Below, piece after piece: positions 1 to 64,000 of a stretch of 64,000 nucleotides of DNA. The stretch is taken from NCBI GenBank assembly GCA_964427175.1, contig CAYRTP010000001.1, positions 7,836 through 71,835 on the forward strand, given 5' to 3'. Position 1 is the stretch's first letter. Each line of letters begins with the position of its first letter. Source of the stretch: an uncultured Clostridium sp. (GTDB lineage Bacteria; Bacillota; Clostridia; Oscillospirales; CAG-272). The notes beneath the pieces were generated by a model, which saw only the letters and a list, made by a program, of their open reading frames with translations, searched no databases and was not told the DNA's origin. Both the position numbers and the translations under genes were made by a program.

Positions 1-32
1 TATTCTGTGAATACCAAGCCGACGGGTTGGAT

Positions 33-947
33 TCATTGGCTCAGAATTGCGGACTTTCTCATCAAAAGATCATCGGTCTCGATAGCCGCCTCCAGGGCAT
101 CCATACCCAAGCGGTCGATGCAAGCACCCAAACGCTCCTTGGCGTAGCCGTTTTCCTTGTACCACAGCATGACCTTCTCGATCACGGCGGGCACCTCCTC
201 CACGGCGTAGACCGAGCGGAGCAGGGTACCGATGCGCTGGGTCTTGCCCCAGGTACCGCCCACGTAGATACGGCAGACCGATTCCGCCGTTTTGGGGACC
301 GCCCCGAAGGGGCACTTGCCCACGCAGACACCGCAGTGGGTGCACTTGGCGGGGTCAATGACCGCCTTGCCGTCCACCATGGATACCGCCTTGGAAGGGC
401 ACCCCTCGGCCACCAGGCACTTCTTGCACCCACGGCAGAGCTTAGAATCAAAGGAGAAGGCCAGACAGCCCTCGACACCCACGTCGTTGAGGCTGGGCTT
501 CATACAGCTGTTGGGGCAACCGCCCACGCCGATCTTGAACTTGTGGGGGAGCTTGACATCCCGCATCCCCACGTAGAAACGGTCGTAAATGACCTTGGCC
601 AGAGCCCGCGTGTCGATGTTGCCATAGACGCAGGTGGTGCCCTTGCAGGCGGTCACGGGGCGCACCTTGGCACCCGTTCCGCCGAATTTCAGCCCCCGCT
701 CGGCCATAAAGGCCTCGGCCGCGGGGATCTGCTCAAAGGGAATGCCCACGATTTCGGCGGTCAGACGGGCGGTGAAGATCACCTCTCCGTTTCCGAAACG
801 CTCGGCGCAATCCGCCAGGGCGCGAAGCTCGTGGGGGGTAAACTGACCCGCCACCGTGACGAGACGGCCCGAGAAGCACTCGGTCCCGCGGTTCTGCAGG
901 AAGCCCCTGCCCTTAACGCTCATGATCTGTTCCTTCGTGATACTCAT
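33..947 (-). CDS. Nitrite/sulfite-reductase-family Fe-S protein with ferredoxin-type clusters (AsrC-like)
   Basis: 304-aa ORF. Cys motifs CKGTTCVYG, GGCPNSC, CRGCKKC..CP and CTHCGVCVGKCP are typical of a NIR_SIR domain plus 2x[4Fe-4S] domains. Confidence 0.65.
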   Translation of the reverse strand: MSITKEQIMSVKGRGFLQNRGTECFSGRLVTVAGQFTPHELRALADCAERFGNGEVIFTARLTAEIVGIPFEQIPAAEAFMAERGLKFGGTGAKVRPVTACKGTTCVYGNIDTRALAKVIYDRFYVGMRDVKLPHKFKIGVGGCPNSCMKPSLNDVGVEGCLAFSFDSKLCRGCKKCLVAEGCPSKAVSMVDGKAVIDPAKCTHCGVCVGKCPFGAVPKTAESVCRIYVGGTWGKTQRIGTLLRSVYAVEEVPAVIEKVMLWYKENGYAKERLGACIDRLGMDALEAAIETDDLLMRKSAILSQ

Positions 948-962
948 AGTTGTCCATCCTTT

Positions 963-1754
963 TCAAATTGTAATGGCCTGTCCGCAGGACAGGTAGTGGA
1001 GTCGATCCATGCGGGTCCGCATGAAGCCGTACTGTTCGATACCCGTGCAATGACAGGTATAAAAGACGGTTTGGTGTGCCTGTAATTGCCGTGCCACCCG
1101 ACCCAGGCGTTCGTCGAGGGCCATTTTGGAGACGTGGAAGCCTCCCACCAGTACGTCGGGGGAGAACCATTCCGCAATGTCCACGATGCCCTTGTGAGAG
1201 CATCCGCTGATGAGGATGCGGCGGCTGTTCCCCTGCTCGTCCGTCTCGCGGACCAGGAGATACTGCTCGTGGCGGAAATCATCGGGGATACGGCTATCCC
1301 CCACCTGCTCGGTCAGCCCGAAATGTCCCAGGCTGTTGGGGCGATCCAGGCCGTTGCAGGTCATGAGGACCAGCCCCTCCGACAGCTCCGTGCGGTCCTC
1401 GGTAAAGCGAAGGCGGGGATGATCGCGGAGGGCGGGATCCAACCCAATGTAAGCCCCCTTGGCGTTGAAGCGGGGAAGGAAGCTGTCCCGATGCAGGTAA
1501 ACGGGAGCGCGGCGGTTGACCTCCAAAAAGGTCCGGAGCCCTCCGCCGTGATCGTAGTGACCGTGGGAGAGAATCGCCAGATCCACCTGAGACAGATCCA
1601 CGCCCAAGGCCTCGGCGTTCCCGGAAAAGAGGTCTGTCTGCCCCATATCAAAGAGGATCCTATGAGCTCCCGTCTCGATGTAGAGGGACAGGCCGTGCTC
1701 GGTCCCGATCCCGTCGCGGTGGGTGGTATTTTCCAAAAGCGAGATGATCTTCAC
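963..1754 (-). CDS. MBL-fold metallo-hydrolase
   Basis: 263-aa ORF with the HGHYDHGGG metal-binding motif and a later CSHKG/His-rich segment. Confidence 0.8.
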   Translation of the reverse strand: MKIISLLENTTHRDGIGTEHGLSLYIETGAHRILFDMGQTDLFSGNAEALGVDLSQVDLAILSHGHYDHGGGLRTFLEVNRRAPVYLHRDSFLPRFNAKGAYIGLDPALRDHPRLRFTEDRTELSEGLVLMTCNGLDRPNSLGHFGLTEQVGDSRIPDDFRHEQYLLVRETDEQGNSRRILISGCSHKGIVDIAEWFSPDVLVGGFHVSKMALDERLGRVARQLQAHQTVFYTCHCTGIEQYGFMRTRMDRLHYLSCGQAITI

Positions 1755-1800
1755 GGCGGAAAGGCCTCCTTGGGTTGCGTCTTTTTTTGGTCGAATGTGA

Positions 1801-1829
1801 TTGACACGGGCGGATTCCTGTGGTATAAT
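1801..1829 (+). promoter_or_regulatory. Sigma-A type promoter of the ABC importer operon
   Basis: TTGACA (1801-1806), 17-nt spacer, TATAAT (1824-1829). GGATTCCTG occurs in the spacer and again at 1846-1854. Confidence 0.6.
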
Positions 1830-1895
1830 ACCCTATTATATCATGGATTCCTGCGTCTGTCAAGGAGCCAAAATCAATTTAAAGGACAAAGCCTC

Positions 1896-2858
1896 ATGAA
1901 ACGATACGTCATCACCCTGGCGGCGGCCCTGTTGCTCTGCGTCACAGCAGGGACTCTGCTCGCCTCCTGCGGGACTGCTCCCGCCCCGTCGGAGCGGGAG
2001 GACACCGTTCTGACCATCACCGATGCCCTGGACCGTGAGGTCCGCGTGAACCCCAAGCCCACCCGTGTAGCCGCCCTTCTGGGGAGCTTTGCCGACGTAT
2101 GGGTGCTGGCGGGCGGTGAGCTCTGCGCCGCCGCCGAGGACGCTTGGGAGGACTTCGGCCTGGAGCTGACGAATGCGGTCAATATCGGCGGAGCCCACTC
2201 CCCCAACCTGGAAATGCTCCTGTCGGCTGACCCCGACCTGGTGCTGGCCAGTGCCTCCACCGCCTCTCACGTGGAGATGCTGGCTCCCCTGGAGGCCGTG
2301 GGGATCACGGTGATCTACTTCAACGTGGATAATTTCGATGACTACCTCTCCATGCTGGACACCTGTACCGATCTGACGGGCCGTAAGGACCTCTACGAGC
2401 AAAACGGCCTCAAGGTCGGGGAGCAGATCCAGGCCATCAAAGACACCTACGCCGCCTCCGATCCCACCGAGGGAGAGCGGACCATCCTGCTCCTCCGCGC
2501 TTCCTCGGGGTCGGTCAAGGCCAAGGGGAGCGAGGGAACCATCCTGGGGGAGATGCTGGCCGATATGGGTTGCGTCAATATCGCGGACAGCGACAACAGC
2601 CTGTTGGAGCATCTCAGCGTGGAGGCGGTCATCCGCGAGGAGCCCCACCGCATCTTCGTGGTGACCATGGGGAGCAATACCCAAGCCGCCATGGCTTCCC
2701 TGGAAACGCTCATGGCAGAAAATCCCGCTTGGGGGACCCTGGAGGCTGTGCGGGAGGGACGGCTCCACGTCATGGAAAAATCCCTGTTCAATCTGAAGCC
2801 CAATGATCGCTGGGGGGAGGCGTACCAAAAGCTCTATGAAACACTCATCCAAGACTGA
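1896..2858 (+). CDS. ABC transporter substrate-binding lipoprotein (iron-siderophore/cobalamin type)
   Basis: In-frame ATG at 1896 within the long ORF 1086-2858. Lipoprotein signal MKRYVITLAAALLLCVTAGTLLASCG. Followed by a FecCD permease and an ATPase. Confidence 0.8.
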   Translation: MKRYVITLAAALLLCVTAGTLLASCGTAPAPSEREDTVLTITDALDREVRVNPKPTRVAALLGSFADVWVLAGGELCAAAEDAWEDFGLELTNAVNIGGAHSPNLEMLLSADPDLVLASASTASHVEMLAPLEAVGITVIYFNVDNFDDYLSMLDTCTDLTGRKDLYEQNGLKVGEQIQAIKDTYAASDPTEGERTILLLRASSGSVKAKGSEGTILGEMLADMGCVNIADSDNSLLEHLSVEAVIREEPHRIFVVTMGSNTQAAMASLETLMAENPAWGTLEAVREGRLHVMEKSLFNLKPNDRWGEAYQKLYETLIQD

Positions 2859-3858
2859 ATATCCCATCCTGCGGGCCTATACGGCGGGCGGGTGCCTGCT
2901 GATTCTGGCGGCGGTGACTGGCCTCCTGTTGGGAGCCACCAGACTGGACGCGGGGGATCTGCTGACCGCCCTGTCCCAAGGTGATTGGAACCATCCCACG
3001 GTCCGCATCCTGCTCTACGTCCGCCTGCCTCGGGTGTGGGGAGCCTTGATCTGCGGAAGTGCCCTGGCCATGTCGGGGTGCGTGATTCAGAACGTCCTCC
3101 ACAACCGCCTGGCATCCCCCAGCATCGTGGGTGTCAACGCAGGCGCGGGGCTGGCGGTGACGGTCTGCTCCGCCCTGGGGATTTTAGGGGGCTGGCGGCT
3201 GTCCCTGTTCGCCTTTTTGGGGGGATTCTGCGCCGTCATGCTGGTCAGCCTGGGAGCCCAACGCTGGCGCGCCTCCAAGGGTACCGTGATCCTCATGGGC
3301 GTAGCCCTGAACAGCCTGCTTGGGGCGGTCTCGGATACCGTCAGGACCCTGTCCCCTGACGTGAGTATTCTGACAAATGATTTCAAGGTGGGCGACTTCT
3401 CGTCGGTCACCTACGGGAGCTTGATCCCCGCTACGATGGTGATCCTGGCGGCCCTGGCGGTCCTGCTGACCCTGTCCACCACCCTGGACGTGCTGTCCCT
3501 GGGGGAGGAGACCGCCCGCGGGCTCGGTCTGCGGACGGGGCTTGCGCGGACAGGCCTGCTCCTGCTGGCGGCCCTCCTGGCGGGGGCTGCGGTGAGCGTC
3601 TGCGGTCTGCTCTCCTTCGTGGGCCTTCTGGTGCCTCACGCCGTCCGACGGGGAACCGCAGGAGCGGCGGGGCAGAGCCGCCACCTCATCCCCCTGTGCG
3701 CCCTGTTCGGAGGGGGCTTCGTCACCCTGTGCGATACCCTGGCGCGGGTACTGTTCTCCCCCTACGAGATCCCCGTGGGCATCATCATGGCTTTTTTGGG
3801 CGCGCCCTTTTTCCTGTTCATCCTCATCAAAGGGAAGGGAGGGGAGCATCATGCTTGA
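2803..3858 (+). CDS. Iron-chelate ABC transporter permease (FecCD/BtuC family)
   Basis: 351-aa polytopic membrane ORF with the typical FecCD C-terminus (PVGIIMAFLGAPFFLFIL). Alternative start at 2836. Confidence 0.85.
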   Translation: MIAGGRRTKSSMKHSSKTEYPILRAYTAGGCLLILAAVTGLLLGATRLDAGDLLTALSQGDWNHPTVRILLYVRLPRVWGALICGSALAMSGCVIQNVLHNRLASPSIVGVNAGAGLAVTVCSALGILGGWRLSLFAFLGGFCAVMLVSLGAQRWRASKGTVILMGVALNSLLGAVSDTVRTLSPDVSILTNDFKVGDFSSVTYGSLIPATMVILAALAVLLTLSTTLDVLSLGEETARGLGLRTGLARTGLLLLAALLAGAAVSVCGLLSFVGLLVPHAVRRGTAGAAGQSRHLIPLCALFGGGFVTLCDTLARVLFSPYEIPVGIIMAFLGAPFFLFILIKGKGGEHHA

Positions 3859-4618
3859 GATCCGAAATCTGACCGCTGGATACCGCGGTAAAGCGGTCCT
3901 GCAGGACCTGTCCCTGACCCTGCCGCGAAACTGCCTGACGGGGATCATCGGCCCCAACGGGCGCGGTAAAAGCACCCTCCTCAAGGCCGCCCTGGGCCTC
4001 ATTTCCCCCATGGGCGGGGAGGTGCTGGCAGATGGTCGGTCCTTGCAGGACCTCAAACGCCGCGAAATCGCCCGTCATGTGGCCTACCTGGCCCAAGGGC
4101 AGAGTATCCCCGACATGACGGTGGAGCAATTGGTGCTCCAGGGCCGTTTCCCTCATTTGAACTACCCGAACGGCTACAGCCGTCGGGACCGCGAGATGGC
4201 CCGCGCCGCCATGGAGCGGGTGGGGATCACCCACCTGGCGGGAGTGCCTTTGGCCGCCCTGTCGGGTGGTATGCGGCAGACCGTCTACATCGCCATGGCC
4301 TTGACCCAGGATACACCGTATATCCTGCTGGACGAGCCTACTACCTACCTGGATCCTGCCCATCAGCTGTCTCTCATGGGGCTGTTGCGGGAGATCGCCC
4401 GAGAGGGCCGAGGCGTGGCGGCGGTGATGCACGATCTGCCCCTGGCCCTGTCCTACTCGGACCGCATCGCCGTCATGGCGGAGGGACGGATGATCCTGAC
4501 CGCCTCCCCACGGGAGGTAGTCAACTCGGGGGTCATCGAGGAAGTGTTCGGAGTCCGCGTCCGAGAGGACGGCGAGGGCTTCCGACTGTGTTACGGTCCC
4601 CATACGACAAATCATTAG
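3851..4618 (+). CDS. ABC transporter ATP-binding protein
   Basis: Walker A GPNGRGKST, signature LSGGMRQ, Walker B ILLDEPT. The start overlaps the permease stop. Confidence 0.9.
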   Translation: MLEIRNLTAGYRGKAVLQDLSLTLPRNCLTGIIGPNGRGKSTLLKAALGLISPMGGEVLADGRSLQDLKRREIARHVAYLAQGQSIPDMTVEQLVLQGRFPHLNYPNGYSRRDREMARAAMERVGITHLAGVPLAALSGGMRQTVYIAMALTQDTPYILLDEPTTYLDPAHQLSLMGLLREIAREGRGVAAVMHDLPLALSYSDRIAVMAEGRMILTASPREVVNSGVIEEVFGVRVREDGEGFRLCYGPHTTNH

Positions 4619-4634
4619 GAGGTAATCATTCATT

Positions 4635-5567
4635 ATGCGGAAAATATGTCAACGTGTATTGGCGGCAGGGCTGTTGGTCAGCTCCTGCCTGGCCTTTGGA
4701 GGATGCCGAGGAGAGCCCGAAACAACGGCTCCCGTCGGCTGTACCGCCGATCTGATCGTGAACGGCAACCCCGTCCTTTTCGTGGAGGAATCTCAAAAGC
4801 AGACCTGGGAGGAGCCCCTTGCCAAGCTCCTAGCCAACGTGGAGGTCCCCTACGGCGAAAAGGGAGAGATCCTGGGTGAGGAACCCATCGACCCCGATTC
4901 CCCCTCGGTTCCCATGAATTACTGCTGTGGTCTGCTGGATGTTAATCTGGACGGTGTCCCCGAGCTGTTGGTCCATCCCTTCGGTTACTTCGGCTCCTCG
5001 GGCTGTGCTACCTACTATGCCTACGATATCCACACGGGTCAGAAAATCGGAGAGATCGATGACGGCTGTGGAGAGGACACCTGGTGCGTGTACTACGATA
5101 TCCAAGAGGAACGCTTTCGGTTGGTGGGTCAATACTGGCTGCGGGGCGGCTGGTCCGCGCGGGATCGATACCTGTCTTTCCTCACGTATTATGCGGAGTT
5201 GGGTGAATACGGGAACGATATCTACCTCCACACCTTTCACCACATAGATGCGAACCAGGAGATCCTGGAGGATCCAGATCCTACCGACAGCTACTACGTG
5301 GCCACCTGGGAGGAGATCTATTCCAATACCTCCTATTTCGTAGACGGAGAGATGGTCTACCTGGACGATTACTACGATGCCTACGACCGCTTTGTGGCGG
5401 ATCATATCCGCATTCCCGAGACCACCCTGCAGCTGATCCGGTGGGACGATGTCAGCGAGGATGAGGACAGCTACGAGGAAAAGGCGAAAAAGATGGCGAA
5501 GGCACTGATCAGTACGGATCAGAAGTTCTTGGTCTACCCCAAGATCAGCAAGGGAGGCGGGGTATGA
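4635..5567 (+). CDS. Hypothetical lipoprotein
   Basis: 310-aa ORF with signal peptide and lipobox (LAFGGC). No recognised domain. Confidence 0.6.
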   Translation: MRKICQRVLAAGLLVSSCLAFGGCRGEPETTAPVGCTADLIVNGNPVLFVEESQKQTWEEPLAKLLANVEVPYGEKGEILGEEPIDPDSPSVPMNYCCGLLDVNLDGVPELLVHPFGYFGSSGCATYYAYDIHTGQKIGEIDDGCGEDTWCVYYDIQEERFRLVGQYWLRGGWSARDRYLSFLTYYAELGEYGNDIYLHTFHHIDANQEILEDPDPTDSYYVATWEEIYSNTSYFVDGEMVYLDDYYDAYDRFVADHIRIPETTLQLIRWDDVSEDEDSYEEKAKKMAKALISTDQKFLVYPKISKGGGV

Positions 5568-6175
5568 TCTACTATACTTCGGACCTGCATCTGGGTCATC
5601 AGAACATCATCCGCCTGTGCAACCGTCCTTTTGCCGACGTGGAGGAGATGGATGAGGCCCTGATCGAGAACTGGAACCGTCGGGTAGGGAAGGACGACCT
5701 GGTGTACCTCCTGGGGGACATCGTATGGCAGCGAAAAAAGGTCCCCTACTACATGGAACGCCTGCAGGGCCGTAAGATCCTCATCAGTACAGGGAATCAC
5801 GATGCCCCTTGGGTGAATCGGGAGGAGTATCGGGGGTATTTCGAGCTGGTGGTGCCCTATCTGGAGACCAAGCTCCACGGCCACCCCGTTACCCTGTGCC
5901 ACTACCCCATGCTGGAGTGGAGGGACAGCCGCGAGGAGAGTGAGGCCAAGCTGGGGTATCTCATCCACGGCCACATCCACAACCGCGTTTCGGAGGAGTA
6001 CCGTATGCTGTATATCCAGCACAACGCCCTCAACGCGGGGGTGGACATCAACAACTTTGCCCCCGCCACCTTTGAGGAGCTGTTGGAGAATAATCGGATA
6101 TTCAAGCTAAGTGCGCTTCAATCCGAGGAAGATCGGGACCGCCTGTTGGCGGGGTATGCACAAATACAATTGTAA
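5564..6175 (+). CDS. Metallophosphoesterase family protein
   Basis: Motifs SDLHLGH, LLGD, GNHD and GHIH in the canonical order. Confidence 0.75.
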   Translation: MIYYTSDLHLGHQNIIRLCNRPFADVEEMDEALIENWNRRVGKDDLVYLLGDIVWQRKKVPYYMERLQGRKILISTGNHDAPWVNREEYRGYFELVVPYLETKLHGHPVTLCHYPMLEWRDSREESEAKLGYLIHGHIHNRVSEEYRMLYIQHNALNAGVDINNFAPATFEELLENNRIFKLSALQSEEDRDRLLAGYAQIQL

Positions 6176-6194
6176 AATAAGAAGGAGATTGACT

Positions 6195-6629
6195 ATGTTT
6201 TTCAATGATTTGAAGCTCGGCATGACGGTGGAGATTTCTCCCGCCGTGATCGAGACCGAGAAGATGCTGGATTTCGCCCGCCTGTATGACAATATCCCCC
6301 TGCACACCGACGAGGAGTACGCCAAAAAGACCCCCTTCGGCAAGCTGATCGCCCCGGGGGTCATGTCCTTTATGTCGGTGTGGGCCAAGTATCTGGAGGT
6401 GGATTTCTTCGGTGAGGAGCTGCTGGCGGGCAAGTCCACCAAGATCGAATGGCTGAAGCCCGTGTTCGCGGAGGATATCCTGACGGGACGGGCCACGGTG
6501 ACCCGCCTGGTGCCCCGCAACCCACGGAACGGCTTGGTGGAGATCTCCATTGAGGCCCGCAATCAGCATGGGGAGTTGGTGCTGACCAATATTACCGAGG
6601 CGGTGGTGAAGTGTCGGGCGGAGGTTTGA
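6195..6629 (+). CDS. MaoC-like (hotdog-fold) dehydratase domain protein
   Basis: ATG at 6195 preceded by GAAGGAG (6181-6187). Motif IPLHTDEEYAKKTPFGKLIAPG. Confidence 0.7.
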   Translation: MFFNDLKLGMTVEISPAVIETEKMLDFARLYDNIPLHTDEEYAKKTPFGKLIAPGVMSFMSVWAKYLEVDFFGEELLAGKSTKIEWLKPVFAEDILTGRATVTRLVPRNPRNGLVEISIEARNQHGELVLTNITEAVVKCRAEV

Positions 6630-6689
6630 GAGGAAACTTTCTTCTATATGTGGCAACTTGAAGCGGATTCTCGCAACTGTTACTCGCCC

Positions 6690-6728
6690 AAAAAGACAGA
6701 GGGTGCCAATCGGCACCCTCTGCTTTTT
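6690..6728. terminator. Bidirectional rho-independent terminator (MaoC gene / original tRNA trailer)
   Basis: Stem CAGAGGGTGCC (6697-6707) / GGCACCCTCTG (6712-6722) flanked by an A-run and a T-run. Confidence 0.7.
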
Positions 6729-6753
6729 GGAGCGAGTAACGGGAATCGAACCC
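6725..6753. repeat. attL core (orphan copy of the tRNA-Gly 3' end)
   Basis: TTTTGGAGCGAGTAACGGGAATCGAACCC is identical to 50706-50734. Confidence 0.85.
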
Positions 6754-6820
6754 TATCCAACTCACAAAAAGCCATTGATATATAAAGACAATTAAAAACC
6801 GTCCTGCATTCCATATTGCA

Positions 6821-7897
6821 TCAATCGAGAACCCGCCGAAAATACTCCTCCAGCTGGTCCTCCACGGAGGTCCTCTTGCTGGCCATGATATGGCCGTAAA
6901 CCTGGTCGATCATAGCCTCCGTCTCGTGACCGACGTAATCCGCGATATACTTTTTAGGCACGTTCAGTGCCAACATAACCGACACCGTGTAGTGTCTCAA
7001 ATCATGAAACCGATACTCCGGAAACTTGTGCTTCCGAATCAAATTATAAAACCGATTGCTGATCAGATCGGGTCGGATCGTAATATACCCACCCAGATCT
7101 GCGCACGCTTCTTTTTTCTTCGCCAGCGCGGCAGCGACGTAGGGAATCATGCGGATCACGCGGGTACCGGCGACCGTCTTGGTGGTCTTCTGCACGAACT
7201 CGCGCTCGTCATCCAGGACGAGTGCCTGGTCGATGGTGATGGTCCCCGCCTTGAAATCCACCCGCTCCCAGGTCAGAGCGGCGATCTCGGAGCGGCGCAT
7301 CCCGCAGCAGGCGGCCAGGATCACGGGAACCTCCAGCTCAGTGTCGCGTGTCAACTCAAATAGACGCTTGATGTCCTCCTCGGTCGGGATCACGATGGAG
7401 GGCTTTTGCTTTTGGGGGAGCGTGGTGTGCAACACAAAGTCAGGCCGATGCACCTGCATGACGGCCACCAGAAACCCGTGAATATTCCGCACCGTCTTGG
7501 GAGACAGACTCAAAGCCTCCTGATTGATGGCCACCTGCACCTGCTCGCGAGTGATGTCCTTGACCAGCATGGGACGGAGCTCACGCAGATAGTTGCGAAC
7601 GATCGAGCGATAAGAACGCACCGTAGAAGGCGATAGAATGGCACTCTTTGACTCGATGTATGTCTCCATTGCCACCTGGAGGGTCAAACGGTCCGCGGGC
7701 CGTACAGCGCGTTCTTGACGCTTCTCGGCCTTGAACTGCGCGGCGCGGAGGAGAACTTGGTTGTAGTCATAGTCGGTGATAGACTCATAGTGCCGTTTGC
7801 CATCCGCGTCGGTGTGCGAGTAGACCTGGGTGTTCCATGCCCCGCTTGGGAGCTGCTTGATCGCCGGAAGCCCGGCGGCCTTTTTCTTTTTAGCCAT
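6821..7897 (-). CDS. int: Tyrosine-type site-specific integrase
   Basis: 358 aa. The C-terminal catalytic region carries R...HDLRH...GH..Y (CGMRRSE, HDLRHYTVS, VGHETEAMIDQVYGH). It lies 68 nt inside attL. Confidence 0.9.
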   Translation of the reverse strand: MAKKKKAAGLPAIKQLPSGAWNTQVYSHTDADGKRHYESITDYDYNQVLLRAAQFKAEKRQERAVRPADRLTLQVAMETYIESKSAILSPSTVRSYRSIVRNYLRELRPMLVKDITREQVQVAINQEALSLSPKTVRNIHGFLVAVMQVHRPDFVLHTTLPQKQKPSIVIPTEEDIKRLFELTRDTELEVPVILAACCGMRRSEIAALTWERVDFKAGTITIDQALVLDDEREFVQKTTKTVAGTRVIRMIPYVAAALAKKKEACADLGGYITIRPDLISNRFYNLIRKHKFPEYRFHDLRHYTVSVMLALNVPKKYIADYVGHETEAMIDQVYGHIMASKRTSVEDQLEEYFRRVLD

Positions 7898-7902
7898 AAT
7901 TC

Positions 7903-7975
7903 AAATCCTTTCATTATAGCACAAGGTTATTCGGAAATCCTTTCGTTTTTCTTCGCAAAGCGGGAAAATCCTTTC
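7903..7975. repeat. Three phased direct repeats AAATCCTTTC upstream of int
   Basis: Copies at 7903-7912, 7935-7944 and 7966-7975 (spacing 32 and 31 bp). On the minus strand they read GAAAGGATTT. The int-proximal copy doubles as the int RBS. Confidence 0.6.
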
Positions 7976-7985
7976 GATTTCCTTT

Positions 7986-8264
7986 TCATTTCCGCTTGCG
8001 CTCGCGCTCCTCGGCCCGGTCGATGAGCTGACGGACGTACTCGGGGGTGTAGTCCTCGGGCTTGATGCCGAGGAGGCGGGCAAAGCGGCGTTTGTCCACG
8101 ATGCGGAGAGCCAGACGGAGGATCGCGTCCTCGTCGGCCTTGGATAGCTTGCCGTCGCGCTCCAGCTCGGCCAGGGGCATGACCAGCTCGCTGCGGGCCT
8201 CGGCCACGCTCTCGTCGAGGGAGAGGGCCAGGTCGTCGATGGTCTTGGGGTTGTACTTGCTCAT
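7986..8264 (-). CDS. Hypothetical 92-aa protein upstream of int (possible recombination directionality or regulatory factor)
   Basis: Native-GC ORF with RBS AAGGAGG. No motif recognised. The function is a guess from position only. Confidence 0.5.
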   Translation of the reverse strand: MSKYNPKTIDDLALSLDESVAEARSELVMPLAELERDGKLSKADEDAILRLALRIVDKRRFARLLGIKPEDYTPEYVRQLIDRAEERERKRK

Positions 8265-8382
8265 GATGTGTACCTCCTTAAGGTGATTTTATTTACGACC
8301 ATTTTGTTGACGCCGACAAAATGGTGCGTGGCATAAATTATAGCATGGGAATCAAAAAACTTCTAAAAAGTGAAAATACAAA

Positions 8383-10767
8383 TTATGTTTGATTATCTAT
8401 TAAAGACCCAATAAGTTGATTGGGCCGGTTCGCCCAGTAATTGCAATCGCAAACAATAACAATTTCTTTTATCGCACGAGAAATAGCTGTGTTCAAAACA
8501 GTACGGCCAATAGCTATTTTACTATTGCAAAAAAACGGTTGACTATCATCTACGGTGCTAATTATTACGGTTGTCCATTCAAGGCCCTGAGCTGCATGAA
8601 CCGTTTGTATAAGAGAGGGTGAGACATGCTTGCTTAGTTCTTTTTGCAAAAGAGATCGCTGTTTTCTATAAGGGGTCAAAATAACATAATCTTTTGGCAT
8701 GTTGGCATTAAGATATTCTTTTATTGCAACTGCTTCGTCCACACTCATACGTGAAGATGAAGACAGAACCTGATGAGGTGCATTGATTACAGTGATTTTT
8801 GTTGGGATATTGGTGCCAGAAAAACCGTTATGATAAACATGTTTATCCAAAATGGCCGCTAAATTATCACCGAATCGAAATGTATTTTTCAAAAAGGAAA
8901 TAGCAACATCTGGGTTCTTGATATCTCCACAACAAGCGTAGGTTTGAAACATTTCGTCAACGGTACAAGTAAATGAATCTGCAAAATATAGCGATGATTG
9001 TGCCCATAGAAAAACTGGCATATAATCGTAGTTTCTTTGTATTAAGTTGTCGTTCATCTCGCAAACAGGAGGAAGTTGTTTGTGATCACCACAAAGCGTG
9101 ATCGGGATTCGCAACGAGAAAACAACACCTGCCTTTATCAAAGGTAACAATGCGGCCTCGTCAATAAATGCGTGGTCAACTTGAATGGGAATATTTTGTG
9201 GATCTATAGTTAAAAACAGTGTTTCATAGTGAGCAAACAAATAATCTATTGTGCAAGCGTAGATTTTTTTCTGACTTTGTTGTTGCTGAACCATTTTACC
9301 AATATCAGCCAATTGATTTTCGTAATATTGTATATCTTCTTCAATCTGTTTTCTGTTTCGCCCATTTTTCAATTCTTCTAATTTGGAATTGAGTGCAGCG
9401 GATGACATTGACAAGGAAACATAGGACCCCAAAAATTGAATGGAAACAGATTTTGCTTTTTCAAGGTATTCTGATGCACTAACCTGTAATGAGTTTATAA
9501 TGTCAGATAAGTGTTGTTCCTGTTGTGTCGCTTCAGAATATTCTTCGTTAATTTGCAGTATCAAAGTTTCAATTTGATCAACCTTAGTCTGCGCCTCCGA
9601 TACATCACGCAAATACTTACTTTTGTAATCTTTATCGAAGCGCATTTTAGTATGATGTTTCATAGAAATATTGCGTTGCTTTAATTTGCTCAATATAACG
9701 TTTTCGTTGCGTAACAAAATTTTGGATTCTGTCAAACGATTATTTATATCAGTAAGCCGAGGCTGCAATGCAGACAAATCGTCTTTATGCTTGGCGGCCT
9801 CTGCGAGTTGTTTTTCATAATGCTGTTTATATTCAAAAAAACTCTCGATTTTTTGTATCTGCAAATCAACTTCTGAACAAGACAGCAAAAACTCCTGACA
9901 GCTTTTTAATTTTTCTTCATACGATTTTCGCATTTTCTCCATTGCCGATCCGCAACACACCTGCGGATAATTACGTTCAAAAGGAATTGTGGGAATTCCA
10001 TACCGAATAACCTGAGTGACGGGTTCATTGTGATCTTCCATTACGCTCAGTATGGTTTGCAAAGAATTATCCAACGCATTATTAGTCGGAGCGACGATCA
10101 GAACCTTTTTGTCGTGACATATTAAATTTAAAACTGCGTGGGCTAATGTCCATGTTTTACCTGTGCCAGGAGGCCCCCAAATATAGCTGACAGGGGAGGA
10201 AAGAATAGAGCGAACCGCTTGTTTTTGAGGATCAGACAGGGAAGAAAGCAGAGATTCATTTTCAAGGCAATCAGAAAAAGGGTGAGGAGGAGAAGATATT
10301 TTATCTCCATAGGCATCATACCATGAGCCAACTTTGTCAATTAAAAATGTCATGTCAGAAATAAAGCTAACCCTTTCGGGATGTAAAGTTAAGTACGTTT
10401 GAAAAACATCCAGTAAGGTATTATCGTTTACAATAATTGTTAGTTGTCGCTCCTGATGCAAATAAGTTGAGAACGTAACAAATTCATGTTTGATATAATG
10501 CTTTGAAATATCATCATAATAAGATTCAGGCAACATATATTCACTGTCAAGGTTAATGCAAAGTGCTTCCGAATCAAACGAATGAAAAGAAGTGCGATGC
10601 TCCAAATGCAGAACAAAAGACCGAGGTAAATAGCCTTTGGTTATAGCTGTAACTCTTGTGACAATTTGACTCTTTCCATTTTGTTGACAATATTTCTTGT
10701 ATATATTACAGCTATCTATCGCTTCAAATACAAACTCTTGTACACTTGACATGACAAACACCTTCAC
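8383..10767 (-). CDS. SF1B (Upf1/DNA2-like, AAA_11/AAA_12-type) helicase with an unassigned N-terminal domain
   Basis: 794 aa. Motifs GPPGTGKT (aa 198-205), VAPTNNA, FIDEAA (aa 534-539), CGDHKQLPPV, TPYRKQ, TVHAAQGLEW and NTAISRA. AT-rich. GTG start at 10767 or ATG at 10752. Confidence 0.85.
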   Translation of the reverse strand: MKVFVMSSVQEFVFEAIDSCNIYKKYCQQNGKSQIVTRVTAITKGYLPRSFVLHLEHRTSFHSFDSEALCINLDSEYMLPESYYDDISKHYIKHEFVTFSTYLHQERQLTIIVNDNTLLDVFQTYLTLHPERVSFISDMTFLIDKVGSWYDAYGDKISSPPHPFSDCLENESLLSSLSDPQKQAVRSILSSPVSYIWGPPGTGKTWTLAHAVLNLICHDKKVLIVAPTNNALDNSLQTILSVMEDHNEPVTQVIRYGIPTIPFERNYPQVCCGSAMEKMRKSYEEKLKSCQEFLLSCSEVDLQIQKIESFFEYKQHYEKQLAEAAKHKDDLSALQPRLTDINNRLTESKILLRNENVILSKLKQRNISMKHHTKMRFDKDYKSKYLRDVSEAQTKVDQIETLILQINEEYSEATQQEQHLSDIINSLQVSASEYLEKAKSVSIQFLGSYVSLSMSSAALNSKLEELKNGRNRKQIEEDIQYYENQLADIGKMVQQQQSQKKIYACTIDYLFAHYETLFLTIDPQNIPIQVDHAFIDEAALLPLIKAGVVFSLRIPITLCGDHKQLPPVCEMNDNLIQRNYDYMPVFLWAQSSLYFADSFTCTVDEMFQTYACCGDIKNPDVAISFLKNTFRFGDNLAAILDKHVYHNGFSGTNIPTKITVINAPHQVLSSSSRMSVDEAVAIKEYLNANMPKDYVILTPYRKQRSLLQKELSKHVSPSLIQTVHAAQGLEWTTVIISTVDDSQPFFCNSKIAIGRTVLNTAISRAIKEIVIVCDCNYWANRPNQLIGSLIDNQT

Positions 10768-11037
10768 TTAATAATATTTTGGGGGACTACTTTTTTCCGC
10801 CTCCGCCTCGCACTCCTCCACCGGCTTATTGATAAACAAGTGGCTCCGCCGGATGTGTTCCAGCTCGTGCTTATAGGCGCGGCGTTGTTCCTCGAGGGAC
10901 AAATTCTCGTTGACGTAGATGTTGAAGTCACCGTTGTCATCCACTACGGTGACGGCGTTGACGCGGGCGGGGAGCGGTGCGAGGCGCAGGATCTCATGTT
11001 CCATCCCCGCCGTTCTTCTATGGGACAGAGAAAACAA
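10768..11037 (-). CDS. Small ImmA/IrrE-like HExxH metallopeptidase-motif protein
   Basis: 89 aa with the segment FNIYVNENLSLEEQRRAYKHELEHIRRSH. Native GC. TTG start at 11037 or ATG at 11004. Its stop abuts the helicase start. Confidence 0.6.
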   Translation of the reverse strand: MFSLSHRRTAGMEHEILRLAPLPARVNAVTVVDDNGDFNIYVNENLSLEEQRRAYKHELEHIRRSHLFINKPVEECEAEAEKSSPPKYY

Positions 11038-11042
11038 AAGAT

Positions 11043-12086
11043 TTAGCGTTCAAACGGATAATAATAATCAAACAATTTAAAATCAGAACTATCATATTCG
11101 TACATCCAAGCAAGATCATCGTTATCTGTTCCCCCTATTTCTTCCAAACGAGAAACGGAGAAAAAATCTTCAAACATTTCGACAAGCGCATCGCAGTAGT
11201 CAATTATCAGATTAAAAAGATGATCGACATAAAATCGTTGAGCCTCCGAAGGAGACTTAATTGAAACATTTTCCCTATTTGCATATATTTTCTCGTATTT
11301 AGTCGCCGAAAAGAAAACTGGGAGGAAAATCATATCAAAAAAATAGTTGCACCAAGTGGTTATAGTTTGCTCATCAAAATCAGTTCGGCCATAAGTAGTT
11401 GTTACCCATTCTTGAAAAGGCGGTGGATCTTCGTCAAAATATATTTCAAAAAAATATATATTTTGCATTAACTTAATATCTGAATTAAGGTTTGTCGCAT
11501 CTAAATTTTCATTAAATCCGCAAAGTAAAAACAATTTTTCCAATGATTTGTTTACAGACCTTGATACTTCTTGAAGTTGTCCATTGTATTTAAATGAGAT
11601 GTGAGTAGCTACACGCAACAGAAGGGCCGCTAAATTAACAGAAAAATGAGGAGAGACATCGAAACCGGGGAAATCTTCTAAAGTAATTTTTAAAATCTCA
11701 GTTGCAGTTTCATGCCATTTTTTTGTAATGCAAACAACATACTCAAGGTACGGGGCCTTTATACTATTAACATAATCGTCGAAGTTGTCTTTAACAAAAC
11801 GAGCTTTGGGAGGGTTAAATGAGCGATCATAAATAAACCGCTTGTTTCTTTCAATTTCGCACAACTCCTGCTCTTTCCTTTTTATTTCCTCTCTTAATTG
11901 AGCCTCAATCTCGCTGTGTCTCTTTTCCACTTCTGCAATTTCATCTCGCTTTTGCTGTTCTCGTGCTTCAGCAGCTTCGCGCTCCATACGTTCTTTTTCT
12001 GATACATAGTTGGAATACCAAATTGCAAAATAACATACTCCTAGAACAAGTGCTATACCAAAAACAATCTTCAAAAAAGTGTCCAT
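11043..12086 (-). CDS. Hypothetical membrane-anchored coiled-coil protein
   Basis: 347 aa. N-terminal TM helix (IVFGIALVLGVCYFAIW), an E/R/K-rich coiled coil, and an acidic/aromatic C-terminal domain. AT-rich. Confidence 0.7.
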   Translation of the reverse strand: MDTFLKIVFGIALVLGVCYFAIWYSNYVSEKERMEREAAEAREQQKRDEIAEVEKRHSEIEAQLREEIKRKEQELCEIERNKRFIYDRSFNPPKARFVKDNFDDYVNSIKAPYLEYVVCITKKWHETATEILKITLEDFPGFDVSPHFSVNLAALLLRVATHISFKYNGQLQEVSRSVNKSLEKLFLLCGFNENLDATNLNSDIKLMQNIYFFEIYFDEDPPPFQEWVTTTYGRTDFDEQTITTWCNYFFDMIFLPVFFSATKYEKIYANRENVSIKSPSEAQRFYVDHLFNLIIDYCDALVEMFEDFFSVSRLEEIGGTDNDDLAWMYEYDSSDFKLFDYYYPFER

Positions 12087-12119
12087 AGTTCACAGCCCCT
12101 AACCATACTCCATTATTTT

Positions 12120-12752
12120 TCAAAAATTCTTGATCAACTTCCGCACCACTCCGACCACTCTCACCCGCATAATATCCGCCCCGGTGAACCGCATGGGCTT
12201 ATAGTACGGGTTGATGGACTGGAGCTCCAGCCAGCCGTCGCCGTACACCACGCGCTTAACCAGGCCCTCGTCGCCGTCCAGCAGGACTACGGCGATGGTG
12301 CCGCTGTCCACGGAGTCCTGCTTGTGGACCTGGATGATGTCGCCGTCCTCGATCTTGGGGTACATGCTGTCTCCCTTGACCTTGATGCAGATGGTTTCGG
12401 CGGCCTCGCCCGGGTCGGTGAAGTACAGGGGGGTATAATCCACGATGCAGTCGTCGGCGATGGCACCGAAGCCCGCGGACACGGTCTCAAAGACCGGGAT
12501 CTCGTAGACCCGGCTCATATCCAGGAATACTGCGTTCGGCTTGATGTCGGGCGTTTTTTTCTGCTCGTTTCCCAACAGGTAATCGACGGTTACTCCGAAG
12601 TAGTCGGCGATTTTTTGAAGAGTAGTTCCATTTGGAATGGTGCCGTTCTTCCATTTCGTAATGCTTCCGGTAGCGATGGACAGTTCTTTCACCACAGGGA
12701 GCGGTTTCGTGCCTTTCTCAAGACACAGGCTATAAAATCTTTCCCAAAACAT
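12120..12752 (-). CDS. CI/LexA-type phage repressor (XRE HTH + S24 peptidase)
   Basis: N-terminal HTH (KELSIATGSITKWKNG). C-terminal S24 motifs KGDSMYP and VVGVVRKL (Ser/Lys dyad). Confidence 0.9.
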   Translation of the reverse strand: MFWERFYSLCLEKGTKPLPVVKELSIATGSITKWKNGTIPNGTTLQKIADYFGVTVDYLLGNEQKKTPDIKPNAVFLDMSRVYEIPVFETVSAGFGAIADDCIVDYTPLYFTDPGEAAETICIKVKGDSMYPKIEDGDIIQVHKQDSVDSGTIAVVLLDGDEGLVKRVVYGDGWLELQSINPYYKPMRFTGADIMRVRVVGVVRKLIKNF

Positions 12753-12835
12753 AGTTACTCCTTTCTAAAATGCACTAAAATGAATATTTTGGTTTGTTTA
12801 AGATTTACAAAGTTCAAAAAAGTGAATAAAAACTA

Positions 12836-12864
12836 TTGACAATTCACCAAAGTGGAGTTATAAT
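12836..12864 (+). promoter_or_regulatory. Consensus early promoter divergent from the repressor
   Basis: TTGACA (12836-12841), 17 nt, TATAAT (12859-12864). The GTGAAT...ATTCAC dyad overlaps the -35 element. Confidence 0.7.
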
Positions 12865-13137
12865 AACACCATCACCCCCGCCGAGTGCCCCCGAGTAATC
12901 CGATGGTACTTAACCACCGCAGCAAGCCGATGGTTCATACGCCATCGTATCGCACCACTCCGGCGAGAAGGCCGCCCCACAGTTCCGTCTGTGCCGGGCT
13001 GCCGAAAATCAGCCGTCCGTGGCAGGGGGTGAGACTCTTGCTCCCGCCCCGTTCAGGGATGTCCTCCTGGAAGATTGCCCCCGCCCCCGGCGGGGGAATC
13101 TTCGGGGCGGGAGGGTTCTAAAAACACGGAGAGACAA
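12865..13137 (+). promoter_or_regulatory. About 270-nt GC-rich structured 5' leader (non-coding)
   Basis: No credible ORF. Several hairpins (CGATGG..CCATCG, CACAG..CTGTG, GGCTG..CAGCC). Contains copy A of the conserved element. Confidence 0.45.
13061..13130 (+). ncRNA. Conserved RNA hairpin element, copy A
   Basis: TCCTGGA, then hairpin (GATTgCCCCCGCC/GGCGGGGGAATC), then TTCGGGGCGGGAGGGT..ACACGGA. The 24-nt block 13093-13116 is identical to 14013-14036. Confidence 0.5.
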
Positions 13138-13461
13138 ATGGAGCTTGAAAGAATCACCTATCATGGTGAAGAATACCGCGTACAGCCGATCAATGTTCTT
13201 ACGGGCTACCCGGAGAGATACGTAAAAGGGAAGACCGACGAGGAGAATCAAAAATTCTTCGATTCCATCGAAACGGCACTCGCAGAGTTCATGTACTTGC
13301 ACCTGCTCGAAGCCGGAGCGGTAGAAAGAACCGACACGGTAGATGAGCGCGGGGGAACGAACATTGAGTGCGACGTGCTGGTGCTGGTCAAGTGCCGGGA
13401 TTCGGAGGGAGCGGCTCCCTCGGATCCAAAACCGAATCCTCCTGATACTCATGATACATGA
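13138..13461 (+). CDS. Hypothetical 107-aa protein
   Basis: ATG at 13138 after GGAGAG. The first two thirds look protein-like. The 3' end overlaps the convergent ORF 13388-13636. Confidence 0.45.
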   Translation: MELERITYHGEEYRVQPINVLTGYPERYVKGKTDEENQKFFDSIETALAEFMYLHLLEAGAVERTDTVDERGGTNIECDVLVLVKCRDSEGAAPSDPKPNPPDTHDT

Positions 13462-13636
13462 GATACTCAATCAGATACTTTCGGCATTGCTTGCACGGAG
13501 CGGAATACGCGAAAACGTCGCAGCCCTGCGGATCGGGCAAGGGGCCTCTGGGGGTCTCAAAGAGACAGACCAAATGGGACTTGACCTCACGGTAGTTCTC
13601 ACGCGGGCAACGAACTCGGACTTTGATCTGATTCAT
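13388..13636 (-). CDS. Hypothetical Cys-containing 82-aa protein
   Basis: Its start overlaps the stop of the upstream XRE gene (ATGA), which suggests translational coupling. Cys pattern CP..C..C..CKQC. Confidence 0.55.
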   Translation of the reverse strand: MNQIKVRVRCPRENYREVKSHLVCLFETPRGPLPDPQGCDVFAYSAPCKQCRKYLIEYLMYHEYQEDSVLDPREPLPPNPGT

Positions 13637-13893
13637 GAGGATTCACCCCCTCTCTTATGAGCCTCGGGATCGTCAGTCCGTCCCAGCAGATAGTCCACCG
13701 AGCAGTCGAGGTAATCGGCGATGCGGGCGAGGCTGTCGAAGGCGAGAGACTTCCCGTGGTAAAGAGCGGACATGGTATTACTACCAAGATTCAATTCGGC
13801 AAGCATAGTGCCGAGCACGACGTTCTTTTTCTTGGCGAACTCTTTTATAGTAATCGCCAAATCGTGCGAAGTGTACAGTTTTTCAGTTGTCAT
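13633..13893 (-). CDS. XRE-family HTH regulator (second repressor-like protein)
   Basis: 86 aa. HTH GTMLAELNLGSNTMSALYHG and the typical C-terminal tail DCSVDYLLGRTD. Confidence 0.85.
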   Translation of the reverse strand: MTTEKLYTSHDLAITIKEFAKKKNVVLGTMLAELNLGSNTMSALYHGKSLAFDSLARIADYLDCSVDYLLGRTDDPEAHKRGGESS

Positions 13894-13958
13894 TTTGTAA
13901 ATACCTCCAAAATTCGCAAAATAGTGCGAAATCTATTGACAATCGCACAAAAGTGCGA
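13854..13958. promoter_or_regulatory. Three operator-like dyads TCGCnn-N4-GTGCGA
   Basis: 13854-13869 TCGCCAAATCGTGCGA; 13914-13929 TCGCAAAATAGTGCGA; 13943-13958 TCGCACAAAAGTGCGA. The last is a perfect dyad filling the spacer of the 13936 promoter. Confidence 0.6.
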
Positions 13959-13964
13959 TATAAT
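13936..13964 (+). promoter_or_regulatory. Consensus early promoter divergent from the XRE gene
   Basis: TTGACA (13936-13941), 17 nt, TATAAT (13959-13964). Confidence 0.7.
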
Positions 13965-13973
13965 GAGCACATC

Positions 13974-14052
13974 GTTCTCCTGGATTCCCCCGAGACCCGC
14001 TGCAGAGGGCTCGGGGAATCTTCGGGGCGGGAGGGTGTAACATACACGGACT
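13974..14052 (+). ncRNA. Conserved RNA hairpin element, copy B
   Basis: TCCTGGA, then a longer hairpin (GATTCCCCcGAGaCCC/GGGCTCGGGGAATC), then TTCGGGGCGGGAGGGT..ACACGGA. It starts about 10 nt after the predicted transcription start. Confidence 0.5.
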
Positions 14053-14088
14053 ATAATATAGGAAGGGAAATGGGAATGGAGCAAGTTA

Positions 14089-14538
14089 TTAAAAGTCGAA
14101 GGCGACCTCCCCGGCGAGGTAGTCCCGTCGCAGTTCGGTTAGATAAGGGGGTAGAGCTGACGCGGTTTGTTCACAGAGTTTCTCCAGTTTTATCAACACT
14201 GGATTCAGAAGCCGCAAAGCGTCTCCCTCCAGATCACAATCGTTTACCCCGAAATCCATCGCGCAATATAGACAAAATATTTCCTCCGGGGTCAGCGGCT
14301 CCGGTATTAAGACCGAAAAGAAGACCTTACGGGTCGCCGAGATTAACAGGTCGGTCACGTAGTCCTCGTCAAGCCAGGACGGAAACGGACGAGAAAAAGG
14401 ACGGTAATACGGATCAGTCGTCCAAATCGGAATTTTTTGTTCGAGGTCTAAAAAGTTCCGGCACGCCTCGCGGACAAGCTGCGCTTCAAATTGAGAAAAG
14501 AAACAGAAAGCGGGTTGGGCAGATGGGGTGGCATTCAT
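14089..14538 (-). CDS. Hypothetical 149-aa protein, leftward gene embedded in the rightward early region
   Basis: ATG at 14538 after TTGGAGG. Protein-like composition and its own consensus promoter. GC is lower than the phage average. Confidence 0.65.
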   Translation of the reverse strand: MNATPSAQPAFCFFSQFEAQLVREACRNFLDLEQKIPIWTTDPYYRPFSRPFPSWLDEDYVTDLLISATRKVFFSVLIPEPLTPEEIFCLYCAMDFGVNDCDLEGDALRLLNPVLIKLEKLCEQTASALPPYLTELRRDYLAGEVAFDF

Positions 14539-14612
14539 AAAAACCTCCAATCGTGTAAAGAACACGGTACAAGCGTCAAAAATTGACCGAAAACGGTTCG
14601 GTCTCCAAAAAA

Positions 14613-14641
14613 ATTATATCATAAAAACCTTGTATAGTCAA
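14613..14641 (-). promoter_or_regulatory. Consensus promoter for the 149-aa gene
   Basis: Minus strand: TTGACT (14641-14636), 17 nt, TATAAT (14618-14613). Confidence 0.65.
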
Positions 14642-14657
14642 GGGGAAGGAGTCAAAA

Positions 14658-15038
14658 ATGGAAAAAAACACATTCAAGGAGCGGTGTGAGGTACGCATGG
14701 CAGCTCTTGGCCTGGGGCAGAAGGAGCTGGGAGAACTGGTGGGCAAACCCCAGCAGAGGATCAACGAGGCCATCCGCGGAGACAAGACCCCCGCCGCCTC
14801 GTCCCTGCGGGTCGCTATCGACCAGGCATTGAGCAGAAAGGTGGACGAGAAGCGCGTCAAAATGCTCGACGATGTCCTCGACGTGCTGGAGCAGGACGAA
14901 GCCAAGGTCTGGAACCCGGCGGAAGTATCGCTGATCCTGCCCGAGGACCTGCTCTACGTCGTCACCGAGCGGGGGATTCCCGTCGGTACCTGGAACCCCG
15001 TGACCAAGGTCTATCGGGCGTTTGAGGAGGTGTGGTGA
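14658..15038 (+). CDS. XRE-family HTH protein (Cro-like early regulator)
   Basis: 126 aa. HTH GQKELGELVGKPQQRINEAIRG. RBS GGGGAAGGAG. Confidence 0.75.
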   Translation: MEKNTFKERCEVRMAALGLGQKELGELVGKPQQRINEAIRGDKTPAASSLRVAIDQALSRKVDEKRVKMLDDVLDVLEQDEAKVWNPAEVSLILPEDLLYVVTERGIPVGTWNPVTKVYRAFEEVW

Positions 15039-15039
15039 C

Positions 15040-15261
15040 ATGAAAAAAGGCGACTACGTCCGCGTGAGCGGTATTGAGTACGGAAGCTACGACGGCGAGA
15101 TCGGCCGCGTCTACGGCGACATTGCCCCCGTCAGGGGCAAGCCCGCCTGGGCTGTGGACATGGGAGACGTGGTGATCGCGGCTCTGGAGGAGGATATGAC
15201 CGTGGTGGACAACCCCAAGTCCCGCAAGCTCCCCCGCAAGGACAAGGAGGTGCGCGCATGA
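15040..15261 (+). CDS. Hypothetical protein
   Basis: 73 aa. The ATG overlaps the upstream stop (TGACATG). Confidence 0.55.
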   Translation: MKKGDYVRVSGIEYGSYDGEIGRVYGDIAPVRGKPAWAVDMGDVVIAALEEDMTVVDNPKSRKLPRKDKEVRA

Positions 15262-15464
15262 AGGGCCTGCTTGAGCTGCTGACCGTCCCCGTGGCGGTGC
15301 TCGCGCTGTGCGTGATCCTGGCCGTGGTGGGCGGGATCGAGAACGGAACCATCTCATACCCCGCCGCCCTGCTGATCACAGTCACCATGGTGGGCATCGA
15401 GGTCGCGGCCATGCGGGTATTTGCAAAAAAGGAGGTACAGGAGGATGGCAAGCAAGACGAGTAA
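15258..15464 (+). CDS. Small membrane protein (2 TM)
   Basis: 68 aa with two hydrophobic helices. ATGA overlap with the upstream gene. Confidence 0.55.
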   Translation: MKGLLELLTVPVAVLALCVILAVVGGIENGTISYPAALLITVTMVGIEVAAMRVFAKKEVQEDGKQDE

Positions 15465-15705
15465 AAAAAGTAAGCTGAATCCGTCGGATGTGTTCGCGCT
15501 CAACCTGAAGGGGCTGATGGCCATCAAGGGCGTATCCGCCGGGGAGATGCACGAGTACATGGGAATCAGTTCAACGACCTTCTATAAGCGGCTGAACCGG
15601 CCCTACGAGTTCACCATGTCCGACGTAGAATCCGCCGCCAAGAAACTGGGCGTATCCGCATCGGCCATGCTGGCGGGTGTGATGGAGGTGAGCGCGAGTG
15701 CCTGA
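15445..15705 (+). CDS. Putative HTH DNA-binding protein
   Basis: ATG at 15445 after AGGAGGTACAGGAGG. Segment VSAGEMHEYMGISSTTFYKRL. Confidence 0.55.
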   Translation: MASKTSKKSKLNPSDVFALNLKGLMAIKGVSAGEMHEYMGISSTTFYKRLNRPYEFTMSDVESAAKKLGVSASAMLAGVMEVSASA

Positions 15706-15925
15706 GAAGGTCAAGAAGCCCTGGCGCGTCGTCCGCTACGATGCGCCGCGGGATCGATACATCATCGACTATTACGACAAAAACGGTGGCAAGTGTGCCA
15801 CCTATTCCGCAAGCCGGGACGACCGACGGGGGATGTTCTTCCTCCGCTTGGAGGTCAGATATCCTTACAGAGAGGTCCCCGGGCGGAAGGCGGTGTACTT
15901 TGATGAGTGCACCTGGGAGATATAA
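15698..15925 (+). CDS. Hypothetical protein
   Basis: 75 aa. The GTG start overlaps the upstream stop. Confidence 0.45.
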   Translation: MPEKVKKPWRVVRYDAPRDRYIIDYYDKNGGKCATYSASRDDRRGMFFLRLEVRYPYREVPGRKAVYFDECTWEI

Positions 15926-15966
15926 CAACTTTATAACAAATTTATAACATAAAGGAGCAAGAGAAA

Positions 15967-17853
15967 ATGGAAAACAAGTACATGACGCTTGAGGAGATCG
16001 CCATGGAGATGGAGGACACCCTCACCGAGCCTGCCGATAAGCGGGCTTTGGTCTACATCAAGATCGAGGATCTGTACCCCCACCCCGACAACCCCCGCAA
16101 GGATCTCGGGGATATTACCGAGATGGCCGAGAGCATCAAGGCAAACGGAGTCTTGCAGAACCTGACCGTGGTGCCTCACATCGACAGCACCCGGGAGTAC
16201 GAGGAGATTCTGGATCGGACCGACTTCTCGCCGGCCTTTAAGAACTACAGCATCAACCACGCCTTTGACGGCGGCTACACCGTCATCATTGGCCACCGCC
16301 GACTGGCCGCGGCCAAGCTGGCGGGGCTCCGCGAGCTCCCTTGTGTGGTCACCTACATGGACTACCGCGCCCAGCGGGCCACCATGTTGACCGAGAACCT
16401 CCAGCGGGCCGATCTGACTCCCTACGAGCAGGCCACCGAGTTCCGCCAGCTCACCATGGACCTGGGTATGAGCGTCTCTGCCATCTCGGAGCAGACGGGC
16501 TTCTCCGAGACCACGGTGCGCCGTCGGCTCAAGCTGGGGGCTCTGGATGGGGAAGTATTGCGCCAGGAGACCGCCAAGGCCGCCGAGCGGGGCCGTCAGC
16601 TCTCTATGGCCGACCTGGAGGCGGTGGCGGAGATCGAGGACCCGGAGGACCGCACCAAGGTGCTCAAAGAGATCGGGACAAATAACTTCGCCATGAGGCT
16701 CAAGGCGGTTATGGACAATCAGGAGAGGGAGAAGAAGATCCGCGCCTGGAAGGAGCTGCTTGAGGCGCGTGGGCTGTCGGAGATCCCGCAAAGCATGATG
16801 TGGGGCACCGGGTGGAAGCCCATCCACCATTTCCTCATCGAGAACATCGATCCCTCTGCCGAGAAGGCGGATAATCTGACCGCCTCTGTCAAGAAAGGCG
16901 AGAAGTGGGGCTTCGCGTATTACTACGGCTGGATCTACATCAAGAAGTGGAGAGACGAGCCCCCCACGGAGACTGTGCCCGCCGTACAGGCGGCTCCGTC
17001 GGTCACCGAGGAGGCCGCGGACAAGGCCGGGGGCGAGGAGCCCGAACAGATGACGGTGGAGGACAAGCCGAAGGGCCCCTCCGAGGGGGAGCTGCGGCAG
17101 GTGTCCTGCACCCTCCTGGAGCAGGCCTTTGCCAACGCCTACGATCTGAGGCGGACCTTCTTCGACGGCATGAGCGAGCTCACGGCCGGGAGGTGCGTGC
17201 AGAGTATGGTGGAGATGATGCTAGACCTGCGAGACAACAGCAATTGCTGTCTGGAATTGTCCGAGGAGGAGGTTGAGATCATCCACCGTCGACTGGATCA
17301 CAAGAAGCCTTTGGTTGCGCTGCTGACCCTGCTGTATTTCCAGCTATGGGACAGCAGCAGGACCTGCTGCAACGATAAATACGGGAGCCGCGCCGGGCAG
17401 TTCAACGAGGAGAATGATGACCGAGCCATGCTGGAAAAGCTGTACGCCGCCCTCACCTCGATGGGCTACCGCATGAGCGACGACGAGAAGGCTCTGCTGA
17501 ACGGGACCCATCGCTACTACTACCACGAGGGCTGGACTCCGCCGGAGGAGGAGGAGAGGCTTGATGGCGAGGCAGAGGCCGAGGAGGCGCACGTCAAGAC
17601 CCGATTCGAGGTGTATCAGGACATGACCGACGAGGAGTTAGATCGGGAGCTGTACGGGTTTGACAACAAAGAGAAAGAGCTTCGGGATCAGATCCGATTC
17701 CAGGAGACTCCCGAAGACGTGGCACGGACCACGGCTCCCTTTGTCTGCGTGAACGAGGATGTTGGTGAAAACAAGCGATGCAAGGCCTATGACAATGACT
17801 GCGAGCGGTGCATCGCTGCCTGGCTTAACGAGCCCTACAAGAAGGAGGCCTGA
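15967..17853 (+). CDS. ParB/Srx N-terminal-domain protein (628 aa)
   Basis: Motifs PHPDNPRK and VIIGHRRLAAAKLAG plus an HTH (SAISEQTGFSETTVRRRL). Long unassigned C-terminus. Confidence 0.8.
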   Translation: MENKYMTLEEIAMEMEDTLTEPADKRALVYIKIEDLYPHPDNPRKDLGDITEMAESIKANGVLQNLTVVPHIDSTREYEEILDRTDFSPAFKNYSINHAFDGGYTVIIGHRRLAAAKLAGLRELPCVVTYMDYRAQRATMLTENLQRADLTPYEQATEFRQLTMDLGMSVSAISEQTGFSETTVRRRLKLGALDGEVLRQETAKAAERGRQLSMADLEAVAEIEDPEDRTKVLKEIGTNNFAMRLKAVMDNQEREKKIRAWKELLEARGLSEIPQSMMWGTGWKPIHHFLIENIDPSAEKADNLTASVKKGEKWGFAYYYGWIYIKKWRDEPPTETVPAVQAAPSVTEEAADKAGGEEPEQMTVEDKPKGPSEGELRQVSCTLLEQAFANAYDLRRTFFDGMSELTAGRCVQSMVEMMLDLRDNSNCCLELSEEEVEIIHRRLDHKKPLVALLTLLYFQLWDSSRTCCNDKYGSRAGQFNEENDDRAMLEKLYAALTSMGYRMSDDEKALLNGTHRYYYHEGWTPPEEEERLDGEAEAEEAHVKTRFEVYQDMTDEELDRELYGFDNKEKELRDQIRFQETPEDVARTTAPFVCVNEDVGENKRCKAYDNDCERCIAAWLNEPYKKEA

Positions 17854-17855
17854 CC

Positions 17856-18566
17856 ATGTGCGAGTTTTGCGACAAAAAGGGCCTCCCCTGCCTGCTGTGC
17901 GGGCGGGCCTGCATGACATATAAATTCGATCGGTCCCGGTGCGGCGGTTGCGGCTCAACCAACCGCCCGCCCAGGGAGTGGCCGATCTTTACCTACTGCC
18001 CCTACTGCGGGCGGAATCTGAACGAGGACAAAAATCAAGAGCAAGAGGAGAACAAGGAAATGAGCAAGTACGTATGGACGGCGGAGGCCGACGAGACCAT
18101 CCGCCGCATGATCGAGGAGGGGGCGCGGGCGGTGGACATCTGCGACGTGCTGGGGTGCAAGGGTGAGCCGCTCAAGAATCACCTGACGGTTTTGAGAAAG
18201 CGGGATCCCGATTTCCCGCGGATCTACAGCGGCTCGGCCGCCTGCGCGGATGACTCTGCCGAGGCGATTACTGCGCCCGTGGTAGATATGTCCCCGGTGG
18301 GACAGGAGGCCGAGGCGGCCCCCGAGCTCCCGGCGGACAAGCCCGAGGAAATCACCCCCGCGCCTACGAGTCAGGAGAAGCTCTTGGAGCACCTGGTCAA
18401 GATGGTGGAGGACCGCGAGATCGAGCTGAAGGTGGCCAACACCGAGCTGGACCGCCTGCGGGAGCAGGTGGAGGTCTACGCCGGGCTGATCGACATCAAG
18501 CAGGCCAAGATCGACGAGCAGGAGCGGGCGATCCTGGCGATGGCGTTGGAGATCTATGGAGGGTGA
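17856..18566 (+). CDS. Zinc-ribbon protein with C-terminal coiled coil
   Basis: CxxC pairs (CEFC, CLLC, CGGC, CPYC). Confidence 0.55.
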   Translation: MCEFCDKKGLPCLLCGRACMTYKFDRSRCGGCGSTNRPPREWPIFTYCPYCGRNLNEDKNQEQEENKEMSKYVWTAEADETIRRMIEEGARAVDICDVLGCKGEPLKNHLTVLRKRDPDFPRIYSGSAACADDSAEAITAPVVDMSPVGQEAEAAPELPADKPEEITPAPTSQEKLLEHLVKMVEDREIELKVANTELDRLREQVEVYAGLIDIKQAKIDEQERAILAMALEIYGG

Positions 18567-18570
18567 TCGT

Positions 18571-18777
18571 ATGGCAAAAGCAAAGAACCCCCTCCCCGCC
18601 CTCTCCCCCTGCCCCCACTGCGGGGGCGGGGCGGAGTATCGGTCGTTTACCAGCCGAGGATGGCTGTATAAGGTTACGACACACTACGTCTCCTGCGCCG
18701 AGTGCTACTGCCGCACCGGCTTTGAGGACTCCCCCGAGGAGGCCGCGGAGAAGTGGAACAGGAGGGTGAGCAAATGA
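18571..18777 (+). CDS. lar: Lar-family restriction-alleviation-like protein
   Basis: LSPCPHCGGGAEY...VSCAECYCRTG...EEAAEKWNRR matches the Lar pattern (CPFCGG...C..C...A...WNRR). Confidence 0.7.
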   Translation: MAKAKNPLPALSPCPHCGGGAEYRSFTSRGWLYKVTTHYVSCAECYCRTGFEDSPEEAAEKWNRRVSK

Positions 18778-19208
18778 AAGCCAACTATGAAATCAAGGTC
18801 AACCCCCTCTCGGTCGGGCTGTTTCCCTCCGAGAAAATGACCGACCGGGAAAAGCGGGCGTGGATTCTGACCGCGCCCTACCGTGAGCAGGAATATGAGG
18901 CCCTGGCGGATGCCATCGTGATCTCGGTCCTGTACGCGCTGGCGACCCAGGAAAACGACCCCCACGGAGCGGTGCGCCTGCGGCGAGACTGGGAGGCTAT
19001 GGTCAAAACCCGCGCCAATGCTCGCAGGGAGCTCCGCAAGCAGGACGGGGAGTATCAGATAGCTATTGCCGGCAAGAACGTGGAGGACTACTATATGCGT
19101 GAGGAGCTCCGCAAGCGGGGAGCTGACGTGCTGGAGTGGGAGCGGCACGTGGACATGGATGACGACGGGGAGATCACGTTTACAGACGCAGGGAGGTGGA
19201 GGGAGTGA
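18774..19208 (+). CDS. Hypothetical protein
   Basis: 144 aa. ATGA overlap with the lar-like gene. Confidence 0.55.
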   Translation: MKANYEIKVNPLSVGLFPSEKMTDREKRAWILTAPYREQEYEALADAIVISVLYALATQENDPHGAVRLRRDWEAMVKTRANARRELRKQDGEYQIAIAGKNVEDYYMREELRKRGADVLEWERHVDMDDDGEITFTDAGRWRE

Positions 19209-19219
19209 AAAAGTCCCCA

Positions 19220-19345
19220 ATGACCCTTGAACAAGCCATTGAGCTGCTCCGCGAAAAGTACGAAAGAGCAAAGAATCTGAAGTACGTCATAAACCCGCTT
19301 GCCTGGGCTTTGTATCAGGTTTGGAAGGAGGCCGACAACCAATGA
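19220..19345 (+). CDS. Hypothetical 41-aa protein (not in the ORF track)
   Basis: MTLEQAIELLREKYERAKNLKYVINPLAWALYQVWKEADNQ. Its stop overlaps the next start (ATGA at 19342). Confidence 0.4.
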   Translation: MTLEQAIELLREKYERAKNLKYVINPLAWALYQVWKEADNQ

Positions 19346-19935
19346 AACTCAAACAAATCGAAAAAATCTGCAAAACCTCCAGCCGCATCGTCCTCTATGA
19401 CGAGGTCAGAGAGATGGATGTGGACGAGCTTCCCGGGGAGGGAGAGCTGCCCCGCCAATGGATGAGCGACGGTGTGGCCGCCTACCCGCTGGACGGGCTC
19501 CCCTATCTGGACGAGGAGGCGGTCTGCGCCATCTTCGACGTGGACGCGAAAAAGCGGGACAAGATGACCATCTCCCACAAGATGACTCTGCCTGAGAGTG
19601 TGGACTTCTCAGACCTCCACGCCGGGGACTCGCCTCTGGAGCCCCTGAACTTCAAGATGGCGTTGGGGAGCGACGAGCTGTGTCTGTTCCGGGACAAGGA
19701 CGGGGCTCTGATGGTCATCAAGGAGGTCTACCGCAAGCCCTTCGACGCTTGGAAGGAGTGCGAGTGCTACAAGCGGATCGACAGCGGCGGCAAGCCCTAC
19801 GTGGCGGTGATCCACGGCTGTGTGCTTCGCGGGGTGATCTACCCCTACAAGATCGGGGACACCCTGGTGGAGACCCTGGGCGCGGTCTACAATGCCGCCG
19901 GGGTGGCGGCGGAGCAGGAGCAGATGCATATTTAA
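19342..19935 (+). CDS. Hypothetical protein
   Basis: 197 aa. RBS GGAAGGAGG. Confidence 0.6.
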   Translation: MKLKQIEKICKTSSRIVLYDEVREMDVDELPGEGELPRQWMSDGVAAYPLDGLPYLDEEAVCAIFDVDAKKRDKMTISHKMTLPESVDFSDLHAGDSPLEPLNFKMALGSDELCLFRDKDGALMVIKEVYRKPFDAWKECECYKRIDSGGKPYVAVIHGCVLRGVIYPYKIGDTLVETLGAVYNAAGVAAEQEQMHI

Positions 19936-20135
19936 CCCCATCGGCTCCCCCTCGGGGGAGCCACCCACTACATTTTACTATATAAGGGACCCGGGAGCGG
20001 TCGGGCAATAGCCTCGGGGCGGTTCAACTCCGCCCGCCCTTACCAAACGGAATCACAGCGTTTGTTTATAAGGTTCGCTACCTTATATAGACCTTGTATT
20101 CCACTATTAAATTTAGAGCCACGAGGAGCGAGAGA

Positions 20136-20738
20136 ATGAAAGCAGAAAAATTGGAGCGACTCAAGTACCTGGATGAGCTCTCCTATCGGGGATTCCTGAC
20201 GGACTCCGAGGAGGCAGAGCGGTCCGCACTCAGAGCACAGAAGCAAGAGGAGGAGCGGTTGAAGGCCGCCAAGCAAGAACAGAAGACACGGAACACCGTC
20301 TCGGGTGAGCAAAGCTCGTCGGAGGTCTCGCAAGAGGTCTCCAGGGGGTACAGGCCCACCTTCCGGGAGGCCATGTCGCAGGCGGCCAAGCAGATCAACC
20401 TGGATGGCTTCCTACAACGGGGGGATGACGGTTGGGTACAGGGCCCCGACTATCAGATGGCCCGCACCCTCTGTATGGTGATGGCCGAGATCTACATGGC
20501 CGCCCCCCGCTACGTCTTCTACGTGGGCGGGATCGCCATGACGGCAGAGCAGGCACAGGCGGTGTACGCGGAGCTTACTTCAGAGCACGTGGAGACGGTG
20601 ATCCGCAAGATCAGACAGAGCAAGGGCAAGACCGTCAAGTACCAGCGGCCCTACCTGCGGACCATGCTCTATAACATGGTCTTTGAATACGAGGCGCAAA
20701 CACAGGCGGGCATGGACTCCGCGCTGTGGGAAACATAA
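20136..20738 (+). CDS. Hypothetical protein (possible replication organiser)
   Basis: 200 aa. N-terminal coiled coil. The C-terminal YLRTMLYN segment is faintly DnaD-like. Weak evidence. Confidence 0.5.
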   Translation: MKAEKLERLKYLDELSYRGFLTDSEEAERSALRAQKQEEERLKAAKQEQKTRNTVSGEQSSSEVSQEVSRGYRPTFREAMSQAAKQINLDGFLQRGDDGWVQGPDYQMARTLCMVMAEIYMAAPRYVFYVGGIAMTAEQAQAVYAELTSEHVETVIRKIRQSKGKTVKYQRPYLRTMLYNMVFEYEAQTQAGMDSALWET

Positions 20739-20750
20739 AGGAGCAAGCAC

Positions 20751-21653
20751 ATGAGCCGAGATATCCGATGGGCCCGAGAGACGGGCTACAATATGGGCCA
20801 GCCGTACTGCGATACGGTTCTTTTCCCCGTGCGCGGACCCAAAAAGGGCCGTCGGACTCTTGGCAAGCCTACTACCCCCGCCCAGGAGGAAATCAACGAG
20901 AAGCACGCCAAGATGCACTTTGCCCGCATGGCGAATGCCAACTTCCAGGAGGAGCGGGACGTGGTGGTGCATCTGACCTTTGACAAGCACCACCTGCCCG
21001 CCACCCGCAAAGACTGCAAGCATGAGATCGACAAGTTCCTGCGCCGCGTCAAGCGGGCTTGGGTTCGGCGCGGCTTTGAGCCGGATCTGCGCTATCTCTA
21101 CGTGATCGAGGGAGAGGACGGCAAACGGCTCCACTCCCACATGCTCATGACGGGCGGGCTGACCGTATCCGAGATCCGTGAACTGTGGGGTAAGGCGGAT
21201 ATCGTCAACGTGGATCCGCTTCAGGCCGGGCAGAAGGGCTATGAGGCTTTGGCCAATTACCTGACCAAGCAGGGCAAGCTGGCCGACGGGGAGCACCGTT
21301 GGTACGGCTCCCGGAACCTGGTCAAGCCCGACTACGAGGAGCGGAACGCCCACATCCCCATGTCCGACGTGGAGGAGCTGGGCGAGTACATACAGAACGT
21401 CATGGATGCCGGGAAAGGGGATATTCCCACCGCCGAGCGGTACGCGCCCATCGAGGAGATGTACCCCGGCTACTTTTGCGCCGAGGCCGAGGCCAAGTAC
21501 ATCGAGCAGTTCCGGGACTGGATCATCCACGTCAAGCTCTACCGCAAGGACACCCGGGCGGGTGTGATCGAGGCCAAGCGGCGGCGGGATGAGGAGCGAG
21601 CCATCGAGGCGAAGAAGAAGCTGGTGGCGGAGTTTGAGAGGAGCGTGAGATAA
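20751..21653 (+). CDS. Possible HUH-type replication initiator
   Basis: 300 aa. Candidate HUH motif LHSHMLM and downstream Tyr motif ANYLTKQ. The assignment is tentative. Confidence 0.5.
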   Translation: MSRDIRWARETGYNMGQPYCDTVLFPVRGPKKGRRTLGKPTTPAQEEINEKHAKMHFARMANANFQEERDVVVHLTFDKHHLPATRKDCKHEIDKFLRRVKRAWVRRGFEPDLRYLYVIEGEDGKRLHSHMLMTGGLTVSEIRELWGKADIVNVDPLQAGQKGYEALANYLTKQGKLADGEHRWYGSRNLVKPDYEERNAHIPMSDVEELGEYIQNVMDAGKGDIPTAERYAPIEEMYPGYFCAEAEAKYIEQFRDWIIHVKLYRKDTRAGVIEAKRRRDEERAIEAKKKLVAEFERSVR

Positions 21654-21902
21654 TTGGCCAAAGGCGGAGGATATGACAGAGGGGATGCCAGCGTGGCCTG
21701 CCCTTATTACATAAGCTCAACTCAAAAGGAGATCACCTGCGCGGGCGGGCTGGATCCAAACGGGAAGGTTGAAAACAAATTCAGAACTGAAAAGAAAAAG
21801 CGGGAGTACAAAGACAGGTACTGTCGCTCCTGTTATCATGCCTGCTCGCTTTGCAAGGTAAACGATAGGGCGCAGGACTTCGAGCGTCCTCCGTCCGCAT
21901 AG
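21654..21902 (+). CDS. Hypothetical Cys-rich protein
   Basis: 82 aa with a TTG start. CPYY..C...CRSCYHACSLC. Confidence 0.4.
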   Translation: MAKGGGYDRGDASVACPYYISSTQKEITCAGGLDPNGKVENKFRTEKKKREYKDRYCRSCYHACSLCKVNDRAQDFERPPSA

Positions 21903-21916
21903 TCCAATTTTCAGAA

Positions 21917-21955
21917 AAAATCCCCTACCAAGGCAGTTGGTGGGGGATTTTCTGC
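21917..21955 (+). terminator. Rho-independent terminator before the late operon
   Basis: AAAATCCCCTACCAA / TTGGTGGGGGATTTT stem, then a T-rich tail. Confidence 0.6.
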
Positions 21956-22117
21956 TGCTTTGTAAACGATTTGTAAACTCAAAAAAATCACCCGTGGGTT
22001 TTTTGGCCCAAATTTGGTATAACAAAAGCATCAAACACAACAAACACACCGCCATGCAGGCGCACAGCCGAGCGCGGGCGGGCGCGTTTATGTGAGAAAA
22101 GCGCGAAAGGAGGCCGC

Positions 22118-22594
22118 ATGGCAAGAGGAATCAAGATTGAGCAATGGGAAACGGCGGAGAAGTTGGCCGAGCTGAAAGCCCTGTCCAAGCATACGCTTAC
22201 CGAGATCGCGGCCCACATCGGCATCCACCGAACCACGTTGGATGCCTGGTGCAAGAAAAGCCCGGCAATCCGCGAGGCCTTGACCCAGTACGATAAACAG
22301 AGAGCCATCGAGGTAGAGCACGCCATGTATGATGCCTGCTTCGACCGCCGCGTGAAAATGACCATCAAAAAACAAGCCCTTGATCGTGACGGGAACGTGC
22401 ACGATCTGACCGAGACCAAGGAGGTAGTGGTACCCGCAGACGTGCGGGCGCAGAAATACTGGCTAAATAACCGCAATCCCGAGAGGTGGTCTGAAAAGCC
22501 CGAGAACCGAGACGAGGACGGAACCGAGGTGATCTCCTTCATCCCCGTCTCCGACCGCATGACCCCACCCGAGGAGGAGGGCGAGGATGGCTGA
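22118..22594 (+). CDS. terS: Terminase small subunit
   Basis: 158 aa. N-terminal HTH (TLTEIAAHIGIHRTTLDAWCKK). Lies immediately upstream of terL. Confidence 0.75.
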   Translation: MARGIKIEQWETAEKLAELKALSKHTLTEIAAHIGIHRTTLDAWCKKSPAIREALTQYDKQRAIEVEHAMYDACFDRRVKMTIKKQALDRDGNVHDLTETKEVVVPADVRAQKYWLNNRNPERWSEKPENRDEDGTEVISFIPVSDRMTPPEEEGEDG

Positions 22595-24074
22595 GCTGGT
22601 AGACCGCTATAAGGCGGGAGACATCGTAGACGGTAAGCGAGTCGCCTGGGTGCCTCAGCCGCGCCAAGCCGAGTTCATGCGCCGATTCGAGGACGAGGTC
22701 CTGTTCGGCGGAGCGGCAGGCGGTGGCAAGTCCGACGCGCTGGTGGTGGAGGCGTTGCGGCAGATTGCCAAGCCCTATTATAAGGGGCTGATCCTGCGAA
22801 AGTCCTGTCCCCAGCTTCTGGAGTTGATTGACAAGGCCTATAAGCTCTACCCGCAGATAGACCCGCGGGCAAAATACAACGAAACCAAGCACATTTGGAC
22901 ATTCTCGAGCGGTGCCAAGATCGTATTCGGGTCGCTCGGCTCGCCGAAGGATAAATACAAATATCAGGGTATCGCATATGACTTTATTGGTTTCGACGAG
23001 TTGACCCACTTCCAACTGGAGGAGTATGTGTATCTCCTATCACGTAACCGGCCCAATGGCCCCGGAATGCTCTGCTATATGCGAGCCACGGCAAACCCCG
23101 GCGGCATCGGACACGCCTGGGTCAAGCAACGGTTCGTGGACGTTGCCCCACCCATGACCACGACGTGGCACGAGGTAGAGGTGGAAAACCCGGACGGAAC
23201 CAAGACCAATCACAGACGTTCCCGCATATTCGTGCCGTCGCGCGTGACCGATAACCCCGCGCTCATCCGCAACGATCCATCCTACGTCGCCCGTCTGGCC
23301 TCCATGAGCGAGGCCGAGAAAAAGGCACTGCTGTACGGAGACTGGAACTCTTACGCAGGCCAGGTGTTCAGCGAGTGGCGCAATGAGCCCGATCATTACG
23401 TAGACCGATGCAACACCCATGTGATAGAGCCGTTCGACATTCCCCACTATTGGCGGATATACCGATCCTTCGACTGGGGCTACAGCAAGCCGTTTTCCTG
23501 TGGCTGGTGGGCCATCGACCAGGAAGGCGTGGCGTATCGAGTCAAGGAGTGGTACGGCTGTCACAGAGATCGCCCGGACACGGGCCTGGAAATGCCCGCA
23601 TCGGAGGTGTTCGCCGAGATTGCCCGCCAGGAGCGGGAGGACCCCATCCTGCGAGGAAAGCACATATACGGAGTTGCGGATCCCGCCATTTGGAACCGGC
23701 AGACGGGAGAGAGCGTGGCTGAGATAGCCGACCGACATGGAGTATATTTTGACAAGGGCGATAATGAGCGGGTTGCCGGATGGGCACAGGTCCATGAGCG
23801 GTTGAAGTTTGGGCAAGATGGCCGATCGAGAATGTACGTTTTTAACACCTGCCGAGATTTTATCCGCACGTTCCCGGCGTTGATATACGACGAGAAAAAG
23901 GTGGAAGATGTGGACACCTCGATGGAAGACCACATAGCCGACGAGACCCGCTATTTCTGTATGGCTAACCCCGTCCCTACCCGCATCACCGCCCCCGCCG
24001 ACCGCTGGCACGAGAACCCCATGTATATGTACCTAGACGTGAAGAAAGGAGACCTGAGAAACCGCAATGGATAA
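22587..24074 (+). CDS. terL: Terminase large subunit
   Basis: 495 aa. Walker A GGAAGGGKSD, Walker B-like GFDELTH, and a C-terminal nuclease-like region with acidic residues. Confidence 0.9.
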   Translation: MAELVDRYKAGDIVDGKRVAWVPQPRQAEFMRRFEDEVLFGGAAGGGKSDALVVEALRQIAKPYYKGLILRKSCPQLLELIDKAYKLYPQIDPRAKYNETKHIWTFSSGAKIVFGSLGSPKDKYKYQGIAYDFIGFDELTHFQLEEYVYLLSRNRPNGPGMLCYMRATANPGGIGHAWVKQRFVDVAPPMTTTWHEVEVENPDGTKTNHRRSRIFVPSRVTDNPALIRNDPSYVARLASMSEAEKKALLYGDWNSYAGQVFSEWRNEPDHYVDRCNTHVIEPFDIPHYWRIYRSFDWGYSKPFSCGWWAIDQEGVAYRVKEWYGCHRDRPDTGLEMPASEVFAEIARQEREDPILRGKHIYGVADPAIWNRQTGESVAEIADRHGVYFDKGDNERVAGWAQVHERLKFGQDGRSRMYVFNTCRDFIRTFPALIYDEKKVEDVDTSMEDHIADETRYFCMANPVPTRITAPADRWHENPMYMYLDVKKGDLRNRNG

Positions 24075-25962
24075 AGAAAAAGCCCCCGCGAAGGGGATAA
24101 CCAAAAGCAAGCCCATAGGGAAGGATCAGATCGAGAAAGCCCGCGCCAAGCTGGACCAATTCAAGTCGGCAAAGCAGGGATTGAACGCCACCATCAAGTT
24201 CAACGAGGACTGGTATCGCCAACGCCACATGGAATACGTCCGCACCACCGAGCGGCTCAGCACCTCCGACATGGAGGGCGACACCATCCCCCAGTACAAG
24301 CAGGGAGAGAAGGTGGAGCCGGTCTCTGCCTGGTTGTTTAACAGCGTGCAGAATTTCCACGCGGACTACATGGACAACTTCCCCCGCGCCAACGTCTTGG
24401 CCCGCGAGCCATCCGACGAGGAAGAGGCCTATAAGATCACCAAGATCCTCCCCTCGCTCATGGATCGCATCAATTTCGAGGCTGTCTACAGCCGGGCGGG
24501 CTGGACCAAAGCCATCCAGGGCTGGACGGTCTACTCGGTGACCTGGGCCAAGGACTCCAACAACGGGCGCGGAGAGATCAACATCGGCCGAGTCAAGCTC
24601 CTGAACCTGTATTGGGACATGGAGGTGGACGAGCTGGAGGCCTCCTCTGACGTGTTCTACCTCCACGAGCGGGACCGCGATGACCTGATCCGCGACTATC
24701 CCGACCTGGAAAAGGACCTGGTGGCCACCGAGGGCGACCATGAACGCCACGAGACCGTCACCGTGGGAAGCCAGCCCAGCAAGGTCACCGTGGTGGACTG
24801 GTACTACAAGAAGCGCACCAAGAGCGGTCGCCGAGTCCTCCACTTTGCCCAGTTCGTCGGCGAGCATCTGCTGTACGCCACCGAGAATCAGCCATCCCTC
24901 AAGGGCCGCGGCCTGTACGATCACGGCAAATACCCCTTTGTGGTGGACGTGCTCTACCCCATGGAGGATGCACTGTACGGCTTTGGTAAGATCGCCGTCG
25001 GAGCCTCCAAGCAGGCCTATATCGACATCCTGTCCAAGTCCATCATGCAGAACGCTCTGTGGGCCGCGACCCCCCGATTTTTCGCCAAAAAAGGCCACGG
25101 CTTCAACATGGCGGACTTTCTGGACCTTAGAAAGACCGTGGTTGAGGTAGAGGGCGATCCCAACGAATACCTCATGCCCGTCCACGTCAATAACATCGAC
25201 GGGAACGCCATTACCCTGAAGAATGACCTGGTGGAGGAGTTACGAAACGTCACCAATTCCAACGAGGCGGCCACCGGTGCGACACCGGGCGGAGTAACCG
25301 CCGCCTCGGGCATTGCGGCTCTCCAAGAGGCGGCAGGCAAGACCGCCCGCGACTCCAACCGTACCTCCTTCCGCGCCTTCCGCGAGATCGTGACGCTGGT
25401 GATCGAGCTGATTCGCCAGTTTTACACCGAGGAGCACTACTTCCGCGTCCTCAACGAGGAGACGGGAGAGACGGCTTATATCGGCATTGATAACAGAAAC
25501 CTGGCAGGTCAGAGCGGTGCGCTCTTTGATCTGGAAATCACCACCGAGAAAAATTCCACCTACACCCGTCTTGCCCAAAACGAGCTCATGTTGTCCTTCT
25601 TCAACGCAGGATTCTTCAACCCGCAGATGGCCGACCAGGCTATGGCCTGCCTCCAGATGATGGATTTCGAAGGCAAGGAGGAGCTCATCCGCATGGTTGG
25701 AGCCAATGACCAGCGTCAGCAGCTCATCGCCGCCGTCATGGAGCAGATGATCGTCATGGCTCAGGCCTACGACGAGCTCGCCGCATCGGCGGGGATCCCG
25801 TCCAACGAGACTGCCAACGTCACCGCTATGGCCGAGCAGGTGCTGGGCGCAAGCGCGGCGGGCGGAGGCATGACGGGAGCCGCCGTGCCCGACGTAAGCT
25901 CCGAGCCGTCTTACACAAAGAACGCAAGAGAGGAGGCGGCCTCCGTGGCCTCGCCGGGATGA
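24067..25962 (+). CDS. Portal protein
   Basis: 631 aa directly after terL with an overlapping start. Size and position only. Confidence 0.75.
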   Translation: MDKEKAPAKGITKSKPIGKDQIEKARAKLDQFKSAKQGLNATIKFNEDWYRQRHMEYVRTTERLSTSDMEGDTIPQYKQGEKVEPVSAWLFNSVQNFHADYMDNFPRANVLAREPSDEEEAYKITKILPSLMDRINFEAVYSRAGWTKAIQGWTVYSVTWAKDSNNGRGEINIGRVKLLNLYWDMEVDELEASSDVFYLHERDRDDLIRDYPDLEKDLVATEGDHERHETVTVGSQPSKVTVVDWYYKKRTKSGRRVLHFAQFVGEHLLYATENQPSLKGRGLYDHGKYPFVVDVLYPMEDALYGFGKIAVGASKQAYIDILSKSIMQNALWAATPRFFAKKGHGFNMADFLDLRKTVVEVEGDPNEYLMPVHVNNIDGNAITLKNDLVEELRNVTNSNEAATGATPGGVTAASGIAALQEAAGKTARDSNRTSFRAFREIVTLVIELIRQFYTEEHYFRVLNEETGETAYIGIDNRNLAGQSGALFDLEITTEKNSTYTRLAQNELMLSFFNAGFFNPQMADQAMACLQMMDFEGKEELIRMVGANDQRQQLIAAVMEQMIVMAQAYDELAASAGIPSNETANVTAMAEQVLGASAAGGGMTGAAVPDVSSEPSYTKNAREEAASVASPG

Positions 25963-26309
25963 TTACGATTTACATCACCAAGGACCCTGAGAATCTGTTT
26001 GTGCAGGTGACCGCAGACGGTCACGCACGCACAGCCCCGCGAGGTCAGGATCCCGTATGCGCCGCTGTATCCGTCCTGCTCTATGGCTTTGCCGAGGAGA
26101 TCGGGCGGCTTGACGCAGAAAAAATAAAAGGCAGAGCGGTGGTAATGGGACAGCAGCCGGGTCGCGGCGCTATCTCCGTAAAGTGCGCTGATGAGCGCAC
26201 CTACCGTCGAGTCCTGTATAACCTCGCACCGATGGAGAGAGCAATCGAGATGCTCTCAGAAAAAAATCCGTCGGAAGTATATGTAAAAACCACGAGCCTG
26301 TCGCCGTAA
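25959..26309 (+). CDS. prp: Prp-like cysteine protease (ribosomal-processing protease family)
   Basis: 116 aa. GHA...QDPVCAAVSVLL matches the Prp His/Cys signature. Confidence 0.75.
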   Translation: MITIYITKDPENLFVQVTADGHARTAPRGQDPVCAAVSVLLYGFAEEIGRLDAEKIKGRAVVMGQQPGRGAISVKCADERTYRRVLYNLAPMERAIEMLSEKNPSEVYVKTTSLSP

Positions 26310-26384
26310 GGCGATGCTATACGGACGACTCACGACACGAGTCAAATTCGGAGGCCCACGATACGGGCAGAAAGGAGGAGCTAT

Positions 26385-27239
26385 ATGCACCTCAACAATA
26401 CGTGTGAGCAGAAGAACCTGCTCCGACTCTACTTGCAGTTCTTCGCGGAGGGGAGCGGCGACGGAGGCGGCGCGGGCACAGACGCATCGGGAGGCACCGA
26501 GGCCGCACCCGCGGGTGACGGAACCGAAGCCGCTACCGACACACAGCAGAGCACGGAGACCAAGACCTACACCCCCGAGGAGGTAGCCGCGGTGGCCAAG
26601 CAGGCCCACCTCGTGCCTCACAACGCCATCAAGGAGCGGTACAAGTCCACGTTTGCGAACGCCGACAAGTACAACGCCATGAAGGAGCACATGGGGGCTG
26701 TAGCCGAGCGGTACGGCGTATCCCTGGACGACCCCGAGGGGCTCGCCAAGGCGATCATGAACGATACCGCCCTGGTGCAGGCCAAGGCCGCCGAGCTGGG
26801 AGTCAGCGAGGATGTGGCCAAGTCGGTCGTAGAGGCCGAAGCAACCAACGCCATCAACCGCACAAAAGAGGCCGAGCGGGTACGCCGCGAGGAGTTCGAG
26901 CGCATGAGCCGCGAGGAGGAGGACCTCAAAAAGGTCTATCCGTCCTTTGATTTCGGCAAAGCCTCCGAGAATCCCTCGTTTAAGCTGCTCGTTGACAACG
27001 GCCACTCCATGCGCGACGCATATGAGATGTCCCACCACGCCGAGCTCACCCAGGCGGCGATCAGCGCGGCTGTAGAGCGTGCCAAGGCCGAGGCCCTGGC
27101 CGAGTACCGCAGTAACGCAGAGAGACCGACAGAGGGGGCCGCAAGTCATAACACAGGTAACTCTCCCACCAACGTGTCCGAGCTCCACGGAGCCGCCCTG
27201 GATGCGTTCCTGGAGAGCTTCCCGAGAAAACACAGATGA
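26385..27239 (+). CDS. Scaffolding protein
   Basis: 284 aa, helical and acidic, upstream of the capsid gene. N-terminal LQFFAEG Prp-type cleavage motif. Confidence 0.7.
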   Translation: MHLNNTCEQKNLLRLYLQFFAEGSGDGGGAGTDASGGTEAAPAGDGTEAATDTQQSTETKTYTPEEVAAVAKQAHLVPHNAIKERYKSTFANADKYNAMKEHMGAVAERYGVSLDDPEGLAKAIMNDTALVQAKAAELGVSEDVAKSVVEAEATNAINRTKEAERVRREEFERMSREEEDLKKVYPSFDFGKASENPSFKLLVDNGHSMRDAYEMSHHAELTQAAISAAVERAKAEALAEYRSNAERPTEGAASHNTGNSPTNVSELHGAALDAFLESFPRKHR

Positions 27240-27263
27240 TCCTCCGCAGAAAAGGAGTAAACA

Positions 27264-28367
27264 TTGAACACCAACACCATGTTCCGCGAGGGTTTTGACT
27301 ACGTAGCCATTACCTTCGACCTGCAGCTGTTCGCCGATGTCGTCGTGCCCTCCAACGCCGAGACCAACATGATGACCTCTCAGTCCACCGAGATCGACGT
27401 AGCCTTCCAGAAGGCCAATGACCAGAAGTTCCTGGAGATCCATAAAGAGGCCCTGGTCTTTGAGCAGTACGTCGGCTCGGTCAACCTGCCCGCCAACAGC
27501 GGCAACACCGTCCGTTTCCCCAAGAAGCACCGCATCACCCCCAAGAACACCCTGCTGACCGAGGGTAAGACCCCCGATCCCAACAAGATCCAGATCTCGG
27601 CTGTGACTGCCACCGTGGAGCAGCACGGTGACTACGTCATGTTCTCGGATGTTGCCCTGGGCACCTCCATCTACGATCTGATGAACCTTGCCCGCCAGGG
27701 CCAGGCCTACGAGTCCGCCGAGGTTAAGAATGCCCTGATCCGCGATGACATCCTGGCAAACGACAGCATTCAGATCGCCTACGCGGACAAGGTCGCCGCC
27801 GACGGAACCACCACCGAGGTCACCTCCATCGGTGCCATCGACAAGACCGCCAAGCTCACCGTGGAGGTCGTCCGTAAGATGGTCCGCATCCTGCGTAACA
27901 ACAACATCAAGCCCGCCGTCGGTAAGGACTACGTCATGTTCATCTCCCCCGACCAGTGGTTCGACCTCACCGCCGACCCCGCCTGGGAGGATATGCACAA
28001 GTACACCGACCCCACCCCCATGCTGGACGGCGAGATCGGCCGCATCAGCGGTATGAGATTCGTCGAGACCACCACGGTCCTGATCACCAAGGACGGCGCA
28101 TCCGAAGCGGCTGTCTACCACTCCATCGTCCTCGGTGCAGAGGCCGTGGACCAGATCAAGCTGGCCAACGGCGGTGTCAGTACCATCGCCAAGGGCCTGG
28201 GCTCCGGCGGTACCGCCGACCCTCTGAACCAGCGTGCCACCGTTGGTTGGAAGATGTTCTACGGTGCGTCCGTCAAGGATCCCCTGGCCGTCATCGAGCT
28301 CATGACCGGATCGTCCAACTCCGCCAACGCTGCGGCCACAGACCTGGTCACCAGCGATTGGGAGTAA
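27264..28367 (+). CDS. Major capsid protein
   Basis: 367 aa. TTG start after AAAGGAG. N-terminal LQLFAD motif. Position after the scaffold gene. Confidence 0.8.
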   Translation: MNTNTMFREGFDYVAITFDLQLFADVVVPSNAETNMMTSQSTEIDVAFQKANDQKFLEIHKEALVFEQYVGSVNLPANSGNTVRFPKKHRITPKNTLLTEGKTPDPNKIQISAVTATVEQHGDYVMFSDVALGTSIYDLMNLARQGQAYESAEVKNALIRDDILANDSIQIAYADKVAADGTTTEVTSIGAIDKTAKLTVEVVRKMVRILRNNNIKPAVGKDYVMFISPDQWFDLTADPAWEDMHKYTDPTPMLDGEIGRISGMRFVETTTVLITKDGASEAAVYHSIVLGAEAVDQIKLANGGVSTIAKGLGSGGTADPLNQRATVGWKMFYGASVKDPLAVIELMTGSSNSANAAATDLVTSDWE

Positions 28368-28387
28368 TCCACGAAAGGAGAACATAA

Positions 28388-28642
28388 ATGGCAAACGAGA
28401 AGTTGGTTGACATTGGATATGTCGACTTTGATATGAACGACAGCCTCAACAAGTATCTCACACTCAGCGTGAACGGTAAGACCATCATGCTGGAGCGCGG
28501 TAAAAACCACAAGGTGCCCCCCGAGTTTGCGGAGGCCTACGCGCACCGCATGAAAATGAAGGGCCGCCGTATGAGCGAACGTCGCCGCCGCGACAAGGAG
28601 GTTCGCGAGAAGCAGGACCAGGACGGCGTGAAGATTTTCTAA
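28388..28642 (+). CDS. Hypothetical head-associated protein
   Basis: 84 aa. RBS AAAGGAG. Confidence 0.55.
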   Translation: MANEKLVDIGYVDFDMNDSLNKYLTLSVNGKTIMLERGKNHKVPPEFAEAYAHRMKMKGRRMSERRRRDKEVREKQDQDGVKIF

Positions 28643-28703
28643 TCCATTCCATCATCGGGTGCAGGGCGGGGAACCGTCCTGCACTGCGCCATAAGGAGGC
28701 CCC

Positions 28704-29075
28704 ATGACCATCAACGAAGCCATAGCGCAGGTAGACCGTATGCGCGAAAATACCGTATCTCCCGACGTAAAGATCGGCTGGCTTTCTCGCGTAGATCACT
28801 ACGTGTTCGAGGAGATCATCAAGGGCCGCGAGGGCTCCGAGGGCATGACCTTTACAGACTACACCGAGGATGATGCCAACACAACCCTGCTGGTCCCTCC
28901 CCCCTACGACGAGCTGTATATCTACAAGATGGAGGCCCAGATCTTTTACGAGCAGAGAGAGATTAAAAAGTATATGAGCTCCATGGCCCTGTACAATCAG
29001 GCTATGCAGGAGTACGCAAAGAAATACGCCCGCGAGCACAGGGCCCTGCCCTTGCCGAAAACAAAATACTGGTAA
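28704..29075 (+). CDS. Hypothetical head-completion/adaptor-like protein
   Basis: 123 aa. The call rests on position only. Confidence 0.5.
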   Translation: MTINEAIAQVDRMRENTVSPDVKIGWLSRVDHYVFEEIIKGREGSEGMTFTDYTEDDANTTLLVPPPYDELYIYKMEAQIFYEQREIKKYMSSMALYNQAMQEYAKKYAREHRALPLPKTKYW

Positions 29076-29088
29076 AGGAGACCAAATT

Positions 29089-30999
29089 ATGCCGTTATAT
29101 TTGCCGCAAATCTACGAGGAGGATTCGAGCCGCAGTATGACGGCTACCTTTCTGGGCCTCAACCGAAAACTCCGCATCGGTGACGGAGAGTTTTACGATA
29201 TGGAGAACCTGACCTCCGATCACGCGCCCGTCATGTCGGTGCGCAAGCAACGGGGGATCCCTGCCTTTGCGAATGCCGTCAACCCCACCTGCATCACCAC
29301 CCGCGCGCGAGGAGCGGCGGGTACCTACGAGCCGGTATGGCTGGACGGTACCACCCTGAACATCGGCGCGGAGACGCAGATCGACCTGACCCCATACGGC
29401 TATGCAGACGACGGTACCGAGCGTCAGATGGTCAACATGGGCGCATATCTGATCATCATCCCCGACATGATCTACGTCAACACCACCAAGGATGATGATC
29501 GGGGCGTGATCGAGGATGCCGTCACCCTCACGGCGGGAACTGTCACCGCAACCGTCTGCGACTACACGGGCGAGTCCCCCACCTATTCCCAGGCATCCGC
29601 CCCCACGTCCTCTCTCAAGAACGGCGACTCCTGGCACAAGACGGGCAGTGAGCCCGCCCTGAAACGCTACGACGAGGCTGCGGGTGAGTGGTACGATATC
29701 ACATCCTACCTCAAGCTCGTAGCCAAGGACGCGGCAGGAAACGCCACCCCCATCACCATGAAAAAGCAGATTGTGGCGGGAGACTCCCTCCGCCTGAGCG
29801 GTGCCGCCATCGAGACCCAGGAGCGTCTCAAGGGCATCCGCTATATCCACGGAGTCAAGGAGTACGTAGAGGCCGACGAGACCGAGTCCAAGGCCGTCAT
29901 GGAGATGTGGATCGAGGGCATCACCAACACCGCCGCCGGTATCGTGGTCCAGCTTTCCGAGACCGCCACGGTTGTCCTGGAGCGCGTGATCCCCCGCATG
30001 GACTTTGTCTGTGAGGCGGGTAACCGCCTGTGGGGCTGTCGATACGGCGATGACGGCCAGGGGAACTTTGTCAATGAGATCTACTGCTCCGCCCGCGGAG
30101 ACTTTTACCGCTGGATCTCGGGAGCCGCAGATAACGATGACGCACCCGTGACGTTCTCCATCGGTACAGACGGAGCCTGGACGGGAGCGGTAAACTATGA
30201 CGGATATCCCACCTTCTTCAAGGAGCGTTTCATGCACCGCGTGGGCGGCTACGGCGCGTCGGGATTTTCAATCTATGACACCCCCTGCATGGGAGTCGCG
30301 CGCGGAGCCCATAGGTCCTTGGCCGTGGTTGGCACGGTGCTCTACTACAAGTCCGCCTCGGCCGTCATGGGTTTTGACGGCTCCACCCCCGTCCCCGTAT
30401 CCGACGCGGTAGGCCGCCTGGCAGGCTACACGGGAGCGGTCGGCGCAGCCTGCGGCGCGAAATACTATTTGTCGCTCTGGAAAGCCACCGAAAAGGGAAC
30501 CACCGACCGCCATCTCTACGTGCTGGACACCGGAAAGGGCCTGTGGCACAGGGAAGACGCTACCGAGTGCGAGAGCATGGCTCCCGCGGGTGACAATATG
30601 TACTTTATCGCCGTCAATCGAGAAGGGGAAACCGAAACCCACACCATCATGACCGTGGAGCCCACCGAGGACACGACCCCCGAGGAGATCGAGGACAGCC
30701 GCATCCAATGGTATGCCGAGAGCGGCATCATCGGCCTGGAGACACCCGATGCCAAGTACATGACCCGCCTGGCCATCCGCCTACGCATGGATGCGGGCGC
30801 ATCGGTGCGTCTGTCGGTGCAGTACGATTCGATCGGCCCCTGGCGGCACGTGGTCGGGACAGAAACGTCCATCATGAAGACCGTGACCGTTCCCGTGGTC
30901 CCGGCCAGATGCGATCACCTCCGAATCAGGCTGGACGGCGCGGGCGGATGCCAGGTGTTTTCAATCACCAAAACCTTTGAGAGAGCGGAGGACCTGTAA
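29089..30999 (+). CDS. Virion structural protein (636 aa)
   Basis: Long ORF with RBS AAAGGAG in the structural block. No motif recognised. Confidence 0.6.
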   Translation: MPLYLPQIYEEDSSRSMTATFLGLNRKLRIGDGEFYDMENLTSDHAPVMSVRKQRGIPAFANAVNPTCITTRARGAAGTYEPVWLDGTTLNIGAETQIDLTPYGYADDGTERQMVNMGAYLIIIPDMIYVNTTKDDDRGVIEDAVTLTAGTVTATVCDYTGESPTYSQASAPTSSLKNGDSWHKTGSEPALKRYDEAAGEWYDITSYLKLVAKDAAGNATPITMKKQIVAGDSLRLSGAAIETQERLKGIRYIHGVKEYVEADETESKAVMEMWIEGITNTAAGIVVQLSETATVVLERVIPRMDFVCEAGNRLWGCRYGDDGQGNFVNEIYCSARGDFYRWISGAADNDDAPVTFSIGTDGAWTGAVNYDGYPTFFKERFMHRVGGYGASGFSIYDTPCMGVARGAHRSLAVVGTVLYYKSASAVMGFDGSTPVPVSDAVGRLAGYTGAVGAACGAKYYLSLWKATEKGTTDRHLYVLDTGKGLWHREDATECESMAPAGDNMYFIAVNREGETETHTIMTVEPTEDTTPEEIEDSRIQWYAESGIIGLETPDAKYMTRLAIRLRMDAGASVRLSVQYDSIGPWRHVVGTETSIMKTVTVPVVPARCDHLRIRLDGAGGCQVFSITKTFERAEDL

Positions 31000-31169
31000 T
31001 GAGTGCCAAAATACCCCCGAACATCCCGCCCAGCGGTGACCGCCTGGACGCAAAATACGAGACCCTGCGCAAAAACTACAACCAGCTGATCGCCGTTGTA
31101 GAACAGCAGGCCCGCGAAATCGAAAATCTGAAGAAAGAAAGGAGGACCTCAAATGACAGGGCAAAATAA
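30999..31169 (+). CDS. Hypothetical 56-aa coiled-coil protein (not in the ORF track)
   Basis: MSAKIPPNIPPSGDRLDAKYETLRKNYNQLIAVVEQQAREIENLKKERRTSNDRAK. TAATG overlap with the upstream stop. Confidence 0.4.
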   Translation: MSAKIPPNIPPSGDRLDAKYETLRKNYNQLIAVVEQQAREIENLKKERRTSNDRAK

Positions 31170-33387
31170 GAAACTCTACAGTGTTGCAGACTATATTAGT
31201 GACAAGAAAAAGAAAAAACAGGAAGAACTGATCGGGACCGCGACCCAAACGCCCAATCAACTGACGGGAACAGTGATCTATAACGGCCTGTCTAATCCAA
31301 AAGACATATTGGCGGAACAGAAATCCGCCCAACAGCCGACAACAAGCACGCCTGAGTCTGTCGATCCTGCGTCTCCTGTGCAAACAACCACCGTAGAAAC
31401 CCCGAAAAAGACCACAACCGTAACGACAACCACCGCAGCCTCCCCCCAGCCCACCGGCGTAGACCAAGTAACCGCCAACGCCAACGTCACCAAGCCCCTG
31501 ACCCAGGTGGATATCGCCCGCACCCAAATGGAGCAGGCCCGTCAAAAGGTCTATGACGTACTCAACACCAAGTTCCAATATAACGCCAAAGCCAGCCCCC
31601 TTTATACCATCCTGGACCGCCAGTATGAGGAGCAGGCCCGCAAGGCCGCGGGAGAGGCTTACGCCCGTTCTACGGCAAATACAGGCGGATACGGGTCCTC
31701 CTACGCGACCAACACCGCATCCGAAGCCAGACGGCAGGTGATGCAAGGCTTTAACGATCAGCAGTACGACCTGTATCAGGCGGCCCGCGATGAGTTTTTG
31801 GCCGAAAGAGAGTCCACTGTCGAATGGTACAACATGACCAAGCAGATGTACAGCGACGTGCAGGACGAGGAGCTCATGAGTGCCTACGAGTCCGCCTACG
31901 GTGTTTGGGACGGAAGCAACGAGGACGCGGTCCGTACCGCCCTCACCGAACAAGGCGTGTCCGCCACCAACATCAACAAGATCATGACCGCCCTCAAGCA
32001 GGAGAAGCTCACCAACTTGCAGACAGACTACAACATATCCGAGTATGAGGACGAGGCCGCGTATAAGTCGGTATATAGGACTGCCTCTGCGCTGTGGACC
32101 GGCGACAACGAGTCCGAGGTCCGAACGGCTCTGCTGGCTGAGGGCGTGGATGCGGCCACCGTTAACAGCATTATAAGAGACCTCAAGACGGGCACCCTCA
32201 GCGATATGACTCTGGACGATGAGCTGACGGCCGTCAGAGAGAGCCGTGAGTACAAGACGGCCATGGATGCTGCCCGAGCCGTATGGGCTAAGGATCAAAG
32301 CGAGGAGGCTGTCAGAGCTGCGCTGAGCGGTTACTCGGCCACCGTCGTGGACGACATCGTGGCAAGCCTCAAGCAGGAGCGGTTGACCGATATGCAGGTA
32401 GATGTCGCCATCAAGGAGCTGGAGCGCACCGAGTCGGGTGAGCTGAGCGAGGAGGCCAAGCAGGAGCTGTACGACAGTGCCGCCGAGATCTACACGGGCC
32501 AGAACCAGCAGCAGGTAGCAGCCATGCTGGAGAGAGCCGGAGCAACCCCCGAGGAGGCCGCCAAGATTGTGAAAGACCTCGACACGGTAGCAAAGGCAGG
32601 GCTTTTGGATGTGGTCAATAACGTCACAGATATCGCCTCGGCTGTGGATGCAAAGGATCAGTTGGATACGGCTCGTCGGAATCATATCATTGACGTGGCT
32701 GTGTATGACGAGCAGATCAAGATCATCAGCGGCAAGATCATGTCGGGCATCAACGAGAACCTCAACGATCTGGAATCCATCGACTACGAGGGCCTGGGTA
32801 TTTCCGAGGACGAGTGGAGTAATATGGATGACGTCGATAAGAAGCTGGCCGTCTTTGATGCCGTTGGACAAATGGCGCAGGAGGGCGTGGTCACTCGCTC
32901 CGATTACTACAAGATGTTGTATAACGACACCAAGGAGTTTTTCGAGAGTAAGGACTATACAAAGAGCAAAACTCCCACACGGGATGCTGTAGACCGGGCT
33001 ATTGTTATCCAGGATCTGTATGACTCTGGAAATCTGCCCGAGGATGACTACAAGAGCCTGCTCTATAATGTTATTGCTCCAAAAATAGAAGAAACAACAC
33101 TGTTTAAGAGCCTTATAAAAGGAGTCAAAGCCGTAGATGAATGGGGAGGATTTGACGGCGATTGGATGGATAATAATATGGCGTGGAGTCAAATTAGAGA
33201 GGTGGTCTTGCAAGGCGGGTCGAGCGATGACAGACAATGGGCGCAAATGTCTGATGATCAAAAGGAAATGGCGGTTATTATTGCAAGACACATCGCCAAT
33301 AGAGGAGAAAGTACCACCAACAAGCCGACAACTCCCAACCCGAGTCTTGCAAGCTCTCCCACGACCAGAACGACCCTTGATTCGTAA
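31153..33387 (+). CDS. Virion protein with four ~55-aa internal repeats (744 aa)
   Basis: Repeat consensus W.G.NE..VR.AL...GV.A..-N.I...LK...L spans about 31880-32590. Confidence 0.65.
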   Translation: MTGQNKKLYSVADYISDKKKKKQEELIGTATQTPNQLTGTVIYNGLSNPKDILAEQKSAQQPTTSTPESVDPASPVQTTTVETPKKTTTVTTTTAASPQPTGVDQVTANANVTKPLTQVDIARTQMEQARQKVYDVLNTKFQYNAKASPLYTILDRQYEEQARKAAGEAYARSTANTGGYGSSYATNTASEARRQVMQGFNDQQYDLYQAARDEFLAERESTVEWYNMTKQMYSDVQDEELMSAYESAYGVWDGSNEDAVRTALTEQGVSATNINKIMTALKQEKLTNLQTDYNISEYEDEAAYKSVYRTASALWTGDNESEVRTALLAEGVDAATVNSIIRDLKTGTLSDMTLDDELTAVRESREYKTAMDAARAVWAKDQSEEAVRAALSGYSATVVDDIVASLKQERLTDMQVDVAIKELERTESGELSEEAKQELYDSAAEIYTGQNQQQVAAMLERAGATPEEAAKIVKDLDTVAKAGLLDVVNNVTDIASAVDAKDQLDTARRNHIIDVAVYDEQIKIISGKIMSGINENLNDLESIDYEGLGISEDEWSNMDDVDKKLAVFDAVGQMAQEGVVTRSDYYKMLYNDTKEFFESKDYTKSKTPTRDAVDRAIVIQDLYDSGNLPEDDYKSLLYNVIAPKIEETTLFKSLIKGVKAVDEWGGFDGDWMDNNMAWSQIREVVLQGGSSDDRQWAQMSDDQKEMAVIIARHIANRGESTTNKPTTPNPSLASSPTTRTTLDS

Positions 33388-33397
33388 GGAGTAAGAC

Positions 33398-36300
33398 ATG
33401 GCCAAAACCTACATCAACGCATCGAAAAACGCCGGTCTCAAAACAAACCGCATCACCCGTAAGAAGAAAAAGGAGTTCATCAACGCCTCCGCCCGCGATG
33501 AGAAGAACCGAGGAGGCCTGCTCGAAGGAGCAGGCTACCTCCTGGGGAGCGGTGCCCTGGGCGTTGCGGGCGTGGTCGAGGGCGCAGGCGACATTCTTGC
33601 CGCAGGTTCAGACCTTCTCCGCGGCGACACCGCCATGGCAAAATATCGTTTCATGGACAACGATACCGCCGAGGCCAGGGAAAAGCTGACCGAGTGGTAC
33701 AACCCCAACAAAGCCATGCAGATCGCCGGTGACGTAACCTCCGGCATCGGTAACAGCCTGGTCTTTATGCTCCCCTACGTCGGTCCCTACCTGGCCGCCG
33801 CAGGCTATACGGGTATGGGCATCTCCAACGCCGCCGAAAAGACCGGCGACGTGGGCTTGAAGGAGATCGGCTACGGTGTGGTATCCGGCGGTATGGAGTT
33901 CGCCATGGACAAGCTCACGGGCGGCATCGGAAAGGCCGGTAAAAACATCGGCTCTGCCGTAGCCCGCAAGCTGGGCCGAGAGGCGGGAGAGTCGGTGGCC
34001 ATGGCCACCGGAAAGACCGCCGCCTCCAAGCTGGCAGGCGCGATCACGGGCCGCGGCCTGGTGGGTACCGTCCTGAAGGAATCCCTCAAGGGCGCGGCAG
34101 GAGAGGCAGCCGAGGAATCCTTGACCGAGATCATCGACCCCGCCCTGCTCAAGCTGTTCAACATCGACGAAAACGCCGATTGGGACTGGAAGCAGATCGC
34201 CTACGCAGGTCTGATCGGCGGTCTCTCGGGCGGTCTTATGACCGCGGGGCCCGCCGCCATCAACTACAAATCCTCGGTCAAGGCAGGCCGTTCCATCCGC
34301 GAGAACGGCCAGGCCGAGACCATGGTCAACTACGCCAAGACCACAGCCCTCAAAGCCGCTACGCGAAAGCAGGAGCGGTACAAGGCCGCCGCTGATCAGA
34401 AGATCACCCCGAAAGAGGGGGCAACCGTTATCGGCAAGACCTACACCGGCGCGAAAAACCTGGTCAACAGCGTCCGGAACAGCCGCGCCGAAAGCCGCGT
34501 GAAGGCCATGGCCGAGAAGGTAGACAAGAACGTCGAGGCCTACAAGGCGTATATGTCCAACCCCAAAAAGACCGAGAAGGAGCTGGAGGTATCCGACGCA
34601 ATCCTCGGTGAGCTTCGCGGCAACCTGTTCCTGCTGGAAAACGCCAGCCTGCTGGAGGTCTACGAGGAGGCCGTCCTGGAGCTGGACGAGGAGGACAAGC
34701 AGAACCTTGTAAACGACCTCAACACCCGTGCCAAGGAGCAGAAGGGCAAGTCCGACTATACCGTAGCCGACCTCGAAGCGAATATCGACGATATCCTCAC
34801 CTCCATCGCCGCGAAGTATATGACCGACGATCAGTACGGAGAACTCAATAAACTTTTCCAAAAGCGGAAAAACGCTACTGCCGAGACCCAACCCGCCGAA
34901 ACAACGCCCCAGGTCGCCGTACAGCCCGCCCAGGGCGCAGAAGTGGCCGAGGCCGAGGAAGTGACCGCCCAAAGCAAAAAGCCCGTCACGCCGCGATTTG
35001 CGGGCAACGGGAAGGTCAAGGTGGAAGGTGGCCGCAATTGGAAGGATCTGACTATTACAGGAGATCAAAACGCCGCCTATGCCGCCTACAAGGCCGCCGA
35101 GATCCTCGCCCCCAACCTGGGAGCTGACATCGAGATCCACGAGAGCCTGGACAAGGACGGTCGCCAGGTAAACGGCTACTTTGATCAGCGGACCAATACC
35201 ATCCACATCAACATCAACGCCAAGCGCGGGACGAGCGGGAAGCAGATCGCCCTCTATACCCTGGGACACGAGGCCACCCACTACGTCAAGCAGTGGTCGG
35301 GTGAGAAATACGAAGCCCTGGCCGACTTCGTCATGAACAAGCTGGGCGGTGACACCGAGACCCTGATCACCGATAAGATCGCCACCCTGCGCACCATATC
35401 GGACTATCAGACCCTGTCCGACGAGGTCCTCCGCGACCTCGCCCGCGAGGAGGTTGTAGCCGACGGAATGGAGCTGATCCTCACCGACGGCAAGGTCCTG
35501 GACGAGCTGGCCAAGCAAGACCGTTCCCTGTGGGAGACCATCAAGGAATGGATATCCGACATCATTGCCAAGATCAAGAAGGCCTACGGCGATCTCAACC
35601 AGGCCTCCAAGACCGCGCAGACCCTGCGAGAGACCCTGGACACCCTGGACGAGGTGGAACGGCTGTTTACCGAGAGCGTGAAGGAGGCGGGGGAGAGAGT
35701 TAGGACGGCGGAGCCTGTAACCAGCATGAATGAAGAAAACGTGCAGGTTAGCGGGGAAAAGTTGTCTGTGGAGCCCAATTATGCCAGTAATATTGAGCAA
35801 TGGAACGCCGATGAGCGGCCAGAAAATGAGTCATTCATTTTAGGCATGACAGGTGATGTGCTACAAGGATTAGGGGCGATTGAAAGCGAAATTTTCATAA
35901 ACGGAGATAAAATCAAGACCATTTTGAGCGATCATCCTGAATTGACATTGGATGAAATCAAGCGGATTCCACAAATTTTAGATGATCCAGTTTTGATTTT
36001 AAAAAGCCGAAACGTAGGTCGCACCGGCAAAATGAATAGCCGCATGGTTATTTTTGGTGCTGTAAGAGCTAAAAACGGCCAGCCTGTTATGTCCATTTTG
36101 GATCTTCGTCCTGTTGAAAATAATTTCGTAATTGCGGATATGCAAAAAGTGACGAGTGCGTATACAAAGACGACAAACCCGGTAGAGTTTGTCAAGGAGA
36201 GTTCTGTGGTATATGCAGACAAAAAAAGAACCGCCTCGTTACTTCGGTCAATAGGCTTCCAAATGCCTATCGAGCTGAACAAGAGCGGTTACATAGGTAG

Positions 36301-39300
36301 TATAGCATACAAAGAGCGAAAAGTCAATATATACGGTGAAAAATTTGAAGATGTTTTTTCGGAAGGACAAATAAAATATTCCATTTCCGAAGAAACTCCC
36401 CCCGACCCCGATCCCGACACCACCCAATCAGAGGACAAGCCGAAAGCCGAAAAGGATCAACAGACCCTGGAGGAAGAAAACCGCGAACTGACCGAAAAGC
36501 TGCACAAAATGCAGTACGCTATGGTACAGAGGGCCATCAAGGCCGGAGAGATCTCCGCCAAGATGAAGCGGCAAGCCATATCCAAGGGTGCCGACGTAGT
36601 GCTGGACAGCATCGGCGTGACTGACGGCAGTAATCGACGCGAGCTGGTGCGCCGCATGGAAGAAATCTACGCCCACATGGCCGCCAAGAACGGCATATCC
36701 TATGAGCAAGCCTTTGAGGAGGCGGAGGACGTAGCCGACTGGCTGATATCCCGTCAACCCCTGGTGCGTGACGCAGCTATGGCCGAGCAGGCCCAGGAAA
36801 TCCTGAAAACCCTGCACAACTCCAAGATCAGATTGACCTTTGGTCAAAAGGGCGAGGTTTCCCAGCAAATGGGTTCCACCGAGGATTATCGAAAAGCCAT
36901 GTTTGGAAAGGTAACTGTCGCTGATCAGGCCGGAACGCCCCTGGATGTGCAGTGGGCCGAATGGTCAGATATGTACCCGGAGGTGTTTGCCGACGATGTA
37001 ACCGAGACAGATATGCCCACGAGGCTGTTGGAAATCTACGAAAACCTTATGTCACAGCGTGATTACGTGGAAATCATAGACGAGTACATCGACGCGGAGA
37101 CCTTGACTGCTACCATCTTTGAACAGATCGGTCATATCGTCTGGGAGGCCGAAACATCCTGGGTCAACGATACAACCATCCTGGCCAACGCGCTGGAGGG
37201 GGCCGTCACCTCCGAGCAGGAGTGGAAAATCGTCCAGGAGTACAAAAACCGCGCGGGAGAGCTGGAGCAAACCAATGCAAGAATTTCAGCCCTCCGACGT
37301 GAGGCAGCAGCTGTAAACAGAGAAATCGGCTCTCTGCTGCAAAAGAAAAAGGAAAGCGGCAACAAGGAGCCGTGGGTACTGACCGCGCTGGATGAATCAT
37401 ACAAGCGTAAGGGAGAGTTGATTGACGAACTCGACCACCTGGTGAACACCGTCCAAAAAGCGAGTGAAAGACTTCTGTCTCTCCGTGCTGCAAAGCCCTT
37501 GCAAAAAGCATTGGCAGAGGCGAATAAACGAGCTGACGCAATGGAAAAAAAGGCGCACAAAGCAGAGGAACAGGCAGAGAAGGCCTGGGAGTGGTCAAAG
37601 GAAACCGTCCGTGAGGTCCGAACCGAGGAACGAGAGAAGGGAAGGGAATACAAAGAATACCTCGACCGCAAAGAAGGCGAATCCCAGGAACGCGGCGAAA
37701 TCACAGCCCGTAAGCGTACCGTCATGCGGCTCCTGGGCTCACTGGAAACCAAACTCTACCACCCCACAAAAACAAACCACGTCCCCCAGGAGCTGCTTGA
37801 CCTGGCTCTGAAAACCCTCCACGTCGCCGATCCGGGCGCATTTGCCGCCAACCGCACCAATATCCGCGAGATGGGCGATCTTGCCGCAAAGATCGAGAAG
37901 CTGGAACGCAAGGCCGCAAGGACCGCCACCGAGCAGGAGCGTCTCGACAAAATGAAAAGCAAATACGAGCACCTGGAAGCCGAGACCCTGCCCCTCAAAG
38001 AGCAGGCCAAGGCCCTTCTGACCGCATTTGTCGAATATAACAAAAACGTTCCCGAGGATCAGCGATACCCCGAGGGCTTCATCAACATCATGACCGCCCG
38101 CGTCAATGAAATCGAAAACAAGCCTCTCGTTGAGATGGGCCTGCGCTCCCTGGAGGCCGTGGAGACGTTCGTCACGATGCTGAGCCATCAGATCGACACC
38201 GTGAACAACACCTTCGCCACCGAGCGGACCCTGAAGATCAGCGACCTCGGCCAAAAAGCATCCACCGAAGCCGCCGACAGTAAGCCCCTCAAGGTCCTGT
38301 CCCCCACCGGCAAGGAATGGGCAGGCATGAGCGGTATCCGAAATTTCTTCTGGAAGAACCTCAAGCCTCTCACCGTCTTCGAGGCCATCGGCTCAAAGAC
38401 CTTCGCTGACCTGTTCCAAAACGTCCTGAACGGAGAGGACACCTGGGCGCGGGATATCGTGGAGGCCCGCGAGAAGATCCTCAAGGCCCGGGAAGCCCAC
38501 GGCTACAAGGACTGGGACCTGGATGCCCGCACCGAGGTGCAGACAGGGAGCGGTCCCGTCAGCCTGAACCTGCGGGAGCGAATGGCGTTGTATGCTCTGT
38601 CCTTCCGTGAAAACGCCGAAAGCCACCTGCAAGGCGGCGGATTTGTCCTGGATCCCATGGCCACCGAGGAAACCAAGATCAAAGGCCTGTCGGTCGAAGC
38701 CCTGAAAAAGCGTCTCAACGACTCCAAGCGATACGTCATGGACAAGGAGATGCTGGGCAAGCTGGCTACGGGATTGACTGAGGAACAAAAAGCATACGTG
38801 CGGGAAATGCAGGCCTATCTTACCGAGCTGGGCAAGAAGGGTAACGAGGTATCCCGCAAGCTCTACGGAATGGACATTTTCACCGAGGAATATTACTTCC
38901 CGATGAAGGTGAGATCGGTATACCTGGATGCCCAAACAGGCAAAACGGGTGATCCCAATCTCAAAAACATGGGCATGACCAAGGAGATCGTCCCCAACGC
39001 CAAGAACCCCCTGGTTCTGCAAGGCTTCGACGAGATCATGGTGGACCATATCAACAACATGGCCACCTATCACGCCTTTGTGCTTCCCATGGAGGACCTG
39101 CGCCGTGTCCTCAACTACAAGCCGGTCAACTACAAGACCGACGAGAACGGCGACGTGATCCTGAATGATGACGGCCTCCCCGTGGCGGACAACGAAGCGG
39201 CAAAGCAGTACGACACACTCCAGGCCGTCATCGAATCCAAGTACGGACAAAAGGCCAATGCCTACATCATCCAGCTCATGCGAGACCTCAACGGCGGTGC

Positions 39301-41098
39301 CCGTCGGGACGCGGCGGCGGGGATCATCGACCGAGGCATTACAGCCTTCAAGCGGGCCTCCACTATGGCCTCCCTGTCGGTGCTGGTACAGCAGCCCACG
39401 TCCATCTTCCGCGCGGCGGCTTACATTGACCCCAAATACCTGGCCGGAACCGCCTCCATCGTGGATTTCAAGAACCACAAAAAGCTGTGGGAGCGGGTCA
39501 AGAAATACGCCCCCGTTGCCATCATCAAGGAAATGGGCGGCTATGACACAGGTGTGGGAGCCCGGACGGGCGACTATCTGAACGCCGCCGAATACGGTAA
39601 GGGCGAGCGTCTCAAAGGCTTTGCCACCGATGCAAACTACCGCGCCGAGGTCTTCGGCATGGGCGCGGCCTATGCGGACGAGATGGCCTGGATCCAAATT
39701 TTCGAGGCCTGCGTCAGCGAGCAGGCGGACAAGCTGAAGCAATCCCGCGACTCCGAGGCCGTCCTGGAAGCGGCAGGGAAGCGGTTCGAGGAGGTCGTGC
39801 GCCATACCCAGGTGTATGACTCCACCCTGACCCGTTCCGAGAATATGCGCTCCAAGGACACCGGTATGAAAATGGCCACCGCCTTCATGTCCGAGCCCAC
39901 CACCGTTGTCTCCATGATCGCGGAGGCTATCATGAAAGCCGAGCGGGGAGATGTCAAGTTCCTGCGCAACACAGCCGCCGCCGTGGGCGCGTCCATCATA
40001 GTCAACGCCCTGGCATCCTCCCTGATATACGCCATGCGCGACGACGATGAGGAGAAAACCTACGGCGAGAAATACCTGTCCAAGCTGGCCATGGAAACCG
40101 CCGCGGGATTCAACCCGCTGGAGTATTTCCCTGTATTCCGCGATTTCATGTCGTTGGTGAAGGGATATGAGGTCGAGCGGACCGATATGGCCCTGGTAGG
40201 AGACCTGCTCAACCAGGTGCAGAGCCTCTCCAGCTCCAAGAAGACCATCCCCCAAAAGGTGATCGGCGTGAGCGGTGCGGTCTCATCCTTCTTTGGATTG
40301 CCGCTGACCAATGTGGTTCGAGATGCCAACGGATTCTTACACACCGTTCTCAAGCAGACCGATACCGAGCGTATGACCGGGAAGGGTCTGTCCGTAGCGT
40401 TGATGCAGGAGTTTGACACCATTTTTAACGCCTTCGACGAGAAGACCCGCAATAGCTACCAGCTCTACCAGGCCGTGCTGGATGGCGACAACAAGCACTA
40501 TGCCAGAGTAGTCGCCCGTTACGAGAGCAGTAAAGACGCAGAACTCGCCCTGCGCCAGGCCTTGAGGGAATACGATCCCCGCATAACCGAAGCCGCCCAA
40601 GCCCGTCTCAACGGTGAACTCGACGTATACGAATCCATAGTAGACCAGATCGAGTCGGAGGGCAAGTTTGACCGCAACATCGCCATCCGCGCCATCAATA
40701 ACCAGATGACTTGGATCAAAAACAACGAAACCACAGCCACCGTCCCGCAGGCCGAGGACGCAGAGGACACACCCGAGGCTCTCTACACCGCCTCCGACCT
40801 CAACGCGGCCCTGGAACGCGGTGACTCCGAGGACTTTGAGATGCTCTACTACGTTCTGCTCACCGATAAGAAGGAGCAGGGAAAGACCGAGGCCCAGGCC
40901 CGATCCTCCATCAAATCCTCGGTCACGTCCTACTGGAAAAAGCAATACCTCGCCGCCTGGGAAGCCAATGACACCAAGGAGATCAAGCGAATCCAATCCA
41001 TCCTCCTGTCCACGGGCCTCTACGGCACCCGCAATGACGTGGCGACTACGGGTCAGGAGTGGGTAAAGGCCTACGCGGCCTCCAAAACCAAAAAGTAA
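33398..41098 (+). CDS. Giant polyvalent-type virion protein (2566 aa)
   Basis: Gly-zipper/hydrophobic N-terminus. Zincin motif LGHEATHY. A low-GC inserted domain. Long coiled coils. C-terminal hydrophobic segments. Confidence 0.85.
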   Translation: MAKTYINASKNAGLKTNRITRKKKKEFINASARDEKNRGGLLEGAGYLLGSGALGVAGVVEGAGDILAAGSDLLRGDTAMAKYRFMDNDTAEAREKLTEWYNPNKAMQIAGDVTSGIGNSLVFMLPYVGPYLAAAGYTGMGISNAAEKTGDVGLKEIGYGVVSGGMEFAMDKLTGGIGKAGKNIGSAVARKLGREAGESVAMATGKTAASKLAGAITGRGLVGTVLKESLKGAAGEAAEESLTEIIDPALLKLFNIDENADWDWKQIAYAGLIGGLSGGLMTAGPAAINYKSSVKAGRSIRENGQAETMVNYAKTTALKAATRKQERYKAAADQKITPKEGATVIGKTYTGAKNLVNSVRNSRAESRVKAMAEKVDKNVEAYKAYMSNPKKTEKELEVSDAILGELRGNLFLLENASLLEVYEEAVLELDEEDKQNLVNDLNTRAKEQKGKSDYTVADLEANIDDILTSIAAKYMTDDQYGELNKLFQKRKNATAETQPAETTPQVAVQPAQGAEVAEAEEVTAQSKKPVTPRFAGNGKVKVEGGRNWKDLTITGDQNAAYAAYKAAEILAPNLGADIEIHESLDKDGRQVNGYFDQRTNTIHININAKRGTSGKQIALYTLGHEATHYVKQWSGEKYEALADFVMNKLGGDTETLITDKIATLRTISDYQTLSDEVLRDLAREEVVADGMELILTDGKVLDELAKQDRSLWETIKEWISDIIAKIKKAYGDLNQASKTAQTLRETLDTLDEVERLFTESVKEAGERVRTAEPVTSMNEENVQVSGEKLSVEPNYASNIEQWNADERPENESFILGMTGDVLQGLGAIESEIFINGDKIKTILSDHPELTLDEIKRIPQILDDPVLILKSRNVGRTGKMNSRMVIFGAVRAKNGQPVMSILDLRPVENNFVIADMQKVTSAYTKTTNPVEFVKESSVVYADKKRTASLLRSIGFQMPIELNKSGYIGSIAYKERKVNIYGEKFEDVFSEGQIKYSISEETPPDPDPDTTQSEDKPKAEKDQQTLEEENRELTEKLHKMQYAMVQRAIKAGEISAKMKRQAISKGADVVLDSIGVTDGSNRRELVRRMEEIYAHMAAKNGISYEQAFEEAEDVADWLISRQPLVRDAAMAEQAQEILKTLHNSKIRLTFGQKGEVSQQMGSTEDYRKAMFGKVTVADQAGTPLDVQWAEWSDMYPEVFADDVTETDMPTRLLEIYENLMSQRDYVEIIDEYIDAETLTATIFEQIGHIVWEAETSWVNDTTILANALEGAVTSEQEWKIVQEYKNRAGELEQTNARISALRREAAAVNREIGSLLQKKKESGNKEPWVLTALDESYKRKGELIDELDHLVNTVQKASERLLSLRAAKPLQKALAEANKRADAMEKKAHKAEEQAEKAWEWSKETVREVRTEEREKGREYKEYLDRKEGESQERGEITARKRTVMRLLGSLETKLYHPTKTNHVPQELLDLALKTLHVADPGAFAANRTNIREMGDLAAKIEKLERKAARTATEQERLDKMKSKYEHLEAETLPLKEQAKALLTAFVEYNKNVPEDQRYPEGFINIMTARVNEIENKPLVEMGLRSLEAVETFVTMLSHQIDTVNNTFATERTLKISDLGQKASTEAADSKPLKVLSPTGKEWAGMSGIRNFFWKNLKPLTVFEAIGSKTFADLFQNVLNGEDTWARDIVEAREKILKAREAHGYKDWDLDARTEVQTGSGPVSLNLRERMALYALSFRENAESHLQGGGFVLDPMATEETKIKGLSVEALKKRLNDSKRYVMDKEMLGKLATGLTEEQKAYVREMQAYLTELGKKGNEVSRKLYGMDIFTEEYYFPMKVRSVYLDAQTGKTGDPNLKNMGMTKEIVPNAKNPLVLQGFDEIMVDHINNMATYHAFVLPMEDLRRVLNYKPVNYKTDENGDVILNDDGLPVADNEAAKQYDTLQAVIESKYGQKANAYIIQLMRDLNGGARRDAAAGIIDRGITAFKRASTMASLSVLVQQPTSIFRAAAYIDPKYLAGTASIVDFKNHKKLWERVKKYAPVAIIKEMGGYDTGVGARTGDYLNAAEYGKGERLKGFATDANYRAEVFGMGAAYADEMAWIQIFEACVSEQADKLKQSRDSEAVLEAAGKRFEEVVRHTQVYDSTLTRSENMRSKDTGMKMATAFMSEPTTVVSMIAEAIMKAERGDVKFLRNTAAAVGASIIVNALASSLIYAMRDDDEEKTYGEKYLSKLAMETAAGFNPLEYFPVFRDFMSLVKGYEVERTDMALVGDLLNQVQSLSSSKKTIPQKVIGVSGAVSSFFGLPLTNVVRDANGFLHTVLKQTDTERMTGKGLSVALMQEFDTIFNAFDEKTRNSYQLYQAVLDGDNKHYARVVARYESSKDAELALRQALREYDPRITEAAQARLNGELDVYESIVDQIESEGKFDRNIAIRAINNQMTWIKNNETTATVPQAEDAEDTPEALYTASDLNAALERGDSEDFEMLYYVLLTDKKEQGKTEAQARSSIKSSVTSYWKKQYLAAWEANDTKEIKRIQSILLSTGLYGTRNDVATTGQEWVKAYAASKTKK

Positions 41099-41140
41099 AT
41101 ATGGGGAGGGCAAACCCTCCCCCGAAAGGAGAGAAAAACC

Positions 41141-43816
41141 ATGAGTACCATATATCGCAAGGCGGTGACTCGCATCATCCTGGACGTAGCCAGCCCGGAC
41201 GTGCAAAAGGCGGTGTCGGTCACCCAGGGCGATGTCAACCGCAAGTTTGAGATCACCCTTGTAGACGGTGGGCGGCCGTTCCCGCTTCAGCCGAAATGGA
41301 CGGCGGCCCTGGTCGGCATCAAGCCGGACGGCACGAACATTTTTAACTCCTGCGTGGTAGACGAGACGGGTAAGATCGTCTACGATTTCGCGGGCGGTGA
41401 GGAGATCGCCACGGCGGCGGGTGGCTACGCCATCTACTTTGAGATCTACGACGAGGTTGGTGATACCCTGGCCAGCCCCTCGATTTGGCTGACTGTCATC
41501 CCGTTCCCCAACCGAGACATGGCCTCCGAGGACCAGTACACAGCGGCGAGGGAGCTTGTCCGACGGATAAATGAGATGGAGGGACACCTGGAAATTTTTG
41601 AGCTCCATGTAAAAGATGTCGATTGGGATGTCCTCGGAAATACGGAGCACATTCGGAACACGATCGCCTTGACAGACGGAGCCCTCACGAAGATCAGCCC
41701 CAACCTACTCCCGGATTTCCGTACTATCATGCTCAGTAAACCAACTGTAAACAACTACTGTGTCTATATGAACAGTACGGTTTATAACGCGGAAGTTGGA
41801 GAGCTGGCGGGCCGATGGGTAAAACTCAACGGTCAGCTCGCCTACATCGGGGCCAACACCGCCGATGAGATCCTCTTGTATACCAGCAGCAGCATGACCA
41901 AGACCCTGAACGTGACCTGCGCGGCGGGGGACGTGCTCTATCCTGCGGATATGGACGTGACCGAGGAGGTCAAGAAGAGTTTGGACGTTGCTGATATCGC
42001 CCACGAGCACGTCTACCTCAAACTGCAAAACAGGAAGTTTATCCTGGATGATGCCGATCTGCTCCCCGGCCACTACGGCATCGTGCTCAGCGAGTCAACT
42101 GAAAACCACTATGGCATCTACATGGACAGCATGGTCTATCACGCGGCGGTTGGAGCGTTAGAGGGCCGATGGGTAAAGCTCAACGGTCAGATCGGCTACA
42201 TCGGGGCCAATACCCCCGACGCGATGATCTTGTACACCGACAGCACAAAGACCACGCCCCTGTACGTAACCTGCGCGGCGGGAGACGTGCTCTACCCAGT
42301 GCAAATGGACGTGACCGAGGAGATCAAGGAGATTTTGGACGTTGAGGGAAGTGGCACCGTCCCGACCTTTGACCTGGTGGAGCTGGGCATGGGCCCCATC
42401 ACCATCATCGACGAGGGAGAGCCTGTGGTACTGGAGACCGATACGACCGAGATCATGGAGGCCGTGGAGCGAGGAGAGGCCGGGTTCACCCTGGAGTTCG
42501 CGTACAGCGGACTGACGGTGCAGGGGACTTACGTCATGCAAGCACAGCCCGGAGGCTTCGCCAAAATCACAACCATCCCGTTTGCGGCGGACTACCCCTT
42601 TGTCGTGACGCTCCTGGTCGAGGAGGGTAAGATCACGGGCACCGCAACGACCATTCAGAAGATGCTCCCCGACCCCACCGCCGACGACGAGGGCAAAGTC
42701 CTGACTGCCGAGGGCGGTGAGTGGGTACTCAAGGAGATCGAAACAGAACTCCCCGAGATTGCCGACGGTGACGAAGGCAAGGTCCTGACCGCCGAGGACG
42801 GCGAATGGGTAGCAAAAGAGATCGACACCGACATCCCGGCCTTTGACCTCTCGGGCCTGGGCCTGCCTGCGATCCCGCTGGATGGGACGGCTGTAGAGGC
42901 CGCGATGGATGTGGCCGAGATCGTCGCCGCGCTTCAGGCGGGGCCTGTGAAATTCAAGGTCCAGCTGACAGACGGCGAGAACGGGGGTGAGGTCGAATTG
43001 ATGGGGACCTCAATGGGTATGTCCGATGGCTCCACGTACTCCTGCTCCTGTGCTGTGGACGCTTTGTCAGGTATTGGCGCGCATCTGAACCTGCTCTTTC
43101 TGCCCGAGTATAATGCGTGCACCGCTATAATTTTGAAGACCGAGACCGAAAAGCTCCCCGAGGTCACCGCTGACGACGACGGAAAAGTGCTGGCGGTCGA
43201 GGGCGGGGAGTGGACGGCGAAAGAGCAGGAAGCCATTCTTCCCGAGGTCACCTCCGACGACGACGGAAAAGTGCTTGCGGTAGAGAACGGCGAGTGGGTA
43301 GCCAAGGAACTGACAACCGAGGACGAGGAGGGGAGCGATACCGCCATCCCGACCTTCGACCTGGTGGCGCAGGGACTCCCCGCCGTGCCTCTTGACGGGA
43401 CTTCTGTTGCCGCCTACGACGTTGACAACTCGGAGATTTTCACGGCTCTGGACGCGGGCATGGCACAAGTCCTCGTGAGTGTCGGGGTTTTGTCCAGTCG
43501 TTCGTTCATCGTCGATGGCTTTAAAATGTCCAACAGCACATACTCGTGTTCGGAGGTGTTCGTGAGTGGAGAGGACGGCTATGTGCTCAATCTGTTCTTC
43601 TGGAAGGACGCAACCATAGCCCAGATTACAAAGGTGCTGACCAAGCTCCCCGAGGAGCCCACAGCCTACGACCTATCCGCGTTTGACACGGACGGCACCA
43701 TCACCGAGACCTACGCGGACGGCACGACCAAGACCACTACGATGGAGTTTGACGCGGACGGGAACCCCGTCAAGATCACCGACGGCGACGGGAACGTCGT
43801 CACGCTGACATGGTAA
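41141..43816 (+). CDS. Tail fibre / receptor-binding protein (891 aa)
   Basis: Four DD.GKVL(T/A)(A/V)E.GEW..KE motifs and a tandem ~118-aa duplication. Confidence 0.7.
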   Translation: MSTIYRKAVTRIILDVASPDVQKAVSVTQGDVNRKFEITLVDGGRPFPLQPKWTAALVGIKPDGTNIFNSCVVDETGKIVYDFAGGEEIATAAGGYAIYFEIYDEVGDTLASPSIWLTVIPFPNRDMASEDQYTAARELVRRINEMEGHLEIFELHVKDVDWDVLGNTEHIRNTIALTDGALTKISPNLLPDFRTIMLSKPTVNNYCVYMNSTVYNAEVGELAGRWVKLNGQLAYIGANTADEILLYTSSSMTKTLNVTCAAGDVLYPADMDVTEEVKKSLDVADIAHEHVYLKLQNRKFILDDADLLPGHYGIVLSESTENHYGIYMDSMVYHAAVGALEGRWVKLNGQIGYIGANTPDAMILYTDSTKTTPLYVTCAAGDVLYPVQMDVTEEIKEILDVEGSGTVPTFDLVELGMGPITIIDEGEPVVLETDTTEIMEAVERGEAGFTLEFAYSGLTVQGTYVMQAQPGGFAKITTIPFAADYPFVVTLLVEEGKITGTATTIQKMLPDPTADDEGKVLTAEGGEWVLKEIETELPEIADGDEGKVLTAEDGEWVAKEIDTDIPAFDLSGLGLPAIPLDGTAVEAAMDVAEIVAALQAGPVKFKVQLTDGENGGEVELMGTSMGMSDGSTYSCSCAVDALSGIGAHLNLLFLPEYNACTAIILKTETEKLPEVTADDDGKVLAVEGGEWTAKEQEAILPEVTSDDDGKVLAVENGEWVAKELTTEDEEGSDTAIPTFDLVAQGLPAVPLDGTSVAAYDVDNSEIFTALDAGMAQVLVSVGVLSSRSFIVDGFKMSNSTYSCSEVFVSGEDGYVLNLFFWKDATIAQITKVLTKLPEEPTAYDLSAFDTDGTITETYADGTTKTTTMEFDADGNPVKITDGDGNVVTLTW

Positions 43817-43830
43817 GGAGGTAGAGGCTT

Positions 43831-44415
43831 ATGGATATTGTTTCTTTTGTGATGGGACTCCAGAAGGGTAAGGCAAGCGCGCCCGAGATGCAGGAAAAGA
43901 CCGTTAAGATCACTGAAAACGGCACCACGGAAGTCCTGCCCGATGATGGGTGCGCTCTTTCGAAGGTAACGGTCGATGTGAGTATTGTGAGTAGTGGTGG
44001 GAAAAGTTACTCATACAAACGGGATTCTGCAAGCAGTATCGATTCCGAATGGTCGCTTAGCAATGGAGTGCTTACATATAAGCATAATCTGGGTGTTGTT
44101 CCCGATTTTCTTTTCTTTGGGTTGGCTGAACCTGTCACTACTACGGGGAATACCTATCTGCTCAACGCATATGGTTTCAATGATGCCATGCTTGAAGCAC
44201 TTGGTGGGGGGTATATTTGTATGGCAAATTTGGTTTATGCGTCGGGAGGAGTCGGCGGATTTGGAAGCAATGTGGGAATCGAACACGATGCGATTGATAG
44301 TCTTCGAGGTCAAAATTTGCGGAATGTGACTGCTACTACTTTTACGGTCGGTTCGTCTACGTACCCCATAATGGACAAGACTTATATGTGGATTGCATTA
44401 TACGGTATTACATAA
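43831..44415 (+). CDS. Putative distal fibre / receptor-binding protein
   Basis: 194 aa. N-terminal KTVKITENGTTEVLPDDGCALSKVTVDV segment, common in Firmicutes phage fibre proteins. Lower GC. Confidence 0.55.
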   Translation: MDIVSFVMGLQKGKASAPEMQEKTVKITENGTTEVLPDDGCALSKVTVDVSIVSSGGKSYSYKRDSASSIDSEWSLSNGVLTYKHNLGVVPDFLFFGLAEPVTTTGNTYLLNAYGFNDAMLEALGGGYICMANLVYASGGVGGFGSNVGIEHDAIDSLRGQNLRNVTATTFTVGSSTYPIMDKTYMWIALYGIT

Positions 44416-44476
44416 CCACCCGGCCCCACTCCAACAGGGGGGGACAACAGACAAAGACAAAAGGAGATGAGGCACC

Positions 44477-44563
44477 TTGAAAAAGGTATTCATCGGAGCG
44501 GGACACGGCGGCCCTGACAGCGGGGCCGTCGCCCGCGATAAGAAGAAAGGAGAGATAGAGTGA
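44477..44563 (+). pseudogene. 28-codon N-terminal stub of an Amidase_3-type endolysin
   Basis: (TTG)KKVFIGAGHGGPDSGAVARDKKKGEIE-stop, preceded by AAAGGAG. The rest of the amidase is absent from the window. Confidence 0.55.
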
Positions 44564-44970
44564 AGATTCATCTTTTTTTAGACCATACCGCCCTCCTGCA
44601 GGACGACGGGAAGAAAACCATCACCATTCTCCCCGCCGCCGCGGGCACCCTGGAGATCGAGGGCCGCCGCCTGGCGGTGGAGAACGGGACGGTATTCCAC
44701 CCCATGCGCGATCTCATCGGCCAGGCGCGGGTGGCCTTTACCACCAAAAGCGGCGCGCGGTACGTGGCGGTGCGGCCCTACATGGCTGACGGGATCCCCG
44801 TCTCCCGGGTCGATTACGCCGCCGCATACGCCGACGTGAGAACCCACGTGGACGACCTGGAGCGGCAGGTGGAAAAACTGACAGAGGGCTACCACAAGCT
44901 GAGCACCGACACAAAACACGACGCTTTAGGGTTTCTGACCCACAACACGAGAAAACAGGAGGTAGATTGA
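44560..44970 (+). CDS. Hypothetical protein
   Basis: 136 aa. The GTG start overlaps the stub stop (GTGA). RBS AAAGGAGAG. Confidence 0.55.
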   Translation: MKIHLFLDHTALLQDDGKKTITILPAAAGTLEIEGRRLAVENGTVFHPMRDLIGQARVAFTTKSGARYVAVRPYMADGIPVSRVDYAAAYADVRTHVDDLERQVEKLTEGYHKLSTDTKHDALGFLTHNTRKQEVD

Positions 44971-44971
44971 C

Positions 44972-45913
44972 ATGAAAAATGTCATGACAAAAGTCATTAT
45001 TTTCACGCTGGCCGTGCTGATGATCACGGCGGCCGTTGCCCTCCCCGCCTTTGCGGAGGAGGTTGGCACCGAGGCAATTACCGAGGAAATCTCGGAAGTT
45101 GCGGCCGAAACCGAGGAAATCTCGGATACTGCGGCTGATTTGACCGAAACCGAAAAATCGGCCGAAAAAACGACCGATGCCGACACTTTTCCCAACGAAC
45201 AAACGGAATATGTGACCGACACGAACGTCGGCAGCACCGAGCCCGCCGAAACCGAAACGGCCATCCCCTTTGACCAGTGGCTATACGACGCGATCAAGCA
45301 AGCCACCCCCGAGCAGGTGGAGATGATCGAGGAGATCGTCATGGGCGGCCTTAACGCCCTGGACAAGCTGGGGATCAAGGGCTTTGACCGCGTCCGCATC
45401 TGGGTGGAATACAACACGGCCACGGTCATGGTCATCGCCCTTGCGGTGGCGTTGGTGCTGTTTTTCATCGGGTCGATTCTCCAGAAAAAAGGCTTTGCCA
45501 AGAAGGCAGATCTGCTGAACTCGAACGCCATTGAGATGTACAACGAGGGCCAGGCCATGGCGGAGGAGGCGCACAAGAGTTGCAAGGCATACGCCGACCG
45601 AGCCGACCGCGTATGCCGTGAGTGCGCCGAGGCGGCACAGGCCGCGGCGGAGAGTGCCAAGGCGGCCAACGGGCAGGTAAGCGAGGAGCGGGCTCTGCTC
45701 ATCGCCGAGCTGGACAAGTCCGCCCGCGTAAACCAGGCCATGTGCGAGACCGTGGATTTCCTTCTGCAGTGCTCCGATCTCTCCCAGGCCAAGCGGGACG
45801 AGGCCCACGCCATCTACCAGCGGGGCGTGGATGCTCTGCGCGGCTACATCGAGGATCTCCCGGAGGAGCTCTCCAAGGAGGTGATGGCCGATGAAAACAA
45901 CGACCAAGCGTAA
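44972..45913 (+). CDS. Secreted/membrane protein with acidic repeat region and coiled coil
   Basis: 313 aa. Signal peptide (..ALPAFAEE), an E/T-rich region, a central TM helix and a C-terminal helical domain. Confidence 0.6.
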   Translation: MKNVMTKVIIFTLAVLMITAAVALPAFAEEVGTEAITEEISEVAAETEEISDTAADLTETEKSAEKTTDADTFPNEQTEYVTDTNVGSTEPAETETAIPFDQWLYDAIKQATPEQVEMIEEIVMGGLNALDKLGIKGFDRVRIWVEYNTATVMVIALAVALVLFFIGSILQKKGFAKKADLLNSNAIEMYNEGQAMAEEAHKSCKAYADRADRVCRECAEAAQAAAESAKAANGQVSEERALLIAELDKSARVNQAMCETVDFLLQCSDLSQAKRDEAHAIYQRGVDALRGYIEDLPEELSKEVMADENNDQA

Positions 45914-46343
45914 GCTGGGCGCGGTCGGTCTGCGGACGCTGGGTGTAGGCTCGGCGGTGGGGATCCCTGTGGGTGTGGTCCTCCAAAAGTTTCCCCTGTG
46001 GGGCCCCGATCGGGTGGTGGACGGCAAGACCCTGGGCGTGGGCGGTGCCATGGCTTTGCTCATCGTGCTCCTGGGCTTCCGCCGTCAGCTCTGGCCCATT
46101 ATCAAGACCAAGCTGCACATTACCGCCATCGGCGCGCTGATCTTCTGGGGGCTGGCCTTTGGCCTGCTCCTGGGGATCGAACGGCTGGTGCCTCTGCTCC
46201 CCGACCTGCGGACCGTCTGCATCGCGGGGCTGACGGGTACGGCACTGGGCCAGGGATTCGACACTGCGGCGGGGTTCGTGGATCCCGCCAAGGGAGAGAA
46301 TGCCCGTAACGGGCAGGAAAAGGAGGTAGCAAAGGATGCTTGA
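45891..46343 (+). CDS. Polytopic membrane protein (holin-like by position)
   Basis: 150 aa with 3-4 TM helices. RBS AAGGAGG. Confidence 0.5.
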   Translation: MKTTTKRKLGAVGLRTLGVGSAVGIPVGVVLQKFPLWGPDRVVDGKTLGVGGAMALLIVLLGFRRQLWPIIKTKLHITAIGALIFWGLAFGLLLGIERLVPLLPDLRTVCIAGLTGTALGQGFDTAAGFVDPAKGENARNGQEKEVAKDA

Positions 46344-47400
46344 GAGAGAGCCTACGCGGATTGAGATGATGCAGGAGCGGCAGAAGCTTAGAAACGACAA
46401 ATCCAAATATTGGGCGGCGGTCATCGGACAGAATATGTCCCTTGCGGTCTGTCTTATGATCCCCGCGTTCCTGATCACCCTGATCTGGACCGAGACCACC
46501 CTGCCCAAGCTGGGGGCATCCCTGGGCATGGAGACCCTGCTGACCGCCGCGCTGTTCATCTTTGCCGAGTGGGCGGCCATCAACGTGGGCATCCCCTCGG
46601 GCAAGCTGGATGACGGGTACATAGCTATCCAAAAGACCTTCCAGGCGCGCAAGGCCGAGATCAAGGCGCGGGGGATCCTCAAGATGGACGTGTTCTGCGA
46701 CTGGCAGATCGACGAGGAGCTTACAGCGGCAAAAAAAGCCATGTGCCGTAAGCTCAAGATCGATTGGCAGACCTACCGAGCCGAGATGGCACCGCTGACC
46801 GAGGAGGAGCTGATCGACAAGTACGGCAAGGTTCGGGGCCGCATGATCCACCGCATCAACGCGCTGGAGCCCATCGAGCTGACCCCCGAGCTGATCCTGG
46901 GGGAGCAACAGGACGGCCTGCGGGGCGGCATCAGCATCGGCGGCGAGGAGTACGTGGCCAAACAAAAGTATGGCAAGCTCAACCTGCTCAAGTCTGTGCT
47001 GACCATCGTGCTGACGGTGGGTATTGGGTTCACCTTCGCGCCCGGCGTGAGTTGGGGCAAGATCGTGTTTACCATCTATCGGCTGATTGCGGTTTTCATC
47101 CGCATGAAGACCGGCTTTGACAAGGGAGCCAAAGCCTACAACAAAATTGAGGTCAAGCACCGAGAGTCGCAGATCTACTACATGGACCGGTATGAGGAGT
47201 TTTTAGGTACGCCGGGGCTTTATGAGGTTGCGGCGGAGAGGTATGGGACCACGCTGATCCCCACAATACCCACAAACAAGGAGGCCGCCCATGAAGCTAA
47301 GACTCAATATGTTGACCGAGCAGGAGGCGCAGATGATCAGCCAGCGCGCGGACCTGACCCCGGAGCAGGGCTGCCTGTTAGCACTACTCCTGCGGGATGA
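46336..47400 (+). CDS. Membrane protein (354 aa)
   Basis: Two TM pairs flank a soluble domain. The last ~110 nt overlap the next gene. The 3' tail looks low-complexity. Confidence 0.55.
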   Translation: MLEREPTRIEMMQERQKLRNDKSKYWAAVIGQNMSLAVCLMIPAFLITLIWTETTLPKLGASLGMETLLTAALFIFAEWAAINVGIPSGKLDDGYIAIQKTFQARKAEIKARGILKMDVFCDWQIDEELTAAKKAMCRKLKIDWQTYRAEMAPLTEEELIDKYGKVRGRMIHRINALEPIELTPELILGEQQDGLRGGISIGGEEYVAKQKYGKLNLLKSVLTIVLTVGIGFTFAPGVSWGKIVFTIYRLIAVFIRMKTGFDKGAKAYNKIEVKHRESQIYYMDRYEEFLGTPGLYEVAAERYGTTLIPTIPTNKEAAHEAKTQYVDRAGGADDQPARGPDPGAGLPVSTTPAG

Positions 47401-47521
47401 CGTAAACGATATCGGTGCAATGCAGATCTTACATATGAGCACGGCGCAATATTACAATCTCAAAAGCGGGCTGACGCTCAAAATACTGCATGTGCTCTTT
47501 GAGGATGCGTTGAATCTATAA
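47291..47521 (+). CDS. Small sigma-70 region-4-like HTH protein
   Basis: 76 aa. RBS AAGGAGG. LTEQEAQMISQR...DIGAMQILHMSTAQYYNLKSG. Confidence 0.55.
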   Translation: MKLRLNMLTEQEAQMISQRADLTPEQGCLLALLLRDDVNDIGAMQILHMSTAQYYNLKSGLTLKILHVLFEDALNL

Positions 47522-47524
47522 ACC

Positions 47525-47565
47525 AAAAAGCCGAAGGAAATCGAAAGGTTTTCCTTCGGCTTTTG
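47525..47565 (+). terminator. Rho-independent terminator
   Basis: AGCCGAAGGAAA / TTTCCTTCGGCT stem followed by TTTTG. Confidence 0.75.
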
Positions 47566-47603
47566 CTGTATAATCCAAAACACAAACAAAAGGAGGACGA
47601 GTT

Positions 47604-47984
47604 ATGGTAAATAACTACCAAATGGGCGGCCTGGTCCTGCCCGGCATGCAACCCTGGGGGGCGGGATATAACACCCAAATGCCCCAACAGCAGACCCAAC
47701 CCCAGCCGCAGGTAAACACCAACAAGGTCTACGTGACAGACGGCAACGATGCCATGACCCGCATGGCCCCGTATAACTCCATCATCCTCTACGTCCAGCA
47801 GGACGAGACCATGATCCACGAGGTCTGGACCGACGGCCAGGGCCGCAAGCAGATTCGCTCGCGCGCGCTCACCGAGCCCGCACAACCCCAGGAGGCAAAC
47901 CGCGAGGACGTAGTCAGCCGTAGGGAGTTCGACGACCTCAAGGCCCTGGTGGAGAAGCTCAAGGCGGAGGTGGACCATGAATAA
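47604..47984 (+). CDS. Hypothetical Q/P-rich protein
   Basis: 126 aa. RBS AAAGGAGG. N-terminal QMPQQQTQPQPQ. Confidence 0.55.
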   Translation: MVNNYQMGGLVLPGMQPWGAGYNTQMPQQQTQPQPQVNTNKVYVTDGNDAMTRMAPYNSIILYVQQDETMIHEVWTDGQGRKQIRSRALTEPAQPQEANREDVVSRREFDDLKALVEKLKAEVDHE

Positions 47985-48213
47985 CAACCCGTTTGCCCAG
48001 CAGCTGATGACCATGATGAGCCAAGGTGGAGGGAATCCCCAGGCTTATGTCCAACAGTTGCTCAAAAGCAATCCGCAATTTGCCCAGCAGTTGCAGGGAA
48101 AAAATGTCCAGCAAATGGCGGCCCAGGCTCTGCAACAGATGGGCATAAATCCCCAGCAGTTCTTCCAAAATCCCCAGCAATTTCTGGGGATGATGATGCA
48201 GAACCGCAGATAG
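47977..48213 (+). CDS. Hypothetical Q-rich protein with NPQ repeats
   Basis: 78 aa. 21 Gln by my count. NPQAY/NPQFA/NPQQF/NPQQF. Confidence 0.5.
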   Translation: MNNNPFAQQLMTMMSQGGGNPQAYVQQLLKSNPQFAQQLQGKNVQQMAAQALQQMGINPQQFFQNPQQFLGMMMQNRR

Positions 48214-48270
48214 GTATAAACTCCGCGCTCACACGGGGTAGATATAAATATTACTATGGAGGTATAAAGT

Positions 48271-49053
48271 ATGAACGAAAATGGTTTTACCGAAGGCTTT
48301 GCAGTAGGTCAGGGAATGGCCAACAATAACTGCTGTATGCCTTACGCAGGCGGCTTCGGCGGCTTTGGCGGTTGGGGCGGCGATTGGCTCGCCATCATCG
48401 TGCTGGCGGCTCTGTTCGGCGGCGGATACGGCTTCGGCGGTTTCGGTGGCGGCATCGGCGGCGGCTACAACGGCGGTGTGTTTGGTGAGGTCCAGCGCGG
48501 TTTTGACACCCAGGGCATCAACAACAAGCTCAACGGCATCGAGAACGGCCTGTGCGACGGCTTCTACGCGCAGAACACCAACACCCTCAACGGTTTCTCT
48601 GGTGTGCAGAACACCCTTTGCCAGGGCTTTGCCGGGGTGAACGCCACCGTCAACACCGTGGGTAACAACATCACCCAGGGCATCTGCAATCTGGGCTATA
48701 ACGTCCAGGGCGGATTTAACGAGATCGGCCATCAGATCAGCGACAGTTGCTGCCAGACTCAGCGCGCCATCGACGGCGTGAACTACAACCTGGCAACCCA
48801 GTCTTGCGAGACTCGCCGCGCAATCGAGGACAGCACCAACCGAGTGCTGGGCTTCCTGACCGATCAGAAGCTCGATGCTCTGCGTGCAGAGAACGCCGCA
48901 CTGACTGCCCAGCTGTCCAACAATGCACAGACCGAGCGGATCATCAACCGCCTGTCGCCCTGCCCCATCCCCGCATATCCCGCTTGCCCTCCCGCAGGCG
49001 CGTATAACTGGGGCGCATGGGGCGGCAATAACAACTGCTCCTGCGGCTGCTGA
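48271..49053 (+). CDS. Gly/Cys/Asn-rich membrane-anchored protein
   Basis: 260 aa. GGFGGFGGWGG, then TM (WLAIIVLAALFGG), then GYGFGGFGGGIGGG. N/Q/G repeats with spaced Cys. C-terminus NNNCSCGC. Confidence 0.6.
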   Translation: MNENGFTEGFAVGQGMANNNCCMPYAGGFGGFGGWGGDWLAIIVLAALFGGGYGFGGFGGGIGGGYNGGVFGEVQRGFDTQGINNKLNGIENGLCDGFYAQNTNTLNGFSGVQNTLCQGFAGVNATVNTVGNNITQGICNLGYNVQGGFNEIGHQISDSCCQTQRAIDGVNYNLATQSCETRRAIEDSTNRVLGFLTDQKLDALRAENAALTAQLSNNAQTERIINRLSPCPIPAYPACPPAGAYNWGAWGGNNNCSCGC

Positions 49054-49076
49054 TCAGTAGCAGAAAGGAGACAGTT

Positions 49077-49487
49077 ATGAGTTGTTGCAAAACCAAAAAG
49101 CTCTGCCAAAACACGGTCGTCTCCTCCTCTGTTACGGTTGTCGCTGTCGGTGGCGTGCAGACCCTGGTCATTGACACCCCGGCTAACGTGTACCGGGATG
49201 GGGAGTGCCTGGAGCTCATTGTGGCCCAGGAGATCCCCGAGGCCGCCACCATCTCCATGCCCGTGGCATTGGGGATTGGCGGCGTGACCGATCCCGTGTA
49301 CCCGCTGGTGCGTTGTGGATGTCAGCCCGTGACCGCCTGCGCCATCCGCGAGAGAGGCATCTACAAGCTGGTGGTTCGCACCACGGCCACCGGTGCCAAT
49401 CTCCGCGTGATGAGCGGGCTGGCCTGCTCGCCCGTCAACAATCTGCGCACCATCCCTGCGGCGGCTGATGCCGATGCAGGGGCATAA
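49077..49487 (+). CDS. Hypothetical Cys-containing protein
   Basis: 136 aa starting MSCCKTKKLC. Confidence 0.55.
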   Translation: MSCCKTKKLCQNTVVSSSVTVVAVGGVQTLVIDTPANVYRDGECLELIVAQEIPEAATISMPVALGIGGVTDPVYPLVRCGCQPVTACAIRERGIYKLVVRTTATGANLRVMSGLACSPVNNLRTIPAAADADAGA

Positions 49488-49499
49488 GGAGGTAACGAT

Positions 49500-50153
49500 A
49501 TGACCGATATGGCAAAACGTATGCTCCGTGATCGCATCATGGAGCGCAACCGCGGCGATGGCTACGGCGACAGCCGCATGAGGGACCGTGCCATGGACCG
49601 CATGGACCGTGGCCGCCACGAGTACGAGCCCGACTACCGCCGACGCGGCGCAAACGGTCGATATATGCGCGACCGAGCCGACGAACGGTACGACGGACGC
49701 AGACACGAGGAGCCCTATGAGGAGCGGTACAACGAGGATCACCGATACAGAGCAGACTATGGCCGAGACTACGAGCGGGACCGCCGCGACTATGATGATG
49801 ACCATACCAAGCTCAAGCTCCCCAAGGAGGACATGAAGCGTTGGGGCGAGATGCTCAAAAACGCCGATGGCTCCGAGGGTATGCATTTTGACAAGCGAAT
49901 GCTCAAGGATCGGATCCGCAAGATGCAGCCCGACATGGACGGGTACACCGAGGACGACATCTGCATGGCCGCGAATATGCTCTATTCCGACTACTGCGAA
50001 GTAATCGGCCCCTACATCTCCCGCGAGCCCGAAAAGGAGGCAGACTTCTACCTCAAGATGGCTAAGGCCTTCCTGGAGGACGAGGACGCGCCCGACGGCT
50101 CCGCCAAGCTGGCGATGTATTTCTTCTGCATCGCGGACAGCGAGGAGGACTGA
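49500..50153 (+). CDS. Hypothetical R/D/Y/E-rich protein
   Basis: 217 aa. The N-terminal ~100 aa are almost only R, D, Y, E, M and G. Globular-looking C-terminus. Confidence 0.55.
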   Translation: MTDMAKRMLRDRIMERNRGDGYGDSRMRDRAMDRMDRGRHEYEPDYRRRGANGRYMRDRADERYDGRRHEEPYEERYNEDHRYRADYGRDYERDRRDYDDDHTKLKLPKEDMKRWGEMLKNADGSEGMHFDKRMLKDRIRKMQPDMDGYTEDDICMAANMLYSDYCEVIGPYISREPEKEADFYLKMAKAFLEDEDAPDGSAKLAMYFFCIADSEED

Positions 50154-50158
50154 TCGCC

Positions 50159-50524
50159 GTGTGGCGATACTACAACCGCAACCCGGACAAGCGTGAGGAG
50201 GAGGACTGCGTGTGCCGAGCGATCAGCACCGCCCTCGGAATCACCTATAGGGCCGCCGAGGGACTGCTTGACCTGTCGGCAAATGCAGAGCGTTGTGAGC
50301 CACTCTGCGTATGCTGCTACCACCACCTGCTGGAGGACGGTTTTGGGCTTGAGGTAAAATACTGTAATTTCAAGCGGACCGTGGCCGAGGTCGCCAAGCG
50401 GCACCGAGACCAAAAGGTAATCATCCGCGTTGAGGGTCATTTAACCTGCGCGATCTTCGGCGATGTCCTGGATATCTGGGACTGCACCGACGAGCTGGTT
50501 GATTGCTACTGGGTTGCGATGTAA
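50159..50524 (+). CDS. Small putative papain-like Cys/His protein
   Basis: 121 aa with a GTG start. NPDKREEEDCVCRAIS (candidate Cys) and GHLTCAIFGDVLDIWDC (candidate His/Asp). Confidence 0.55.
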   Translation: MWRYYNRNPDKREEEDCVCRAISTALGITYRAAEGLLDLSANAERCEPLCVCCYHHLLEDGFGLEVKYCNFKRTVAEVAKRHRDQKVIIRVEGHLTCAIFGDVLDIWDCTDELVDCYWVAM

Positions 50525-50526
50525 AA

Positions 50527-50562
50527 AGAACCCGCCGCCAAAATGGCGGCGGGTTGCTTTTT
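50527..50562 (+). terminator. Rho-independent terminator at the prophage right end
   Basis: AACCCGCCGCC / GGCGGCGGGTT stem followed by GCTTTTTT. Confidence 0.75.
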
Positions 50563-50705
50563 TATCTTGCATTTCATCTTGCATAAGAGTTTTTATAGGC
50601 GTATTTTTTCTCCGCCTACGCGGAGAAAAATACTTTGAGGCGAAAACTAAAAAACATTGATGCACAACAGAAAAATCAAAAAGCCTTGAATATCAAGGCT
50701 TTTTG

Positions 50706-50734
50706 TTTTGGAGCGAGTAACGGGAATCGAACCC
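50706..50734. repeat. attR core (within the intact tRNA-Gly)
   Basis: Identical 29-mer to 6725-6753. Confidence 0.85.
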
Positions 50735-50782
50735 GCATAGCCAGCTTGGGAAGCTGGAGTTTTACCATTAGACTATACCCGC
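50709..50782 (-). tRNA. tRNA-Gly: tRNA-Gly (anticodon CCC)
   Basis: 74-nt cloverleaf folded by hand. Acceptor GCGGGTA/TACTCGC. Anticodon arm CCAGC-TTCCCAA-GCTGG. T-arm GCGGG-TTCGATT-CCCGT. CCA is encoded. Confidence 0.9.
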
Positions 50783-50792
50783 GAACGCATAT

Positions 50793-50821
50793 ATTATATA
50801 CCATTCCTTTGGATTTGTCAA
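50793..50821 (-). promoter_or_regulatory. Consensus promoter of the tRNA gene
   Basis: Minus strand: TTGACA (50821-50816), 17 nt, TATAAT (50798-50793), about 10 nt upstream of the tRNA 5' end. Confidence 0.65.
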
Positions 50822-50968
50822 GGGGTATTTCCAAAATTTTTCCGAGAACTCTCCGACATCCCCCGACAAAAATTTTTCCCCCGCCTGCACCTTCGGCAGA
50901 TTTCCGCATATTCTGATAATGGAGACGGGTTCCAACCCCTCCTACTTCATATTTTACGGAGGTTCACT

Positions 50969-51064
50969 ATGAACAACTGTCTGTGCAACGTATTCGACAA
51001 CAACAACTGGATCTGGATCATCCTCATCGTCCTGCTGTTCCTCTGCTGCTGCGGCGGTTGCTGA
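50969..51064 (+). CDS. 31-aa hydrophobic Cys-rich peptide (not in the ORF track)
   Basis: MNNCLCNVFDNNNWIWIILIVLLFLCCCGGC. RBS ACGGAGG 6 nt upstream. A terminator follows. Confidence 0.5.
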   Translation: MNNCLCNVFDNNNWIWIILIVLLFLCCCGGC

Positions 51065-51106
51065 TCCCCCAAACCGCGTGCCTCTAAACACGCAAATTCT
51101 CTACAC

Positions 51107-51140
51107 GGCGGCTCGCAAAATGCGGGCCGCCGCTCTTTTT
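51107..51140 (+). terminator. Rho-independent terminator
   Basis: GGCGGCTCGCA / TGCGGGCCGCC stem followed by GCTCTTTTT. Confidence 0.6.
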
Positions 51141-51216
51141 GGATATTGTAGACAAATTCTGGCACCAAAACTTGGATAAGTTTTCTTCCGCTCCGCGAAA
51201 AATCCCTGTCAAACCA

Positions 51217-51245
51217 TTGCGTTTTTTTCAAAAACGTGGTATAAT
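51217..51245 (+). promoter_or_regulatory. Promoter of the DUF554-like gene
   Basis: TTGCGT, 17 nt, TATAAT (51240-51245). Confidence 0.5.
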
Positions 51246-51304
51246 ATATATGTGTCTATACACCCTTCCCCGATTTTGAAATCAAACCGAAAGGATGTAC
51301 GAAA

Positions 51305-52177
51305 ATGCCTGCATGGTTACAGAACACCTGGACGACGCTTTACGGATCCATCTCCCACGTCGTCATATCTTCCTTCCCCTGGATCAATCTGATGGTCATC
51401 ATCCTGGCGGGATGCCTTGGCACCCTGCTCTGCGGTAAGCTCCGAGCGGCCGCCAAGGATGCCTTGCTCCGTGCTTTGGGCGTGTTTGTTGCCCTGATGG
51501 GAGCCTCTCAGCTTTGGAATAACTTTTTCGTCCTGCAGACAGGCCAGTTTGAGACTACGGGAACCTTCCTGGTGGTGGTATCCCTGTTGATCGGCTACGC
51601 GCTGGGACGAGCCTTTTCCCTGGACCTGGCCCTCGGACGGCTGGGAACCTGGATCTTCAGCCGATTCGTCAAGGAGTCCACCGAAAGAAAGCTGGCCGTA
51701 GCCCGTGCCGTTTCCCAGGGCCTGCCCATTCCCGAGCCCAAGCCCTCCACCATACCCTCTGCCGAGGGCTTCATGCTGGCGACCATGATCGCCGCATTCG
51801 GCTCCCCCACCATTCGCGGTACCCTGGATTGTCAGATGACCGAAGATGCCCTCCCCATGCTGGTGACCCTGGGCTTCCACGCGGTGGTGTTCTTCCTGCT
51901 GACCGCTCTGTTCAGCTCCAACGCGGTCTTTGCGGCCATCCCCGTCCTGGCGGTGGAGGGGCTGTTGCTGTTGGCCAACACCCTGTGGGGAAATCTGCTC
52001 ACCCACACCCTGGTCAACCAGTTCTGCCTGATCGGCGCGGTGATCCTCATTGCCACGGGCCTGTGGATGGGTCTGGGCAAGCGTGTCCGCACCGCCCATC
52101 TGATCCCCGCCTATCTGATCCCCGTGATCTACGGGCTGGCCATGCTTTTGGTCAACAAGCTGATCGAGAAGGCCTGA
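51305..52177 (+). CDS. DUF554-like membrane protein
   Basis: 290-aa polytopic ORF. The N-terminal INLMVIILAGCLGTLLCGKL...LGVFVALMG pattern is typical of the family. Confidence 0.6.
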   Translation: MPAWLQNTWTTLYGSISHVVISSFPWINLMVIILAGCLGTLLCGKLRAAAKDALLRALGVFVALMGASQLWNNFFVLQTGQFETTGTFLVVVSLLIGYALGRAFSLDLALGRLGTWIFSRFVKESTERKLAVARAVSQGLPIPEPKPSTIPSAEGFMLATMIAAFGSPTIRGTLDCQMTEDALPMLVTLGFHAVVFFLLTALFSSNAVFAAIPVLAVEGLLLLANTLWGNLLTHTLVNQFCLIGAVILIATGLWMGLGKRVRTAHLIPAYLIPVIYGLAMLLVNKLIEKA

Positions 52178-52262
52178 AAAATGTCTGTTTGAGTCTCCGA
52201 CTCCCTTTTTCGCGTGCCCTTGGCACGTCATATTCTATTTCTCTTTTTGGAGGTAAAAAAAC

Positions 52263-53459
52263 ATGGCAAAAGGAAAGCATTCCTATGCAAAGCAACGCAG
52301 AGCCGAGCAGGCTGAGATCAACCGCCGCAAGAAAAGCGGCTTCCGCGGCAAGCTCCGCGCCATGCCCAAGCGGTATTTCATCGACGCGATGGGTGCTATG
52401 GCTCTGGGTCTGTTCGCGTCCCTGCTGATCGGCACCATTTTCGACACCCTGGGGAACTACATCCCCCTGGCCATGCTCAAGACCATCGCTACCTACGCCA
52501 AGAGCGCTACGGGTATGGCCATCGGCGTAGCCATCGCTCACAAGTTGGGTGCCCATCCCCTGGTGATGTTCTCCTGCGCGGGCGTGGGCGCTTTGGGTAA
52601 CGCCCTGGGCGCGGTGATTCTGGACAACCGTCTTATCGCGTGGGCAGTCACTTCCAAGGGTGACGTAGCCGAGAGCATTTTCTACAGCGCAGGCCCTGCG
52701 GGAGCCTTCTTCGCGGTCATTATTGCCGCCGAGGTGGGTATGCTGGTCTCCAAGAAGACCCCTGTGGACATCCTGGTAACCCCCGTAGTGACCCTGCTGG
52801 CGGGCTTTGTCGGGGCGTGGATCTTCTGCCCCGTTGTCTCCTACATCATGTATTTCCTGGGCATTTTCATTGCTTCCACCACCACCTTGTATCCCCTGTT
52901 CATGGGTATCATCGTGTCTGTTGTGGTGGGCATCATTCTGACCCTGCCCATTTCCAGCGCGGCCATCTGCGCCATGATCTTCTCCCCCGCGGCCATTGAG
53001 GTAGCCACTCAGAACGGCAACCTGGAGGGCCTGCTCCTGGCAGGCGGTGCGGCCGCCGTAGGCTGTTGCGCCCAGATGGTAGGCTTTGCGATTTCCAGCT
53101 TCCGTGAGAACAAGTGGGGCGGCCTGGTATCCCAGGGCTTGGGTACCTCCATGCTTCAGATGGGCAACATCTGCCGCCGTCCCCAGATCTGGATCCCCCC
53201 CACACTGGCCGCCGCCATCATCGGTCCTCTGTCCACTATGGTTTTCAAGCTGGAGTGCACAGGCGTAGCCGCCGGCATGGGTACCTGCGGTATGGTCGGA
53301 CCCATCGGCGTGATCTCCTCCACCGAGCACACCCCCCTCATGTGGGTTGGCCTGGTGCTCTGCTGTATCCTCCTCCCCGCCGTCCTGTCCCTGCTGTTCT
53401 CCGAGATCATGCGTAAGCTGGGCTGGATCAAGGAAGGCGACATGAAACTGGCCGAGTAA
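52263..53459 (+). CDS. PTS EIIC_2-like membrane protein
   Basis: 398 aa. Basic N-terminus, then IDAMGAMALGLFASLLIGTIF and multiple TM helices. Confidence 0.6.
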   Translation: MAKGKHSYAKQRRAEQAEINRRKKSGFRGKLRAMPKRYFIDAMGAMALGLFASLLIGTIFDTLGNYIPLAMLKTIATYAKSATGMAIGVAIAHKLGAHPLVMFSCAGVGALGNALGAVILDNRLIAWAVTSKGDVAESIFYSAGPAGAFFAVIIAAEVGMLVSKKTPVDILVTPVVTLLAGFVGAWIFCPVVSYIMYFLGIFIASTTTLYPLFMGIIVSVVVGIILTLPISSAAICAMIFSPAAIEVATQNGNLEGLLLAGGAAAVGCCAQMVGFAISSFRENKWGGLVSQGLGTSMLQMGNICRRPQIWIPPTLAAAIIGPLSTMVFKLECTGVAAGMGTCGMVGPIGVISSTEHTPLMWVGLVLCCILLPAVLSLLFSEIMRKLGWIKEGDMKLAE

Positions 53460-53637
53460 GAGGGGAGGGAACGAGGGGCTCTGCCCCTGGCCCCCGCTTA
53501 GAACCTTTCTTGAAAGAAAGGTTCTAAGGACTCCCAAGAACTTCAATAGGGGTGTTCGATACCTGGGGTGTACCCCTCCCCTACGGCACATTTTTCGTAG
53601 TACGCAAGGTTAGCGGTTATCGAACAAGCCCTAATAT

Positions 53638-53683
53638 AAAAACACGCAGACCGCGGAGCTCTCCGTCTGTCTGCGTGTTTTTA
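53638..53683. terminator. Bidirectional terminator
   Basis: AACACGCAGAC (53641-53651) / GTCTGCGTGTT (53669-53679) with flanking A and T runs. Confidence 0.65.
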
Positions 53684-53707
53684 TGTGGGCGGATCAAAAA
53701 TCCTGCG

Positions 53708-53941
53708 TCAAGCCGAGACGGGATAAGGGGAAGCGTCTCCGAGGAGAAGCTCCTCCAGGCCGATGTCCAACAGGGCCGCCAGATCGTCCAGGAAGACCAG
53801 ATCGGGACAGGCCAGACCGCGCTCCCATTTGGAGACGGCCTGGGGGGAGACCCCCATGTGGACAGCGACTTGCCCCTGTGTCAGCCCGCGCGCCCGCCGC
53901 CGATTGGCAATGCGGGAGCCCAACTGTTCGGGATGGATCAT
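53708..53941 (-). CDS. XRE-family HTH regulator
   Basis: 77 aa from the ATG at 53941. HTH LTQGQVAVHMGVSPQAVSKWERG. The longer 156-aa ORF extension looks non-coding. Confidence 0.8.
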   Translation of the reverse strand: MIHPEQLGSRIANRRRARGLTQGQVAVHMGVSPQAVSKWERGLACPDLVFLDDLAALLDIGLEELLLGDASPYPVSA

Positions 53942-54297
53942 GTAGCACGTAACTCCTTTGTAACCAAGCTGGGTGGGCCGCGATGATATGTCGGCCACCG
54001 TTTCGTGCGGGTTTTGAGGATCAGCGGCCCTGATGGAGAGCCGATAGCCCCGCCCTACCCCGCGTTGGCAGGGAAGGGCAGGGTCGGATGTGCTATGATT
54101 CCGTCGTGATTGATGATTGCTTTTGGCAGCATCCTCCGCGGGGAGATCAGCCACGCCAACCCGTGAGGCGCGGGTCACAGCATCCGAATTTTACCGAGTT
54201 AATCATAAACTCCGCCTCCTTTCTTTCTCCGACCGTCCCCGCCGACGGTGCACCCTCGTCGGTTTCGGCCTGTATTTCACATTTCTGTGATGGCTTT

Positions 54298-54326
54298 ATT
54301 ATAGCATAAGTTGGGGGATTTGTCAA
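54298..54326 (-). promoter_or_regulatory. Consensus promoter about 350 nt upstream of the XRE gene
   Basis: Minus strand: TTGACA (54326-54321), 17 nt, TATAAT (54303-54298). Confidence 0.6.
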
Positions 54327-54369
54327 TCAACCTGTGGTTTATTTGAAAAAGACGATTGGAGTCGGGAGA

Positions 54370-54398
54370 TTGACAAATTCCGACGGATGTGCTATAAT
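54370..54398 (+). promoter_or_regulatory. Consensus promoter of the 246-aa gene
   Basis: TTGACA (54370-54375), 17 nt, TATAAT (54393-54398). Confidence 0.6.
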
Positions 54399-54429
54399 AC
54401 AGTCAGATTTCAGAGAAAGGAGAGGCACC

Positions 54430-55170
54430 ATGGATGACACCACCCCGCAAGCGGATATGGCGGTTCAAGCCGAACGGTTGAAGCATCCCACATCTATCCC
54501 CGCGGATTGCACCGACGAAGAGCTGGCGCAGGCGGATTTCACCGCCCGTGACGTGCTGGTCGGTACGGTCCGGAGCGATGCCCAGCTGGATCATACTCTG
54601 ACCTCCCTTTCCTACTATACCCCCGCCCGCGCCCTGCCTGCCGAGCACCTGCCCGTTCGTATGATCGCCCTGTACGAGGAGGGGCTGACCCGCCTCCCGG
54701 GGATCAAGCGGTACGGCGAGGTGACCGAGACCCGCGTGGTGCGGCGGGAGGAGATCCCCATCCCCATGAGCCGACCGAACGGCTCCGAGGCCTACTATCT
54801 GTTCACCGTGAAGGAGTGGACCTGCCTGGATCACCCCATTGCCCTGGAGGGAACCTCCAGGGGCCGTCCCGCCTTCACCACCGAGTTCCTGCTGACCCAT
54901 GCCCGCCTGTCCTACCAGTTGGTCGCCATCCACTCCCCCGCCGAGTATCGGCTGGCTCAAGTCCTCTGCGCTCTCTGCGCCGAGGCCGCCGAACGAGGTT
55001 CTCCCGTGTTCCGACGCATCGGGGAGGGCCACGTCCTGAGCGCCGCCGAGGGGAGCCTGTCCCTGATCCACGCCCGCGGGGAAGTGCTCTACCGCTGTCC
55101 GCTGTGGAATATGAAGACCCACCCCGCCGAGGTGCTGGGAGGGATTGCTTTGCGGTTGGGGCTACGGTGA
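54430..55170 (+). CDS. Hypothetical protein (246 aa)
   Basis: ATG at 54430 after AAAGGAGAGG. No motif recognised. Confidence 0.6.
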   Translation: MDDTTPQADMAVQAERLKHPTSIPADCTDEELAQADFTARDVLVGTVRSDAQLDHTLTSLSYYTPARALPAEHLPVRMIALYEEGLTRLPGIKRYGEVTETRVVRREEIPIPMSRPNGSEAYYLFTVKEWTCLDHPIALEGTSRGRPAFTTEFLLTHARLSYQLVAIHSPAEYRLAQVLCALCAEAAERGSPVFRRIGEGHVLSAAEGSLSLIHARGEVLYRCPLWNMKTHPAEVLGGIALRLGLR

Positions 55171-55187
55171 GATTTGTGAGAATAATA

Positions 55188-55225
55188 AAACCCAGATAGA
55201 CTAATTTCATCTGTCTGGGTTTTTG
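55188..55225. terminator. Bidirectional terminator
   Basis: AAACCCAGATAGA / TCTGTCTGGGTTT stem, then TTT. Confidence 0.7.
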
Positions 55226-55249
55226 ATTTAGGGGATGGATTCGTTTGAT

Positions 55250-55996
55250 TCATGTTTTGCCTTGCTTTTTGTCCGCTCTCTCCTCCCGCCGTCCCTTTCG
55301 CCTGTTCAGAATACTCCGATATACCAGCACCCCCATTCCGCTGACCGCCGCTGTGATGATGACGAAAACTACCGCCAGGGTGTAATCCTTGGTCCCCACC
55401 GCGTCGCCGCTGAGGGTGGACAGGATGACCGAGGGGAACCGCGCCGCCGTGGTCAGGGCGATGTAGAGGGGAATGCTCATGTCGGTCAAGCCGATGGCGT
55501 AGGTGAACAGGTCCTTGGGGGTTCCGGGGATGACAAAGAGGATGAAGGTCAGGATATTCCGCTTGGGCGGGTCCCGCAGGATGGGGAGGGCATCGATCTT
55601 CTCCTTGGGGTAGAAGGCGTAGACGAAGCGGCTTCCGAAATGCCGTACCAGCAGAATGGTGGTACAGCTCCCCAGCACGAGGCCTACAAGGCAGAGCAGG
55701 GAACCGATCCAGCTCCCGAAGCAGTAGCCCGCCGCGATCTCCACGAATTCTCCGGGGATGAGAGCCACAATGACCTGCACCGCCGAGATCAGGACCATGG
55801 CAAGAGCGCCCAACAGGTAATGCTCCCCGATCTTTTCCCGCACGAAGGCGGGATCCGCCAGATAACTCCGCATGAACCACAGCCCCAGGGCGGTCAGGGC
55901 GATGAATACCGCCGATATGCCCCCCAGAATGAGGGAGGCCTTGGATTTCTTCATGGGCGGCTTGGCGGGGGGAACTTTTGAGGGAAATGGCTTCAT
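55250..55996 (-). CDS. TVP38/TMEM64 (DedA-related) family membrane protein
   Basis: 248 aa. LIPGEFVEIAAGYCFG and FVIPGTPKDLFTYAIGLT motifs. Confidence 0.75.
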   Translation of the reverse strand: MKPFPSKVPPAKPPMKKSKASLILGGISAVFIALTALGLWFMRSYLADPAFVREKIGEHYLLGALAMVLISAVQVIVALIPGEFVEIAAGYCFGSWIGSLLCLVGLVLGSCTTILLVRHFGSRFVYAFYPKEKIDALPILRDPPKRNILTFILFVIPGTPKDLFTYAIGLTDMSIPLYIALTTAARFPSVILSTLSGDAVGTKDYTLAVVFVIITAAVSGMGVLVYRSILNRRKGRREERADKKQGKT

Positions 55997-56017
55997 GGTG
56001 TGCTTCCTTTCACGGGG

Positions 56018-57130
56018 TTACGGGGTGCTCTCGGGGGTGGCGGGGACCGTGACGGGGAGGGTCACGGTGAAGGTGCTCCCCATGCCGGGTTGGCTATCCA
56101 CGCGGATGGAGCCGCCGCAGAGCACCAGGATCCGCCCCACGATGGTCAGACCGATGCCGTTGCCGTCTCCCGTATGGGAGGTGTCGCCCTGGTAGAATTT
56201 TTCGAAAATGTGCTGCTGCGTGGCCTCGTCCATACCGCATCCCGTGTCCGAAATGGTGACCACCACGCGGTTATTCTCGGTTCGCAGGGTACAGGAAACC
56301 GTCCCACTGGGGGGCGTGAACTTCACCGCGTTGCCCAGGAGGTTGACCCACACGTGGGAGAGCATGGTCTCGTTGAAGCAGTATTTCACCTCGTCCAGGT
56401 CGATATTCAGCTCGATCTCCTTGGCACTCCACTGCTTTTCCAGGAGCAGAAGGCAGGTGCGGATCTGCTCGTCCAGATAGAACTCAGTCTGTTCGGTGAC
56501 GATGGCCTGGTTTTCCAGCTTGGAGAGCAGGAGGATGTTGGTGGCCATCTTGGCCAGGCGGTCGGACTCGTCCGCGATGATGCGGATGTACTCCCGCTCC
56601 TCCTCGGGGGTCAGTCCCCCCGCCTTGAGCTGATGGGCAAAGCCCTGGATGGAGACGATGGGTGTCTTGAATTCGTGGGAAAAGTTGTTGATGAAATCCT
56701 TGCGGAACATCTCAATGCCGTCCAACTCGCGGGTCATGTGGTTGAAGGAGCGTTGCAGAATGCCGAAGTCGGATTTGGCGTCGAAGGACTCCCGAATGTG
56801 GACCTTGAAGTCCCCTTTAGCGATGCGCTCGGTGGCGGTGATCATCTCCTTCAGCGGACTCAGGATCCATTTGGTCAGAATGGCCGCCGCCGCCGTACCG
56901 ATGGCGGTACAGGCGATGAGGGTAGACGCGCTGGAGGCTACCGAGTCAAAGTTTTCGAGGCCGGGGAAGATGAGGTGGAGGAGGGCGTAGACCAGCACGA
57001 TGAAGCCTGACGTGGCCAGCATGAGGAAAAAGATGATGAGGGTCATCTCCACGCGGAAGGACTTGATCTTCATGCGTCCCCGCAAGGGCTCTCTGGTGCG
57101 GTTGCGTTGGGCGGATGTACGGAGCTTCAT
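56018..57130 (-). CDS. Sensor histidine kinase
   Basis: 370 aa. TM, then HAMP, then H-box FSHEFKTP, then N/G boxes (NLLGNAVKF, DTGCGM, GIGLTIV). Confidence 0.9.
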   Translation of the reverse strand: MKLRTSAQRNRTREPLRGRMKIKSFRVEMTLIIFFLMLATSGFIVLVYALLHLIFPGLENFDSVASSASTLIACTAIGTAAAAILTKWILSPLKEMITATERIAKGDFKVHIRESFDAKSDFGILQRSFNHMTRELDGIEMFRKDFINNFSHEFKTPIVSIQGFAHQLKAGGLTPEEEREYIRIIADESDRLAKMATNILLLSKLENQAIVTEQTEFYLDEQIRTCLLLLEKQWSAKEIELNIDLDEVKYCFNETMLSHVWVNLLGNAVKFTPPSGTVSCTLRTENNRVVVTISDTGCGMDEATQQHIFEKFYQGDTSHTGDGNGIGLTIVGRILVLCGGSIRVDSQPGMGSTFTVTLPVTVPATPESTP

Positions 57131-57819
57131 TTCAGATATACCGCCTTGTAGCCCAGGCCGCGGACCGTGATGATCTCAAAGTCCCCGTTGTCGCGGAAAC
57201 GCTCCCGCACGCGGCTGATGTGTACGTCCACGGTGCGCTCGTCGCTCTCGGATTCCATATCCCAGATCTCATCCATGAGCTGACGGCGGGTGAAGATCTT
57301 GTTGGGGTAGGACAGGAGCTTGAACAGGAGCAGGAATTCCTTCTGCGGGAGCTCCATCCCTCCGGGAGCTCCCACCGCCTCGCCGTCGGTGCGGACGGTG
57401 AGGGAGTCGTAGTAGAGCACCGTAGAGCCCACGGTCAGCTTCCGCTCGCTGACAATGCGGGAACGGCGCAGGAGGGCGGCGATCCGCAGGATCATTTCCT
57501 CCTCGTCCACGGGCTTGGTCATGTAATCGTCGGTGCCGATGATGAAGCCCCGATGCTTGTCCGCAGGGGTTTCCTTGGCGGTGACCATGAGGATGGGGAG
57601 GGTGTTGCCCCCCTCTCGCAGAATGTGGGTGAACTCATAGCCGTCCATGCGGGGCATCATGATGTCCAGAATGATGAGATCCACGTGCTTCTTTTCCAGC
57701 TGTTCCAGCGCGTCCACACCGTCGGTGGCGGGAATGGGGCTGTAGCCGTAGCGTTCCAGGACGGCGCACATGAGCCGTCTGGTATTGATGTCGTCCTCGA
57801 CGACCAGAATGTTGAACAT
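57127..57819 (-). CDS. OmpR-family response regulator
   Basis: Start MFNILVVEDD at 57819. Receiver Asp (DLIILDIMMP). Winged-helix C-terminus (VDVHISRVRERF, RGLGYK). Confidence 0.9.
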   Translation of the reverse strand: MFNILVVEDDINTRRLMCAVLERYGYSPIPATDGVDALEQLEKKHVDLIILDIMMPRMDGYEFTHILREGGNTLPILMVTAKETPADKHRGFIIGTDDYMTKPVDEEEMILRIAALLRRSRIVSERKLTVGSTVLYYDSLTVRTDGEAVGAPGGMELPQKEFLLLFKLLSYPNKIFTRRQLMDEIWDMESESDERTVDVHISRVRERFRDNGDFEIITVRGLGYKAVYLK

Positions 57820-57991
57820 AGTATATCCTTTCATGGCGCGGACGCGCCTTTGCGGTTTGAACTTGACAAATATTATACTACCAATTTGCAAACTCAATGT
57901 GAATGGTCGGGGAACATTGTTTGAAATGCTTGACAGACGGGAAAAATTGGTGTATAATGAATCCATATTTCTCTTGATAGAAGGAGCCGTT

Positions 57992-59938
57992 ATGCAAATC
58001 AATCCCTCCGCGATCCGCACCCGCCTCAAAGCCGCCTTTGACCGCGAGCGGACCATCTGCCGCGCCATCGCCTCCTGGTGCCTCTACGCCATGCTCAACC
58101 TGCTGACGCAGGATGGGAACTTCTATGACCTGGCCTTCGCCCAGGACGCTTCCACCCTGGGGATGCTTCTGTGGATCGCCCTGTTCTTCTGCGCCCTGAC
58201 GGCGGTGTCCGCCCTGCTGACCGAGTACGAGACCGACTCCTGGTTCTTGCTGGCGGGAGCGACCGTCTGCGTGGCGCGCTGGCTGGCGACTTTTGAGAAT
58301 GACATCACCTATAAGGTCACGGTTACCTCGAATAATACCATGACCATGGGCTCGGACCACTTCCTGTTCCTCCTGGCGGTCATCGTGGCCTATTCCTTCT
58401 TCCTGTTCTACTTCCTCCACCGCAACGAGCTCCTCATCGACCGTTTGAAGATACACTCCAAGGCCGCGTGGGCGGTGGTGGCCGTCCTGGGCCTGGCGGG
58501 AGGAACCGTTATTGCCGTGACCACCTGCCTGCGGTATCTGACCTTCACCGCCCCCAACTTTGATTTCGGTCTGTTCGTCAATATGTACCACAACATGACC
58601 GAAACCGGCCTGCCCATCGTCTCCAGCGAGCGTGACGTGCTCTTGTCCCACTTCGCCGTCCATCTCTCCCCCATTTACTACCTGCTGCTCCCGTTCTACG
58701 CCATTTTCCCCTCGCCCCTGACCCTGCAGATCGGCCAGGCGGTGCTGGTCGCCAGCGGCATCATCCCCGCGGTGCTCCTGGCCCGCCACCTCAAGCTCTC
58801 GGAGCGGTCGCAGATTCTGGTGGCGGTCATCTACGCCTTCTATCCCGCCACCGCCATGGGATGCTTCTACGATTTCCATGAGAACTGCTTCCTGCTCCCC
58901 CTGCTTCTGTGGCTGTTCTACTTCTTTGAGCGGGAAAAGTACATCCCCATGTATATCTTCGCCGTCCTGACCCTGCTGGTCAAGGAGGACGCGGCGGTGT
59001 ATATCATCTTCTTCGCCCTCTATATCATGCTCTCCCGCAAGAAGTACCTCCACGGTACCATCCTGGCCCTGGGCGCGGCGGCGTACTTCGTGGGCGCGCT
59101 GGTGTTCCTCAACGAGACCGCCGCCTATTGGGCCGAGTTCTACGCGGCGGATACCCCCAAGCCCTCCATCGCGGGCCCTATGGTCAACCGCTTCGATAAC
59201 CTCATCTACGACAGCGATGACGGCCTGCTGGGAGCCATCATGACCGCCCTCAAGAACCCCGGCTACCTCATCGAGCAGTTGTTCTCCACCCAACAGGCGA
59301 CCCTGGATTCCTGGTTCATCGAGCGAAGCCCCTGGGCTAAGGTGGTCTACCTGCTTCAGATGCTCCTTCCCGTGGGACTGATCCCGTTCTGTACGCGAAA
59401 ATCCTCCCGCTGGCTCCTCACCGCCCCCATCCTGCTCAACGTGCTGACCACCTATAAGTACCAGTACAGCATCAACTTCCAGTACCACTTCGGCATCACG
59501 GCCTTTCTGATGTACGCCATGATCCTCAACCTGCCCGATCTCCAGCCCGTCCCCCGCCGTCGGCTCCTGGCCTTTGGCGCGGCGGCCTGCTGTTGTATGT
59601 ATATCTTCACGGTCATGCCCAAGTATAACGCCTATATGGGCCAATGGGAAGCCAATAAGGAGGATTATCAGCGCATCGAGGAGATCCTGGACACCCTGCC
59701 CGAGGATGCCTCCCTCTGCGTCCCCTCGGCCTACCTGGCCCACGTGGCCGACCGCCGCGAGGTCTACGAGCTGGCCTACCACGCCCCCGATGCCTCCCAC
59801 ATCAAGGAGAACGACGTGGAGTACGTGGTCCTGCGCGCCAAAAACGACAATAAGTACCGCAAGATCTTCGAGTCCTGCGGCTATACTATCTGGGCAGATT
59901 ATGAGGATATTCTGATCCTGGAGCGGCCCAATTCCTAA
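57992..59938 (+). CDS. DUF2079-like polytopic membrane protein
   Basis: ATG at 57992 after AAGGAG. FDFGLFVNMYHNM...LLSHFAVHLSPIYYLLLPFYAIFPSPLTLQIGQA pattern. Confidence 0.65.
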   Translation: MQINPSAIRTRLKAAFDRERTICRAIASWCLYAMLNLLTQDGNFYDLAFAQDASTLGMLLWIALFFCALTAVSALLTEYETDSWFLLAGATVCVARWLATFENDITYKVTVTSNNTMTMGSDHFLFLLAVIVAYSFFLFYFLHRNELLIDRLKIHSKAAWAVVAVLGLAGGTVIAVTTCLRYLTFTAPNFDFGLFVNMYHNMTETGLPIVSSERDVLLSHFAVHLSPIYYLLLPFYAIFPSPLTLQIGQAVLVASGIIPAVLLARHLKLSERSQILVAVIYAFYPATAMGCFYDFHENCFLLPLLLWLFYFFEREKYIPMYIFAVLTLLVKEDAAVYIIFFALYIMLSRKKYLHGTILALGAAAYFVGALVFLNETAAYWAEFYAADTPKPSIAGPMVNRFDNLIYDSDDGLLGAIMTALKNPGYLIEQLFSTQQATLDSWFIERSPWAKVVYLLQMLLPVGLIPFCTRKSSRWLLTAPILLNVLTTYKYQYSINFQYHFGITAFLMYAMILNLPDLQPVPRRRLLAFGAAACCCMYIFTVMPKYNAYMGQWEANKEDYQRIEEILDTLPEDASLCVPSAYLAHVADRREVYELAYHAPDASHIKENDVEYVVLRAKNDNKYRKIFESCGYTIWADYEDILILERPNS

Positions 59939-59942
59939 AGAA

Positions 59943-59979
59943 AAATCCCGTCCTTGCTTTATGGCAGGGACGGGATTTT
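59943..59979. terminator. Bidirectional terminator
   Basis: AAATCCCGTCCTTGC / GCAGGGACGGGATTT stem. Confidence 0.7.
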
Positions 59980-60031
59980 ATCATTGAAATAATATGGAAA
60001 GTTTTGGCCGCCGGAGGCACGCGCTCCCCCC

Positions 60032-61576
60032 TCAATTCCACCTCAACCCCTTGGGCAGGTGGTTCTTCATGACCCCGTCGCTGGCCTTGCCCCAGCCGAG
60101 GGGGAGCCCGCAATAGGTGACGGTGTGCCAGCCCCGCACGTCGGCGGGAACCGTTTCCCCCCGCAGGTAGGCCACAGCCCCCGCTTCGTCCACAGGGAAG
60201 GACCGATGACAGATCCCCGCCGCCAGGGCCAGGGCGTGGTCGGGCTCAAAGCGGCCTCGGCCGCGGTCGGCACCCACGATGGTCCCCACGCACAGCCCCG
60301 CGCGGAGTACCCGAAGACCGTCCAAAGCGGTCTTGACATCCCCATCCGCCCCGCAAAGAGCCTTGGGCACCAGGTAGAGCTTGTCCCCGAACAGGCAGGG
60401 AGCGGTGTCCGCTACCCAAGCGGGTACCCCGCCCAACACCTCACGGGTGAAGTCCTCAAAGAGCCTGACCGCCGCCGCCTCAGTCGAGGGCTTGCCCTTG
60501 GCACCGCCCGAGCGGTCGGCTTTTTTGCCCTTCTTGCCCGCCGAGGCGCGGGGAGCGGTCAGCTCGCCGTCCACCCCATTCTTGCGGAGGAGCACCGCGA
60601 AATGCCCCTCGCCGTTACACTTGTGGGGGAATACGCGGTAAGACCCGCGGACCGACTCCCGCAGAGCCTCGGGGTACTGCTCGCTCCCCTCCACCCAAGC
60701 GGGATCGCCCGCCGACAACAGCCCCTGCTCCCGTGCGGCCATGACTGCCGTTTCGGCAGAGGGAACCACCTCAAATTCGGGATGGCGGCTGAGGAACGCC
60801 AGCACCGTGCCCTCGTTCTCCTCGGGGGCGAAGGTGCAGGTGGAGTAGGTCAGATACCCGCCCGCGCGGAGCATTTTGGCGGCCTCGTCCAGGATCTCGG
60901 CCTGGCGTTTCGCGCAGAGAGCCACGTTCTCGGGGCTCCACATGGTCACGGCATCTGCCTCCTTGCGGAACATCCCCTCCCCCGAGCAGGGTGCGTCCAC
61001 CACGATCTTGTCAAAGAAAGCGGGGAATTTCACCGCCAGCTCGGCGGGGGAGGCATTGGTCACCAGGGCGTTCCGTACCCCCATGCGCTCCAGGTTCTGG
61101 GACAGGATCCCCGCGCGGGTGGGGTGGATCTCGTTGGCCACCAGCAGACCCTCGCCCTCTAAAGCCGCCGCCAGTTGGGTGGCCTTACCCCCGGGCGCGG
61201 CGCAGAGGTCCAGGACCCGCTCCCCGGGGCGGGGCGGGCAGAGGGAGGCGGGCAGCATGGCACTGGCCTCCTGGATGTAGTAGGCTCCCGCCTCATGGAG
61301 GGGGTGCTTGCCGGGACGGATTTCTCCCTCGGCGGGGTAGTAAAAGCCCTTTTCCTGCCAGGGGAGCATATCCCCCATAAAGGGCACCGCCTCGCGGAGC
61401 CCGTCGGGGGTGATCTTTAAGGTGTTGACCCGCAGGGAAGGATGGGCGGGGGCTTCGTAGGAGGCGCAGAAGGCCTCAAATTCCTCCCCCAGCATGGTAC
61501 GCATACGGCGGACGAACAGCGCGGGGAGGGTCAGCCCCTCGCCGTGGCAGACAATGGTTTCAGAATTCAGATTCAT
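60032..61576 (-). CDS. RsmB/RsmF-type rRNA (cytosine-C5) methyltransferase
   Basis: 514 aa. SAM motif DLCAAPGGKATQLA and catalytic DAPCSGEGMFRK / TCTFAPEENE. Confidence 0.85.
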   Translation of the reverse strand: MNLNSETIVCHGEGLTLPALFVRRMRTMLGEEFEAFCASYEAPAHPSLRVNTLKITPDGLREAVPFMGDMLPWQEKGFYYPAEGEIRPGKHPLHEAGAYYIQEASAMLPASLCPPRPGERVLDLCAAPGGKATQLAAALEGEGLLVANEIHPTRAGILSQNLERMGVRNALVTNASPAELAVKFPAFFDKIVVDAPCSGEGMFRKEADAVTMWSPENVALCAKRQAEILDEAAKMLRAGGYLTYSTCTFAPEENEGTVLAFLSRHPEFEVVPSAETAVMAAREQGLLSAGDPAWVEGSEQYPEALRESVRGSYRVFPHKCNGEGHFAVLLRKNGVDGELTAPRASAGKKGKKADRSGGAKGKPSTEAAAVRLFEDFTREVLGGVPAWVADTAPCLFGDKLYLVPKALCGADGDVKTALDGLRVLRAGLCVGTIVGADRGRGRFEPDHALALAAGICHRSFPVDEAGAVAYLRGETVPADVRGWHTVTYCGLPLGWGKASDGVMKNHLPKGLRWN

Positions 61577-61591
61577 ATCATTCCTTCGCTT

Positions 61592-61951
61592 TCAGACAGT
61601 TTCAATGGCCATTACCCCGTGGTAGCGGACCATTTCCTGCGGGTAGTATGCCAGCATATCGGCGGGATCGGGCACCTCGCCCTCGGCGTAGCCCAGGGCC
61701 TCGGCCCCCAGGACGGGGATCAACTCGGCGTACAGTGCCTCAAAGTCGGGGAAGTAGCGGATCCCCGTGACGGTTACCCAGTGGTATTCGTCGGTTTCCT
61801 CCAGGCGGAATCGGATGCTGTCACCGATGCGGAGCCAGCGGTGCTTGTAGTCGCACAGGCGAAGCTCCACCCGCTTTCGCCCGGATTTGAAGGCGCGGAA
61901 GGGGGCCTCCCGCAGGGTCATATCCATGGTGGCGGGGGGCTTGGCATTCAT
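61592..61951 (-). CDS. ASCH-domain protein
   Basis: Probable start MNAKPP at 61951. FRAFKSGRKRVELRLCD...IGDSIRF pattern. Confidence 0.55.
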   Translation of the reverse strand: MNAKPPATMDMTLREAPFRAFKSGRKRVELRLCDYKHRWLRIGDSIRFRLEETDEYHWVTVTGIRYFPDFEALYAELIPVLGAEALGYAEGEVPDPADMLAYYPQEMVRYHGVMAIETV

Positions 61952-62004
61952 GTCCAGCCAACGGTAGCGGTCCACCGAGCTGAAATATTCCGTAGTGGCC
62001 CCGT

Positions 62005-62550
62005 TCAGAGGATGGGAGGGATGCCCCGAAAATCCTCCGCAAGGAATCCGCATTTCTGCTGGACCCTGCGGGAGGACTGGTTGCCCTCGTAGAAGCCGCA
62101 CCACAGCCGTTCCAGCCCCAGTGCGTCAAAACACCGCCCCATGATGGCCCACACAGCCTCGGGGGTCAGCTCCCGTCCCCACAGAGGGCGGGCGATCCAG
62201 TAGCCGATCTCGGCCTCGTTGTCTCGGATATTGGGTCGGGAGCCGTGGCCCTTGAACATAATGCCCACGCTCCCCACGGCGGTCCCGGCGGGGATCATGC
62301 CGCCGCTGACGGCATCCTCCATATCGTAGCGCAGGACCATGGCGTAGGTCTCCTCCGCCGACAGCACCCCGCGGATGATCTCACGGCTGTTTTCCACGCT
62401 TGTGTGGGGCGGCCACCCCGCAGGGGGACCCACCTGCGGGTCGGAGGCGAAGCGGTACAGATCCTCGGCATCAGACTCCCGCCAGGGGCGCAGGATGAGG
62501 CGGAGGGTGGTCAGGGTTGTTTCTTTCCAGTTGGTCATGATTATGACCAT
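62005..62550 (-). CDS. GNAT N-acetyltransferase (RimJ/RimL-like)
   Basis: 181 aa. LRLILRPWRESDAEDLYRFASDP N-terminus and a GNAT core. Confidence 0.8.
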   Translation of the reverse strand: MVIIMTNWKETTLTTLRLILRPWRESDAEDLYRFASDPQVGPPAGWPPHTSVENSREIIRGVLSAEETYAMVLRYDMEDAVSGGMIPAGTAVGSVGIMFKGHGSRPNIRDNEAEIGYWIARPLWGRELTPEAVWAIMGRCFDALGLERLWCGFYEGNQSSRRVQQKCGFLAEDFRGIPPIL

Positions 62551-62743
62551 AGCTTTCGCTCGGCGAAAGCTTCCTTTCTTGCGGAATTGGGGCTGGTTTT
62601 GCGAAGCAAAATCGCCATTGTTCCAATGGCGAAAGCCACAAAACGCTGTTTGAAAGATTTATCTTTCAAACTTTACTCCTGTCAGGCATCTTGGTTGCGA
62701 AATACGAATTTGTGAATGGTTTGACTTTCGTGCGCGGATGATC

Positions 62744-63532
62744 TCACCCAAACACCTCCGCCGCCGCCACTACCCGCAGAAGGTCCTCGTCCACCCGTTC
62801 ACGGCCGTAGGCATCGAGGAATCGGCCGCGGTAGCGGTCGGTGTGGAGGTTGAAGCCCAGGGTCCAGGCACCCCAGAACAGGTCGATGTGACGGTCAGCC
62901 ACCCCGCTGTTGCCCAGGTCGATGAAGCCCGAAAACCGCCAACCGTCCAGCATCACGTTGGGCAGGCAGTAGTCCCCGTGGATGAGGGTGTCGGCCTTCA
63001 ACAGATGCCGCCCCTCCGAGAGCACCGCCCACGCCTCCTCCGCCGAGCGGTAGCCGAAGCTGTCTGGGAAGGCGGACTTGTCATAGTTACCCGCGCGGTA
63101 ATTCTCCTCGGCCAGGGCCAGGTAACGGTCCAGGTAGTCGGGGGCGGGACAGCCCTCCACGGGCTGGGCGTGGAGCTCCCGCAAAATCTCCGCCCACAGG
63201 TCGCAGAGCCGCTCGGGCTGGGCCAGGTAGTCGGCGTGGGTGCAGTCCTCGCCCACCACACGGCGGGTCAGAAGCCAATCGCGATCCCCGATGGCCGTAT
63301 AGGACAAAACCTCGGCGGCCAGCCCCTTTTCGTGGAAAAAGCGGGTCTTGTCAGCCTCGTTTTTCAGACTGCCGACCTCCGAGGCCTTGAGATAATACCC
63401 CTCGTCGCGGTCGATGAACCAAACCTTCGCCTGGGGCGAGCAGGAGCTGTCATAGACGGAGGCACCCGTCAGGAGAGGATGATATTCGGCGGGGAAGGCG
63501 GTCGGATCGATCCGAATCGGTGTACGGTTCAT
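62744..63532 (-). CDS. Aminoglycoside 3'-phosphotransferase-like kinase
   Basis: 262 aa. Brenner motif LIHGDYCLPNVM and GFIDLGNSGVADRHIDL. Confidence 0.8.
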   Translation of the reverse strand: MNRTPIRIDPTAFPAEYHPLLTGASVYDSSCSPQAKVWFIDRDEGYYLKASEVGSLKNEADKTRFFHEKGLAAEVLSYTAIGDRDWLLTRRVVGEDCTHADYLAQPERLCDLWAEILRELHAQPVEGCPAPDYLDRYLALAEENYRAGNYDKSAFPDSFGYRSAEEAWAVLSEGRHLLKADTLIHGDYCLPNVMLDGWRFSGFIDLGNSGVADRHIDLFWGAWTLGFNLHTDRYRGRFLDAYGRERVDEDLLRVVAAAEVFG

Positions 63533-63554
63533 GGCAGAATCTCCTTTATTTTGG

Positions 63555-63995
63555 TCAGGACAAATATGTGCTCCCGATCTCTACCCATGTAGGACGGAAA
63601 CCGCAATTCAGGGCGATGTTGCGGGAGTGCTCGTTAGACAGACTGGTGCCGTAAAAGGGAATGGCCCCCATCTCGGTGACGCGCTCCTTGAGCAGGGCCA
63701 CCAAATGGGTCCCGATGCCGCGGGAGCGGGCTTCGGGGACCACGTCGATGCCGATCTGCATCCAACCGGGTGCGTCTTCGGAGCAACCTGCCATGCCCAG
63801 GAGCTTGTCGCCGTCATAAGCGCAGACCACCGAACGGTCGGGGCGGTGAGCCAAGGGCTCGGAGCAGATCGCGTTGGGCAGACGGGGATCGCCGTAGAAG
63901 GGAAGGATCGCCTCCTCCTCAAACCACCGAATTGTCACGTCTCTCCGAGGAGCCAACGCCTCTTTCGGAGTTCCCGCTCCGTGGGGGAGGAACAT
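63555..63995 (-). CDS. GNAT family N-acetyltransferase
   Basis: 146 aa. Acetyl-CoA motif EARSRGIGTHLVALL. The start lies close to the window edge. Confidence 0.65.
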   Translation of the reverse strand: MFLPHGAGTPKEALAPRRDVTIRWFEEEAILPFYGDPRLPNAICSEPLAHRPDRSVVCAYDGDKLLGMAGCSEDAPGWMQIGIDVVPEARSRGIGTHLVALLKERVTEMGAIPFYGTSLSNEHSRNIALNCGFRPTWVEIGSTYLS

Positions 63996-64000
63996 ATGAT

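Follow-up and report, generated by a model that had tools for sequence, protein, structure and literature searches.

An Upf1-like helicase with a long coiled-coil arm between the repressor and integrase of a Clostridia prophage, a candidate helicase-only exclusion or defence factor

To our knowledge, every characterised defence system with an Upf1-like helicase has a nuclease or another effector. Nhi (nuclease-helicase immunity) of Staphylococcus, a single-gene immunity protein containing a helicase, is listed as a defence system with phage SSB as its activator and reportedly carries an active nuclease domain. In phage lambda, rexAB lies downstream of cI and is transcribed with it in the lysogen, RexAB being a two-protein membrane-depolarising system. 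Mokosh is a proven anti-phage system on a COG1112/Upf1-like helicase, at which the ATP site is required (10.1101/2022.05.11.491447); it is defined by a PLD nuclease, with a Ser/Thr kinase added in type I. CnuH of type II/III CoCoNuT systems and a wider prokaryotic family are Upf1-like, with a large helical insertion containing coiled coils after Walker A, and both have a barrel that sits between stalk helices and is best matched in fold by Upf1-type or EF-Tu domain II-type barrels (PMC10542128). CnuH is nearly always followed by the CnuE wHTH-nuclease effector, is linked to the McrBC-like CnuBC and often has SmpB-like or RelE-like N-terminal domains, and coiled-coil-mediated pairing of Upf1-like helicases with effectors was proposed for CnuH and CnuE (PMC10542128).

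Here we examine a helicase gene from a contig (CAYRTP010000001.1) of an uncultured Clostridium sp.; all positions refer to the window, which is the whole stretch of 64,000 nucleotides that was analysed. The gene is carried by a 44 kb prophage (GC 57.6%) which is integrated at tRNA-Gly, bounded by att repeats and has genes for a terminase, a portal protein, ParB and a replication initiator between its att sites. It is found on the minus strand between a repressor and a tyrosine integrase, together with three other ORFs (Table 1).

Table 1. Features of the prophage ends, the lysogeny region and the helicase; residue numbers count from ATG 10752
Feature	Position	Strand	Remarks
Terminator hairpin	6696-6723		strong, bidirectional, just outside attL
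attL	6725..6753		29-bp exact copy of the tRNA-Gly 3′ end
Tyrosine integrase	6821..7897	(-)	Phage_integrase 8.9e-12
92-aa ORF between helicase and integrase	7986..8264	(-)	no family match in Pfam/PHROGs
Helicase CDS	8383..10752	(-)	789 aa from ATG 10752; stop codon 8383-8385; AAA_11 + AAA_12
Domain 2A	8386..9057	(-)	aa 566-789; R626, motif V Q722-G723-E725, motif VI T755/S758/R759
Domain 1A, C-terminal part	9058..9270	(-)	aa 495-565; motif II D531-E532, motif III G555-D556...Q559
Coiled-coil arm	9271..9945	(-)	aa 270-494, at the subdomain 1C site; outgoing helix 270-360, tip 361-373, returning helices 374-441, 447-462, 467-494; AF2
RecA-like domain 1A, N-terminal part	9946..10257	(-)	aa 166-269; Q176, Walker A G193-T200, motif Ia P222-N224; invariant columns, HMM alignment to IGHMBP2 and Upf1
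Head	10258..10752	(-)	aa 1-165; helix 3-25, six-stranded beta-barrel 29-108, helix 111-121, strand 128-133, helix 135-151; AF2 and Foldseek
78-aa ORF, HELEH (HExxH) motif	10768..11004	(-)	directly upstream of helicase; GC 55%, native; called as a gene on L105
347-aa ORF	11043..12086	(-)	N-terminal TM helix, charged coiled coil, C-terminal domain; second low-GC (35%) cassette
CI/LexA-like repressor, HTH_3 + Peptidase_S24	12120..12752	(-)	S24 7e-24; phrog_4 1e-37; first gene of the leftward lysogeny operon
Promoter, perfect sigma-70 consensus TTGACA-17-TATAAT	12836..12864	(+)	points away from the repressor; presumed early lytic promoter
tRNA-Gly(CCC) + attR	50706..50782	(-)	tRNA 50709-50782, attR 50706-50734; prophage right end

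The helicase gene has a GC content of 36.8% and a GC3 of 32%, against 57.6% for the prophage, and the same low-GC contrast was seen for the helicase genes of three other elements (L001, L004 and L008). A nucleotide search of the 6-20 kb region against GenBank phages returned no match. The helicase is cargo of foreign composition in a variable slot between repressor and integrase, and a shared transcript with the repressor is thus likely in the lysogen, by analogy with rexAB and cI. This expectation of co-transcription comes from consensus scans only, in which no terminator was predicted on the minus strand from the repressor as far as the end of int. Like rexA and rexB, the helicase is an accessory gene directly downstream of a repressor, on the same strand and in a slot that varies between related phages; on the other hand, the proteins are unrelated and the helicase is a predicted soluble motor protein.

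As for the small ORFs on its two sides, the 92-aa ORF is kept beside the integrase on L105 and two other related contigs, and is present as ORFs of 95-97 aa in two more; since it travels with the integrase in related phages, it may encode an excision or directionality factor. The 78-aa ORF showed a Peptidase_M78 match at E 0.012, below the cutoff, and a phrog_20936 match at 3.4e-8, and its sequence suggests an ImmA/IrrE (M78)-like protein, either a short form or only the remains of one.

Both helicase families of Pfam were detected in the protein, AAA_11 (E 2.1e-23, 83.8 bits) and AAA_12 (E 1.7e-11, 44.5 bits), each against a cutoff of 27 bits, which is far more than chance would give. Motifs Q, I, Ia, II, III, V and VI are intact and their residues are invariant across 76 homologues, which points to an intact helicase that is predicted to be catalytically competent. 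The best solved relatives by sequence profile were IGHMBP2, Upf1, ZNFX1, Sen1, Aquarius and DNA2. With the AlphaFold2 model of the whole protein (mean pLDDT 90.3), the best fold matches were SETX (2e-23) and Upf1 and IGHMBP2 (TM 0.59-0.63, normalised to the target), scores that lie close to one another and reflect the common core. We assign the protein on these profiles to the SF1B helicases of the Upf1/IGHMBP2/Sen1 class. With the eukaryotic members (Upf1, IGHMBP2/SMUBP-2, Sen1/SETX, ZNFX1, Aquarius and the helicase part of DNA2) it has in common the RecA 1A/2A core with all motifs and a helical subdomain inserted after motif Ia and before motif II. In them a barrel on helices precedes Walker A, and the predicted head would be its counterpart. 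The prophage protein differs in its bacterial, prophage-borne origin, in the lack of CH, R3H, zinc-finger and nuclease domains as accessories and in a head whose sequence gives no detectable match to 1B of the eukaryotic proteins. As modelled, the helicase appears to be made solely of the standard parts of its class, one of them greatly enlarged.

The motifs listed in the first-pass annotation were all located at exactly the residues it had given, counted from GTG 10767 (ORF 8383..10767(-), 794 codons): GPPGTGKT 198-205, VAPTNNA 225-231, FIDEAA 534-539, GDHKQLPP 560-567, TPYRKQ 698-703, TVHAAQGLEW 722-731 and NTAISRA 759-765. That annotation had also raised the possibility of a mis-called N-terminus with translation starting far downstream. 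The most likely start is instead ATG 10752, just 5 codons downstream of the GTG, which gives 789 aa. This ATG is preceded at 6 nt by the Shine-Dalgarno sequence GAAGGTG, the M1 column is conserved at 91% among the 76 homologues, and the same gene was called at 789 aa on the independent contig L105; the N-terminus is thus not mis-called in any way that matters. The proposed architecture, a head of ~165-175 aa and a core split between motifs Ia and II by a ~225-aa coiled coil, proved to be family-wide and we regard it as secure.

Structure prediction folded the ~225-aa insertion confidently as an antiparallel coiled coil of ~13 nm. Its heptads have hydrophobic residues at frequencies of 0.62-0.75 at positions a/d, against 0.05-0.25 at other positions, and the arm was found in all 76 aligned homologues with lengths of 199-292 aa. 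The arm diverges fast: in one clade it is 28-29% identical, against 60-67% for core and barrel. No zinc-hook CxxC motif was found at the arm tip. The RLG.P and TID columns flank the insert, whose C-terminal part can be aligned with IGHMBP2 residues 263-405, the 1C region. Read through this alignment, the arm represents an enlarged helical 1C subdomain, here a ~225-aa coiled-coil hairpin (the aligned region has ~140 residues in IGHMBP2 and 250 here), and the core is not interrupted at a new place.

Profile searches matched the arm to the coiled coils of myosin, SMC and Rad50, and PADLOC gave a weak LmuB match confined to the coiled-coil region (E 0.005, residues 280-497). SMC/Rad50/LmuB and RloC likewise have a P-loop domain in which Walker A and Walker B are set apart by a long antiparallel coiled coil, but their head is of the ABC type, whereas the NTPase of the prophage helicase is a RecA-type SF1 domain. 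Membership of the SMC/Rad50/LmuB type was rejected, as there is no ABC-type head with a signature motif and the matches are weak and confined to the coiled-coil region. The resemblance to coiled-coil NTPases (SMC/Rad50/LmuB, RloC and HelD) is architectural and is not homology.

The head was also predicted with confidence (pLDDT 89.6), as a helix/beta-barrel/helix module placed 85-165 residues before Walker A. Its Foldseek matches were small barrels and weak hits to Upf1, Sen1 and SETX, the longest alignments covering 160-181 columns. In this model, the head appears to be the counterpart of the stalk and barrel (1B) in Upf1-like helicases, by topology and position, not by sequence. The earlier suggestion was that the acidic/Lys patches of the head, LDSEYML (73-79) and YYDDISKHYIKHEF (83-96, both in GTG numbering), could be a degenerate nuclease site, with a known non-catalytic accessory domain named as what would speak against it; the head seems to be such a module in topology and position, though not in sequence. 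In the alignment of 76 homologues the head is kept, with only M1, Y18, D133, F136, L137 and Y145 conserved at 88% or more, and both patches are variable or deleted. Just two polar residues exceed 90%, Y18 and D133, and no conserved PD-(D/E)xK (D/E...K) or HNH set was found. No nuclease fold was present among the best 50 Foldseek matches listed for the head, and a sequence search of the head against the PDB gave no match, solved nucleases included. The nuclease head was rejected on conservation, predicted fold and the PDB sequence search; the head is most likely non-catalytic.

No anti-phage model of PADLOC matched the whole helicase, and the best models, MkoA (7.2e-30) and MkoC (2.5e-23), matched the core only (model positions 608-832 of 1112). 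The Upf1-like helicase domain is what the protein has in common with Mokosh; no PLD nuclease was found in the helicase or in the neighbouring ORFs (6821-7897, 7986-8264, 10768-11004, 11043-12086 and 12120-12752) and no Ser/Thr kinase in the helicase protein (Pfam, E up to 10), so Mokosh membership was rejected. CnuH, compared by its published description, is similar in the coiled-coil insertion after Walker A, in the stalk-flanked barrel and in the kind of best fold matches of the head, EF-Tu domain II-like barrels (PMC10542128). The prophage helicase differs from it in having no effector, McrBC or extra N-terminal domains. There is no CnuE-type effector (wHTH with HEPN, PLD or Vsr) downstream or fused, where the 92-aa ORF and the integrase follow. 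No McrB-like or McrC-like genes were detected in the lysogeny region of the prophage, and CnuBC was absent from the 25 most frequent of 108 Pfam families matched among the neighbours (106 ORFs from 16 related loci); CnuH-system membership was rejected for want of CnuE and CnuBC. The head also separates the protein from Nhi, since it has no nuclease signature or fold, and Nhi membership was rejected on the missing nuclease domain; no Nhi model appeared among the PADLOC matches of the helicase.

The order repressor, helicase, tyrosine or serine recombinase was found again in at least nine other temperate elements, at which the genes overlap or are separated by tiny gaps. The helicases that occupy this slot are 27-55% identical (tblastn/BLASTP) and combine freely with repressors of three types and recombinases of two classes; in L001 an ImmR/ImmA-like pair comes immediately before the helicase. 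Related phages, whose integrases are 69-91% identical and which were found through the protein database, carry other cargo in the slot, either HicAB or genes with no assigned function, and lack the helicase. Presence of the helicase is therefore polymorphic among related phages. Scanning viral and metagenome contigs for sister phages with the integrase revealed nothing close.

Searching with the helicase by tblastn gave no match in 50,697 phage genomes and one partial core match, from Aulosira, among plasmids. The family is missing from the genomes of cultured phages. A scan of IMG/VR with the family alignment and generic P-loop patterns returned only partial, unrelated helicases, while a family-specific motif III pattern identified three viral contigs. 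Relatives in Bacteroidota, Verrucomicrobiota, Helicobacter and archaea lie outside prophage lysogeny modules. Outside Clostridia, neighbours are mostly ordinary, with a recognised defence gene within 3 kb in 2 of 16 loci; distant relatives adjoin Hachiman HamB in one locus and a PDC-S37/Hhe-like gene in another. No effector was found in the helicase neighbours, the homologous loci or the longer variants of the family, and no partner or effector is conserved with the helicase family.

We favour, at odds slightly better than even (about 0.55), a single-gene exclusion or defence factor that is expressed in the lysogen and consists of the helicase only, an Upf1-type motor with a coiled-coil arm and no nuclease, carried as cargo between repressor and integrase. 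Against a defence role can be set the missing whole-protein anti-phage model, the missing effector and the 2 of 16 loci near a defence gene. Alternatively, the helicase could work for the phage itself, for example in maintaining lysogeny or in excision, induction or replication, where it would be a motor accessory to the repressor/ImmA/integrase module. Its constant position between repressor and recombinase, often with overlapping stop and start codons, and the ImmR/ImmA-like pair in L001 are what this would lead one to expect, and a slot kept at 27-55% identity in many phages could equally mean a conserved lysogeny role. We nevertheless find it unlikely, because close relatives with the same early-gene set do without the helicase and have unrelated cargo in its place, because GC and GC3 are strongly foreign and the repressors and recombinases are of several kinds, because a replication initiator and ParB are already encoded elsewhere in the phage, and because relatives in other phyla lie outside lysogeny modules. 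Still less can be said for a nuclease-helicase of the Nhi or DNA2 type with a degenerate or novel nuclease in the head, which had been the lead of the first-pass annotation and which we hold to be very improbable. An extra N-terminal domain does precede an AAA_11/AAA_12 helicase, as in Nhi and DNA2, and DNA2 is among the fold and sequence matches, but through its helicase part only. The one aspartate conserved at 99%, D133, sits at the strand-to-helix junction of the model where the head rejoins domain 1A, so its role is likely to be structural, and the variable patches and the barrel fold described above weigh against a nuclease.

Doubtful, too, is a two-gene system in which the membrane/coiled-coil protein of 347 aa would be the effector or sensor, perhaps pairing with the helicase through coiled coils. 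Both genes are low-GC (35-37%) islands in a phage of 58% GC, neighbouring and on the same strand, and both encode coiled-coil sequence, as in the pairing proposed for CnuH and CnuE (PMC10542128). However, the 78-aa ORF of native GC lies between them, which indicates two separate insertions, and the 347-aa protein has no family match in Pfam, PADLOC or PHROGs. Its homologue was absent beside the helicase in at least nine other repressor-helicase-recombinase loci (gene tables and phmmer seed), and the two-gene system was rejected since the partner is missing from all other loci. No better placed, in our estimate, is an action on transcription of the Sen1/SETX/HelD kind, by which the enlarged 1C prong would engage RNA polymerase and terminate or dislodge transcription of an invader, or silence the lytic genes of the prophage. 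The 1C prong of Sen1/SETX is reportedly needed for termination, SETX/Sen1 is the best structural match, the arm replaces exactly this element and the gene sits within a transcription-control module. HelD, an RNA polymerase-bound SF1 helicase that has coiled-coil arms, is also among the fold matches (6wvk, rank 49), but weakly and via the RecA domains, and SETX, Upf1 and IGHMBP2 score alike through their common core. Moreover, the sequence gives no sign of RNA polymerase binding and does not reveal a preference for RNA or DNA.

If the helicase is indeed an exclusion or defence factor of the lysogen, we infer that it would load on single-stranded nucleic acid, DNA or RNA, of a phage entering the cell or of a competing element and translocate 5′→3′ using ATP, the stalk and 1B barrel sitting over the nucleic-acid channel as they do in the class. 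It could then dismantle replication, recombination or transcription intermediates, or expose them to host nucleases, and the fast-evolving arm may give dimerisation or recognition of a target or partner. A more specific version, which we consider a long shot, is an immunity with neither nuclease nor toxin, in which the prophage-expressed Upf1/Sen1-like motor would extend its 13-nm coiled-coil prong into or onto a polymerase or replisome and strip it off the invading nucleic acid, the rapidly evolving arm setting the target specificity; this would be a bacterial counterpart of termination of the Sen1/SETX type or of antiviral surveillance of the ZNFX1/Upf1 type.

Should the exclusion or defence reading hold, a compact, effector-less Upf1-like helicase would be traded as a cassette in the repressor-integrase slot among temperate phages of gut Clostridia, adding a helicase-only mode to prokaryotic immunity and offering a simple bacterial model for how motors of the Upf1, Sen1 and ZNFX1 type discriminate and dismantle foreign nucleic-acid complexes. 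Even if it fails, the head would most likely remain an accessory barrel, not a nuclease, and the "split core" an enlarged 1C subdomain, in a family whose head is a sequence orphan. Defined by this head, the family is small and unnamed, with 269 clusters among 1.84 billion representative proteins. The 90% cluster to which the helicase itself belongs is represented by a fragment of 56 aa.

The minus strand at 8383..10767 carries a real ORF, translated as 794 codons from its GTG, and a script located every helicase motif at exactly the residue assigned to it in the first-pass annotation (see table). Translation most likely starts, as judged from sequence, at the ATG at 10752, five codons downstream of the GTG. 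The Shine-Dalgarno GAAGGTG lies 6 nt upstream of this ATG, its first-Met column is common to 91% of 76 full-length homologues, and the helicase is called at 789 aa in an independent assembly of the same locus (L105), in which the gene arrangement of the window is exactly reproduced. Residues in the text are numbered from the ATG, which gives the first-pass numbers minus 5.

The protein matched Pfam AAA_11 (E 2.1e-23) and AAA_12 (E 1.7e-11), both well over the curated cutoffs, and the solved proteins closest by sequence profile were IGHMBP2 (4e-35), Upf1 (6e-28), ZNFX1, SETX/Sen1, Aquarius and DNA2. An AlphaFold2 model built with 76 homologues was confident (mean pLDDT 90.3, pTM 0.74) and its best PDB fold matches were the same proteins, including SETX (2e-23) and IGHMBP2 (5e-20); TM-scores to Upf1 were 0.59-0.63, normalised to the ~600-residue Upf1 and IGHMBP2 cores. 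The residues for ATP binding, hydrolysis and coupling were invariant in the 76 homologues (Q176, G193-T200, D531-E532, G555/D556/Q559, R626, Q722/G723/E725 and R759). The protein belongs to, and works like, the Upf1-like SF1B helicases, and its sequence is that of an active-looking member under purifying selection. We are highly confident of the overall architectural reading, namely an Upf1-class motor with a barrel head and a 1C arm.

In Upf1-like helicases, the region directly before Walker A holds two stalk helices that carry a beta-barrel (1B). The same arrangement has been restated for prokaryotic relatives, whose barrels give EF-Tu domain II-type best matches (PMC10542128). The head of the window helicase (aa 1-165) is at full occupancy in all 76 homologues, with 144-177 aa when measured over aa 1-175. 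Structure prediction of the head, proposed in the first-pass annotation, remained confident when it was modelled alone (pLDDT 89.6), with a long helix (4-25), six strands (29-108), a helix (111-121), a strand (128-133) and a second long helix (135-151). No significant match was found for the head alone by Foldseek against PDB, and a head-only sequence profile gave zero matches there. The best non-significant Foldseek matches were small six-stranded barrels (the FAD-binding barrel of ferredoxin-reductase-type proteins, the Gar1/Naf1 domain and the F1-ATPase crown), while the longest alignments, of 160-181 columns, were to Upf1, Sen1 and SETX. The head had been suspected of hiding a degenerate nuclease site in the patches LDSEYML and YYDDISKHYIKHEF. 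These vary, and the Chryseobacterium and L006 homologues lack parts of them; no nuclease fold was among the listed PDB matches, and very few polar residues are conserved, with only M1, Y18, D133, F136, L137 and Y145 kept at >=88% among the 76 homologues. The suspicion was thus not borne out, and the modelled head is shown as a non-catalytic barrel.

The insertion at aa 270-494 is indeed a coiled coil, present in 76/76 homologues (199-292 residues), and it does not interrupt the core at a new site: its C-terminal end aligns with the helical 1C region of IGHMBP2, and it is therefore an enlarged 1C. The model has an outgoing helix of 91 residues, a tip of 13 and returning helices of 68, 16 and 28, mostly at pLDDT 85-94. 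Since the chain must come back to domain 1A, the arm is predicted to fold back on itself, within one molecule, as an antiparallel coiled coil about 13 nm long. Its heptad a/d positions are hydrophobic at 0.62-0.75, against 0.05-0.25 elsewhere, and its 225 residues include only one Pro and three Gly; profile matches to the coiled coils of myosin, SMC and Rad50 arise through this region. Even longer arms are found in P0011, P0168, P0172 and P0186, among other family members. Insertion lengths in the family alignment (A1) took a few discrete values (about 226, 248, 264 and 288 residues) rather than a continuous range, as expected if both antiparallel strands must lengthen together.

In the closest clade, whose members share 48-55% identity overall, identity is as low as 28-29% in the arms, versus 62% in the barrel and 60-67% in the core; this fast divergence fits either weak constraint on a coiled coil or a specificity-determining surface. 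The tip is better kept than the arms (46% identity) and has a recognisable pattern at aa 355-380 (window about 9613-9690), K-x-K-Q-[KR]-x-x-S-x-x-H ... M-R-x-x-x-x-Y-[RK]-x-K-Y, with looser equivalents in distant family members. No CxxC zinc hook was found in this tip, which may be a contact site.

Features of the prophage region and motifs of the helicase (motifs located by script, in residues counted from the GTG)
Feature	Position	Strand	Remarks
Hairpin	6696-6723		strong 11-12-bp GC-rich bidirectional terminator, immediately outside attL
29-bp exact repeat	6725-6753 and 50706-50734		3′ end of tRNA-Gly(CCC)
Tyrosine integrase	6821-7897	minus	sixth gene leftward from promoter
92-aa ORF	7986-8264	minus	fifth gene leftward
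Helicase	8383..10752	minus	fourth gene leftward; GC 36.8%, GC3 32%
78-aa HExxH ORF	10768-11004	minus	third gene leftward; GC 55%; weak ImmA/M78 resemblance
347-aa ORF	11043-12086	minus	second gene leftward; GC 35.1%, GC3 30%; no family assigned
CI/LexA-type repressor	12120-12752	minus	first gene leftward
Promoter	12836-12864	plus	12-of-12 sigma-70 consensus, divergent from repressor gene
2566-aa ORF	33398-41098	plus	prophage late region
tRNA-Gly(CCC)	50709-50782		
Walker A	aa 198-205		
Motif Ia	aa 225-231		
FIDEAA	aa 534-539		
GDHKQLPP	aa 560-567		
TPYRKQ	aa 698-703		
TVHAAQGLEW	aa 722-731		
NTAISRA	aa 759-765		

The 29-bp repeats bound a 44-kb prophage, with terminase, portal, a ParB-like protein and a replication initiator between them. 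No minus-strand terminator-like site was detected from the repressor down to the hairpin, and the genes from repressor to integrase probably form a single lysogeny operon. The rest of the prophage has 57.6% GC (GC3 72-81% in integrase, terminase and portal) and the chromosomal flanks 60%; by composition, the helicase and the 347-aa ORF appear to be two foreign cassettes, acquired separately, with the 78-aa ORF between them. Searches of Pfam, PADLOC and PHROGs gave no match for the 347-aa ORF, whose product has a transmembrane helix at the N-terminus, then a coiled-coil stretch dense in charged residues (E/K/R) and a C-terminal domain rich in aromatic residues; it might itself act in exclusion or abortive infection. 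The 78-aa ORF, of native GC, has a HELEH motif and matches phrog_20936 (3e-8) and, weakly, Peptidase_M78/ImmA (E 0.012). Its product may be an anti-repressor protease of ImmA type, in miniature or truncated form, which is an odd pairing with the self-cleaving S24 repressor beside it.

The same-strand order repressor, helicase, recombinase was found in at least 9 other elements, with tiny gaps or overlapping stop/start codons. By tblastn/BLASTP identity of the helicase, these loci included HTH and M78/ImmA genes before helicase and Tyr integrase (L001, 55%); HTH before the helicase, then an HTH gene with a Tyr integrase (L004, 52%) or a serine recombinase (L008/L009, 49%); a small HTH, helicase and Tyr integrase (L006/L007, 32%); an S24-type or HTH repressor, helicase and Tyr integrase (L012, L029 and L033, 29-36%); and HTH, helicase and serine recombinase (L013 and L100, about 31%). 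The GC contrast is repeated in the close clade, with helicases of 36-40% in phage DNA of 52-56%. Phages with integrases 69-91% identical to that of the prophage and the same early-gene set carry other cargo in the slot: 71-aa and 202-aa ORFs together with a HicA/HicB toxin-antitoxin pair (L107, 5816-6466 region, integrase 91% identical), a 398-aa unassigned ORF with an HTH gene (L108), or short unassigned ORFs (L109 and L110; 253 and 157 aa, respectively). The helicase is therefore dispensable cargo of a variable repressor-integrase slot, and in this phage lineage the interval is a hotspot for cargo that would repay mining. No conserved neighbour was found outside Clostridia; a recognised defence gene lay within 3 kb of the helicase relative at 2 of 16 loci, namely Hachiman HamB in Neptunitalea (L014) and a PDC-S37/Hhe-like giant gene (1965 aa, 1.5 kb away) in a Methanomassiliicoccales archaeon (L035).

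Searching 1.84 billion representative proteins with the head-only profile gave 269 clusters at E<=1e-3 (118 at E<=1e-10), and nearly all of the best 150 matches listed were at the N-terminus of 750-820-aa proteins or their fragments. Longer variants added only more coiled coil or unannotated extensions, with no recognisable effector domain. Full-length relatives were scattered across species-representative genomes of Oscillospiraceae and other Clostridia, including Faecalibacterium, and of Prevotellaceae, Saprospiraceae, Flavobacteriia, Verrucomicrobiota, Helicobacter and Methanomethylophilaceae archaea. The family was absent from 50,697 GenBank phage genomes, only three IMG/VR contigs were found with a family-specific motif, and no functional name was found in the databases searched. 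The window helicase is itself among the proteins searched for homologues, but its 90% cluster is represented by a 56-aa fragment, so that the search gave no self-match and a best match of 55%, which calls for caution in judging novelty from it. Relatives in Methanomethylophilaceae/Methanomassiliicoccales MAGs (L025, L026, L027 and L035; tblastn 29-34% identity, E down to 3e-51) imply inter-domain transfer within gut communities.

We give a probability of about 0.5 to exclusion or defence as the biological role, and far less to any particular molecular target. In the lysogen, the helicase would be co-expressed with the repressor, much as lambda rexAB is with cI, and its targets would be genetic elements that enter the cell or compete. 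Upf1-class motors move along single strands in the 5′->3′ direction and displace proteins or unwind hybrids, and the simplest mechanism would therefore be ATP-driven dismantling of the invader's replication, recombination or transcription intermediates; alternatively, these might be exposed to host nucleases. The arm could serve dimerisation, or recognition of a target or partner. Service to the phage's own lysogeny or replication is unlikely, as sister phages do without the gene. We consider still less probable a two-gene system with the 347-aa ORF, which is absent from the other repressor, helicase, recombinase loci, and, to the same low degree, a Sen1/HelD-like action on RNA polymerase, an analogy favoured by the arm replacing the Sen1 "prong". 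A nuclease-helicase of the Nhi or DNA2 type, which needs a nuclease domain, is barely credible: no nuclease or other effector was found in the protein or as a conserved neighbour.

Among prokaryotic architectures described so far, that of the CnuH helicases from type II/III CoCoNuT systems comes closest: these too have a barrel flanked by stalk helices and, after Walker A, a helical insertion with coiled coils. CnuH, however, is accompanied by CnuE nuclease effectors and by partners resembling McrBC, neither of which lies beside the window helicase. Mokosh has the helicase class in common and shows that such helicases can be anti-phage, but it is defined by a PLD nuclease that the window helicase lacks. 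SMC, Rad50 and LmuB resemble the window helicase only in that a coiled coil separates Walker A from Walker B. Neither the fold nor the class is new, inserting a coiled coil has precedents too, and the architecture alone will not surprise specialists. Four features are new: the family is distinct, rare and without a name, and its head is a sequence orphan; its 1C arm is much enlarged; it lacks any effector; and it recurs between repressor and integrase in temperate phages of gut Clostridia. A prophage immunity factor that consists of a helicase only would, if real, be a worthwhile lead that can be tested directly.

Elsewhere in the prophage, the late region has a single 2566-aa ORF, and the 891-aa ORF after it matches tail fibres weakly; the product of the 2566-aa ORF may be a tape-measure, tail or injected protein of very large size.

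Follow-up and report, generated by a model that had tools for sequence, protein, structure and literature searches.

What are the two copies of a hairpin-containing repeat that accompany the early promoters of a prophage immunity region, and what might they do for the transcripts that carry them? Both lie in the window, which is the whole stretch of DNA analysed, 64,000 nucleotides in length. A sequence-only reading of this locus had described them as a conserved, covarying RNA hairpin element and had compared them with phage antitermination signals. The two copies, termed A and B and each containing a long hairpin (H1), are folded RNA leaders after both early promoters (Table 1).

Two related leaders follow two early promoters

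The promoters P1 and P2 match the TTGACA-17-TATAAT consensus at all 12 positions, as had been claimed, and transcription is predicted to start at about 12871 and 13971, respectively. Copy A lies about 190 nucleotides and copy B 4-12 nucleotides from these starts, close to the distances of about 200 and 10 given before. The proposed 24-nucleotide identity between 13093-13116 and 14013-14036 is exact. A repeat search places it, free of mismatches, at the beginning of a 38-nucleotide direct repeat (13093-13130 and 14013-14050) with 87% identity. An exact 24-mer occurring twice in 1 kb is far above chance expectation. The copies also share TCCTGGA, and ACACGGA is located 7 nucleotides 3′ of the tail in both. 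There is no third copy within the 64 kb, either by pattern or by covariance model.

Among the related loci, L044 is identical to the window in the P1 -10 box and the first 20 transcribed bases. The P2 type of promoter and operator recurs in L125, L126, L129, L046 and L152.

Table 1. Features of the prophage immunity region, in window coordinates
Feature	Position	Strand	Remarks
cI-like S24 repressor gene	12120-12752	-	Peptidase_S24 plus HTH, phrog_4
Early promoter P1, TTGACA-17-TATAAT	12836-12864	+	12/12 match; divergent from the cI-like S24 repressor gene
Domain 1, conserved three-way-junction RNA of ~170 nt	12866-13035	+	5′ end of the P1 transcript
C-rich strand CTCCCGCCCC	13041-13050	+	In MFE and centroid structures; perfect partner of copy A tail
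Small 5-bp hairpin, CAGGG/CCUG-type	13054-13069	+	Within the closed junction of copy A
H1 of copy A, GAAGAUU(G)CCCCCGCC / GGCGGGGGAAUCUUC	13070-13103	+	15 bp, CCC loop
G-rich tail of copy A, GGGGCGGGAGGGT	13104-13116	+	3′ strand of the closing helix
Ribosome-binding site GGAGAG and ATG (13138) of 107-aa gene	13128-13140	+	
Cassette bracketed by both copies	13138-13893	mixed	107-aa (+), 82-aa (-), HTH repressor (-)
107-aa first gene	13138-13461	+	Same gene called in public contigs
82-aa four-cysteine gene	13388-13636	-	Convergent to the 107-aa gene, 74-nt overlap
HTH repressor gene	13633-13893	-	Within the cassette between copies A and B
Region with P2 and operators	13913-13964	+	
Palindromic operator TTCGCA-N6-TGCGAA	13913-13930		Beside P2
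Early promoter P2	13936-13964	+	12/12 match; flanked/overlapped by palindromic operators
Palindromic operator TCGCAC-N4-GTGCGA	13943-13958		Within P2
H1 of copy B, GGAUUCCCC(C)GAG(A)CCC / GGGCUCGGGGAAUCU, loop GCUGCAGA	13982-14021	+	
Linker ('tail') of copy B, UCGGGGCGGGAGGGU	14022-14036	+	No upstream complement within the P2 transcript
H2 of copy B, GUGUA-ACA-UACAC	14035-14047	+	Predicted in window B and in L043 B
AU box UAUAAUAUA, ribosome-binding site GGAAGGGAA, ATG 14070	14052-14072	+	Kept in 7/8 full modules
157-codon ORF opened by the copy B start site	14070-14540	+	Fully antisense to the 149-aa gene
149-aa gene	14089-14538	-	Minus-strand promoter at 14641-14613

Architecture of the two copies

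Copy B is a complete module that begins a few bases past the P2 start, with its closing pairs starting about 8 nucleotides and H1 about 12 nucleotides from the predicted start site. The hairpins claimed for both copies do fold. H1 of copy B consists of 9+3+3 base pairs with an 8-nucleotide loop, and that of copy A has one bulged G and a 3-nucleotide loop. A linker of 13-15 nucleotides separates H1 of copy B from a second hairpin, H2, which takes in the ACAC of the previously noted ACACGGA. The predicted fold leaves the ribosome-binding site of copy B unpaired, and a second ATG is present at 14076. The sequence TATAAT in the AU box was considered as a promoter -10 element and rejected, since it has neither a -35 element nor a TG extension, and a transcript begun there would have no leader ahead of the ATG. 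The 157-codon ORF that begins at 14070 is probably not a real gene. Its codon log-likelihood per codon is -0.41, versus -0.06 for the 149-aa gene on the minus strand, and gene callers pick the latter.

Copy A is arranged differently. The order in the P1 transcript is Domain 1 followed by copy A, wherein GGGGCGGGAG (13104-13113) is the exact complement of the upstream C-rich strand. The resulting perfect 10-bp helix closes a Y-shaped structure. This flank-to-tail duplex is predicted at -25.8 kcal/mol (z -4.6 versus shuffles), and the fold of 13036-13137 at -55.9 kcal/mol (z -3.6). The notion that the tail is single-stranded does not hold for copy A, since it is base-paired there. The small hairpin inside the junction includes TCCTGGA and CCTCC from the earlier description. 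There is neither an H2 nor an AU box 3′ of the tail. The sequence-only reading had overlooked H2, the upstream complement of the copy A tail and the conserved domain of ~170 nucleotides before copy A.

Conservation and covariation of the module

There are 7 related loci, which were reached via the neighbouring 107-aa and 82-aa gene products, and the module, a rare one, is found in L043, L148, L149/L151, L150, L152 and L154. The full module has the order H1, a conserved A-rich/G-rich linker, the short hairpin H2, the AU box, a strong ribosome-binding site and the start codon. H1, a long hairpin, combines an A/U-rich base and a C4-5/G4-5 clamp with a top that varies. The conserved bases sit in the linkers, with the family consensus GGGG-AAAAWUC-GGGC plus purines, and the tops and loops of H1 differ among relatives. 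A covariance model of the module (R1) matches copy B at 13969-14079 with 110 bits and copy A at 13059-13152 with 54 bits.

In the MAFFT alignment A7, 83.8% of cells are paired, versus 36-52% with slid partners. The covariation score is 0.427 compared to at most 0.169 for controls, and none of 500 shuffles reach this value. Changes on both sides are observed for 4 of 5 H2 pairs and 4 of 13 H1 pairs, including exchanges in H2 among UA/CG, GC/AU/UA and UA/CG/AU/UG. The model-based alignment A8 agrees on covariation with A7, and H1 of copy A is aligned to the family in both. L043 differs from H1 of copy B by a change from G-C to A-U and by a U.G pair in place of the bulged A, and L152 is identical to copy B in the upper part of H1. 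The independent covariation events are nonetheless few, with about 3 types of H1 top and 4 types of H2 among 8 sequences. There are 7 G.U pairs versus 4 A.C mismatches, an excess too slight to prove which strand acts.

The covariation that had been claimed from copies A and B alone is not covariation, because the whole hairpin top is swapped between them. It is the orthologues from other phages that reveal it, keeping the hairpins by compensatory changes, and this indicates that the module is a real and undescribed RNA element. The expectation that the segment does not code for protein is also borne out by indels in the relatives that are not multiples of three, along with an 11-nucleotide insertion. 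The peptide reading (..NLRGGRV) was rejected on the same frame-breaking indels and on its sole in-frame ATG (13963-13965), which shares bases with the 3′ end of the -10 box, precedes the predicted P2 start and is missing from L043. Of the 8 modules, 7 contain four tracts of three or more G residues; the window has only 9 such sites in all, copies A and B among them. A G-quadruplex was noted and not adopted, because the G tracts double as hairpin arm and linker.

Domain 1, a conserved three-way junction

The region between P1 and copy A forms a second structured RNA. An alignment of 6 loci (A9), with structure predicted by RNAalifold, has 89.6% of cells paired, versus 32-61% with slid partners, and 7 pairs are altered on both sides. 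Helix P1 is a long-range closing helix in which the 5′ end of the promoter-P1 transcript is buried. Helix P2 (GAGKG/CMCUC) closes a variable hairpin, and helices P3-P4 have the form CGGCGA...UC(A)GCCG. The joining segments are invariant. The model of this domain (R2) scores 108 bits on the window, and the whole promoter-P1 leader has an MFE z-score of -4.4.

The Rfam scan that had been called for gives no match in Rfam 15 at E<=10 over positions 12,800-14,100, and the homologous leaders of the 7 loci yield only chance matches to operators or terminators. Both the H1-H2 module and Domain 1 are covarying RNA motifs of prophage immunity regions that had not been described.

Searches for additional representatives

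Homologues of the 107-aa gene are found in L043, L044 and L148-L154, and the convergent 107/82 pair is kept in all of these loci. Exact-pattern scans of public collections with 18-24-mers of the tail gave no true homologue, nor did scans with the tail plus ACACGG, the AU box or the start of the P1 leader. The matches obtained (L042, L132-L146 and L147) were dismissed as chance occurrences inside coding DNA. In a BLAST search of 12760-14140 over 50,697 phage genomes, all matches were AT-rich stretches resembling promoters. The motif is absent from 37 viral loci with relatives of the cI-like repressor, and from 80 viral loci plus L125-L129 with relatives of the HTH repressor. Of the wider covariance-model search that had been suggested, 634 kb of sequence was covered with R1 and R2, which matched only their training members and two weak H1-like sites. 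Sequence searches of the PDB with the 82-aa and 107-aa families produced nothing significant, and their AlphaFold models (pLDDT 54 and 48, respectively) are too poor for a structure search.

Origin of the two copies

Identity between the window and L043 shifts at the loop of copy B, from 48% in the 5′ arm to 84-91% from the loop to the ribosome-binding site. Similarly, two L152 repeats abut inside an H1 loop, and L149 has a duplicated start region on either side of its 106/84-aa cassette. The H1 loops recur as mosaic junctions, so that the two copies, which would be paralogous versions, probably arose by module shuffling. Early-region modules are probably shuffled in these phages with junctions in or beside the leader, which would produce two copies. 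Copy B would be the intact module of the P2 unit. In copy A, which would be fused behind Domain 1, H2 and the AU box would have been lost and the tail locked in a helix. A hairpin loop thus repeatedly serves as a junction for module exchange.

One could go further and regard the hairpin sequence as mainly a DNA-level feature, a recombination hot spot or module linker whose copies are scars of cassette insertion without an RNA function. The copies are direct repeats around a 920-bp cassette, three independent comparisons place mosaic junctions in H1 loops, and L149 and L148 have similar duplicated leader or start-site segments around inserted genes. RNA and DNA hairpins are also indistinguishable by covariation alone. 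However, H2 is not at a junction and yet has the cleanest covariation, and the hairpins still pair where the flanks have fallen to 48% identity. In addition, every copy has the same orientation relative to a strong promoter, and G.U pairs slightly outnumber A.C mismatches. This explanation is improbable.

Possible functions of the leaders

We favour the reading, with a probability of about 0.45, that the module is a structured 5′ leader acting in cis on mRNA stability or translation, because it is coupled to a start site in most members. The spacing from H2 through 3-4 nucleotides, the AU box and the ribosome-binding site to the start codon is constant in 7 of 8 full members, which fits a leader acting on its mRNA. 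In L152, a B-type module with the upper hairpin of window copy B is located immediately 5′ of the 107-like gene. The effect that we infer could have several components. Stable hairpins would shield the 5′ region from 5′-end-dependent decay and would hold upstream structure off the start site. The single-stranded AU box and ribosome-binding site right after H2 might then allow efficient ribosome loading, and the polypurine GGGAGGG in the window may add a ribosome-binding stabiliser effect. It is plausible, though short of an even bet, that the carriers are a small group of temperate phages of gut Clostridia-type hosts in which the module heads early transcripts.

Not every member conforms to this simple picture. 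A 5′-end shield is ruled out for copy A unless the leader is processed, because this copy is about 190 nucleotides internal and is not accompanied by H2 or the AU box. Two H1 hairpins of L152 have no start site after them. The SD-like polypurine is GGGAGGG in the window copies and GAGAGGG in L043. Other members do not have it in strong form, and in L148, L152 and L154 it is weak or absent; the family as a whole does not conserve it. Furthermore, the single-stranded linker GGGGAAAAUUCGGGC is strongly conserved, as if a specific partner recognised it; this counts against a plain stabiliser, which needs no such partner. Hairpins unrelated to H1 were seen by eye, without folding, soon after the predicted starts in L125, L129, L045 and L046, and in L152 the hybrid H1 stands by itself after a P2-type promoter. 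Promoter-proximal hairpins are, to judge from these sequences, a general habit of P2-type early transcripts. If the favoured leader function is true, the module would be a new compact phage cassette for stable, well-translated early messages. Its interest would be modest, and it could become an expression part for Clostridia-type hosts.

Of the earlier proposal of put- or nut-like antitermination, the layout after both early promoters stands, and nothing tested here is specific to antitermination. It would mean that nascent hairpins bind and modify RNA polymerase for processive antitermination or anti-pausing, whereby transcription from P1 and P2 crosses convergent, antisense-oriented cassettes to a promoterless early operon. 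We regard this as rather unlikely. The layout equals that of HK022 putL/putR (PMC9378689). Copy B has two stem-loops. There is no plus-strand promoter between 14060 and 16500, so the 126-aa gene (14658) and later genes must be read from P2 or P1, along a path that is antisense to the 149-aa gene for about 470 nucleotides and meets a strong minus-strand promoter head-on. The same arrangement exists in L148 and L154, and L152 leaders ending in H1 enter antisense HTH genes directly, with no start site in between. Domain-1-type leaders also have a pyrimidine tract (CUCUUG, CUUUCUUG or CCUUCUUUGAG) 5′ of H1, which may loosely resemble boxA. As had been noted, N-, Q- and LoaP-like factors are absent from the 26 ORFs scanned against Pfam and/or PHROGs, as are NusG-like proteins; the arginine-rich start of the ORF at 14070 was discarded as an N-like factor, being antisense to a real gene and scoring as non-coding. 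Against all this, there are no intrinsic-terminator-like sites on the plus strand at 13,000-21,900, and the two found further on are weak. RNA that contacts polymerase is expected to keep its tops and loops, yet here these vary freely and hybrid hairpins are tolerated, unlike in put. H1 loops are 3-10 nucleotides long and mutually unrelated, H2 loops (ACA, AAA, AAAAG, GAGGG and AAU) are not conserved, and there is no conserved boxB-type loop. H2 is also missing from copy A, and most members have the module tied to a start site. That the module, alone or with Domain 1, serves Firmicute phages as a put-like RNA for polymerase processivity, independent of factors and able to carry transcription past antisense cassettes and head-on promoters, is unlikely. 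If this were true, HK022-type coliphages would no longer be the sole source of a put-like polymerase-modifying RNA, and expression of the early operon behind antisense cassettes would be explained.

The invariant joining segments of the Domain 1 three-way junction bring to mind a regulatory switch. Domain 1 would sense a ligand or protein, and H1, the linker and H2 would form the expression platform, wherein the pyrimidine tract pairs either with the G-rich linker to free the start or with the ribosome-binding site to hide it. MFE folds of L148, L149, L150, L154 and L044 do pair this tract with the ribosome-binding region, and the flank-to-start-site duplex exceeds shuffles in L043B (p=0.000), L152 (0.023), L149 (0.033) and L148 (0.053). 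This anti-SD pairing is suggested in 4-5 members and is statistically weak. The competing flank-to-tail pairing is very strong in window A, but it is significant there only. B-type modules work without Domain 1, the alternative pairings use C and G runs that are prone to chance pairing, neither a terminator nor clear mutually exclusive helices are conserved, and Rfam 15 gives no match to a known riboswitch. Such a switch is quite unlikely. Highly improbable is a trans-acting or antisense RNA circuit of the P4 CI or P1 c4 type, wherein the C-rich segment 13041-13051 targets both identical tails or, alternatively, the P2-B RNA is an antisense regulator of the 149-aa gene. The segment is perfectly complementary to both tails over 11 nucleotides, and the P2-B transcript lacks a credible gene and is antisense to 14089-14538. 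However, these 11 nucleotides are all the complementarity there is, copy A satisfies it in cis, the C-rich partner is not conserved in relatives, and no terminator after copy B would define a small RNA.

Comparison with known systems

The put sites of HK022 are two similar elements of about 70 nucleotides, one promoter-proximal and the other about 200-270 nucleotides past its start, with two stem-loops per element (PMC9378689). They need no dedicated protein, and specific internal features contact the zinc-binding domain of the RNA polymerase beta′ subunit (PMC9378689). The window likewise has two sequence-related, stem-loop-based elements of about 70 nucleotides, one promoter-proximal and one further downstream. 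Unlike put, copy A is one main hairpin plus a closing helix rather than two stems, and the module has unconserved hairpin tops, an attached translation start and a path free of intrinsic-terminator-like sites up to 21,900, in a Firmicute-type host instead of E. coli. No sequence relation to put was seen. The N-dependent lambda nutL and nutR sites consist of boxA and boxB. The module shares with them its early-leader position, a hairpin and, in some members, the upstream pyrimidine tract, but it lacks a short conserved stem and loop resembling boxB, and no N-like arginine-rich protein was found among the ORFs scanned. As in the P4 CI and P1 c4 RNAs, short early-leader repeats are complementary to another leader segment, although here the complementarity is just 11 nucleotides and lineage-specific, with no sign of a processed small RNA.

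Known 5′ mRNA stabilisers of Gram-positive bacteria include the ermC and aprE leader stem-loops, the SP82 polypurine stabiliser and cryIIIA STAB-SD. The module differs from these in that the family does not keep its polypurine, copy A lies inside its transcript, and nothing in those elements corresponds to the conserved linker and H2. Points of likeness would be a stable hairpin close to the predicted 5′ end of an early phage RNA under strong transcription, a strong, AU-rich start region and, in the window copies, GGGAGGG as an SD-like polypurine far ahead of the real start.

A conserved leader module downstream of two early promoters

Both copies of the hairpin element are located in a prophage that also carries several HTH genes as well as ParB-like and replication genes. 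The repeat first noticed in the sequence is real, in that positions 13093-13130 and 14013-14050 are 87% identical and the initial 24 nucleotides are the same. Folding of both copies gives the hairpins that had been described, and the two perfect promoters, P1 upstream of copy A and P2 upstream of copy B, are confirmed. There is no third copy of the element within the window, and the proposed Rfam check gave no match at the element region in Rfam 15, even at E<=10. The element is rare, and when viral, genome and metagenome collections were scanned directly for its pattern, no true homologue emerged. Among 5.8 billion proteins, just two are homologous to the neighbouring 107-aa protein, and the search with the 82-aa protein gave seven; contigs of these homologues provided seven informative loci (L043, L044, L148, L149, which is the same as L151, L150, L152 and L154).

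The element described in the sequence-only reading is one part of a conserved leader module. This module begins with hairpin H1, in which the base is A/U-rich, C4-5:G4-5 forms a clamp and the top varies, followed by a linker with conserved GGGG-AAAAWUC-GGGC and purines that had been termed the tail. Next come H2 (a hairpin of 4-6 bp whose loop is A-rich), the AU box (GGAYUAUAAUAUA), a GGAAGGGAAG-type ribosome-binding site and the start codon. The distance from the module to the start site is fixed in seven of the eight full members.

On a MAFFT alignment of the modules, 83.8% of cells are paired, versus 36-52% with slid partners. The covariation score of 0.427 compares with a maximum of 0.169 for slid controls, and none of 500 shuffles attained it. 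Both sides change in four of the five H2 pairs (GUGUA/UACAC, GCAUA/UGUGC, GCAC(C)/(G)GUGC and GUUA/UAAC) and in 4 of the 13 H1 pairs, and a model-based alignment agrees on the module pairing. Few independent events underlie this covariation, namely roughly three types of H1 top and four of H2. The predicted structure is well supported, whereas the acting strand is less so because G.U pairs outnumber A.C mismatches (7 versus 4) by only a slight margin. Four tracts of three or more G residues, with loops of at most 8 nucleotides, extend across the H1 3' arm and linker in seven of eight modules; counting both strands, the window has only nine such G-quadruplex-type sites, two of them being copies A and B.

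Copy B is a complete module that begins a few bases downstream of the predicted P2 start. L152, in which the module is directly upstream of a 107-like gene, has the identical upper hairpin, and comparison of copy B with L043 reveals one G-C to A-U exchange and a bulged A replaced by a U.G pair. Copy A scores just 54 bits with the model and lacks H2 and the AU box. In its predicted fold, the tail and nucleotides 13041-13050 form a perfect 10-bp helix enclosing a small extra hairpin. Located next upstream of copy A, at the very start of P1-type transcripts, is Domain 1, a conserved three-way-junction RNA of about 115-170 nucleotides among the loci. Its joining segments, CUCCGGCGAGAAGGC and GCCGAUAAUCAGCCGUCCGAGGCGG, are invariant, there are some compensatory changes, and it has no Rfam match.

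Coordinates of features in the window and in related loci
Feature	Location	Strand
Integrase	6821-7897	
Low-GC island	8383-12086	-
cI-like S24 repressor	12120-12752	-
P1	12836-12864	+
Domain 1	12866-13035	+
Domain 1, L044	1280-1441	
Domain 1, L148	3606-3462	-
Domain 1, L149	3282-3128	-
Domain 1, L150	838-689	-
Domain 1, L152	4072-3957	-
Copy A	13059-13152	+
G-quadruplex-type sites	13092-13115, 14007-14031	+
107-aa and 82-aa genes	13138-13636	
Palindromic operators at P2	13913-13958	
P2	13936-13964	+
Copy B	13969-14079	+
157-codon ORF	14070-14540	+
149-aa gene	14089-14538	-
Minus-strand promoter then hairpin	14585-14641	-
126-aa gene	14658 (start)	+
Terminase	22118 onwards	
94-nt repeat, L152	3373-3466/3747-3840	
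79-nt repeat, L152	3088-3166/3467-3545	
Start-region duplication, L149	2438-2482, 2992-3036	
Start-region duplication, L148	3000-3021, 3284-3305	
Promoter then hairpin, L154	1243-1361	
Promoter then hairpin, L148	2383-2500	

Mosaicism and the early operon

Identity between the window and L043 switches from 48% to 84-91% at the copy B loop (about position 13997). In L152, a 94-nt repeat adjoins a 79-nt repeat within an H1 loop, and these abutting repeats yield a hybrid hairpin downstream of a P2-type promoter. Duplicated start-region segments, comprising the ribosome-binding site and first codons, flank small inserted genes in L149 and L148; similarly, copies A and B flank a cassette of the 107-aa, 82-aa and HTH genes plus P2. 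Across these comparisons the leader, with its H1 loops, recurs as a junction at which modules are exchanged, and this probably accounts for the two copies.

The 107-aa and 82-aa genes are convergent and overlap by about 74 nucleotides in every relative. Neither protein matches a family, and their structure models are poor (pLDDT 48 and 54, respectively). Four cysteines of the 82-aa protein (C10, C39, C48 and C51) are invariant. P2-type promoters (in the window, L152 and four further loci, L125, L126, L129 and L046) share palindromic operators, with TCGCAC-N4-GTGCGA between the -35 and -10 elements and a second site upstream. A small HTH repressor is encoded next to them, and its recognition region covaries with the operators; it is a member of a large family, with 1316 proteins at E<=1e-10. 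Between the integrase and cI-like genes, an island of 36-45% GC (versus about 58%) codes for an SF1 helicase (AAA_11/AAA_12; PADLOC MkoA-like, 8e-30), an 89-aa ORF with a HELEH motif and a 347-aa protein matching no family, and may be defence cargo.

The ATG downstream of copy B opens an ORF that is antisense over its whole length to the 149-aa gene and whose codon usage scores as non-coding. Ribosomes from the copy B start site may translate this shadow frame across the antisense stretch. The next real plus-strand gene encodes 126 amino acids, and it shares its start region with the gene that comes first in the early region of L148 and L154. No plus-strand promoter is detectable at 14060-16500, and therefore the early operon must be transcribed from P2 or P1, by polymerase that crosses the antisense cassette and meets a strong minus-strand promoter head-on. 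There is no intrinsic-terminator-like site on this path. Downstream of the minus-strand promoter (TTGACT-17-TATAAT plus a TG extension), the 5' leader of its gene contains a terminator-like hairpin with a U run, which may be an attenuator. The same arrangement is found upstream of 82-aa-type genes in L154 and L148.

Possible functions

We favour, with a probability of roughly 45%, a cis-acting leader that would protect and present the early mRNA. This choice reflects the fixed distance to the start site, the unrelated promoter-proximal hairpins that follow other P2-type promoters, and the burial of the P1 transcript's 5' end in a helix. Three readings are weaker than this one and than antitermination. 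Perhaps Domain 1 switches the ribosome-binding site between a hidden and an exposed state, which we consider improbable. It is less probable still that the element is a recombination scar acting solely at the DNA level, and a trans-acting or antisense RNA circuit seems very improbable.

Compared with the cis-acting leader, a put-like RNA that promotes antitermination is a distinctly less likely possibility. The path has no intrinsic-terminator-like site, the hairpin tops vary and copy A lacks H2, all of which argue against it. In its favour, expression of the early operon depends on reading through a long stretch, and two of the H1 hairpins in L152 are not followed by a start site. Also in its favour is the layout of the element in the window, which matches that of the HK022 putL and putR RNAs (PMC9378689). 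Structured early leaders of phages are a known class, and the module and Domain 1, both undescribed RNA motifs, fall within it.
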